Shown one piece after another: positions 1 through 32,000 of a stretch of DNA of 32,000 nucleotides. The notes under the pieces were generated by a model. It ran no database searches and had not been told where the DNA came from. It worked only from the letters and a program-made list of their open reading frames with translations. This DNA comes from Idiomarina loihiensis L2TR (lineage in GTDB: Bacteria > Pseudomonadota > Gammaproteobacteria > Enterobacterales > Alteromonadaceae). Numbering within the stretch: position 1 is the first letter of the stretch; each line of letters begins with the position of its first letter. The translations under genes and the position numbers were made by a program. Where the stretch lies: NCBI RefSeq assembly GCF_000008465.1, contig NC_006512.1, forward strand, positions 930,001 through 962,000, in the 5' to 3' direction.

Positions 1-476
1 CATAGCTTTATGCTCGTAGGCGTCTTCCAAACCGTCCAGCATCATATGATCCAGCACTTGTCCGTGCCCCATACGATAACCGCTGCGGCCTTTTGGCAGC
101 ATGTAAGGTGCATTCGACATGCTTTCCATGCCACCGGCCAGTACCACGTCTGCTGAGCCCGCTTTAATTAAATCGTGCGCCATCATTGCAGCTTTCAATC
201 CGGAGCCGCATACTTTATTAATGGTGGTCGCGCCCGTTGAGCGAGGTAGATCCGCATGCAGCATTGCCTGACGCGCTGGTGCCTGACCTAAACCGGCAGG
301 TAACACATTGCCCATGATTACTTCTGAAATATCATCGGCTGCTAAACCGCTGTTATTCAGCGCTGCTTTTATCGCGGTTGCGCCCAAATTGGGGGCGGTA
401 ACTTCACTTAAGCTGCCCTGAAAACCGCCCATTGGCGTACGGTTGGCCGCTACTATAACGATTGAATCGCTCGACA
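1..476 (-). CDS. acetyl-CoA C-acetyltransferase (thiolase), N-terminal part; gene runs off the left edge
   Basis: My reverse-strand translation from the ATG (complement of 474-476) reads [23 protein letters not shown]...[19 protein letters not shown]...[11 protein letters not shown]. This is a typical thiolase N-terminal domain with the NKVCGSG active-site Cys context. It is divergent from liuR. Confidence 0.85.
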
Positions 477-494
477 TTTTTCCTCCAAATGCAC

Positions 495-510
495 TTTACG
501 TTAACGTAAA
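495..510. promoter_or_regulatory. perfect 16-bp palindrome TTTACGTTAACGTAAA, candidate LiuR (MerR-family) operator
   Basis: Read directly: TTTACGTT|AACGTAAA is exactly self-complementary. It lies in the 79-bp divergent region between the thiolase start (476) and the liuR start (556). Confidence 0.55.
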
Positions 511-555
511 CTTCCTCTAAGCTTAGATCTTAGGACAACCAAAAAGCAAGTACCG

Positions 556-975
556 ATGAACAATAAAGTGACCTACAGTATTGGCGAACTGGCAAAAGAA
601 TTTGACATTACCACCCGCAGCATTCGTTTTTATGAGGACGAAGGCTTGCTTTCCCCCAGACGCCAGGGGCAACAGCGCATATATACCAACAAAGACCGGG
701 TTCGTTTAAAGCTGATTCTACGCGGCAAACGACTCGGTTTTTCACTGGCCGAAACCCGTCGTTTGTTCGAACTTTACGACGCGGATAATAGCAGTGCGGC
801 CCAGCTCGAAAAGGTACTTGAGCTGGTCAGTGAGAAAAAACACTCACTCAAACAACAAATGGAAGATATTAATGTGTTACTGACCGAACTCAGTGGTCTG
901 GAGCAACGTTGCCAAGACGAGCTCGAGAATATTCAGTCGTCAGTTTCAGAAGTTCATTCTCAGGAGTCGTTATGA
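556..975 (+). CDS. liuR: MerR-family transcriptional regulator LiuR
   Basis: 139 aa. N-terminal MerR HTH ([26 protein letters not shown]) followed by a coiled-coil dimerisation helix. It is the first gene of the liu cluster, and its stop overlaps the next gene's start (ATGA at 972-975). Confidence 0.85.
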
Positions 976-2141
976 TCAGTCAATATACCACCTTTAACTT
1001 TGGTCTCGGCGAAACAGCCGATATGATCCGTGAACAGGTTAATGCCTTCGCGCGTGATGAAATAGCCCCACGCGCCGCCGAAATTGATGAAAAAAATGAA
1101 TTTCCCGGCGATTTATGGCAGAAACTTGGCGACATGGGTCTGCTGGGCTTAACCGTTGCCGAAGAATATGGTGGTTCCGGCATGGGCTACCTTGAACATG
1201 TTATTGCTATGGAAGAAATTAGCCGCGCTTCTGCCTCGGTTGGCTTAAGTTATGGTGCCCATTCAAACCTCTGTGTTAACCAAATTCATCGCAACGGTAA
1301 CGAAGAACAAAAACAAAAGTATTTGCCTAAACTATGCACCGGTGAGCACGTTGGTGCTTTAGCTATGAGTGAACCTAATGCCGGTTCTGATGTAGTCAGC
1401 ATGAAATTACGTGCAGAGAAGAAAGGCGACAAGTACATTCTGAACGGTAATAAAATGTGGATCACTAACGGTCCGGAAGCTAATGTCTTTGTCATTTACG
1501 CGAAAACCGAACCCGAGAAGAACTCACGGGGCATTACGGCCTTTATCGTTGAAAAAGACACACCAGGATTCAGCCAGGCGCAAAAACTCGACAAACTGGG
1601 TATGCGTGGTTCAAATACCTGTGAACTGGTCTTCGAAGACGTCGAAGTCCCCGAAGAAAACATTCTGGGAGAGCTAAACGAAGGCGTTAAAGTGTTGATG
1701 AGTGGCCTTGATTACGAGCGCGCTGTTCTTGCAGCGGGTCCTTTAGGCATTATGCAGGCCTGCCTTGATACATGCGTACCTTATATTCATGATCGTAAAC
1801 AGTTCGGTAAAGAGATCGGCGAATTCCAGCTAATTCAGGGCAAAGTTGCTGATATGTACACTCGCACCAATGCGGCGCGTGCCTACGTTTACGCCGTGGC
1901 TCAATCTTGCGACCGTGGCGAGACCACTCGTAAAGATGCCGCCGGAGCAATTCTTTACGCCGCAGAATTAGCCACTCAGCTAGCACTGGACGCTATTCAG
2001 TTATTGGGCGGTAACGGCTACATTAACGAGTACCCCACAGGACGCCTGCTACGTGACGCCAAGCTTTATGAAATCGGTGCTGGTACGTCAGAAATTCGCC
2101 GTATGCTCATTGGCCGCGAACTGTTCACTGAATCCAAATAA
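972..2141 (+). CDS. liuA: isovaleryl-CoA dehydrogenase
   Basis: Acyl-CoA dehydrogenase family ([28 protein letters not shown]). I chose ATG 972 ([14 protein letters not shown]) over the ORF-track start at 909 because CAGGAG at 961-966 is a well-placed RBS and 909 lies inside liuR. Confidence 0.9.
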
Positions 2142-2156
2142 TAAGGAGGCAACGCC

Positions 2157-3764
2157 GTGGCGATTTTATCCAGTAAAATCAACACCCGCGATGCACAATT
2201 TGCAGCTAACAGCGAGTCTATGCAGACCGTCGTTAACGACCTGCAGGAAAAAGCGGCAAAAATTCATCAAGGTGGCGGTCCGAAGTATCAGGAGCGCCAT
2301 TTGTCCCGTGGTAAGTTATTGCCCCGCGACCGTATTAATAAACTACTGGACGCGGGTTCACCGTTTCTGGAAATAGGTCAGTTTGCGGCCTGGGAATGTT
2401 ACGAAGACTACGTTCCTTCTGCTGGTGTGGTTGCCGGTATTGGTCAGGTTGAAGGCACTGAGTGCATGATCATCGCCAACGACGCCACCGTTAAAGGCGG
2501 TACTTATTACCCGCTAACCGTAAAAAAACACCTGCGCGCTCAGGAAATTGCCGAGCGTTGCCACCTGCCTTGTATTTATCTGGTGGACTCTGGCGGTGCT
2601 AATCTGCCCCGTCAGGATGAAGTATTCCCGGACAAAGAACACTTTGGTCGCATTTTCTTTAATCAGGCAAATATGTCAGCCAAAGGCATTCCACAAATTG
2701 CGGTGGTTATGGGTCTTTGTACCGCAGGCGGTGCTTACGTACCGGCTATGGCCGATGAAAGCGTCATTGTAAAAGAGCAAGGCACTATTTTCCTTGCGGG
2801 TCCGCCGTTAGTTAAAGCTGCAACAGGTGAAGAAGTCTCAGCCGAAGAGCTCGGCGGTGCCGATGTGCACACACGCATCTCCGGTGTTGCGGATCATTTT
2901 GCTCACAACGACGAACACGCTTTAGCCTTAGCGCGTCGCTCAGTAGCCCGCCTTAACCGCGGTGAACCAACTAAGCTCGACCGCCAGCCAGCCAAACCGC
3001 CGCGTTACGACGCAAAAGAGCTGTATGGCATTGTCGGCACTGACTTGCGTAAACCTTATGATGTACACGAAGTGATTGCGCGCATTGTCGATGACTCAGA
3101 CTTTGACGAATTTAAAGCCAATTATGGCAATACATTGGTGACCGGCTTTGCCCGCATTGACGGCTACCCGGTAGGCATTGTCGCAAACAACGGTATTTTG
3201 TTCTCTGAATCGGCACAAAAAGGCGCTCACTTTATTGAGCTTTGCGCCCAGCGCAAAATTCCACTGGTGTTCTTACAAAACATTACCGGCTTTATGGTCG
3301 GTAAAAAATACGAAGCCGAAGGCATTGCCAAGCACGGCGCGAAAATGGTGATGGCGGTTTCCTGTGCCAAAGTACCTAAGTTTACCGTGTTAATCGGTGG
3401 CAGCTACGGCGCCGGTAACTATGGCATGTGTGGTCGCGCCTATGACCCAACCATGATGTTCATGTGGCCTAATGCCCGTATCTCAGTTATGGGCGGTGAG
3501 CAAGCTGCAGGCGTTATGGCGCAGGTGACTAAAGACAACTTAGCCCGTAAAGGCGAAAGCTTAAGTGAAGAGAAAGAACAGGCGCTGAAAAAACCCATTG
3601 TTGAGCAGTACGATAAGCAGGGGCACCCCTATTATGCGTCAGCGCGCTTATGGGACGATGGCATTATTGACCCGGCACAAACGCGCGAAGTTCTGGCATT
3701 GAGCCTTGCCGCTTCATTAAATGCACCGATTGAAGACAGCCGCTTCGGCGTCTTCCGCATGTAA
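2157..3764 (+). CDS. liuB: 3-methylcrotonyl-CoA carboxylase, carboxyltransferase (beta) subunit
   Basis: 535 aa carboxyltransferase-domain protein. GTG start preceded by AGGAGG. Position in the liu cluster. Confidence 0.9.
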
Positions 3765-3780
3765 TCGGAGGTTATTAATA

Positions 3781-4566
3781 ATGGCAAAATACACCAAGCT
3801 TGATATTAACGACCAGGGCGTTGCCACGCTGACATTGAACCGGCCTGACGTTCACAACGCGTTTGACGACGTGATGATCGCAGAGCTGCTGCAGGCGTTA
3901 AAAGAAGTTGAAGAAAGTGCCAGCGCGAGAGTGCTGGTGCTTCGCTCAGAAGGTAAAAACTTTTCTGCCGGTGCGGATCTTAAATGGATGCGCTCCATGG
4001 CCGATAAAAACTACCAGCAAAACGTGGATGACGCGGGTGAGCTTGGGCTGTTAATGGAGCGTCTGGACTTGCTCAGCAAGCCCAGCATTGCTTTAGTCCA
4101 GGGAGCCGCTTTCGGCGGTGCCGTAGGCCTGGCCGCTTGCTGTGACATTGTACTGGCGCAGCCGCGCAGCAGCTTCTGCCTGAGTGAAGTCAAAATTGGG
4201 CTTATTCCTGCGGTTATCAGCCCTTATGTTGTGCGTACTATTGGCGAGCGCCAGTCGCGTCGCTATATGCTCACCGCCGAGCGCTTCTTTGCCGACAAAG
4301 CACAGGAGCTAGGTCTGGTTAACGAAGTTGTAGAAGATTTCGAGGAGCCACTGAATAAGTTATTAGAAGCTCTTCTAGCCAATAGTCCACAAGCGGTAGA
4401 CGCCTGTAAGCAACTGATTCGCAATGTTGGTTCACGTCCAGTTGATAAAGACGTGCGTGAACACACCATTAAAGCCATTGCCGAAATTCGCGTGTCGGAA
4501 CAAGGTCAGGAAGGACTCAGTGCGTTTCTTGAAAAACGCCCCGCCGCCTGGCTTAAACAGAGTTAA
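3781..4566 (+). CDS. liuC: methylglutaconyl-CoA hydratase (enoyl-CoA hydratase/crotonase family)
   Basis: Crotonase fold motifs (FSAGADLKWM, GAAFGGAVGL). ATG 3781 (MAKYTKLDIN) preceded by GGAGG. The longer ORF-track start at 3721 lies inside liuB. Confidence 0.85.
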   Translation: MAKYTKLDINDQGVATLTLNRPDVHNAFDDVMIAELLQALKEVEESASARVLVLRSEGKNFSAGADLKWMRSMADKNYQQNVDDAGELGLLMERLDLLSKPSIALVQGAAFGGAVGLAACCDIVLAQPRSSFCLSEVKIGLIPAVISPYVVRTIGERQSRRYMLTAERFFADKAQELGLVNEVVEDFEEPLNKLLEALLANSPQAVDACKQLIRNVGSRPVDKDVREHTIKAIAEIRVSEQGQEGLSAFLEKRPAAWLKQS

Positions 4567-4580
4567 CAACAGGTCTCATT

Positions 4581-6551
4581 ATGATCAAAACATTATTGAT
4601 TGCGAACCGTGGTGAAATTGCCTGTCGTATTATTGCCACAGCTAAAAAAATGGGAATTCGCACCGTAGCGGTATTCTCCGATGCCGACCGTAACTCACGC
4701 CACGTTAAGCTGGCAGATCAGGCCGTACATATTGGTCCTGCAGCGAGCACGGACAGTTACCTGCGTGCGGACAAAATTATCGCCGCTGCTAAACAAACTG
4801 ATGCCGAAGCCATTCATCCTGGTTACGGTTTTCTCTCAGAGAACGAAGATTTTGCCGACCAATGTCAGGCTAACGATATAATCTTTGTTGGCCCGCCAGT
4901 ATCATCCATTGCCGCTATGGGTTCGAAGAGCGCGGCTAAATCCATTATGCAGGACGCCGGCGTACCTCTGGTTCCGGGTTACCACGGAAGCGAGCAGGAC
5001 ATTAAAACGCTAAAAGCAGAAGCTGAAAAAGTGGGTTTCCCGTTACTGCTGAAAGCGGCGTACGGCGGCGGTGGTAAAGGCATGCGTGTGGTCGAAAACA
5101 TGGGCGAATTCGATGACGCCCTGAATTCCGCCAAACGCGAAGCTAAGTCCTCTTTCGGCAATGATAAAATGCTGATGGAACGTTTTATTCGTAACCCTCG
5201 CCACGTAGAGATTCAGGTGTTCACCGATGAACACGGTAACGCCGTTTATCTAGCAGAGCGCGACTGTTCAGTGCAACGCCGTCACCAGAAGGTGCTTGAA
5301 GAGGCTCCTGCTCCGGCACTAACCGAGAAAACACGTACCGAAATGGGCGAAGCTGCCATTCGAGCAGCCCAGGCAATAAATTACGTTGGCGCCGGTACGG
5401 TTGAGTTTTTGTTCGACCAAAGTGGCGAGTTCTACTTTATGGAGATGAACACTCGCTTACAGGTTGAGCATCCGGTTACGGAGATGATCACCGGCCAGGA
5501 TTTAGTCGAATGGCAGTTGCTGGTCGCTTCGGGTCAGCCATTACCTCTGGCGCAAAATGACATTCAGGTAAACGGTCACGCGTTTGAGGCACGGATTTAC
5601 GCCGAAGACCCGGACAACGATTTCTTACCCTGCACAGGTACCATTAAGCATTTACGTACGCCTGCAGAAGAAAACGGCATCCGCATTGACACCGGTATTG
5701 AAGAAGGCGATGAGATATCTGCTTTCTATGACCCAATGATAGCTAAGCTGATTGTCTGGGACACCGATCGTACCCGTGCCCTGCTGCGTCTGCAAAAGGC
5801 TTTGCGTGAATATCGTTTAACTGGGTTAACGACTAACGTCGACTTTTTGCATCGTTTGGCTTCGCATCCTGAGTTTGTGAAAACAAACCTGACAACCGAA
5901 TTTATCCAGCAACATCAGGAAGAGCTTCTGCCCGATAGCTCGGTAAATTGTCAGCAAATTGCAACGGAAGCGGCTTTGTTTGATATTTGTCAGCGCCAAC
6001 AACAGCGTGGCAGTTCACCATGGCAAAGTGGTAATGCATTTAGAATGAACTCAGCGGCGACACATACGGTTCCACTGCAATTTGGCGAAGAAACCTACTC
6101 CATTTCACTAATAGAAACCGCTAACGGAGAGTTCCTGCAGCAAGTTGATGACGAAAGCATACAATGGCAGGCATCTTTAACCGACGACAAACTCACTCTG
6201 ACTGCCGGTAGTATGCGCTATCATCGCTATGTCAGTGCCGACGACCAGCAAATTACCGTATTCACCGATAACGGCCCTATGACTTTCCATCGACACCGCG
6301 TGACTGATACGCTGTCGGATGAAGCGGCCCATGGTGGTCACGTTGCCCCAATGAACGGGACCATCATGGAAGTACTGGTCAAAAAAGGCGATACAGTCAA
6401 GAAAGATCAACCGCTGGTCATTATGGAAGCCATGAAAATGGAGTACACCATTAAAGCTGGCCATGAAGGTGAAGTCACCGACGTCTTTTTCGCCGCGGGG
6501 GATTTGGTCAGCGACGGCGATGAACTGCTTACAGTGAGCGAAGCCGAATAA
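4581..6551 (+). CDS. liuD: 3-methylcrotonyl-CoA carboxylase, biotin carboxylase/BCCP (alpha) subunit
   Basis: 656 aa. Biotin carboxylase N-terminus (MIKTLLIANRGEIACRII), ATP-grasp region, and a C-terminal biotinyl domain with the EAMKME attachment motif. Confidence 0.92.
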   Translation: MIKTLLIANRGEIACRIIATAKKMGIRTVAVFSDADRNSRHVKLADQAVHIGPAASTDSYLRADKIIAAAKQTDAEAIHPGYGFLSENEDFADQCQANDIIFVGPPVSSIAAMGSKSAAKSIMQDAGVPLVPGYHGSEQDIKTLKAEAEKVGFPLLLKAAYGGGGKGMRVVENMGEFDDALNSAKREAKSSFGNDKMLMERFIRNPRHVEIQVFTDEHGNAVYLAERDCSVQRRHQKVLEEAPAPALTEKTRTEMGEAAIRAAQAINYVGAGTVEFLFDQSGEFYFMEMNTRLQVEHPVTEMITGQDLVEWQLLVASGQPLPLAQNDIQVNGHAFEARIYAEDPDNDFLPCTGTIKHLRTPAEENGIRIDTGIEEGDEISAFYDPMIAKLIVWDTDRTRALLRLQKALREYRLTGLTTNVDFLHRLASHPEFVKTNLTTEFIQQHQEELLPDSSVNCQQIATEAALFDICQRQQQRGSSPWQSGNAFRMNSAATHTVPLQFGEETYSISLIETANGEFLQQVDDESIQWQASLTDDKLTLTAGSMRYHRYVSADDQQITVFTDNGPMTFHRHRVTDTLSDEAAHGGHVAPMNGTIMEVLVKKGDTVKKDQPLVIMEAMKMEYTIKAGHEGEVTDVFFAAGDLVSDGDELLTVSEAE

Positions 6552-6583
6552 TAAGACATTATTAGAAGTAACCAGGAGTAATT

Positions 6584-7483
6584 ATGGCAATTGCAGAACA
6601 GATAAAAATCGTCGAAGTTGGTCCTCGTGACGGCTTGCAAAATGAAGCAGCTGTTTCTGTCGATGCAAAAGTTGCCTTAATTGAAGCGCTGGCAGAAGCC
6701 GGCGTTTCTTACATTGAAAGTGCCAGCTTTGTCAGCCCCAAATGGGTGCCGCAAATGGCCGACAGCCCTGCCGTTATGAAGCAGATTAAGCGTCGCCCTG
6801 GAGTGACTTACGCTGGTTTAACGCCCAATTTGAAAGGGTTTGAAGCGGCAGTTGCAGTCAACATGGACGAAGTCGCAGTGTTCGGTGCAGCATCGGAAGC
6901 CTTTGCCCAAAAAAATATTAACTGCAGCATCGACGAATCACTGGAGCGTTTTAAGCCAGTTATTGCCGCGGCTAAAGAAAAAGGCATTCCCGTCAGAGGT
7001 TATGTTTCCTGCGTTTTGGGTTGCCCTTACCAGGGTGAGGTTCCGGTAGAAAATGTGGTTAAAGTTGCAGAAGCTTTATACCACATGGGCTGTTATGAAG
7101 TATCGCTGGGCGACACCATAGGCGTCGGTACACCGCTAAAAGCTCAGGAAATGCTTGCTGCGGTGGCGGAAAAAGTCCCCATGGACAAACTGGCGCTGCA
7201 TTTTCACAATACATACGGACAAGCTTTGGCCAATATCATAGCCTGCCTGCCACTAGGTGTAGCCACCATTGACTCGGCCGTAGCTGGCCTGGGTGGTTGC
7301 CCATACGCTAAAGGCGCCAGTGGCAATGTTGCCACCGAAGACGTGGTTTACATGTTAAATGGTATGGGCATTAAAACCGGTATTGACCTGAACAAGTTAA
7401 TCGCGGCCGGAGCCGATATTTGTCAGCATTTAGCGCATGGCCCCCGCTCTCAGGTCGCAGTAGCAGAATTGGCAAAAGCTTAA
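6584..7483 (+). CDS. liuE: hydroxymethylglutaryl-CoA lyase
   Basis: 299 aa. HMGL-like TIM barrel start ([12 protein letters not shown]) and [12 protein letters not shown] metal-site motif. Confidence 0.9.
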
Positions 7484-7505
7484 TTAGCAAAATAAGGGGA
7501 TTAAA

Positions 7506-9449
7506 ATGACTTCAGAAGCTTTATGGCAACCGTCAGCAGATACCATTGCTAATGCCCGCATGACAGACTTTCTACAACAAGTGAATACAGAAGAAGCCGC
7601 TGCGCTGGCCAATTATCACGACCTTTATCAGTGGTCCGTCGAGAACGACGAAAGTTTCTGGTCTATGGTGTGGGATTACTTTGATGTTATTGGTGAAAAA
7701 GGCTCTACGATAGTTACCGATAAAGAAAAAATGCCCGGTGCTCAATGGTTTCCTGAAGCCAGCCTGAATTTTGCCGAAAACCTGTTGCGTCATAAAGACG
7801 ATCATATTGCTCTAATTTTTCGCGGTGAGAATGGCACACGCCAGCAGTTAACTTATGCCGAACTCAACCACGAAGTTGCCGCTTTTGCCGAAGGTCTACG
7901 CCAACGCGGAGTTGAAGCCGGTGACCGTGTTGCCGCCATGATGCCTAACTGCATTGAGACCATAATTGGTATGCTGGCAACCACCAGCATCGGCGCTATC
8001 TGGTCGTCTTGCTCGCCAGACTTTGGCGTTCAGGGCGTGCTTGACCGTTTCGGTCAAATAGAACCTAAAGTTCTGATTACTGTTGATGGTTATTTTTATA
8101 ACGGCAAAAACCTCAACATAAAGAGCAAAACCGCCGATATCATTAAACAAATTCCCAGCATTGAAGCCACGGTGTTGGTTAATTTCAGCGAACAAAAAGA
8201 TCGCATAAAAGGCGACAAAATATTTTCATGGAGTGATTTTGGCGACGCTGAAAAGACCCAGATAGATTTCGCTCCACGCAACTTTAATGACCCGCTCTAT
8301 ATTATGTTTTCATCAGGTACTACGGGCGTACCTAAGTGCATTGTTCATGGTACGGGTGGTACCTTATTGCAGCACTTAAAAGAGCACGGTCTGCATACCG
8401 ACTTAGATCGTGACGACAATCTGTTTTACTTCACCACCTGTGGCTGGATGATGTGGAACTGGCTGGTCAGTGGACTGGCAGTGGGCGCAACCCTGACCTT
8501 ATTCGACGGTTCACCTTTTGCACCTAAACCTGAGTTTTTATGGGATGTGGCTGACGAAGAAGGCATTACCGTATTTGGTACCAGCGCCAAATATTTAGCA
8601 GCGCTTGAAAAAGAAGGCGTTAAACCGGGAGAAAGCCATAACCTGGAAAAGCTGCGCAGCATCTTAACCACGGGGTCGGTACTACCACCAGAAAGCTTTG
8701 ACTACGTTTACCGCGACATTAAAAAAGACCTGTGTCTGTCCTCAATATCAGGCGGTACGGACATTGTCTCCTGCTTTGCCCTTGGCTGCCCTATTCTGCC
8801 GGTTTACCGGGGCGAATTACAATGTCGGGGCCTTGGTTTAGCCGTTAACGTTTATGACGAGAACGGAAAGCCGGTTAAAGGCGAAAAAGGCGAACTGGTT
8901 TGTGAAAACTCATTCCCCTGCATGCCCGTAAGCTTCTGGAACGACGAGAATGGCGAACGCTACTTCAACGCGTATTTCGATAGATTTAAAAATACCTGGG
9001 CACATGGTGACTTTGCTGAGCTCACCGAGAACAACGGCGTTATTATTTACGGCCGTTCCGATGCCGTTCTTAACCCGGGCGGCGTACGTATTGGCACCGC
9101 TGAAATTTACCGTCAGGTAGAAAAGGTTGAGGAAGTATTGGAAAGTATTGCTATCGGTCAGCAATACGAAGATGACGAGCGCGTCATTCTTTTTGTAAAA
9201 CTCAGAGATGGCATAGAGCTTAGCGACGAACTTCGTCAAACCATTGCAAAAACCATTCGGGCCAACGCGACTCCGCGGCACGTACCTGCCGTAATTTTGC
9301 AGGTTGAGGACATACCCCGTACTATAAGCGGTAAGATAGTCGAATTAGCGGTACGTAATGTGGTTCACGGCGAGCCCGTGAAAAACACGGATGCTCTGGC
9401 AAACCCAGAGGCACTGGATTACTTCCGTGATAGAGAGGAGTTGCGTTAA
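7506..9449 (+). CDS. acetoacetyl-CoA synthetase (acetoacetate-CoA ligase)
   Basis: 647 aa acyl-adenylate-forming enzyme (IMFSSGTTGVPKCIVH AMP-binding motif). Its length and N-terminus are typical of acetoacetyl-CoA synthetases. It follows liuE after a 22-nt gap. Confidence 0.85.
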   Translation: MTSEALWQPSADTIANARMTDFLQQVNTEEAAALANYHDLYQWSVENDESFWSMVWDYFDVIGEKGSTIVTDKEKMPGAQWFPEASLNFAENLLRHKDDHIALIFRGENGTRQQLTYAELNHEVAAFAEGLRQRGVEAGDRVAAMMPNCIETIIGMLATTSIGAIWSSCSPDFGVQGVLDRFGQIEPKVLITVDGYFYNGKNLNIKSKTADIIKQIPSIEATVLVNFSEQKDRIKGDKIFSWSDFGDAEKTQIDFAPRNFNDPLYIMFSSGTTGVPKCIVHGTGGTLLQHLKEHGLHTDLDRDDNLFYFTTCGWMMWNWLVSGLAVGATLTLFDGSPFAPKPEFLWDVADEEGITVFGTSAKYLAALEKEGVKPGESHNLEKLRSILTTGSVLPPESFDYVYRDIKKDLCLSSISGGTDIVSCFALGCPILPVYRGELQCRGLGLAVNVYDENGKPVKGEKGELVCENSFPCMPVSFWNDENGERYFNAYFDRFKNTWAHGDFAELTENNGVIIYGRSDAVLNPGGVRIGTAEIYRQVEKVEEVLESIAIGQQYEDDERVILFVKLRDGIELSDELRQTIAKTIRANATPRHVPAVILQVEDIPRTISGKIVELAVRNVVHGEPVKNTDALANPEALDYFRDREELR

Positions 9450-9452
9450 TCC

Positions 9453-11672
9453 ATGATGTTCCTGCACGGATCACGGCAGGCTGTTATAGCAGCCCTTGTT
9501 GGTTTGGTCATTACTGTTACCGCTTTTAGCTATTTGCGTTATCAGGAAAATCAAGTTGTCCACGATGCCCTGGAAGCCGAAACTTATAACTTGCAACGCG
9601 ACATTCGACAAAGTCTGGTATCCCATTTGTTCGTCGCTGAATTGTTAGCTCGCGAGTGGGAACGTAGTGACCTTTCAATAGAGGAACGCTGGAAGGAAAA
9701 TGCCGATATCGTTACTTTGTACTATCAGAATGTACAAGGCATCACCTGGCTCAATGATGAGCTGGATATTGAGCTTATCTACCCTCAGAACGAACAACCC
9801 GAACTACTGGGAACGCCTTTTGCTAAAACTCCATTACTGGAAAAGCTGAAGGCTTCGGAAGGAAACCGTCACGCAATGATGGGCCCTGCCGGGAATTTGG
9901 GCCGTATTAGCAGCGACATAGCTATTTTTGTCCGTGTAGAGCAGCAAGATCAAACTCACGGCTTTCTGGGTTTTGTAATAAGCCTGCAAAGCCTGTTTAA
10001 CAATGTGGTGCGCAGTAACATCAGTGAAGGTTTCCAACTCAGTGTACGCAGTGACAACGACATACTGTATCAATTTGCCGGCGATACTTCATTACGCGAA
10101 GAATGGTCACATTTTCATTCACTACAATTAGTAGGAAATAGCTGGGAGCTTTCAGTCTGGCCGACCGCTGGTCATCTGGAACAACTACGCGGGGGAATTT
10201 CACTAGCCGCTTTAATCGCCGGTTTACTCGTAACCAGCATGCTGACTTTTGTCCTTTATATTTTAGGCCAGAGCCGTTTTAAAGCTCAGCAACTGGCCGA
10301 TTCAAATATTGAACTTTATAGTGAAATTGATGAACGCGAGCGCATTGAAAAGCAGATGGCTTATCTTGCCGAGCATGATTCTCTTACCGGCCTTGTAAAC
10401 CGAAACGCCTTGAAACGTATTTTGGGTGAGTGGCTGGAAACCGAATCGCCGCATAAAAAAGCCGCTTTGTTATTTATCGATTTAGATAGATTTAAGGAAG
10501 TCAATGATGCGCTGGGTCATACGGTTGGCGACGAATTGCTACGCCGGGTTGCACGACGCATTACAAAATTAGCACCTAAAGGTAGTGTTCTGGCGCGGGC
10601 TGGTGGTGATGAGTTTTTACTGGCAATAGCAAAACCTGATAGTCGCGAAAGTATTATCAAATTGTCTGAGCAAATGCTCCAGGCTTTGGACACGCACTTT
10701 TTCGTCGACGTCTATGAGCTCTTTATTAGTGCTTCTATTGGTGTCACTTTCGCGGATGATGCCGATTTTAACGCTGAATACTTTATTCGTAACGCAGACA
10801 CCGCGCTATATCAGGCAAAAGAACATGGCCGCAATACCTATAAAGTTTACGATAAAGCCATTCACCGCGACTTGACCAAAAAACTGGAACTGGTTAAACG
10901 GCTGCGCCACGCCGTTTCTAAGCAGCAACTAACGGTTTATTACCAACCTAAAGTTGAGCTCGGTAGCCGCCGTATCAGTGGTTTAGAGGCTCTGGTTCGC
11001 TGGGTTGATGACGATGGCAGTATCATTCCTCCGGATGAGTTTATTCCACTGGCTGAAGATACCGGCCTTATTATTCCTATATCGGAATACGTGATGGAAG
11101 AAGCCTTCCTACAATTAAAGCAATGGCACGAACTTGGCTTCGACGAATTGAGCATTGCCATCAATATCTCAGGAAAACAGCTACACTTAGCTGATTTGGT
11201 CGATGATATTATGGAGCGGGTTAACGAAGCACAAATACCGCCAAACAAAGTTGAACTAGAGCTAACTGAGCAAGTATTTATCGAAAATATTCAGTCCCAT
11301 ACCCGTTTCATGCACTCGGTGCGTGAACAGGGAATGTCACTGGCTATAGACGACTTTGGTGTGGGATACTCTTCGCTTTCATATTTGAAGAATTTCCCGG
11401 TTACTTCGTTAAAAATAGATCGCTCTTTTGTCAGGGATTTACCACACAACGAAGACGACGCAACCATTACGCAGACCATTATTAGTCTGGCGCGTAATTT
11501 AAACCTGCAATTGGTTGCCGAGGGTATCGAAACCGAAGAACAAGTCGAATTTTTATTACAACGTGAATGCAGTACCGGACAAGGCTTTCTTTTCAGTAAA
11601 CCGGTTCCGGCACGGCAAATCACTGAACTATTACAGCAGTATAAAGGGCTTATCCCTATCCAGATAGCCTGA
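9453..11672 (+). CDS. membrane sensor diguanylate cyclase/phosphodiesterase (periplasmic domain, GGDEF, EAL)
   Basis: 739 aa. An N-terminal TM helix, a roughly 220-aa extracytoplasmic region and a second TM helix (LIAGLLVTSMLTFVLYIL). Intact GGDEF (ARAGGDEFLL) and intact EAL (SGLEALVRW ... DDFGVGYSSLSYL). Starts 3 nt after the acetoacetyl-CoA synthetase stop. Confidence 0.9.
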   Translation: MMFLHGSRQAVIAALVGLVITVTAFSYLRYQENQVVHDALEAETYNLQRDIRQSLVSHLFVAELLAREWERSDLSIEERWKENADIVTLYYQNVQGITWLNDELDIELIYPQNEQPELLGTPFAKTPLLEKLKASEGNRHAMMGPAGNLGRISSDIAIFVRVEQQDQTHGFLGFVISLQSLFNNVVRSNISEGFQLSVRSDNDILYQFAGDTSLREEWSHFHSLQLVGNSWELSVWPTAGHLEQLRGGISLAALIAGLLVTSMLTFVLYILGQSRFKAQQLADSNIELYSEIDERERIEKQMAYLAEHDSLTGLVNRNALKRILGEWLETESPHKKAALLFIDLDRFKEVNDALGHTVGDELLRRVARRITKLAPKGSVLARAGGDEFLLAIAKPDSRESIIKLSEQMLQALDTHFFVDVYELFISASIGVTFADDADFNAEYFIRNADTALYQAKEHGRNTYKVYDKAIHRDLTKKLELVKRLRHAVSKQQLTVYYQPKVELGSRRISGLEALVRWVDDDGSIIPPDEFIPLAEDTGLIIPISEYVMEEAFLQLKQWHELGFDELSIAINISGKQLHLADLVDDIMERVNEAQIPPNKVELELTEQVFIENIQSHTRFMHSVREQGMSLAIDDFGVGYSSLSYLKNFPVTSLKIDRSFVRDLPHNEDDATITQTIISLARNLNLQLVAEGIETEEQVEFLLQRECSTGQGFLFSKPVPARQITELLQQYKGLIPIQIA

Positions 11673-11689
11673 ATATAGTGGAGGTTAAC

Positions 11690-13339
11690 GTGGAACGCGA
11701 AAGCATGGAATTTGATGTCGTCATAGTTGGTGCAGGCCCGTCAGGGTTGGCAACCGCCTGTCGACTCGGCCAACTCGCACAGGAAAATGAGCAAGAACTC
11801 ATGATATGCGTAGTTGAGAAAGGCGCTGATATTGGCGCTCATATTTTATCCGGCGCGGTGTTCGAACCACGAGCCCTGAACGAACTTTTCCCTGACTGGA
11901 AAGATCGCGGCGCCCCGCTCAATACCGAAGTTACCGGCGATGATGTTTTATTGCTAAAAGACGAAAATAATCACAGTCGCCTGCCTGACTTTAGTGTGCC
12001 TAAAACCTTTCACAATAAAGGCAATTACATTGCCAGTATGGGTAACCTGTGTCGTTGGATGGCAGAACAAGCCGAACAACTGGGCATCGAAATATTTCCT
12101 GGTTTTGCGGCCTCTGAAATTCTGTATAACGACGATGGCAGCGTTGCGGGTATTCAAACCGGTGACATGGGTGTGGCTAAAGACGGTAGCGAAAAAGACG
12201 GCTATATGCCGGGAATGGAACTGCGTGCTAAATACACCTTATTCGCAGAAGGTTGTCGCGGTCATTTAGGCAAAGAGCTGATTAGCAGGTTTGAACTGGA
12301 TAAAGACAGCACCCCGCAACATTATGGTCTAGGCTTTAAAGAAATTTGGGATGTACCAGAGGACATGCACGAGCCCGGCAAAGTGGTTCACACCGCAGGC
12401 TGGCCGCTAACCGACAGTGATGCTACTGGCGGCGGTTATCTATATCATGCCGAAGACGGACAAGTGTACTTAGGCCTTATTGTTGATCTTAACTACGCTA
12501 ACCCTTACCTGAATCCATTTCAGGAGTTTCAGCGGTTCAAAACTCACCCGGCTATTAAGCAAATCATTGAAAATGGTAAGCGGGTGTCCTACGGCGCACG
12601 CGCTATTGCTAAAGGTGGCTATTATTCGTTACCGAAAATGACCTTCCCCGGAGGTTTGCTGGTTGGCTGTAACGCAGGCACCTTAAACTTTGCCAAGATC
12701 AAAGGAAACCATACCGCAATGAAGTCGGGTATGGTGGCCGCTGAATGTGTATTTGAACAGCTAAAAAATGGTAAAGCCAACGACGACATTACCAGCTACA
12801 AAGAGGCGTTTGAAAAGTCCTGGGTATTTGATGAATTGTATCGCTCACGCAATTTCGGCGGTGCTGTGCATAAATTGGGCACAATACTTGGCGGCGCTTA
12901 TAATATGGTCGATCAAAATTGGTTTGGTGGTAAATTACCCTTTAAATTTAAAGAGTGGACACCGGATTATAAAGCGACAGGTAAAGCCGAAAACTATACG
13001 GCAATCGACTATCCAAAAGCAGATAATAAACTGACATTTGATCGTCTGTCATCGGTATTTTTGTCCAATACCAATCACGCAGAAGATCAACCCTGCCATT
13101 TAAAGCTCAGTGACGCTAATATTCCATTAGAGGTCAATTTACCGAAGTATGCAGAGCCTGCGCAACGCTATTGCCCTGCCGGGGTTTATGAAGTGGTTGA
13201 AGAAGACGGCAAACAAGTTTTTCAAATTAATGCGCAAAACTGCATACACTGTAAAACTTGTGATATTAAAGATCCTAGCCAGAATATAACCTGGGTTGTG
13301 CCCGAAGGTGGCGGCGGACCTACCTACCCTAATATGTAA
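11690..13339 (+). CDS. electron-transfer flavoprotein-ubiquinone oxidoreductase (ETF-QO)
   Basis: FAD-binding DVVIVGAGPSGL near the N-terminus and a C-terminal 4Fe-4S cluster region (CPAGVYE...NCIHCKTCDIKDP). I prefer GTG 11690 because GGAGG at 11680-11684 gives correct spacing. The ORF-track start is GTG 11678. Confidence 0.9.
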   Translation: MERESMEFDVVIVGAGPSGLATACRLGQLAQENEQELMICVVEKGADIGAHILSGAVFEPRALNELFPDWKDRGAPLNTEVTGDDVLLLKDENNHSRLPDFSVPKTFHNKGNYIASMGNLCRWMAEQAEQLGIEIFPGFAASEILYNDDGSVAGIQTGDMGVAKDGSEKDGYMPGMELRAKYTLFAEGCRGHLGKELISRFELDKDSTPQHYGLGFKEIWDVPEDMHEPGKVVHTAGWPLTDSDATGGGYLYHAEDGQVYLGLIVDLNYANPYLNPFQEFQRFKTHPAIKQIIENGKRVSYGARAIAKGGYYSLPKMTFPGGLLVGCNAGTLNFAKIKGNHTAMKSGMVAAECVFEQLKNGKANDDITSYKEAFEKSWVFDELYRSRNFGGAVHKLGTILGGAYNMVDQNWFGGKLPFKFKEWTPDYKATGKAENYTAIDYPKADNKLTFDRLSSVFLSNTNHAEDQPCHLKLSDANIPLEVNLPKYAEPAQRYCPAGVYEVVEEDGKQVFQINAQNCIHCKTCDIKDPSQNITWVVPEGGGGPTYPNM

Positions 13340-13360
13340 ACACTTCGTAAAGTTAATAAC

Positions 13361-13404
13361 AAAAAACACCAAAGCATGTTAAATGTTTTGGTGTTTTTTC
13401 GTTT
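13361..13404 (+). terminator. rho-independent terminator after ETF-QO
   Basis: AAAAAACACCAAAGCAT (13361-13377) pairs with ATGTTTTGGTGTTTTTT (13383-13399) apart from one G-U wobble (G13374-T13386), around a 5-nt loop. A T-run follows. It begins 22 nt after the stop codon. Confidence 0.7.
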
Positions 13405-13592
13405 TAGGAACTAAAAATTATAAGTTTGTCGACTTATTAAGTCATAAATGTACTTTTAAACGAGTCATATAAAAATGAAGTGAAAAGAGAGCAGTATTGA
13501 TAGTAATTATAAGTAATTGTTAATAAGTAACGCTATACGGTGATTTTAATCCTCTTTCTCTATTTCTATGTACTTATTCAATAAAAAGAAGT

Positions 13593-13622
13593 TTCAACTT
13601 AAACTGTAATAACAGCTATAAT
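13593..13622 (+). promoter_or_regulatory. candidate sigma70 promoter for hns (TTCAAC ... TATAAT)
   Basis: TATAAT at 13617-13622 with a TTCAAC-like -35 at 13593-13598 (18-nt spacer), about 45 nt upstream of the hns ATG. Embedded in a very AT-rich region. Assigned by eye only. Confidence 0.35.
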
Positions 13623-13666
13623 GCAAACAAACCAATATTTAAGCAATCAAATAAGGTAAGCAAAAA

Positions 13667-14083
13667 ATGAGTGAATTCATTAACATTCTTCGTCACGAAC
13701 GCCGTTTAAAAGCAGCATTAAAAGAACTGGATTTAAACGAGCTGGAAAGTGTTAAATCTAAATTTGATTCGGTAATTTCTCAGCGTCGCGAAGAGGAAGC
13801 TGAAAAGCAACGCCAGAACGAAGCAAAGCAGAAAAAAATTGAAGAATTTAAAAGCGCGATGGCCGATGCAGGCATTGAATTGTCCGACATATTAGAGCAA
13901 GAGCTGGGTGGCGAACCTATCGTTAAAACCACTCGTAAAAAACGGGCACCTAAGCCTCCTAAATACGAATACACCGACGAAAATGGCGAAAAACAAACCT
14001 GGACTGGTCAGGGTCGCATGCCTAAAGCCATGAAAACAGCGGTCGATAATGGCAAATCATTAGAAGCATTTCTAATTAAGTAG
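13667..14083 (+). CDS. hns: H-NS family nucleoid-associated DNA-binding protein
   Basis: 138 aa. Charged coiled-coil N-terminal half and a C-terminal domain with the H-NS DNA-binding loop motif TWTGQGRMPKAM. Confidence 0.85.
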   Translation: MSEFINILRHERRLKAALKELDLNELESVKSKFDSVISQRREEEAEKQRQNEAKQKKIEEFKSAMADAGIELSDILEQELGGEPIVKTTRKKRAPKPPKYEYTDENGEKQTWTGQGRMPKAMKTAVDNGKSLEAFLIK

Positions 14084-14094
14084 CGTTAGTCAAA

Positions 14095-14136
14095 CGTAAT
14101 CTCTACCAATAATAAAGAGTAGAGATTACGCTTTTT
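14095..14136 (+). terminator. rho-independent terminator after hns
   Basis: CGTAATCTCTAC (14095-14106) pairs perfectly with GTAGAGATTACG (14119-14130), followed by CTTTTTG. Confidence 0.75.
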
Positions 14137-14196
14137 GTTGAACAATAGGCTCAGCTTGATTAGGCTATAGAAAATTCAAACTGGCAAGGATCGACA

Positions 14197-14565
14197 TTGC
14201 GCTATCGTTTCATAGCATTCGTATTAACGCCATTATTCGGCCTTTCTGCCTGTAGCATCTTACCTCAGATGTCAGGAGGCTTTAATCAGATCGACTCAGG
14301 TGATGTTGAAGTTTATCGCGGTGACAACAAGCCCTCGCGTGCATACGAGTTGATAAGTATTGTAAATGGTGAAAGCTGCCAGCGAAAATTTAGAGGCGCA
14401 GAAGCGTCGGCGAACGATGCCGTTGAAGCCCTGCGGGAAGACGCTGTCCGATTTAAAGCTCATGCCATTATCGGCGCTCAATGCTTTTCTTTTAAACCCG
14501 AAGCCGACTCCATCTGTTACAGTGAAGTCAGCTGCGTGGGCCGCGCTATTCAATGGCGTGATTAA
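14197..14565 (+). CDS. RcsF-like outer-membrane lipoprotein
   Basis: TTG start. Lipobox signal peptide (FGLSAC). The mature part carries four Cys in an RcsF-like arrangement (VNGESCQ ... GAQC ... DSIC ... SCVGRAIQW). The neighbourhood rcsF-trmO-proS matches E. coli synteny as I remember it. Confidence 0.55.
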   Translation: MRYRFIAFVLTPLFGLSACSILPQMSGGFNQIDSGDVEVYRGDNKPSRAYELISIVNGESCQRKFRGAEASANDAVEALREDAVRFKAHAIIGAQCFSFKPEADSICYSEVSCVGRAIQWRD

Positions 14566-15203
14566 TAACCTTGTTTCAAGGTAACGTCGCCAACGCCAAC
14601 TTCAACCTTAACTCTGACAGAGCCGTTACCCTGATAACTCGACTCAGATGTCACAATCATTCTGTCTTCCTGAGTGTTGCCGAAGTTCTTTAAACTGGTA
14701 TCGCCAACTCCTACCGATGCTTCTACTTGCTTGTAGTCGCCCTTGGCTAGATTCAAAGAGACATCACCAACACCTAAATCAACTTTTAAGTCGTTGAATG
14801 GTACGTCACCTTCAATCTGACCAACACCCAGGTCTATCTCAAGCAATCGGCTGCGCGGTACGGACACTATCCAATGTTGTGACATATCGTCATCGGGTGT
14901 TGCCGAAATTTCCAGGCGATTCCCGTCTCGTTCACCTTTTATAATAACTTTATCAAGCTCACCGCCACTGACGAACCAGCCGTCATCATCCGACTCTACA
15001 CGAAGCTCAATTCCGACCGTATCGCCTTCTGTTACACTTAACTCAACCGTTCCCACCGTTGCGTCTAAATGAATTTCTGTATCACTGCTAACAATATAAC
15101 TACTGGTTAACGTGCGTTCACTTTCGGCAGAAAACGCGGCTGTACTTACTGTAACTAAACCAATAAAACCTAAAGTTAAAGGCCAAATTTTGTGTTTCAT
15201 CAT
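14562..15203 (-). CDS. secreted beta-strand repeat protein (DUF4097/LiaG-like putative adhesin fold)
   Basis: Signal peptide MMKHKIWPLTLGFIGLVTVSTAAFSA. Four copies of a GVG(D/Q) motif (DLGVGQIEGDV, DLGVGDVSLNL, SVGVGDTSLKN, EVGVGDVTLKQ). I chose ATG 15203 over 15236 because it sits directly at the signal peptide. The family assignment is from motif memory only. Confidence 0.6.
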   Translation of the reverse strand: MMKHKIWPLTLGFIGLVTVSTAAFSAESERTLTSSYIVSSDTEIHLDATVGTVELSVTEGDTVGIELRVESDDDGWFVSGGELDKVIIKGERDGNRLEISATPDDDMSQHWIVSVPRSRLLEIDLGVGQIEGDVPFNDLKVDLGVGDVSLNLAKGDYKQVEASVGVGDTSLKNFGNTQEDRMIVTSESSYQGNGSVRVKVEVGVGDVTLKQGY

Positions 15204-15414
15204 TTTTCTTTTCCTATTGTTATTAAAACGATTCATGCTAACCCCTAAAGCACTAAAAGTTGCTTATGACTAGCTTTTGCAACGCCTGTGCCAAAAATAA
15301 AAGTCACATAAAATCAGTGAGTTAATCCATCTTTGATTTTCGAGGTTAGTGAATTAACAAACTATGTGGTCAAATTGGCTACCACAATTCTGGATATTCA
15401 CTAACGGAGGCAGA

Positions 15415-16122
15415 ATGAAAAGCCAGCAACAACTAACACCCATAGCTATCATTCGTACGCCTTTTCCTGAAAAGTTTAGTGTTCCCCGGCAACCCGGCCT
15501 GGCTCCCTCTGCATTGGCTCAGGTTGAGCTCGTTGGGAATTACCAGCATGCACAAGCCATAGAGGGTATAGAACAGTTCTCTCACCTTTGGCTAACCTTC
15601 GAGTTTCATCAGCACAGTTCGTGGCAGGAGCGCGTTCGCCCGCCCCGGCTTGGCGGTAATGAACAGCTAGGCGTCTTTGCCACCCGCTCCCCGTTCCGGC
15701 CGAATCAATTAGGCTTATCTGTGGTTGAGTTAGTTGCAGTAGAGACCGAGCCTAAGGTGGTGTTGACGGTTCGCGGAGCTGACTTGGTGGATAACACCCC
15801 TATTGTCGATATAAAACCTTATATTCCCTACGTCGACGCCATTAGTGACGCTCGTGCGGGATTTGCTCAGCACAAACCGGAAGAAAGCTTAGAGGTGATT
15901 TTTTTGGAAGCGGCGGAGTCGACTCTTATCAGGGAGTCAGAGCGCGCTCCTGAGCTTAAAACACTGATTACCGAGGTGCTCAGCCAGGACCCCAGACCCG
16001 CTTATCACAAGTTACAGGAAAACCAGAGAAATTACGGCACAGCGCTTTTGAACTACAATATTCGCTGGTATGTACAACAAAACACCGTTTTTGTTGAAGA
16101 AATCTCACTAAAACAGCTGTAA
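15415..16122 (+). CDS. trmO: tRNA (N6-threonylcarbamoyladenosine(37)-N6)-methyltransferase TrmO (YaeB/TsaA family)
   Basis: Matches the E. coli YaeB pattern (IRTPFPEKFSVPRQPGL, RPPRLGGN, GVFATRSPFRPN, DNTPIVDIKPY). ATG 15415 is preceded by GGAGG at 15406-15410. The ORF-track start at 15364 adds an implausible extension. Confidence 0.88.
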   Translation: MKSQQQLTPIAIIRTPFPEKFSVPRQPGLAPSALAQVELVGNYQHAQAIEGIEQFSHLWLTFEFHQHSSWQERVRPPRLGGNEQLGVFATRSPFRPNQLGLSVVELVAVETEPKVVLTVRGADLVDNTPIVDIKPYIPYVDAISDARAGFAQHKPEESLEVIFLEAAESTLIRESERAPELKTLITEVLSQDPRPAYHKLQENQRNYGTALLNYNIRWYVQQNTVFVEEISLKQL

Positions 16123-16200
16123 AAGGCTTTTGGGCGGCGTCAGACACTGCTAAACTTCGCTCTAATTTTTGACCACTATAACTTGCAGAGATGCCGGACT

Positions 16201-17904
16201 ATGCGCAGCAGCAAATATTTATTATCAACGCTTAAAGAGACACCTTCTGATGCTGAGATCGTGAGTCATCAGCTGATGTTGCGGGCAGGTATGATCCGTA
16301 AAGTCGCCGCTGGGTTGTATACCTGGACGCCAACCGGTTTGCGTGTACTGCGCAAAGTTGAAAACGTTGTGCGCGAGGAAATGGAAGCCATTAACGCATT
16401 GGAAATTTTAATGCCAATGGTACAACCCGCCGATCTTTGGCAGGAGTCAGGACGCTGGGATGACTACGGACCGGAATTACTGCGTATAAAAGACCGCAAC
16501 CAACGTGACTTTTTACTGGGGCCAACCCACGAAGAAATTATCAGTCAACTGGTACGTAAGGAAGTTAGCAGCTACAAACAACTGCCATTGACCTTGTTCC
16601 AAATCCAGACCAAATTCCGTGATGAAATACGCCCTCGTTTTGGCGTGATGCGTGCGCGCGAATTTCTGATGAAGGACGCCTACTCTTTCCATTTGACCGA
16701 CGAATCGCTGCAAAAAACATACGACGATATGTACAAGGCCTACTGTCGTATTTTCGAGCGTCTTGGTTTAGATTATCGTCCGGTTATAGCCGATACAGGC
16801 TCTATTGGCGGAAGCCACTCGCATGAGTTTCATGTGCTGGCAAGCTCCGGTGAGGACGCCATTGCATTTTCTGACTCTTCAGATTACGCCGCGAACGTGG
16901 AAATGGCAGAAGCTCTGGCTCCTGCTGGTGAGCGCCCTGCTCCTAATCAAAAAGTAGAAAAGCATGAAGTACAAGGCGACGAACTCGCTGCTGTACTACA
17001 GCCTTTGTCTGTAGAAAGCCAGCAAGCAACCAAGTCTTTTATTGTTAAAGCAGCGGACGACATTGATTCTGAATACGTTCAGCTAGTTCTTCGCGCTGAC
17101 CATGAACTGAACACAGTAAAAGCTGAGAAACTGGCTCAGGTTGCGGCTCCGCTGGAAATACTGACTGAAACAGAGAAAGCCACCGGCGTAGAAGCACCTT
17201 ACATTGGCGTTGTAAACGCGAAACTGCCTCTGTTAGTTGACAGCAGTGCGGCTCACCTCGCCGATTTTGCCTGTGGTGCAAATGAGAACGGCCAGTGGCT
17301 AACAGGTGTTAACTGGAAACGTGACACGGGTGATTTCAGCGTCGTGGATATTCGTAACGTTGTTGCCGGTGACCCGAGTCCTTGTGGTCAGGGCAAAGTA
17401 AAAATTGCTCGCGGTATTGAAGTTGGTCATATTTTCCAGCTGGGCAAAAAATACAGCGACGCTATGAAAGTTGGTGTGTTGTCTGAAAGCGGTAAACACG
17501 AAACTTTAACCATGGGCTGCTATGGAATAGGTGTTTCGCGCATAGTCGCTGCCGCCATAGAGCAAAATAACGACGAGCGCGGTATTTGCTGGCCGGAAGC
17601 TTTAGCGCCTTTCCAGGTTGTTATAGTGCCAATGAATATGCACAAGTCGGCACGGGTACAGGAAGCCGCTGAGAAGCTTTATACCGACTTAAAGGCTCAA
17701 GGTATTGATGTGCTGTTTGATGACCGTAAGGAACGCCCTGGGGTGATGTTTACCGACATGGAGCTCATAGGTATTCCTCATCAGGTTGTGGTTGGTGAGC
17801 GTAACCTTGATGAAAACCAGGTTGAGTACCAAAGTCGTAAAGGCGGAGAGAAGCAGAAAATCAATTTAGATGACTGCATTAGCTTCATACAGCAACAACT
17901 CTAA
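16201..17904 (+). CDS. proS: proline-tRNA ligase
   Basis: The N-terminus [34 protein letters not shown] is nearly identical to the start of E. coli ProS. A class II core plus an INS editing domain gives a 567-aa protein. Confidence 0.95.
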
Positions 17905-17918
17905 CTGACGTTATTAAT

Positions 17919-17959
17919 AAAAATGGCCTGATAGTTTTCGCTATCAGGCCATTTTTTTT
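17919..17959. terminator. bidirectional rho-independent terminator between convergent proS and gpt
   Basis: AAAAATGGCCTGATAG (17919-17934) pairs perfectly with CTATCAGGCCATTTTT (17941-17956) around loop TTTTCG. An A-run upstream and a T-run downstream allow termination in both directions. Confidence 0.8.
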
Positions 17960-17984
17960 GCCTTAATTTTTTAACGAGAGAGTC

Positions 17985-18470
17985 TTAAGACTCCTGACCC
18001 GCCAAAGGCTCAATGTAGTGTAAATGCATATCCCACGGAAAGTGGATCCAGGTATCCTGGGCTAAGTCAGCAACAAAATCGTCGACCATTTCCATACCAC
18101 TGGGTTTTGCGTAAACCGTCACAAACTTAGCTTTCGGCAAGCGTTCCCGCAAAAACTTCATCGTATTGCCGGTATCCACTAAGTCATCAACGACCAGAAA
18201 ACCTTCGCCGTCTTCCGTTGCCGTTACGTCTTTCATTACCTGCAAGTCGTCACGCTGTTCTGTGTGGTCATATGAGCTAACAGCAACACAGTCGACAACA
18301 CGAATATTAAGCTCGCGCGACACAATTGCCGCCGGAACCAAACCACCACGGCTAACCGCAATAATACCTTTATATTGCTCCGCCGGTAATTGCCGACGCG
18401 CTAGTTCACGCGTAGCGCGGTGCAACTCTTCCCATGATACAAAAAACTCGCGGTTTGAATGCCATCCCAT
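17985..18470 (-). CDS. gpt: xanthine-guanine phosphoribosyltransferase
   Basis: 161 aa. Collinear with E. coli Gpt (GIIAVSRGGLVPAAI, GFLVVDDLVDTGNT PRPP motif, DTWIHFPWD). Confidence 0.92.
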   Translation of the reverse strand: MGWHSNREFFVSWEELHRATRELARRQLPAEQYKGIIAVSRGGLVPAAIVSRELNIRVVDCVAVSSYDHTEQRDDLQVMKDVTATEDGEGFLVVDDLVDTGNTMKFLRERLPKAKFVTVYAKPSGMEMVDDFVADLAQDTWIHFPWDMHLHYIEPLAGQES

Positions 18471-18616
18471 AATTTCGTTACCCTAACCCGATAAATGTAA
18501 TAATAATGCGTAGCTGCTAAAATTTAGCATTGCGATTAAAAGACAGATATCTTACCTTAACCGCCGCAAAATGTGTTGTTCACTTTTTATTTTGTTAACA
18601 GGATACAGAACTTATC

Positions 18617-18937
18617 ATGCCAACCGTTTACTTTGTTGATGCCGATGGTAACCAGTTTGAAGCTACTGTCGATGCAGGAACCAACGTTATGGAAGCCGCT
18701 GTCGAAAACTTTATTGACGGCATTATTGGCGAGTGCGGCGGCGTTATGTCGTGCGCAACTTGCCATTGTTACATACCGCCAGAATGGCAAAGCAAAATTC
18801 CTGCCCCATCGGAGCAGGAAGAAGACATGATAGATATGGTTTTAGAGCCGCAGGACAATAGCCGCTTAAGCTGTCAGATAGAAATAACAGACGAATTAGA
18901 CGGTTTAGTTGTGCACATGCCGAAAACTCAGTTCTAA
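18617..18937 (+). CDS. 2Fe-2S ferredoxin (adrenodoxin/putidaredoxin type)
   Basis: 106 aa. Cluster ligand pattern CGGVMSCATCHC ... SRLSCQI (C-x5-C-x2-C ... C). Confidence 0.85.
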   Translation: MPTVYFVDADGNQFEATVDAGTNVMEAAVENFIDGIIGECGGVMSCATCHCYIPPEWQSKIPAPSEQEEDMIDMVLEPQDNSRLSCQIEITDELDGLVVHMPKTQF

Positions 18938-18949
18938 ATAAGCCTCAAA

Positions 18950-20092
18950 TTAATTTACGGCTGCCACCGGCATAAGAACTTCGTCGTGGTAGCCGGTAAT
19001 AACCCGAATAGTGCCTGAGAGTTCACGGTCTAGTTCCGAGTCGCCGGTATCAACGCGTAGAGGCTTGTTATTCAGTGCCTGCAACTTAGTTTTAGTGGCA
19101 ACCACCCAAATATTCTCTTTACCAATATGCCGAATAACCCGTGGACTTAATTGCTGATTTCCACGACCAAATAAATGCCCCTGCCCGCCAATTAAGGTTA
19201 TAACCAATTTAACGCTTCCAGCTTCGCACTGAGCCACTTCTTCGTATAAACGGCTTTCGGTTACGTCGCTGGCTAGCAGGTTATTCTGTTGGACTAAGTC
19301 GACACCGAGCAAAGTATTCTCGTGCCCCATGGACTGCATAATAGCTTCTACTGTAGAGCCAGACCCCATAACTAAAAGTTCGTCGTCAATGCGCTCTGTT
19401 ACTTCAGCAGCAATATCATCCAGTACCATCTCGTCGCTTTCTTTACCGCCCATTTTTACCGCCTGAACATATTCAAGTTCGGCCGGTACCGACATTTCAC
19501 CAAAACGTCGGGCTTTTACTGTGCCTTTTCTGAAAGCGTCTTCATCAATATCCATGACATCGGCGTTATGAATGCTGGATAACTCACCCTGCAGGATCTT
19601 CTCAATAACCCGCCCGGCACCAGTTGGACTAATAGCGTAAACGCCTGAATGAATTTTAACGCCAGCCGGTATACCCAAAACTAATTGTTGCTCAGGAACC
19701 ACCTGATAAATATCGCGCGCAGTGCCGTCACCGCCGGCGAATAAAAGAATATCGATGTTATGAGTCACAATTTCAGACACCGCTTTTTTGGTGTCTTCTG
19801 GTGAGGATGGAGTTTCAGCAGCTTTATAAACCGAGTCAAATGAAAAACCCAGAGCTTCGAGACTATTCGCTCCCATTTCATTGTCGGCAGTAACAAAATG
19901 AAGTAGCTGTTTGTATGGCTGCAAAAGTTCTAATGCGGTTTCAGCTCTTCTGGCGGCCTTTTTCTCAGCCCCGGCCGCTAATGCTTTTTCCCGAATGTCG
20001 GCGCCATCGCTTCCCTTTAAAGCTAAGGCGCCGCCAATACCTGCGTATGGGTTAATAATAAAACCTACGGTGAGTTTACTGCTTGTTTCCAT
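18950..20092 (-). CDS. ATP-NAD kinase family protein (long, about 380 aa form)
   Basis: GGDGT motif (LLFAGGDGTARDI) and overall NAD kinase/diacylglycerol kinase-like organisation. Its start lies 2 nt after the stop of the small lipoprotein gene upstream. Confidence 0.7.
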   Translation of the reverse strand: METSSKLTVGFIINPYAGIGGALALKGSDGADIREKALAAGAEKKAARRAETALELLQPYKQLLHFVTADNEMGANSLEALGFSFDSVYKAAETPSSPEDTKKAVSEIVTHNIDILLFAGGDGTARDIYQVVPEQQLVLGIPAGVKIHSGVYAISPTGAGRVIEKILQGELSSIHNADVMDIDEDAFRKGTVKARRFGEMSVPAELEYVQAVKMGGKESDEMVLDDIAAEVTERIDDELLVMGSGSTVEAIMQSMGHENTLLGVDLVQQNNLLASDVTESRLYEEVAQCEAGSVKLVITLIGGQGHLFGRGNQQLSPRVIRHIGKENIWVVATKTKLQALNNKPLRVDTGDSELDRELSGTIRVITGYHDEVLMPVAAVN

Positions 20093-20094
20093 TA

Positions 20095-20223
20095 CTACTC
20101 GTCATCAGCCTCATCTTGAATCGCTTCACCGGCGTTTTCTATATCTTCACCCGCACCTTCCATAGTTTCACAGGCACTCAAACCGAATATTGCGATGGTA
20201 ACCAATAATGCTCTTAAAAACAT
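20095..20223 (-). CDS. entericidin EcnA/B-family small lipoprotein (42 aa; below the ORF-track length cutoff)
   Basis: My translation of the reverse strand gives MFLRALLVTIAIFGLSACETMEGAGEDIENAGEAIQDEADDE, then a stop. It has a lipobox (GLSAC) and the entericidin-type core C-x-T-x-EGAG-x-DI-x-x-AGE-x-I. GGAG RBS (AAGGAGTTACCTATG). Confidence 0.8.
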   Translation of the reverse strand: MFLRALLVTIAIFGLSACETMEGAGEDIENAGEAIQDEADDE

Positions 20224-20250
20224 AGGTAACTCCTTATTTACTATTACAAA

Positions 20251-20784
20251 TTAACTGTTTGGCGGATTAGGCCAGCTACAATTAAAGTCGTCACAGAGCG
20301 CTTTTGCAAACTTTGCAGCGCGTGGCGGTATCGTATTTTCTTCCAGTAGACGACTTAACTGCGCAGCCACTTTCGAGGAAAATGCCTGCCTGTCTACTTC
20401 AACGCCATTTAAATTATCCACACTTACCTGGAACGGAAAACCACAACATAAAGAAAACAGCCACTCCAAAGCCTGTGGCTTTTGCTCAACCTGCTCAAAG
20501 GATTTCTGCTGGGCTTCGTTGCGCCCGTCAGGTTCATACCAGTAGCCATAGTCAAACAACTTGCGCCGCGCTTCACCCGCTATACACCAATGTGCGGTCT
20601 CGTGCAGCGCTGAGGCAAAAAAGCCATGAGCAAACACCACCTTATGTGGCTCACCCTCTTCCGCTGAGGGCTGATAATAAGGCTCATCGTCACCGGCAAC
20701 CAGTATTGTGTTGTAATCTTCGCTGAAACAACGCTTAAAAATCTCAATTAAGCGCTCATAATGGTGTTCTGACGTCTGACTCAT
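20251..20784 (-). CDS. epmC: elongation factor P hydroxylase (YfcM/EpmC family)
   Basis: 177 aa. Motifs FFASALHETAHWCIAG and DYGYWY typical of YfcM. Located downstream of aroC-prmB, as in E. coli. Confidence 0.8.
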   Translation of the reverse strand: MSQTSEHHYERLIEIFKRCFSEDYNTILVAGDDEPYYQPSAEEGEPHKVVFAHGFFASALHETAHWCIAGEARRKLFDYGYWYEPDGRNEAQQKSFEQVEQKPQALEWLFSLCCGFPFQVSVDNLNGVEVDRQAFSSKVAAQLSRLLEENTIPPRAAKFAKALCDDFNCSWPNPPNS

Positions 20785-20789
20785 ATTCG

Positions 20790-21878
20790 CTAGCGACTAA
20801 TATCCGGCGTTTCAGTTTGCGCTGTTAAATTATGCGCCCGCTGGCGTAACCAATGGTCGGCTAAAACCAGGCTGGTCATAGCTTCAACAATAGGTACCGC
20901 ACGTATGCCAACACAAGGATCATGACGGCCTTTCGTCACTATCGCTTGTTCGTTACCCCAGCGGTCAATTGTACGCCCGCTAATGGCAATACTTGAGGTT
21001 GGTTTCAGTGCGATATCAGCAAAAATTGGCTGCCCACTGCTAATACCGCCTAAGACACCGCCCGCGTGGTTCGATAAGAAACCGTCCGGCGTCATTTCAT
21101 CACGGTGTTCGCTGCCACGCTGGCTTACCACCTCGAAACCATCGCCAACACTCACCGCCTTTACCGCATTAATGCTCATCAGTGCTTTGGCTAAATCAGC
21201 ATCCAGCCTGTCAAAAACCGGTTCGCCCCAACCCGGCGGCACACCAGTAGCCTGCACCCGAATTTTTGCACCAATTGAGTCGCCTTCTTTTTTCAGCTGA
21301 CGAATAAGCTCCTGCATAGCTTCAACCGCATTGGCGTCTCCGCAAAACAGTTCATTCTCGCGTACCTGCTGCCAGTCAATATTACTAGCAACAACATCGC
21401 CCATTTGCGTTAATGCCGCCTGAACCTGTATGCCCTGCTGCCGTAGTAATTTATCGGCTATAGCACCAGCCGCCACCCGCATTGCGGTTTCACGCGCTGA
21501 AGAACGACCGCCACCGCGATAATCCCGTACACCGTACTTATGTTGGTAGGTGTAATCGGCATGGCCGGGTCGGAAGGTATCTTTTATGTCAGAGTAATCC
21601 TGGCTGCGCTGGTCAGTGTTTTCAATCAGCAAACCAATAGAGGTGCCGGTTGTCACGCCTTCAAATACCCCGGAGAGGATCTTAACTTGATCGGCCTCAC
21701 GACGTGCTGTGGTATAGCGGTTTTGTCCTGGCTTACGCCGGTCTAAAGCTTCCTGTAAATCGGCTTCGGTTAACTCTAACCCCGCAGGACAACCGTCAAC
21801 AACTGCACCCAGCGAAGGCCCGTGGCTTTCACCAAAGGTGGTAATTTTGAATAACTGACCAAAACTGTTTCCTGGCAT
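20790..21878 (-). CDS. aroC: chorismate synthase
   Basis: 362 aa. [20 protein letters not shown] start, and [11 protein letters not shown] and RHDPCV motifs. Confidence 0.95.
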
Positions 21879-22825
21879 TAGCTGGCCTTAGTTTCCCGTT
21901 GTTTATGTTCAATTAATTGCTGTTTTGTCAGCAAAAATACCCCGTCGCCGCCATTGGCAAACTCAAGCCACATAAACGGCGTTTTCGGATACTTTTCAGC
22001 TAAAGCCGGCATTGAATTGCCCACCTCACAAACAAACAGGCCGCCGTCGTTCAGTAAATCCGACGCCTGCATCAGCATTTTGTCTACCAAAATCAAGCCA
22101 TCTTCGCCGGCCGCCAACCCAAGTTCCGGTTCGTGGTGATACTCAGGTGGTAAATCAGTCATATCTTCGGCATCGACATACGGAGGATTGGTAACAATTA
22201 AATCGTATTTTTCGGCTTTTACCGCATCGAATAAGTCCGACTGAATGGGCGTCACTCTATGAGTTAAACCGTGCTGTTCAATGTTGAACTCAGCCACTTC
22301 CAGCGCTTCGGTGGAAATATCCAGCGCATCGACTTCGGCTTCGGGAAACGCATAGGCACAGGCTATGGCAATACAGCCACCGCCGGTGCATAAGTCCAGA
22401 ACACGGTGCGGGGCTTCGACTAACCAAGTCTGAAAGCCATTTTCAATAAGCTCGGCTATTGGAGAGCGTGGCACCAGAACCCGTTCGTCGACATAAAATG
22501 GTAATCCGGCAAACCAGGCCTGATGAGTCAGATACGCAGCCGGAATGTGTTGCTCAACGCGTTGCTTTAATAACTCAACAAATTCTTGTTTCTCTGAGTT
22601 GAGCATACGGCAATGACCCATAGCGGCTAACTGAGCCGTTGTTAGCTGTAGCACGAAGCTTAATAAAGCCCGGGTTTCATCAATTGGGTTGTCGGTGCCA
22701 TGACCATAATACACGTCAGACTGGTTGAGCTGAGTTACGCTCCAGCGGGTAATGTCATCAATGCTTACTAACTCTTGAATGGCTTGTTCCAGATTACGCA
22801 CTTGCAAAGGCTGTCTCCCGACCAC
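21878..22825 (-). CDS. prmB: 50S ribosomal protein L3 glutamine N5-methyltransferase
   Basis: Collinear with E. coli PrmB ([53 protein letters not shown]). GTG start. 1-nt overlap with the aroC start. Confidence 0.92.
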
Positions 22826-22893
22826 TGAATGTTTTATACTGAATAAACTTAATGCCTTAAAGATACCTTAATTCAGCGCGGTTTTCATCAATC

Positions 22894-23457
22894 ATGGTTG
22901 CAAACAAACGTCAGTCATCATCACTTTCTGAAGACGATATCGAGCTTTTTCGTGAAGCCGCGAAAGGTGCTGCCCGCATAAAGCAGGACAAACTGCCGCC
23001 GGAACCACCAAAAATTGCTGAATTACGGAAGCGCCGACAGCTATCGCAAGACCCCAGCGCCCAGCAAATTGCCGACGCCAGTCGCTCGGCCAGTCATTAT
23101 TTTTCGGATGATTTTGAAGCGCACTTTGCCGACGGCCCGGTACGTTTTTCCGCGGAGGGTGAGTCGGGGTATTTGGTTAAGCAATTACGCCGGGGAGACT
23201 ACACGCCCGAGTTACTACTGGACTTACACGGCATGACGTTAGCCACGGCGCGCCAGGAGTTAGCGGCGTTATTACTGGCATGTGAGCGCGAACACATAGA
23301 CTGTTGCTGCATTATGCACGGGCACGGCAGTGGTAAATTAAAGCAGCAGTTGCCACACTGGCTGGTACAGCATCCGCATGTTCGGGCGTTTCATCAGGCT
23401 CCGCTGGAATGGGGTGGCGCAGCCTCTTTACTGGTACTGTTAAAAGTAGCGAGCTAG
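22894..23457 (+). CDS. smrB: Smr-domain endonuclease SmrB (YfcN)
   Basis: 187 aa. C-terminal Smr domain (LDLHGMTLATARQEL ... IMHGHGSGKLKQQLPHWL). Divergent from prmB, as in E. coli. Confidence 0.85.
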   Translation: MVANKRQSSSLSEDDIELFREAAKGAARIKQDKLPPEPPKIAELRKRRQLSQDPSAQQIADASRSASHYFSDDFEAHFADGPVRFSAEGESGYLVKQLRRGDYTPELLLDLHGMTLATARQELAALLLACEREHIDCCCIMHGHGSGKLKQQLPHWLVQHPHVRAFHQAPLEWGGAASLLVLLKVAS

Positions 23458-23460
23458 CAG

Positions 23461-23943
23461 TTAGCCAGCACACCGCTCTGCTATTAATAGTTGCTGAAAC
23501 TTGCCGCGTAAGGTTTCCGGCGAAAAGTCGACAACCGCAATACCCGCTGTCGGAAAAATAGGAGGCTGCACGCTGGCATCCAGCTCATGCACTAAATAAC
23601 TCACTAGCGGCATGTGCGACACCAACACCACACTCTCGTAGCCGTGCTGTTGAATTTCTGCAGCAAGCCAACTAACAACCGAACCGGCATGACCATCGGG
23701 CGTAATGTCATCGCAATTTTGCTTCTGCCCGGTTTTCAGATGCGACAATAAAATAGAAGCCGTTTGCTGAGCACGCAAATACGGGCTGACGTAAACACAG
23801 TCTACTTTCGGTTGCTTGTCTATGAGCCAATTGGTTGTGGTTATAACTTCGCGCTCGCCATTTGTTGTTAAGCGACGCTCGCGATCGGAGTAACTGCCCT
23901 TGGGGTAGTTTGCTTCACCGTGACGCATAATATACAGCTTCAT
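23461..23943 (-). CDS. sixA: phosphohistidine phosphatase SixA
   Basis: 160 aa. MKLYIMRHGEA (RHG motif) histidine phosphatase fold. Its start overlaps the rnfH stop (ATGA). Confidence 0.85.
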   Translation of the reverse strand: MKLYIMRHGEANYPKGSYSDRERRLTTNGEREVITTTNWLIDKQPKVDCVYVSPYLRAQQTASILLSHLKTGQKQNCDDITPDGHAGSVVSWLAAEIQQHGYESVVLVSHMPLVSYLVHELDASVQPPIFPTAGIAVVDFSPETLRGKFQQLLIAERCAG

Positions 23944-24305
23944 TCTGGCTTGGACTCCTCAGCCTGCGCTCGACGTTTTGCGTCTGGTCGGCCACCGGTT
24001 ACCCGGTCTGCCCGGCCGGACTGCTTAGCTTCTTCCGCACGACGTTTACGTACGGCTTTTGGATCGGCAATTAGCGGACGATAAATTTCAATGCGGTCAC
24101 CGTCTCGCGGTTGTGCATTTAATTTCACCGTCTTATTCCAGATACCCACTTTTTGCTGTTCAAGATCAATTTCCGGAAACTGCTCGAGCACATCCGACAT
24201 GCGTATGCACTCTTCCACCGTTGCGCCTTCTTGCGGATGCACGGTTAACAGCACTTGCTTGTCAGGGGTAGCGTAAGCCACTTCAATGGTTAATTTATTG
24301 CCCAT
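23940..24305 (-). CDS. rnfH: RnfH-family ubiquitin-like protein with an extended basic C-terminal tail
   Basis: MGNKLTIEVAYATPDKQVLL...GDRIEIYRPLIADPK is collinear with E. coli RnfH. I chose ATG 24305 by that alignment. The ORF-track start at 24317 adds 4 aa. Confidence 0.85.
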   Translation of the reverse strand: MGNKLTIEVAYATPDKQVLLTVHPQEGATVEECIRMSDVLEQFPEIDLEQQKVGIWNKTVKLNAQPRDGDRIEIYRPLIADPKAVRKRRAEEAKQSGRADRVTGGRPDAKRRAQAEESKPE

Positions 24306-24741
24306 GCTGGTTTCCATACACCTGCTCCGCCCTTTTCACAAAGGCATCGACCATACGTGACGTGACTTCTTTGAATATTTTACCAAAGGCCATGCCCAGC
24401 AAGCGACTGGAAAACTCAAAGTCCAGCTTAAGCTCAACTTTACAGGCGTCTTCGGCCAGTGGCGTAAATACCCAACCACCAGTTAATTTTTTAAATGGTC
24501 CGTCTACCAGATCCATATCTATACGTTCGGGTTCGTGCAGCGTATTGCGGGTAGTAAAGGTTTTGCTGATACCCGCCTTGCTTATGTCTAACGCAGCCAC
24601 TTTTTGTTGGCTGGAGGACTCCAGCACCCGCGCGGCAGCACATCCGGGCACAAACTCCGGGTACGCTTCAACGTGGTTAACGAGGTCGAACATTTGTTTG
24701 GCGCTGTACGAAACTAAAGCACTTTTCTCGATACTCGGCAT
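24295..24741 (-). CDS. ratA: SRPBCC/START-fold protein RatA (UbiK/Coq10-like, YfjG)
   Basis: MPSIEKSALVSYSAKQMFDLVNHVEAYPEFVPGC is collinear with E. coli YfjG. ATG 24741 preferred; the ORF-track start is 24765. Divergent from smpB, as in E. coli. Confidence 0.85.
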   Translation of the reverse strand: MPSIEKSALVSYSAKQMFDLVNHVEAYPEFVPGCAAARVLESSSQQKVAALDISKAGISKTFTTRNTLHEPERIDMDLVDGPFKKLTGGWVFTPLAEDACKVELKLDFEFSSRLLGMAFGKIFKEVTSRMVDAFVKRAEQVYGNQHGQ

Positions 24742-24847
24742 TTTTTTACCTACGACTAAAATCAACTGCGCAATAATAACGCAACCAGAAGCTCTTTGAA
24801 GCCCTTAAAGCAATTTTCTTTTCAGTGCGCATAGGTATAATGGGGCT

Positions 24848-25327
24848 ATGAGTAAAAAGAAACCACAACAATCATCCAATACCATAGCTCGTAATAAAAA
24901 AGCGCGGCATGAATACTTCCTTGAAGACAAGTTCGAGGCAGGTGTTAGTTTGCAAGGCTGGGAAATTAAGAGCATACGGGCTGGCAAGGTCAACATTAGC
25001 GACAGCTACGTCATTATTAAAAATGGCGAGGCTTACCTTTTGGGTGCCGAAATTCAGCCTCTTAACCAAGCCTCAAGCCATGTTTATTGCGAGCCAGACC
25101 GCAGCCGTAAACTGCTGCTGAAGCGCCGCGAGCTGGATAAGCTTATTGGCGCCTCAGAGCGTGAGGGCTATTCCATTGTTGCCACAACCATATACTGGAA
25201 AGGCCCATGGGCAAAACTGGAAATATTTTTAGCCCAGGGTAAAAAGTCACACGATAAGCGCGACACCATTAAAGAGCGCGACTGGCAACGCCAGAAGGCT
25301 CGGATAATGAAGCATTCGGTGCGTTAG
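24848..25327 (+). CDS. smpB: SsrA-binding protein SmpB
   Basis: 159 aa. Collinear with E. coli SmpB, including the C-terminal tail ([21 protein letters not shown]). Confidence 0.95.
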
Positions 25328-25781
25328 TTGGAACTTCAGGTGCGTCATTCAGGCGTGCCTGTTGAAGTTTCAATAGTTGATTGAGCAACCTTTCGAGCTC
25401 TCCGTCAAAGGTATCCAGCTCAACCCGGGCATCCATAAGAATGTTGGTGGTCTGACGTAAATTAAGTAATGCCAGATTGAACCACACATTCCGATCAGAA
25501 GAATTAAGTCTCAGGGATTGCCCGTAAGCTGATTCGCTAGCTTTAAAACGATACTGTCTAAAGTAAATGTTACCGAGTAGCGCCCAACTTTTATCCGTCC
25601 CTAACCCCTTACGGTGTAACCATTGCAAATGCTGTTCCGCTGATAAGAGATCGCCATTTTTATACCAGTTAATGGCGGTATCCAGGCTCTGTTCCCTAAC
25701 TTGCCTCTCTTCTACTGTCGCGCTACAGCCTTGATTAATTAAGCTCAATAGCAATACAGCAATCAAAATGCTTGTTTTCAT
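25269..25781 (-). CDS. TPR-repeat lipoprotein (TadD-like), last gene of the Tad-like module
   Basis: Lipoprotein signal peptide [22 protein letters not shown]-like helical repeats ([37 protein letters not shown]). Its last 19 sense codons plus stop lie antisense to the smpB 3' end. Confidence 0.7.
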
Positions 25782-26127
25782 TTAGCTCTCCATGCTTGTT
25801 TATAAACTTTAATCTCTTTCCAACCCATTTTTCTAAAGGCCAAAAGTTTCCAGCAGCCATTTCAATTAATCCGTGAGCTCCTTTAAAGCGAGCGATTTCA
25901 TTGGGACAAATGAATCGACGAACCTCTATAATTTGATTTCCTTTGTCGAGGGCCACAACATCAATTGGCTCTTTCATTCCCCAAGTGTGTATTGACCTAC
26001 AAAATGGAAACCAAAAGGCCATCTCTGGCGTTGGTTGCTGCTCGCCCAGCATGCCAATTAACCTTTGATGAAACTTTTTCATGGCCTTCACCTTGGGCCA
26101 TGCAATAATTTCTTTCTCACTCGTCAT
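25735..26127 (-). CDS. DUF192 (COG1430) domain protein
   Basis: The core FCRSIHTWGMKEPIDVVALDKGNQIIEV resembles the DUF192 signature (HT-x-GM ... D-hydrophobic-hydrophobic-F/L-D). I chose ATG 26127, which forms an ATGA overlap with the tadC stop and follows AAGGAGGG. The ORF-track start at 26199 lies inside tadC. Confidence 0.6.
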   Translation of the reverse strand: MTSEKEIIAWPKVKAMKKFHQRLIGMLGEQQPTPEMAFWFPFCRSIHTWGMKEPIDVVALDKGNQIIEVRRFICPNEIARFKGAHGLIEMAAGNFWPLEKWVGKRLKFINKHGELNENKHFDCCIAIELN

Positions 26128-26912
26128 CCAAACCCTCCTTGGCTTATTTGAACAATAACTGGCCCGAGAATAACCAGAAAGTTTACGGGAAAAAAACAAG
26201 TTACTAGTGGAAAAAGGAGCTTTACGGGCGCTTCTTGCGCTCTCTTCTCCGCTGAGTTTAGTAGATCCTGTCTTAATTGGTTAGCATAAAACCTTAACGA
26301 CTTGGTTAGGCTAGTTCCTTGCTGATATCCTTTTATTAGCATCGAACTCCACTCATGGATCTGCTTCGCATCATACCGTTCAGATAGTTCATACATTGAC
26401 TGAGCAAAACTTGTCCCTCGTCGCAACCGACTGAGCATCGATGTGATCTCCCGCGCAAGCAGAAGATCGCTGCACGACGCAGATACCTTTTCTAAAGCGG
26501 AAATTAACGGAATACCTGAAGCAATCATCATAGAAATTAGATCACAAAAATCAGGAAGTTGGCGAACTATCGCTTTATTATTTTTTAGAGCTAACTGTCT
26601 TCTCTTATTTATTACCATTAGTAGTAAGAGAACATAAGCGATACTTAAAAGCCAAACCCCGGAAAGCAGAGAAATAGAGACAGATACACATGCCATAAAA
26701 ACCCAGAAGAAAAATGATCGCGCGGCTCCTTTTAGAAAATCTACTTCCAGATAACGAACAGTCCATCTTTTGACATTTTCCGGTAAAACCGACCACATTT
26801 TTGACACTGCATAATCAAGCTTTTGCCCAAGCCCCAGTATTTGCCAGAACGCGAGGACTAAAAGCGAAAAGCTAAGAGTAGCGAGAAATGTTAAGACAGC
26901 AACTATAATCAT
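26124..26912 (-). CDS. tadC: Tad/Flp pilus platform protein TadC-like (T2SS F-domain)
   Basis: 262 aa polytopic membrane protein with a cytoplasmic T2SSF-type helical domain (LPDFCDLISMMIASGIPLISALEKV ... LFPLVTCFFPVNFLVILGPV). Second of two such genes after the ATPase. Confidence 0.8.
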   Translation of the reverse strand: MIIVAVLTFLATLSFSLLVLAFWQILGLGQKLDYAVSKMWSVLPENVKRWTVRYLEVDFLKGAARSFFFWVFMACVSVSISLLSGVWLLSIAYVLLLLMVINKRRQLALKNNKAIVRQLPDFCDLISMMIASGIPLISALEKVSASCSDLLLAREITSMLSRLRRGTSFAQSMYELSERYDAKQIHEWSSMLIKGYQQGTSLTKSLRFYANQLRQDLLNSAEKRAQEAPVKLLFPLVTCFFPVNFLVILGPVIVQISQGGFG

Positions 26913-27760
26913 TTTTCATCTTCCGGATGCATAATTCGCTTAACCATCCATCCACCAATAATCATCAATATAAGAGCCACTATAAGCATAAAAATACCAA
27001 CCCGTGACTCAGTGAAAAGCGCTGTATGTTCTGATTTCATCCAACTTAAAAGAAAATACAATCCAACCGGCATCATAACGAGAATTTTAGCCTGCATTCT
27101 GGCTTGTGAAGTCAGCGTTATCTGCCGCTCTTTAATGTGCTGCTGTTGTTGGAGGTTGTCAGCCAACCTTAGAAATAAATCCGACTGTTGCCCTCCACTT
27201 TTCAAACCTAGAACTAAAGATTGAACCACGAGTTTAATGGAGAAAACAGGAACTCTCCGCTGCCAGTCTTCCAGGCAATCTGTTAAGGGTTTACCCACTT
27301 TTTCCTGTCTCAATAGCTCGTCCACCTCTTGTCCTAAAGGAGCTAATAACGTTCCTTTTAAATTCTTCAAAGCTGCTCCGACACTCGTACCACTTCTTAA
27401 CTGGTTACTAAGCCCGATCAACATACCGGGCAACTGTTTTTCAATTTTTATGTAACGTTGCTTTTTAAGATGACGATAAACAAATGGAGGAGCCAACAAA
27501 GTCAGAATAAACGTCGCTACTGCCCAGGTTCTATTAACATAAAACCATACGATTAGAGGCGATAAGAGTGTGACTACCAGATAACTTCTGACCAAAATTG
27601 TTACCGGCATTCTCAAGAAAAATTCTTCTAAAGAGCGTACCGTTGATAGCGTCAGTTTGTCTTCAAGTTGTCGATATCGCTTTGGTGTTAAATGCGAAAA
27701 GATCCAGAGCCAGCAAAGTCCGCTGCATACGATTAAGAGGGCTAATCCGAAGATGAACAT
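26909..27760 (-). CDS. tadB: Tad/Flp pilus platform protein TadB-like (T2SS F-domain)
   Basis: 283 aa. T2SSF-type domain (LPGMLIGLSNQLRSGTSVGAALKNL ... ARMQAKILVMMPVGLYFLL). 4-nt overlap with tadC. Confidence 0.8.
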   Translation of the reverse strand: MFIFGLALLIVCSGLCWLWIFSHLTPKRYRQLEDKLTLSTVRSLEEFFLRMPVTILVRSYLVVTLLSPLIVWFYVNRTWAVATFILTLLAPPFVYRHLKKQRYIKIEKQLPGMLIGLSNQLRSGTSVGAALKNLKGTLLAPLGQEVDELLRQEKVGKPLTDCLEDWQRRVPVFSIKLVVQSLVLGLKSGGQQSDLFLRLADNLQQQQHIKERQITLTSQARMQAKILVMMPVGLYFLLSWMKSEHTALFTESRVGIFMLIVALILMIIGGWMVKRIMHPEDEK

Positions 27761-28965
27761 AATCCATCTCCCATAAGTGACTCCCAGACCTCTTGACGAA
27801 TATCGTCCCCTTGCTCATCTGCGAACTTACATAATGTCATACTACTTATTAATGATTGAGTCGTATTGCTTCTTTCAAATAGTGGTGACAGCTGTAAAAC
27901 ATTATCGTCTATCCCCGTAACTTCACTGATACTAAGCACGGCTCTTCGGCCATCAGAAAGACGCGCTATCTGAACCACAATATTAACAGCACTGGCTATT
28001 TGCTGTCGTAACGCAGAAATCGGAAGCTCTATTCCACCCATCAAGACCATAATTTCCAAACGTCTTAAAGCATCGCGAGCGCTGTTAGCATGAACGGTAC
28101 TCAAAGATCCCGCATGACCCGTGTTCATAGCCTGTAACATGTCTAAAGCTTCCGACCCACGGCACTCACCTACAATAAGTCGATCAGGACGCATTCGCAG
28201 TGCATTGATAACGAGTTCACGAATATTTATAGCCCCTGTTCCCTCCTGATTTTTAGGTCTGGCCTCAAGACTTATCAGATTATTGTGATCTAATTGCAGT
28301 TCAGCCGCGTCTTCGATACTTATAATTCTTTCACCTTCAGGAATTTCCTGAGATAGAATATTTAATAAGGTTGTTTTACCCGTTCCTGTTCCACCAGAAA
28401 CAATAATATTTTGGCGACAACGAACAGCAAGCCTTAAGAATTCAGCAGCTTGCTCCGTTAATGAGCCACTATCTACCAAGTCCTCGATCGTTAGCGATTT
28501 CTTGGTGAACTTTCGAATAGTGAGACACGACCCTTTGGTTGCTAAAGGAGCTAGAACAGCGTTTACGCGAGAACCGTCTGGTAGACGAGCATCGACCATG
28601 GGGGATGCATCATCAACGTGACGGCCTAAAGGCAGAACAATCTTATCGATGGTTCGCCGCAGGGAAACCTCGTTACTGAATTGTTCATCCGCTTTCTTCA
28701 ACTTACCTGAGCGCTCAACATAGATCTGATCATAACTATTGACCATGATTTCAGTTACTGAATCATCTTCTAAAAGACCCTCAATAGGCCCCAGGCCAAT
28801 GACTTCAGCTACTGCATCTGCTATATCTTTTCCAGACTCGCCTGTAGTTTCCTTTAAATAGGATTCAGCATAGCGCCTCAACTCACATTCACTCATAGAC
28901 TCAAAACGCGGATCTCTGGTATCTAAATGCTCTTTGAGGCTGTTAATTAAATTAACTGATATCAT
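27742..28965 (-). CDS. tadA: CpaF/TadA-family secretion ATPase
   Basis: 407 aa. Walker A GGTGTGKTT, Asp box ISIEDAAEL, Walker B RPDRLIVGECRG, His box GHAGSLSTVHAN. Confidence 0.92.
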   Translation of the reverse strand: MISVNLINSLKEHLDTRDPRFESMSECELRRYAESYLKETTGESGKDIADAVAEVIGLGPIEGLLEDDSVTEIMVNSYDQIYVERSGKLKKADEQFSNEVSLRRTIDKIVLPLGRHVDDASPMVDARLPDGSRVNAVLAPLATKGSCLTIRKFTKKSLTIEDLVDSGSLTEQAAEFLRLAVRCRQNIIVSGGTGTGKTTLLNILSQEIPEGERIISIEDAAELQLDHNNLISLEARPKNQEGTGAINIRELVINALRMRPDRLIVGECRGSEALDMLQAMNTGHAGSLSTVHANSARDALRRLEIMVLMGGIELPISALRQQIASAVNIVVQIARLSDGRRAVLSISEVTGIDDNVLQLSPLFERSNTTQSLISSMTLCKFADEQGDDIRQEVWESLMGDGLCSSSD

Positions 28966-30176
28966 CGAAATGTCTCCCTTAGCTGTAAAATGGAGTCCTT
29001 CTGGTACCAGTCGTGTTTTTGCGCTAACCGTTTTTGCTTATCATGCAACCGCTCTTTAGCCGTATCCATACGCTCAGCCGTAACCATAATAATTAGTTCC
29101 GTGGTTTGCTCTCTGTTTTGCTGACTTCTGAAAGCATTTTCCAGAATCGGTAATGAACCTAAACCCGGTATCTGGTCATCCTGAGCTGACTCATCTGTAC
29201 TTAAAAGACCAGACAAAACCAGTGTGTCTCCATCATTTGAGAGAAACACCGATTCCGTACGACGACTAAGTATGCCCGGTACACCTGAAACCGAAACAGC
29301 AGGATCAATATTGCTTAATTCGGCATGAAGCTGCGTTTTTATTCTGTTGTCATCTAAAACCACCGGCTGAATAACAAGCCTTATACCGTATTCGCGGAAA
29401 GTAACGTCCTGCATACCCTGCGCGACAACTTGAGGAATAGGCAGTTCTCCTCCCGCAAGAAACGTCGCCTTCTCACCGCTTTGGGTAGATAAAACAGGAT
29501 TTGCCAATAGTTTGGCGAGACCGCGTCGCTGCATAAGCATCAGTTGGGAATTAATTTCGGCGTCCCACTCGAACAAACCTGATAAAGAGCTCGAAAATGT
29601 AGGGCCGCTCGTTGTCCCTTGCCATCTAATTCCAAGGTCTTCGAGATACTGGCGCTTGGTTTCCAGAATATTGACTCGCAAAGTCAACATAGGAGGCTCT
29701 TCCTGAAAAGATTCAGTTAAATTTAAAATCTCTTCGTGATTCTCGGAAATTTTCTCGAGTTCTTCGTAATTTCTTTTGGATACCTTGCCCGATAAAACTG
29801 TAAGCCCTGACTTTTCTGTTTTGTTAAGACTCTGTTCTGCTTCAGATATAGCTTCTAAACGCCCCTCCAGGGAGAGTTTCAGGCTAGCCGTTACCATAAT
29901 CTTTAACTCTTTTAATACCTCTTCGGATTTGAGCCAGATATCAGCTTTGCCAACTCCCACCCCTCTTAGAATTGCCCTGCTATTATCAAGCACATGAACA
30001 TCTACAACACTCTCATCACTGATAAGAATATCGCTTCCAGGTTCTATACTGATAATTCGAGTCTCACCTTCTTCAAGATAGTAGGAGCTATGATTAACCT
30101 CGGCCCGAGCACTAAGGGCGACGAAAAATAACAAAGTCACGACTAAGTAATGTTTGAACTTTACTGAACCTTCCAT
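28962..30176 (-). CDS. rcpA: RcpA/CpaC-family secretin
   Basis: 404 aa. Signal peptide (LLFFVALSARAEV), an N-terminal pilus-formation/BON-like domain (RIISIEPGSDILISDESVVDVHVL) and a C-terminal secretin domain (GLAKLLANPVLSTQSGEKATFLAGGELPIP ... PGLGSLPILENAFR). Confidence 0.9.
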   Translation of the reverse strand: MEGSVKFKHYLVVTLLFFVALSARAEVNHSSYYLEEGETRIISIEPGSDILISDESVVDVHVLDNSRAILRGVGVGKADIWLKSEEVLKELKIMVTASLKLSLEGRLEAISEAEQSLNKTEKSGLTVLSGKVSKRNYEELEKISENHEEILNLTESFQEEPPMLTLRVNILETKRQYLEDLGIRWQGTTSGPTFSSSLSGLFEWDAEINSQLMLMQRRGLAKLLANPVLSTQSGEKATFLAGGELPIPQVVAQGMQDVTFREYGIRLVIQPVVLDDNRIKTQLHAELSNIDPAVSVSGVPGILSRRTESVFLSNDGDTLVLSGLLSTDESAQDDQIPGLGSLPILENAFRSQQNREQTTELIIMVTAERMDTAKERLHDKQKRLAQKHDWYQKDSILQLRETFR

Positions 30177-30868
30177 GGTTGCACCTTGCTTTGTTTAGAA
30201 TCTTGATGCCAAATACTTGCTTGCTCTAAATGACGGCCTCTCGCCCAGACCAACATTGGACTTCCAATAGCTCTTGTAAATGCGGCTACCTTCTCGGGCT
30301 CCACCAACAATGTCAGCGAATATGAACCATATCCCTCCTGCAAGCCGTGGATATCGAAAACCTCAATTTCTTCAAATGAAACGTATTGTCTTGAGTTTTC
30401 AAAAGACTCCCCGACAAATACAATATCGACCAGATCTCCGACTTTCAGCAGCGCATTGTGGTGGCCTAAATTGTCCGTAGTGACCGTAATAGCGTAGTAA
30501 CCGTTAGGCAGAACTTCCGATAAACCATTGTTCTGATTATTCGATAGAACGCGTTCAGAAACCGGTTCACCAGATTTAACAGAACTTCGCAGTTTCCTAC
30601 CGATAATCAAATTAGCGGCGCTCTCCAAATACCAATGCTCATTGATAAGTTCGTGCGGATATTTTCGAACCAAGAGGTCGCTTACTTCTAAAATATCCCC
30701 GACATTAAGATCTTTGGAAAAAACAACAACACTATCAGCATTTCCTGACGCCTCTTGAAGTCGTCGGGAAGTTTCTTGCTGTAGATATTGATTAATTAGA
30801 AAAATCGTCACCATCGAAATTATTGAGCTAAAAATCACGGCAAAAATCCATTTCGCCTTTTTTTTCAT
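30161..30868 (-). CDS. rcpC: CpaB/RcpC-family Flp pilus assembly protein (SAF domain)
   Basis: N-terminal TM anchor (WIFAVIFSSIISMVTIFLI) followed by a SAF-like segment (VVVFSKDLNVGDILEVSDLLVRKYP). ATG 30868 is preceded by GGAGGAGGA and overlaps the pilin stop (ATGA). The ORF-track start is 30904. Confidence 0.8.
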   Translation of the reverse strand: MKKKAKWIFAVIFSSIISMVTIFLINQYLQQETSRRLQEASGNADSVVVFSKDLNVGDILEVSDLLVRKYPHELINEHWYLESAANLIIGRKLRSSVKSGEPVSERVLSNNQNNGLSEVLPNGYYAITVTTDNLGHHNALLKVGDLVDIVFVGESFENSRQYVSFEEIEVFDIHGLQEGYGSYSLTLLVEPEKVAAFTRAIGSPMLVWARGRHLEQASIWHQDSKQSKVQPWKVQ

Positions 30869-31056
30869 GATCCTCCTCCTGGTATTAGTACTAAATAGCG
30901 CCAAATAAAATAATAAAACTCTTTCGCCTCACGACCCACTTCAATTAAGTAGTCAATGAGTGAAAGTTGCTCTTCAACAACAAATAAAATGGTCATTATT
31001 AAGAGAGAGAGCAATAACCACTCTGTCGATGCCTGGCCATTTTGTTGTCTTCTCAT
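30865..31056 (-). CDS. divergent Flp-type (class III signal peptide-like) prepilin, 63 aa
   Basis: MRRQQNG|QASTEWLLLSLLIMTILFVV... A short basic leader, then Gly, then Glu at +5 and an aromatic at +6, then a hydrophobic helix. This is the G/xxxxE[YF] arrangement of Flp/TadE-type prepilins. Size and position (directly upstream of cpaB) fit a major pilin. Confidence 0.6.
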   Translation of the reverse strand: MRRQQNGQASTEWLLLSLLIMTILFVVEEQLSLIDYLIEVGREAKEFYYFIWRYLVLIPGGGS

Positions 31057-31559
31057 AGAACATGAACCAAAATCACATACTCACCTTGCTCGGAGAACAT
31101 TAGGCTTCCCATATCTTCTTTAAAGATCCAAAAGTCATGGGGTTTCTCAATCGATTGAAAAGAATCGATTTTTTGGCTGTAAGTTAATTTTAATACGTTT
31201 TTTATATCTTTGAATTTGAATGTCGATAAATAAACCCAGACCTCTTTTCCATTTTTCCGGTTTTTTGAAATGGCATTAAAAGGCCCGTCAAGCTTAGGCT
31301 TTTCCATATACGGAAGAATTATTTTACTTAAAATCCATGAACCATCATTTCCTTTGAAGAAAGTCCAGTTGTCTTCTCCAATTGGACAGATCCAAAAATC
31401 TCCATGAGGGGCTGGACAGTAGGAATAGAAATCTTCAATAACACTCCAGTCTGGAACATTAGGACTTTGTAAAAAATAAGCAGTAGCCGTCGCATTCTGA
31501 GAAATTGGCATTTCAGACCATTCCCATTTATCAAACCCTGCAGGAATATCAGCAATCAT
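31053..31559 (-). CDS. hypothetical cytoplasmic Trp-rich protein, paralog 1 (168 aa)
   Basis: Long ORF with AAGGTG 5 nt upstream of the ATG. No signal peptide or TM segment. Its stop overlaps the pilin start (CTATGAGA: ATG/TGA). The C-terminal half is clearly homologous to the next ORF upstream. Confidence 0.65.
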   Translation of the reverse strand: MIADIPAGFDKWEWSEMPISQNATATAYFLQSPNVPDWSVIEDFYSYCPAPHGDFWICPIGEDNWTFFKGNDGSWILSKIILPYMEKPKLDGPFNAISKNRKNGKEVWVYLSTFKFKDIKNVLKLTYSQKIDSFQSIEKPHDFWIFKEDMGSLMFSEQGEYVILVHVL

Positions 31560-31666
31560 ATACGCACCTTAATTAAAGCTTTACTAAGAATTTGTTACAG
31601 CTAAACCCACAGATTTTTAGAAAAGTAATTTTCCATTTTTATGTAGATAAATCTTTAGTATTCCAG

Positions 31667-32000
31667 TCATAAATAATGTGCCAAAATCACATATTCACCT
31701 TGTTCAGAAAAAACTACGCGCCCCATATCTTCTTTTAATATCCAAACATCATTTTCTTTCTCAATAGATTGAAAAGAGTCTACTTTTTGGCTGTAATAAG
31801 ACATCATTGCCGTTTGCAATGGTTTAAGCGGATATCTAGCTAAATAAATCCATATCTTTTCTCCATTACTTTCATATCCTGAAATTGGAGTAATGGGTCC
31901 CTTTAAAGATTCTTCATGTCCTGGAGACTTAGTCAGTGGCATTAGTATCCATTGTCCGTTTTCTCCCTCAAACAACGTCCATTCAGTATCTTCTATGGGA
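31667..32000 (-). CDS. hypothetical cytoplasmic protein, paralog 2 (5' end beyond the right edge)
   Basis: The frame stays open upstream of the ORF-track TTG start to the window end (my translation ...PIEDTEWTLFEGENGQWIL), and that extension still aligns with paralog 1 (CPIGEDNWTFFKGNDGSWIL). Shared blocks are YSQK[IV]DSFQSIEK and FSEQGEYVIL. Confidence 0.6.
   Translation of the reverse strand, partial: PIEDTEWTLFEGENGQWILMPLTKSPGHEESLKGPITPISGYESNGEKIWIYLARYPLKPLQTAMMSYYSQKVDSFQSIEKENDVWILKEDMGRVVFSEQGEYVILAHYL

Follow-up and report, generated by a model that had tools for sequence, protein, structure and literature searches.

Canonical Tad loci follow a few established gene orders: flp-tadV-rcpCAB-tadZABCDEFG in Aggregatibacter, pilA-cpaA-F in Caulobacter and flp-rcp-tad in P. 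aeruginosa. Among their components, TadZ is listed by Denise et al. (PMC6668835), TadD is a TPR lipoprotein acting as pilotin (PMC10499894), and adapter Flp minor pilins as well as TadE/F/G tip complexes have been described (PMC12075869). CpaF ATPases carrying an FHA domain are known as 'class III' CpaF (PMC12019362). The Kil apparatus of Myxococcus xanthus is a Tad-like machine for contact killing (PMC8460266, PMC12075869), and prepilin peptidases are described as promiscuous (PMC8460266). No experimental study of the TadZ-less Tad subtype described here was found in the literature.

Region 25269-31056 of the window (the whole 32-kb stretch of Idiomarina loihiensis DNA analyzed) holds the last, distal two-thirds of a Flp/Tad (type IVc) pilus operon, IL0899-IL0910, which comprises 13 genes. 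The locus is best read as a reduced member of a distinct, widespread proteobacterial Tad subtype that is independent of TadZ.

Extent and layout of the operon

The genes run in the order flp (92 aa)-tadG-like (407)-pseudopilin (178)-p166-p168-small Flp (63)-cpaB-cpaC-cpaF-tadB-tadC-DUF192-TPR lipoprotein. The eight coupled minus-strand genes described by a previous sequence-only reading were re-derived exactly, with the same ORFs, coordinates, Pfam domains and junctions. The recomputed overlaps are 4 nt (ATGA) for 63-aa gene/cpaB, 16 nt for cpaB/secretin, 4 nt for secretin/ATPase, 19 nt for ATPase/tadB, 4 nt for tadB/tadC, 4 nt (ATGA) for tadC/DUF192 and 47 nt for DUF192/TPR. AGGAGG Shine-Dalgarno-like motifs precede the cpaB and DUF192 starts chosen in that reading. 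The beginning of the string at 31056 had to be revised, since the stop of p168 overlaps the start of the 63-aa gene by ATGA and the operon runs upstream via p168, past the window end at 32000. This upstream part occupies positions 4772-7299 in a public copy of the locus (L003; L numbers denote surveyed loci). The 107-nt gap between p166 and p168 is the sole break, all other genes overlapping or abutting. At the distal end, the TPR gene shares 59 nt of its 3' end with the convergent smpB. A terminator-like hairpin with a T-run (25246..25264, minus strand; 7-bp stem with 4 GC pairs, TTTTT tail) lies 5 nt past the TPR stop, within the 3' end of smpB; it was identified by pattern matching only, and across the region such sites do not exceed shuffle expectation.

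Core machine and missing parts

The core of the locus agrees with canonical Tad: a CpaF/TadA ATPase, an RcpA/CpaC secretin with pil_N, RcpC/CpaB, a short Flp with a G/xxxxEY site (the slash marks cleavage), minor pilins resembling TadG and TadE/F, a probable TPR lipoprotein at the tadD position, and a platform split into two adjacent ORFs, TadB and TadC, each with a single PF00482 domain. The order rcpC-rcpA-tadA-tadB-tadC-tadD is also kept. Unlike canonical loci, it lacks tadZ/cpaE, tadV/cpaA and rcpB, the minor pilins lie at the 5' end beside flp, an extra small Flp sits just before cpaB, and DUF192 lies between tadC and tadD.

All window features that follow are on the minus strand. CpaB (30161..30868; 235 aa from the ATG after AGGAGG) is a CpaB/RcpC-type periplasmic alignment protein with an N-terminal transmembrane segment and SAF and RcpC domains, scoring 68.1 bits with TIGR03177 against a cut-off of 71. 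The secretin (28962..30176; 404 aa) has a signal peptide, an N-terminal pil_N domain (T2SS-T3SS_pil_N, PF13629, E = 1.3e-10) and a Secretin domain (PF00263, E = 1.5e-34); its best solved relatives, 8jvb and P. aeruginosa RcpA (8odn), point to a Tad-type protein. The ATPase (27742..28965; 407 aa; T2SSE, PF00437, E = 7.6e-61) has an intact Walker A motif, GGTGTGKTT, and is placed in the CpaF family by public sources, its best NCBIfam match being the TadA-family model TIGR03819 at 335 bits, below the cut-off of 373. The inner-membrane platform consists of TadB (26909..27760; 283 aa; T2SSF, E = 3.7e-11) and TadC (26124..26912; 262 aa; T2SSF, E = 6.9e-18).

The claim that TadZ/CpaE is absent from the locus held, as the secretin stop overlaps the ATPase start and profile searches were negative; the TadV/CpaA peptidase is absent as well. 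With our own two-seed HMMs, no TadZ-like or A24-peptidase-like ORF was found in the six frames of the window, even at a threshold of E ≤ 10, and the Pfam annotation of identical public loci contains no CbiA, ParA or AAA_31 protein and no Peptidase_A24 (PF01478) within ±10 kb.

Similar to this locus, Kil (PMC8460266, PMC12075869) has a single ATPase, no TadZ and a short secretin, keeps the major Flp gene apart from short 'adapter' Flp minor pilins and TadE/F/G-like tip pilins, and some of the pilins are probably processed by a peptidase encoded elsewhere. However, Kil possesses FHA-KilF, many FHA proteins, its own peptidase KilA, several tip clusters and a needleless T3SS partner, and is reported without TadD and TadG. 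Membership in the Kil system was rejected, since FHA-KilF, FHA proteins and KilA are missing from the Idiomarina locus and the Kil-like loci (L028, L030, L052 and L073, from Lentisphaerae, Myxococcota and Citreicoccus; so labeled by content, FHA-CpaF plus A24 peptidase) form a separate clade in the neighbor-joining (NJ) tree. With type II secretion systems the locus shares a secretin, a PilB/GspE-superfamily ATPase, a GspF-fold platform and pseudopilins, and candidate Sec-exported cargo genes adjoin the loci of relatives. In contrast to those systems, the ATPase is CpaF-type (50 bits with the GspE model TIGR02533 against a cut-off of 630), the platform is encoded by two genes, the pilins are Flp-type, and GspC, GspL and GspM are absent.

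Pilins and accessory proteins

The 92-aa Flp pilin (L003 4772-5050, beyond the window end) carries the cleavage motif RG/QGMTEY and is named Flp pilin by NCBI, IMG and UniRef, while its match to Pfam Flp_Fap (E = 0.0016) is below the cut-off. Unlike canonical Flp pilins, judged by their typical length, the protein (79 aa after predicted cleavage) has a hydrophilic tail of ~40 aa, as read from its sequence. The 407-aa TadG-like protein (PF13400, E = 2e-8, above the cut-off) and the 178-aa TadE/F-like pseudopilin (KG/QATVEV motif; weak match, E = 2.5e-4, to the pseudopilin at the equivalent position in L011) are also encoded beyond base 32000 in the same operon; public databases call the upstream genes 'Flp/Fap pilin homolog' and 'Tad domain-containing protein'. 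The module had been thought to lack minor pilins, and tadZ/cpaE, tadV or pseudopilin genes further upstream had been named as what would speak against a stripped-down module: the pseudopilins are there, immediately upstream with the 92-aa Flp, but tadZ and tadV are not.

The 63-aa protein (30865..31056; no Pfam match), with NG/QASTEW followed by a hydrophobic helix, had been taken as the fiber pilin. It is more likely a minor Flp, the 92-aa Flp lying upstream, and is a candidate adapter pilin by analogy with KilK/KilO (PMC12075869). Its gene lies directly upstream of rcpC/cpaB throughout the clade described below, and the homologues in L008, L009, L011, L012, L017 and L018 are 61-71 aa long with GQ(S/A)xxEY motifs. 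The adjacent p168 (31053..31559; 168 aa) belongs to no Pfam, NCBIfam or PHROG family, and a search of 1.84 billion proteins gave just 17 representatives. With its upstream 166-aa paralogue p166, the 3' two-thirds of which lie in the window (31667..32000, cut by its end), it shares 46% identity. Neither protein has a signal peptide.

The DUF192 protein (25735..26127; 130 aa; PF02643, E = 4.1e-07, 30.5 bits against a cut-off of 27) lacks a signal peptide, and the only structures matched by its AF2 model (pLDDT 87) are those of DUF192 crystals, 3pjy and 3m7a. With an N-terminal hydrophobic segment absent in 91 of 92 relatives, it is predicted to be a cytoplasmic, conserved accessory encoded directly after tadC. 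In Massilia it is fused upstream of a TadE-type G/IAMVEF site, and this fusion and a second one, P0209, suggest a link to pseudopilins. The sequence-only reading had the module end in DUF192 'instead' of the missing parts. This does not stand, because DUF192 also follows tadC directly in canonical loci having both TadZ and an A24 peptidase (L014, L024, L066, L069, L070, L080 and L086); the arrangement is common among Tad loci of many phyla. DUF192 is therefore an ordinary, hitherto undescribed Tad accessory that replaces neither TadZ nor TadV.

The last gene encodes a 170-aa TPR protein (25269..25781) with a hydrophobic N-terminal segment, an N-terminal signal sequence and a Cys (LINQGC); TPR_2 and TPR_11 matches are below their cut-offs. 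It is probably a lipoprotein in the position of TadD, the outer-membrane pilotin that binds the C-terminus of the secretin, although it is short, its lipobox is atypical (N-Q-G-C) and no sequence similarity to solved TadD was detectable. Orthologues follow DUF192 in L007, L011, L012, L013, L018, L022, L033 and L035, usually with tadE next, and the relatives' order tadC-(DUF192)-TPR-tadE equals the canonical tadC-tadD-tadE. The last gene of the module occupies the canonical tadD slot.

The TadZ-less clade and the proposed function

A CpaF/TadA phylogeny had been proposed as a check, and it clustered the ATPase with loci of the same TadZ-less, DUF192-containing neighborhood. In the NJ tree of the CpaF core from 80 loci, built without bootstrap, the clade comprises 27 loci, including L003 (Idiomarina loihiensis), L018 and L007, that is, about 26 besides I. 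loihiensis, and it stands apart from TadZ-containing and Kil-like loci. Annotation of the loci, with HMMs from 2-7 seeds on maximal ORFs, gave a common order flp-tadG-like-...-small flp-rcpC-rcpA-cpaF-tadB-tadC-DUF192, without tadZ and without an A24 peptidase gene (tadV). The same order was found in Pseudidiomarina, Massilia, Solimonas, Shewanella, Stutzerimonas, a Moraxella bovis plasmid, Thauera, Piscinibacter, Castellaniella, Oleiphilus, Chromatiales and Acidithiobacillus. Of the earlier description as a 'distinct, minimal Tad-derived machine', the distinct TadZ- and TadV-less subtype is retained, while the pilin-poor reading is dropped in view of the upstream minor pilins.

Among the most similar systems are Tad loci of Beta- and Gammaproteobacteria with FHA-fused CpaF (for example Massilia, Solimonas, Shewanella, Stutzerimonas, Moraxella bovis plasmid), which share the CpaF clade, the order from flp to DUF192/TPR, the conserved Flp N-terminus GQGMTEYIIIVALIAV and the absence of tadZ and tadV. 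The FHA fusion occurs in nearly all clade loci but not in Idiomarinaceae: a Pfam search of the 407-aa CpaF gave no FHA match and its alignment begins near residue 150-260 of the relatives; an FHA-plus-linker N-terminus of ~150-200 aa has been lost. In addition, the relatives' signal-peptide-bearing 225-260-aa protein is replaced in Idiomarina by p166/p168, with no detectable homology between them, and Idiomarina has neither the terminal tadE nor a downstream Rhs or large lipoprotein gene. Rhs toxins with a Sec signal are encoded immediately downstream in Massilia (L008), Solimonas (L009), the Moraxella bovis plasmid (L017), Thauera (L020) and Piscinibacter (L023), and a gene for a 1350-1380-aa TIG-domain lipoprotein follows the locus in L011 and Shewanella (L012).

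The operon probably encodes a working TadZ-independent Flp/Tad (type IVc) pilus, likely an adhesive or surface-colonization fiber. CpaF docked on the TadB/TadC platform would polymerize the 92-aa Flp, starting from a priming complex at the tip that contains the TadG-like protein, the 178-aa pseudopilin and, as adapter, the 63-aa Flp. The fiber would leave by way of the CpaB ring and the secretin CpaC, which the TadD-like TPR lipoprotein would pilot to the outer membrane, and DUF192 may act at the platform or at the prepilin N-terminus. Since all four pilin-like proteins keep the G/xxxxE site, a peptidase encoded elsewhere in the genome, for example PilD or an orphan TadV, would have to cleave them. 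In the relatives, the FHA fused to CpaF may stand in for TadZ in recruitment or regulation; Idiomarinaceae possess neither of the two, and because both the FHA domain and the terminal tadE of most relatives are missing, the Idiomarina machine could be impaired.

An unlikely alternative is that the short Flp forms a T2SS-like pseudopilus that pushes Sec-exported periplasmic cargo through the secretin, or shows it at the tip, serving toxin or adhesin export rather than forming an adhesion fiber. The Rhs and TIG genes of the clade relatives fit it, being co-oriented, directly downstream and coding for large proteins with Sec or lipoprotein signals, and T2SS-like effector delivery by Tad tips is proposed in the Kil literature (PMC12075869). 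However, the Idiomarina operon ends at smpB without a cargo gene, p166 and p168 have no signal peptide and are therefore not classical T2SS cargo, and many clade members have no obvious large downstream gene. The Rhs-linked loci, moreover, all belong to one subclade, and one event may account for the association. A broader version, in which the machine of the whole clade is more than an adhesion pilus and, derived from Tad and independent of TadZ, exports or delivers large proteins that carry Sec signals, with DUF192 a new component on prepilin leaders or the platform and Idiomarina a stripped version whose cargo lies elsewhere or is lost, is doubtful. Its candidate cargoes are the Rhs toxins of Massilia, Solimonas, Moraxella, Thauera and Piscinibacter and the 1350-aa TIG lipoprotein of Shewanella. 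If true, it would mean a previously unrecognized Rhs secretion route outside T6SS and would make DUF192 a new conserved component of a Tad-derived export machine.

Decay of the locus into a remnant that no longer assembles anything is quite improbable. TadZ, TadV, the FHA domain and tadE, present in canonical systems or close relatives, are missing, GC content is 0.41-0.44 against 0.47-0.53 in the flanks, and the operon proteins diverge faster than the neighboring smpB (45-74% against 91% identity to I. zobellii). Nevertheless, several Idiomarina species and strains have the full set of 13 ORFs intact, the start/stop overlaps are preserved, prepilin cleavage and ATPase motifs are intact, and tadZ and tadV were already missing in the ancestor of a large, order-keeping clade rather than lost recently. 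Relative to I. zobellii, dN of the operon genes is 0.11-0.57, far under a saturated dS, and together with the intact ORFs this makes the genes look functional. An Flp pilus for DNA uptake (competence), like those of Micrococcus luteus or Liberibacter, is very improbable, with comEA, comEC and dprA absent from the operon and from ±10 kb around it, even though the machinery by itself says little on function and Tad systems are reported to be able to serve in transformation (PMC4322843, PMC8513845). The best conserved gene of the operon is that of the 92-aa Flp, with 89% identity and a dN/dS of 0.09 relative to I. zobellii.

Gene content and pilins of the operon

The eight minus-strand ORFs proposed in a sequence-only reading were confirmed by an ORF check, and the recomputed overlaps at their junctions (4, 16, 4, 19, 4, 4 and 47 nt) agreed with it. 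Pfam searches identified, all on the minus strand, a SAF/RcpC protein, CpaB (30161-30868; NCBIfam CpaB score 68 bits, cut-off 71), a secretin that carries a pil_N domain at its N-terminus (28962-30176), a T2SSE ATPase (27742-28965; E=7.6e-61, best NCBIfam model TadA-family), two single-domain T2SSF proteins (26909-27760 and 26124-26912), a DUF192 protein (25735-26127; 30.5 bits, above the cut-off of 27) and weak TPR repeats in the last ORF (25269-25781). The start of the operon could not be kept at 31056, as a 168-aa ORF (31053-31559) shares an ATGA overlap with the gene for the 63-aa small Flp protein in front of cpaB. Promoter and terminator scans gave no excess over the shuffle expectation.

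Identical copies of the ATPase sequence were found on 18 public contigs, including the Idiomarina loihiensis chromosome CP005964, and exact look-up returned AAV81739 to AAV81750 for the operon proteins of I. loihiensis L2TR. On these contigs the locus totals 13 genes, four of them upstream of the 168-aa ORF. Therefore, the module thought to lack minor pilins is a 13-gene locus that does contain them. Upstream and outside the window are genes for a 178-aa pseudopilin-like protein, next to the 166-aa paralogue of the 168-aa protein and starting with MRFKCKG|QATVEV (| marks the predicted prepilin cleavage point) ahead of a hydrophobic helix; a protein of 407 aa whose N-terminus is TadE/G-like (PF13400, E=2e-8); and a 92-aa protein starting with ...RSRG|QGMTEYIIIVALIAVAAIGVY, a typical Flp class III signal, which public sources already name Flp pilin. 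Thus, of the genes whose presence upstream would have spoken against a stripped-down module, pseudopilin genes were present, whereas tadZ and tadV were not.

The 92-aa Flp is the most conserved protein of the operon, with 89% identity to I. zobellii versus 41-74% for the others, and a dN/dS of 0.09 in the same comparison. As the first gene and the best conserved one, it is taken here as the putative fibre subunit. The 63-aa protein (motif NG|QASTEW), previously read as the pilin, is more likely a minor pilin, by analogy with KilK and KilO, the adapter Flp pilins of the Kil system, the Tad-like system of Myxococcus xanthus (PMC12075869). Counterparts of 61-71 aa were located directly 5' of rcpC in every well-covered relative. 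Neither the 63-aa nor the 178-aa protein matched a PHROG, Pfam or NCBIfam family.

The 168-aa and 166-aa proteins (the latter at 31667-32000 and continuing past the window end) are tandem paralogues inside the operon, 46% identical and without a signal peptide. No PHROG, Pfam or NCBIfam family match was obtained for them, and only 17 representatives were found among 1.84 billion proteins. They fill the slot of a signal-peptide protein in relatives without detectable homology; a homologous relation to the latter was rejected at an hhalign probability of 0.1%. The AF2 model of the 168-aa protein (pLDDT 52.8) was left out of the fold search.

Most genes of the operon are already annotated in public databases as Flp pilus assembly proteins, and literature searches linking Idiomarina with Tad returned no relevant paper. 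What the window holds is a Flp pilus operon of unusual subtype that is annotated but unstudied. The initial reading made it more striking than it is: the pilins counted as missing are there, and neither the DUF192 gene nor the TPR gene is out of the ordinary.

Absence of TadZ and of a prepilin peptidase

TadZ is regarded as belonging to the core of Tad systems, where it recruits the machine and sets its position. Its absence from the locus, and that of TadV, proved real, as three approaches concur. First, the secretin gene shares 4 nt with the ATPase gene. Second, in five independent locus copies the annotation out to 10 kb on either side contains neither a ParA/CbiA-type nor a Peptidase_A24 protein. 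Third, HMMs for TadZ and A24, built from two seeds each only, gave no match, even at E<=10, when the 32-kb window was searched in all six frames. The G|xxxxE site is intact in all four pilin-like proteins, and this suggests that a peptidase encoded elsewhere in the genome may cleave them. Prepilin peptidases are promiscuous according to work on the Kil system (PMC8460266, PMC12075869).

Outside Idiomarina and Pseudidiomarina, the nearest CpaF ATPases are proteins of 550-630 aa that carry an FHA domain at their N-terminus, the "class III" architecture, reported to be mostly betaproteobacterial (PMC12019362). The gene order in these relatives is flp (~90-100 aa), tadG-like, pseudopilin, signal-peptide protein, small Flp, rcpC, secretin, cpaF, tadB, tadC, DUF192, (TPR) and tadE. 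It was found in Massilia, Solimonas, a metagenome contig, Shewanella, Stutzerimonas and a Moraxella bovis plasmid, and tadZ and A24 genes were absent from all of these neighbourhoods. A plasmid protein search with CpaF was unspecific (at least 5000 records) and gave the Moraxella locus and a canonical comparator (L016).

For a wider survey, a CpaF profile was run against one genome per GTDB species, and 80 loci were kept and annotated on maximal ORFs with HMMs from the loci in hand. In a neighbour-joining tree of the CpaF core, without bootstrap support, one clade of 27 loci takes in every locus with the secretin abutting CpaF, no TadZ, no A24 and a GQGMTEY-type Flp, including two from Idiomarina and one from Pseudidiomarina. 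The ATPase therefore groups, in this unbootstrapped tree, with TadZ-less, DUF192-containing neighbourhoods of other genomes, as the sequence-only reading had proposed to check. TadZ-containing, Kil-like-labelled (Lentisphaerae, Myxococcota) and Bdellovibrio-like loci fall in other clades. In seven Bdellovibrio-like loci (L031, L061, L062, L065, L072, L076 and L091) the CpaF ORF of 700-750 aa also matches the TadZ HMM, which may reflect a fused TadZ-like or receiver-like domain or a P-loop cross-match.

Both tadZ and tadV are missing clade-wide. The FHA domain on CpaF may be a candidate for the role of TadZ in most members, while Idiomarinaceae lack both TadZ and FHA and thus offer no candidate. 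Compared with Tad/type IVc systems, the locus shares six defining features and lacks two, TadZ and a locus-encoded peptidase. It resembles Kil in the missing TadZ and in the pilin layout, but has no FHA proteins and no KilA and lies in a different CpaF clade, so it is not a member. No paper dealing with this Tad subtype, with DUF192 as part of a Tad locus or with Rhs genes beside Tad loci turned up in the literature searched, which covered few subscription journals. That a large clade of conserved gene order manages without TadZ and without a peptidase of its own shows that there is another solution. The TadZ-less clade, the connection of DUF192 with Tad and that of Rhs genes with Tad are each directly testable.

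Accessory genes, downstream genes and the likely product

A word-index search with DUF192 alone gave matches in Idiomarina only, so that a profile search was required; it returned 2653 relatives, four of which were looked up. Two belong to the same TadZ-less subtype (Shewanella and Stutzerimonas). In Syntrophomonadaceae, DUF192 follows tadC in a locus with flp, A24, tadE, rcpC and a TadZ-like ATPase, and in Bdellovibrionales it follows a T2SSF gene beside FHA proteins. Moreover, tadC is followed by DUF192 in at least 15 TadZ-containing survey loci from Firmicutes, Chloroflexota, Acidobacteriota and Actinomycetota. Therefore, DUF192 is a common Tad accessory and not the unusual module end or replacement it had been taken for; its co-occurrence with TadZ and A24 in canonical loci rules it out as the missing peptidase or a TadZ substitute.

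A PDB sequence search with DUF192 gave no match, and its AF2 model (pLDDT 87) matches just two DUF192 crystal structures, neither with an assigned function. The protein appears to be cytoplasmic, since a hydrophobic segment at the N-terminus is missing from 91 of 92 relatives. In Massilia (L008, 13629-14828) a TadE-type pseudopilin carries DUF192 as an N-terminal fusion, before ...AQSG|IAMVEF, and a second relative (P0209) is also a DUF192-TadE-type fusion. Given its place upstream of the cleavage site, the fused domain would serve as a cytoplasmic leader of unusual size (~130 aa). Recurring in different phyla as an apparently cytoplasmic partner of tadC, DUF192 offers a lead that could give a long-standing DUF a function.

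The gene for the TPR protein, a probable lipoprotein, is likewise no odd end but an ordinary gene in the tadD position. Its signal sequence ends in Cys, and in most relatives the TPR gene lies after DUF192 and before tadE, the canonical tadC-tadD-tadE order. The pilotin TadD is a TPR lipoprotein (PMC10499894). Since sequence similarity to the solved TadD is undetectable, the protein is called TadD-like by position and features only.

The structural gene set for a Tad fibre is complete, the genes are tightly coupled and the operon is under purifying selection. The product is probably a surface-adhesion fibre built by CpaF, TadB/TadC, Flp92 (the 92-aa pilin), minor pilins, CpaB, CpaC and an outside peptidase. 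Pilins would first be cleaved by the peptidase encoded elsewhere; the TadG-like, 178-aa and 63-aa pilins would prime assembly; CpaF on the TadB/TadC platform would polymerise Flp92; and the fibre would exit via CpaB and the CpaC secretin, for which the TadD-like protein would be the pilotin.

T2SS-like export of proteins was considered because of the genes downstream in relatives. Rhs-repeat toxin genes (DUF6531/RHS/YD-shell) lie directly 3' of the TadZ-less locus and co-oriented in Massilia (L008, 14859-20057), Solimonas (L009, 9939-13052), the Moraxella plasmid (L017, 13277-17827), Thauera (L020, ~5807-11360) and Piscinibacter (L023, ~14285-19840). Sec signal peptides were read in the Massilia and Solimonas proteins, the two N-termini inspected. 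The N-terminal regions are alike (GAGNP(I/V)N.I.GNKYQREVD.PALPGVLGLEIVRHYNS), the Massilia C-terminus is Tle1-like, and we take the small genes that follow as immunity-like. In the slot after tadE, the metagenome contig (L011, 14980-19119) and Shewanella maritima (L012, 11561-15622) instead carry a TIG/IPT-domain protein of 1353-1379 aa, with a lipoprotein-type N-terminus in the L011 copy. It is followed by a 138-159-aa protein whose signal peptide was read in L011 only; these proteins may be cargo or a tip adhesin. However, Idiomarina has no such downstream gene and the Rhs-linked loci are all confined to one subclade, so export is an unlikely function here. For the relatives, Rhs genes behind this Tad subtype are a lead that could give orphan Rhs toxins a secretion route. 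That the operon is a decaying remnant is still less plausible, with its ORFs intact and dN far below dS, and DNA uptake, for which no supporting point was found, is highly improbable. The adhesion fibre remains the preferred reading.

Flanking genes and the rest of the window

Upstream of flp lie a ParE/antitoxin pair and then queE and queC. The ParE toxin and Unstab_antitox pair (4082-4617 in the Idiomarina locus L003) sits between queE and flp in most I. loihiensis copies; in one locus (L001) only the antitoxin gene was called, and the Pseudidiomarina locus has neither.

On the other side, smpB (24848-25327, plus strand) converges on the TPR gene, with a 3' overlap of 59 nt. In many Gammaproteobacteria ssrA adjoins smpB. 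ARAGORN and Rfam searches found no tRNA, tmRNA or Rfam family in the window, hence no ssrA near smpB there. With no integrase in the Pfam annotation within +/-10 kb either, a tmRNA-linked genomic island by smpB was ruled out. Also against an island, I. zobellii has the same smpB flank, and Pseudidiomarina shares the queC/queE flank. The pilus genes at 25000-31000 have a GC content of 0.41-0.45, and the value for 31000-32000 is 0.36, whereas the housekeeping genes on either side lie at 0.47-0.53; between Idiomarina species the pilus proteins are far more diverged than smpB. These features agree with an old acquisition or with rapid evolution and do not fit a recent island.

The left part of the window (909-13339) holds a leucine/isovalerate catabolic cluster, with an acyl-CoA dehydrogenase, both methylcrotonyl-CoA carboxylase subunits, an enoyl-CoA hydratase, an HMG-CoA lyase and an AMP-forming ligase, followed by a GGDEF-EAL protein (9453-11672) and an ETF-ubiquinone oxidoreductase. 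We see no link between this cluster and the pilus operon. A gene of the H-NS family (13667-14083; Histone_HNS_N, Histone_HNS) lies within 13001-14083, where GC drops to 0.367.

Follow-up and report, generated by a model that had tools for sequence, protein, structure and literature searches.

Gene content of the Tad operon

The window analysed here, i.e. the whole stretch of 32,000 nt (positions 930,001 to 962,000 of contig NC_006512.1 from Idiomarina loihiensis L2TR), ends inside a Tad/Flp operon encoded on the minus strand. The remaining, upstream part was read from CP005964.1 (assembly GCA_000401175.1, presumably I. loihiensis GSL 199), which is 100% identical to the window across the 1 kb compared and extends it. 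In the direction of the operon the genes are arranged in the order queE, ParD/ParE, flp (92 aa), tadG-like, tadE/F-like, X1, X2, p63, rcpC, secretin, tadA, tadB, tadC, DUF192 and TPR, followed by smpB on the opposite strand; queE/queC lie upstream of flp.

The profile searches assigned most of the operon genes within the window, all of them on the minus strand, to components of the pilus machine. The RcpC/CpaB-like protein (30161..30868, 235 aa) comprises the Pfam SAF and RcpC domains and matches TIGR03177 (pilus_cpaB) with an E-value of 6.8e-19, at a score of 68.1 bits that is slightly under the 71-bit cut-off. It is followed by the RcpA/CpaC secretin (28962..30176; PF00263, E 1.5e-34; PF13629, E 1.3e-10), the TadA/CpaF-type ATPase (27742..28965; PF00437, E 7.6e-61) and two platform proteins, TadB-like (26909..27760; PF00482, E 3.7e-11) and TadC-like (26124..26912; PF00482, E 6.9e-18). 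The last two genes encode a DUF192 protein (25735..26127; PF02643, E 4.1e-7), which is conserved across the loci, and a TadD-like TPR protein (25269..25781), for which the TPR families score under their Pfam cut-offs and which closes the operon.

Upstream of rcpC lies the pilin/minor-pilin module, in the order flp, tadG-like, tadE/F-like, X and a mini-prepilin, with rcpC-rcpA-tadABC directly after it. The Flp prepilin (92 aa, outside the window at the head of the operon) exhibits the G/xxxxEY motif and a hydrophobic N-terminal helix (RG/QGMTEYIIIVALIAV). Its ORF reads RG/QGMTEYIIIVALIAVAAIGV and matches Pfam Flp_Fap with an E-value of 0.0016 and 18.6 bits, under the 32.2-bit cut-off, so that the Flp assignment rests on the motif read from the sequence; this highly conserved protein is likely to be the major pilin. 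The TadG-like protein (407 aa; PF13400, E 2e-8) and the TadE/F-like pseudopilin (179 aa, leader KG/QATVEV) are likewise encoded outside the window. The mini-prepilin p63 (30865..31056, minus strand, 63 aa) comprises the leader MRRQQNG/QASTEW and a hydrophobic helix. The alignment of its family, whose members are 56–77 aa long, revealed an invariant G-Q-[AS]-x-x-E motif, also in the outgroup operons described below, and p63 is probably a minor rather than the major pilin.

The comparison with the flp-tadV-rcpCAB-tadZABCDEFG locus of Aggregatibacter and the cpa locus of Caulobacter shows that the Idiomarina operon shares with them the Flp prepilin with its G/xxxxEY motif, TadG-like and TadE/F-like proteins, RcpC/CpaB, the RcpA/CpaC secretin, TadA/CpaF, TadB, TadC and a TadD-like TPR protein. 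However, it lacks TadZ/CpaE, TadV/CpaA and RcpB/CpaD, it has the pilin/minor-pilin genes placed first, and it possesses the X family, the 56–77-aa mini-prepilin and the DUF192 protein as additional components. With respect to TadZ/CpaE and TadV/CpaA, every gene between queE and smpB was assigned, and within this locus none of them encodes a ParA-like protein or a polytopic peptidase.

The X1 and X2 genes

The original prediction had singled out, at the edge of the window, two adjacent minus-strand ORFs, one of 168 aa and one truncated, as tandem paralogs. Both are indeed present. X2 (31053..31559, minus strand) is a complete ORF of 168 aa, while X1 (31667..32000, minus strand) is represented in the window by its C-terminal 110 codons and the stop, with the frame open to the window edge. 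The full X1 protein comprises 166 aa, and its start lies 167 nt past the edge (positions 9393–9893 of locus L002, where the DNA is identical). The alignment of the X1 fragment with X2 is gapless, with 53 of 110 residues identical (48%; BLASTP E 2e-38), in agreement with the earlier estimate of about one half, and the full-length proteins exhibit 45–46% identity across 165–168 aa. All three blocks quoted in support of the paralogy, YSQK[IV]DSFQSIEK, WI[FL]KEDMG and FSEQGEYVIL, were found in both proteins.

The two genes are separated by a spacer of 107 nt (31560..31666, minus strand), which contains the Shine-Dalgarno sequence AAGGTG of X2 and is the only non-overlapping junction of the operon. 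We considered this spacer as a decayed copy of a mini-prepilin gene, but it exhibits no similarity to the p63 gene and the z-scores range from -1.0 to 0.4, which rules the possibility out. The sequence scan revealed no terminator between X1, X2 and p63, the promoter scan of the same region yielded no more promoter-like matches than expected from shuffled sequences, and the Rfam search of the whole window identified no RNA family.

At the other end of X2, its stop codon overlaps the start codon of p63 in the tetranucleotide ATGA (CT-ATGA-GA, 31053–31056). The overlap had been interpreted as unusual coupling of a soluble protein to the pilin gene. The overlap itself and the membership of X in the pilus operon hold, but the partner is the 63-aa mini-prepilin, i.e. 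probably a minor pilin and not the major one. Moreover, overlaps of 4–47 nt are found at nearly all junctions of the operon, and the X2/p63 junction is therefore nothing special.

Tandem arrays of small paralogs might also be regarded as immunity genes of a polymorphic toxin encoded just past the window, an alternative that had been raised together with the prediction. X1 and X2 are indeed small, soluble, tandem and variably duplicated, and a ParD/ParE pair is encoded about 2.2 kb upstream of X1. However, the extended sequence contains exactly two paralogs, and these are preceded by the TadE/F-like pseudopilin, the TadG-like protein, Flp and queE rather than by Rhs, CdiA or another large toxin, a peptidase or a regulator. 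The small ParD/ParE pair, the only toxin-like genes in the vicinity, does not belong to the operon and was found in just 2 of the 15 loci, no immunity family was identified by PADLOC or Pfam, and in every genome X occupies one fixed slot within a core operon and not a variable island. The extended sequence therefore refutes an immunity array, which we regard as extremely improbable, and the notion of a toxin/effector locus at this site can be abandoned as a false lead.

Distribution of the X family

Neither X1 and X2 nor p63 could be assigned to any family by Pfam, NCBIfam and PADLOC scans. A search of the PDB sequences with the X profile returned a single chance match (E 1.4). Foldseek comparisons of the X models with the PDB and BFVD returned nothing at an E-value of 0.001 or better; the best E-value in the PDB was about 0.1, which is not significant, and TM-scores for the PDB and the top BFVD matches did not exceed 0.34. 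Among the matches to chaperone-like folds, SciW/Eag (E 0.62) and the YbjN-family protein AmyR (E 0.55) were likewise not significant. The profile and fold searches identified no confident match to a known family, and the description of the two proteins as being of unknown family is borne out.

The homologs that were identified are few. A word-indexed search of 5.8 billion proteins returned 9 matches, 8 of which are members of the X family, from Idiomarina wherever the source gives a name. A second search, in which an HMM was run exhaustively against 1.84 billion representatives, returned 19 matches, the two weakest of which are repeat junk; the matches that were read back are proteins of about 165–180 aa or a 354-aa tandem fusion, and membership in the family covers these full-length and tandem-fusion matches together with all the matches for which the locus was inspected. 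The sources annotate X only as hypothetical, and the literature searched contains no description of the X family or of this class of operons in Idiomarina. Within that literature, both the family and the operon variant are undescribed, while the Tad system itself is well known.

When 185,579 species, each represented by a single genome, were scanned, 14 X loci emerged, all of them in Idiomarina or in metagenome-assembled genomes (MAGs). In all 14, as well as in the reference, the operon is the same, flanked by queC/queE and smpB, and X occupies an identical position within it. Members with only 17–26% identity to X2 exhibit the same slot and the same neighbourhood (P0021, P0027 and P0030); another protein of this divergent group, P0018 (I. 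tyrosinivorans according to the source), is known from its sequence alone. In the Pseudidiomarina-type loci L025 and L030 the X slot is occupied by a protein of 163–164 aa that also has no signal peptide, and comparison of the L025 protein with the X profile suggests a relationship (hhalign probability 77%, E 1.9e-5). The linkage between the family and TadZ-less Tad genes is thus absolute in the 14 species genomes, the divergent metagenomic members and the Pseudidiomarina-type loci. As judged from the sequences searched, X is an orphan family restricted to Idiomarinaceae (Idiomarina/Pseudidiomarina-type).

Sequence features and predicted fold

Both proteins are acidic (pI 4.4–5.0), with 8 Trp residues (4.8%) and exactly two Cys each, and the maximal Kyte-Doolittle value in a 19-residue window is only 0.58–0.93, in keeping with their original description as Trp-rich proteins without a signal peptide or a transmembrane helix. 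The same holds for the whole family (pI 4.3–6.1, Trp 4.2–5.8%), which exhibits no hydrophobic segment (maximal 19-residue value not above 1.13); signal peptides, transmembrane helices and class III leaders are absent from every member. The N-termini (MIADIPAGFDKWEW and MDLPVVLEDWSW) are hydrophilic and contain a conserved motif, M-x-x-D-[ILV]-P. Invariant residues are concentrated in the N-terminal half (D4, P6, W12, W14, L30, C48, W56, C58, I60, W65, W75 and L77), and P33, P36 and W38 are nearly invariant. All 27 domains examined possess exactly two Cys residues, 9–11 residues apart (C48 and C58 in X2). The mature exported proteins of the operon contain no Cys at all, in contrast to X and to the components located in the cytoplasm and the membrane.

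The AF2 models improved from pLDDT 69 with 9 sequences to pLDDT 83.5 and pTM 0.61 with 17 sequences. The latter alignment leads to a predicted topology b-b-a-b-b-b followed by b-b-a-b-b-b-b, and the comparison of the N-terminal and C-terminal halves detected no sequence similarity indicative of an internal repeat. Two further assignments can be rejected on the basis of these features. X is not a pilin, as it lacks the Gly-ending class III leader with a hydrophobic α-1 helix of about 20 residues and Glu at position +5; nor is it a prepilin peptidase, since it is soluble and has no membrane topology of an aspartyl protease.

Copy number and selection

The number of X domains per locus varies from one to four, and the domains are sometimes fused. 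Most species possess one; two are found in the loihiensis group (I. loihiensis, I. rhizosphaerae and MAG ES10-08), three in I. zobellii and four in I. piscisalsi, the latter two species each with one protein of 354–355 aa in which two domains are fused. In the neighbour-joining tree the X1-type and X2-type sequences form two lineages that arose inside the loihiensis/abyssalis/zobellii clade and were differentially retained: the abyssalis group has kept only the X1-type, while I. ramblicola and BLK54 have kept only the X2-type. Whichever its type, the last copy of X abuts the start of the mini-prepilin gene, with an overlap or within about 10 nt, and in single-copy species either type can adjoin it alone. 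X1 and X2 thus look functionally interchangeable.

The dN/dS values are 0.15 for X1 and 0.17 and 0.045 for X2, with 0.03–0.32 for the other genes of the operon. Values of 0.045–0.17 indicate purifying selection, and X1 and X2 are thus real, constrained genes; their evolutionary rate is similar to that of the minor pilins and RcpC. X is a fixed, vertically inherited gene of the operon. Small size, acidity, adjacency to a hydrophobic prepilin of 63 aa and a tendency to duplicate and fuse are traits of X that are also chaperone-like.

Related operons and the slot protein

Through homologs of the TadG-like protein we identified further operons that share this design but are more distant and higher in GC content (gammaproteobacterial-type; L026, L027 and L029). 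Their genes are arranged in the order flp, tadG-like, TadE/F-like (243–274 aa), slot protein, mini-prepilin (56–77 aa), rcpC and secretin, and they also lack TadZ. The slot proteins of these outgroup operons (223–233 aa) are homologous to each other (E 2e-7), and their genes, like X, are flanked by those of the TadE/F-like pseudopilin and the mini-prepilin; the rest of the operon is collinear as well. Unlike X, the outgroup slot proteins possess Sec-type N-termini and lack both the Cys pair and the Trp signature, and the profile-profile comparisons with X detected no homology (hhalign probability not above 0.3%). The shared arrangement indicates that the slot protein and the mini-prepilin form a conserved pair of this operon class, in which the occupant of the slot in Idiomarinaceae is, to judge by the alignments, a different or unrecognisably diverged protein without a signal. 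Since the outgroup slot proteins are of the Sec type, the ancestral function of the slot may have been periplasmic.

The outgroup operons are also relevant to the question of whether X could replace the missing TadZ/CpaE in docking or positioning the TadA ATPase and the TadB/C platform. No TadZ is encoded between the secretin and tadA, and, apart from TadA, only X is predicted to be a soluble protein of the cytoplasm in this operon. However, in the outgroups, which lack TadZ as well, the slot is filled by a protein with a signal peptide. X itself comprises only 166–168 aa, matches no Pfam or NCBIfam family and lacks the ParA/MinD-type domain with its P-loop, which excludes it as a genuine TadZ/CpaE homolog; it is encoded in the pilin module, away from tadA, and its variable copy number and fast evolution would be unexpected of a motor-docking factor. 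We consider a substitution for TadZ very unlikely.

The main rival of the cytoplasmic role favoured below is that X works outside the cytoplasm: it would join the minor pilins of the tip complex as a non-pilin protein, resembling PilY1/PilC or serving as a globular head for the head-less mini-prepilin, and its export would not depend on any Sec, Tat or prepilin signal that can be recognised. Minor-pilin-like genes lie on either side of X, with tadG close by, the related operons contain a slot protein with a signal peptide followed by the same mini-prepilin, each X domain has exactly two invariant Cys residues, and the fast, pilin-like divergence and variable copy number recall the 'adaptable tips' of Tad pili (PMC12075869). 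Such a function would also fit the non-pilin partners that take part in tip initiation (PMC13533445). On the other hand, all members of the family have a conserved hydrophilic N-terminus and none has a signal peptide, a transmembrane helix or a class III leader, sequence homology to the signal-bearing slot proteins was not detected (hhalign probability 0.1%), the other exported proteins of the operon avoid Cys, and an export route without precedent would be required. We know of no case of Sec-independent export through the Tad platform. Taken together, we regard a tip partner as improbable, if clearly less so than the substitution for TadZ.

The analogy with PilY1/PilC is limited as well. These non-pilin tip proteins, encoded inside the minor-pilin operons of type IVa systems (PMC13533445), share with X the non-pilin character, the position among minor-pilin genes and the quick evolution. 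However, they are large, carry a Sec signal and possess a C-terminal β-propeller that donates a strand to PilK, whereas X comprises 166–168 aa, has no signal peptide and matches no fold significantly in the PDB or BFVD.

Possible function of X

The fixed slot within the pilin module, the purifying selection and the distribution indicate that X is, with high probability, a dedicated, lineage-specific accessory protein of the minor-pilin module of a Tad/Flp (type IVc) operon that lacks TadZ and TadV. A cytoplasmic role is favoured because X has neither a signal peptide nor a transmembrane segment nor a prepilin leader and because the exported proteins of the operon are free of Cys. We infer that X most likely assists the minor-pilin module from the cytoplasmic side of the apparatus, without being a pilin itself.

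The specific mechanism that we prefer, though distinctly tentative, is that X could be a small, acidic and probably dimeric cytoplasmic chaperone that serves as a holdase or in targeting. It would have as its client p63, the very short prepilin whose gene follows directly downstream, and perhaps other prepilins too. A prepilin of 63 aa would be too short for normal co-translational targeting by SRP. The tandem fusions of 354–355 aa fit a dimeric working protein, although they do not demonstrate dimerisation. The class I chaperones of T3SS and the Eag/DUF1795 chaperones of T6SS are likewise small, acidic cytoplasmic α/β proteins, usually dimeric, that are encoded beside and coupled to a hydrophobic client. 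X resembles them in size, pI and adjacency, as it abuts the mini-prepilin in all loci, but this is a resemblance only, with no significant similarity of sequence or structure (Foldseek E 0.55–0.62, TM-score not above 0.34).

Several observations argue against a cytoplasmic accessory factor and chaperone. The matches to SciW/Eag and AmyR are not significant; the outgroup slot proteins are of the Sec type; exported proteins with a disulfide typically show such a pair of invariant Cys residues as well; and X diverges at roughly the pace of the minor pilins and RcpC. To our knowledge, no dedicated secretion chaperone is known from any type IV filament system, nor do type IV prepilins have any known need for dedicated cytoplasmic chaperones. 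Or perhaps X, in spite of having no signal, ends outside the cytoplasm in the tip of the Tad pilus, e.g. as a globular head that can detach from a minor pilin split into two parts, with p63 as the stem and the Cys pair forming a disulfide? We consider this slightly less probable still than the substitution for TadZ, but if true, a folded protein would have to pass through the platform of a type IV filament, or beside it, by a route independent of Sec.

Implications

Tad pili drive adhesion and the formation of biofilms and serve to sense surfaces. Tip proteins, whether non-pilin or pilin-like, form an integral part of the initiation of type IV filaments (PMC13533445), and the tip (minor-pilin) modules of Tad systems are now regarded as the portion of the machine that can be customised (PMC12075869, PMC13533445). 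The locus analysed here defines a compact class of Tad operons without TadZ and TadV, in which a slot in the pilin module is conserved while its occupant depends on the lineage. In Idiomarinaceae that occupant is X, which would be an accessory gene peculiar to this lineage and of modest importance in general terms, unless it is a cytoplasmic pilin chaperone or a tip component, in which case it would represent a new part for the assembly of type IV filaments.

The X family and its place in the Tad operon

The tandem paralogs X1 and X2 (166 and 168 aa) have a fused counterpart in two other species: Idiomarina zobellii (L010, 6884–7951) and I. piscisalsi (L011, 6902–7966) encode single proteins of 354–355 aa, in which a hydrophilic linker of about 25 aa connects two X domains. 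Entry P0010 of the protein database shows this X-X fusion too. The stop region of X1 (window 31664–31670) also lies in a TTATGA context, and its ATGA overlap motif is the same as that which joins X to the mini-prepilin gene in the single-copy species. This motif may have been left over from the ancestral junction; comparison of the 107-nt X1-X2 spacer with the mini-prepilin gene revealed no similarity.

Alignment of the mini-prepilin (window 30865–31056) with its orthologs (A8) showed that these proteins of 56–77 aa share an invariant processing-type motif, G-Q-[AS]-x-x-E, and lack a globular domain, while the C-terminal tail PG[GS]G[SLVM] is conserved among the Idiomarina members. No Pfam model matched the family. 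In distant operons of the same architecture, the position of X, between the tadE/F-like and mini-prepilin genes, is occupied by an uncharacterised family of signal-peptide proteins of 223–233 aa (L026, 11134–11835; L027, 6711–7382; L029, 5106–5807), to which no Pfam family corresponds and which are always followed by a 56–77-aa mini-prepilin. Tad operons of this class also invariably include a DUF192 (COG1430) gene, located between tadC and the TPR gene (window 25735–26127); our literature search found nothing connecting DUF192 with Tad pili in Proteobacteria.

Genomic neighborhood

Upstream of flp, between queE and the Tad operon, we identified a gene pair encoding a ParD-like antitoxin (PF09720) and a ParE toxin (PF05016), about 2.2–2.7 kb past the window end (6670–7211 in L002, the I. 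loihiensis locus on CP005964.1). The pair is present only there and in the metagenome-assembled genome ES10-08 (L007), and is missing from the remaining 13 of the 15 syntenic loci; it therefore looks like a recent insertion without relation to X. Outside the Tad locus the window is housekeeping: the plus-strand region 909–13339 includes a leucine-catabolism (liu-type) cluster (acyl-CoA dehydrogenase, carboxyltransferase, enoyl-CoA hydratase, biotin carboxylase and HMG-CoA lyase), an AMP-binding, acetyl-CoA-synthetase-like enzyme, ETF-ubiquinone oxidoreductase and a GGDEF-EAL protein (9453–11672, plus strand). The ten large window ORFs scanned and the Tad locus showed neither a prepilin peptidase nor a TadZ gene, and the Rfam scan of the window returned no RNA families.

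Divergence of the pilin module

Throughout the Tad operon, dS lies far above that of the flanking queE, ranging from 1.2 to saturation versus 0.46 between L002 and L013, and from 0.5 to 2.7 versus 0.23 between L002 and L016. The 179-aa pseudopilin is 57–64% identical in the species with X1 only, but just 40–42% in those with X2 only. These observations suggest that alleles of the pilin module diverged long ago or that cassettes within it have been exchanged by recombination.
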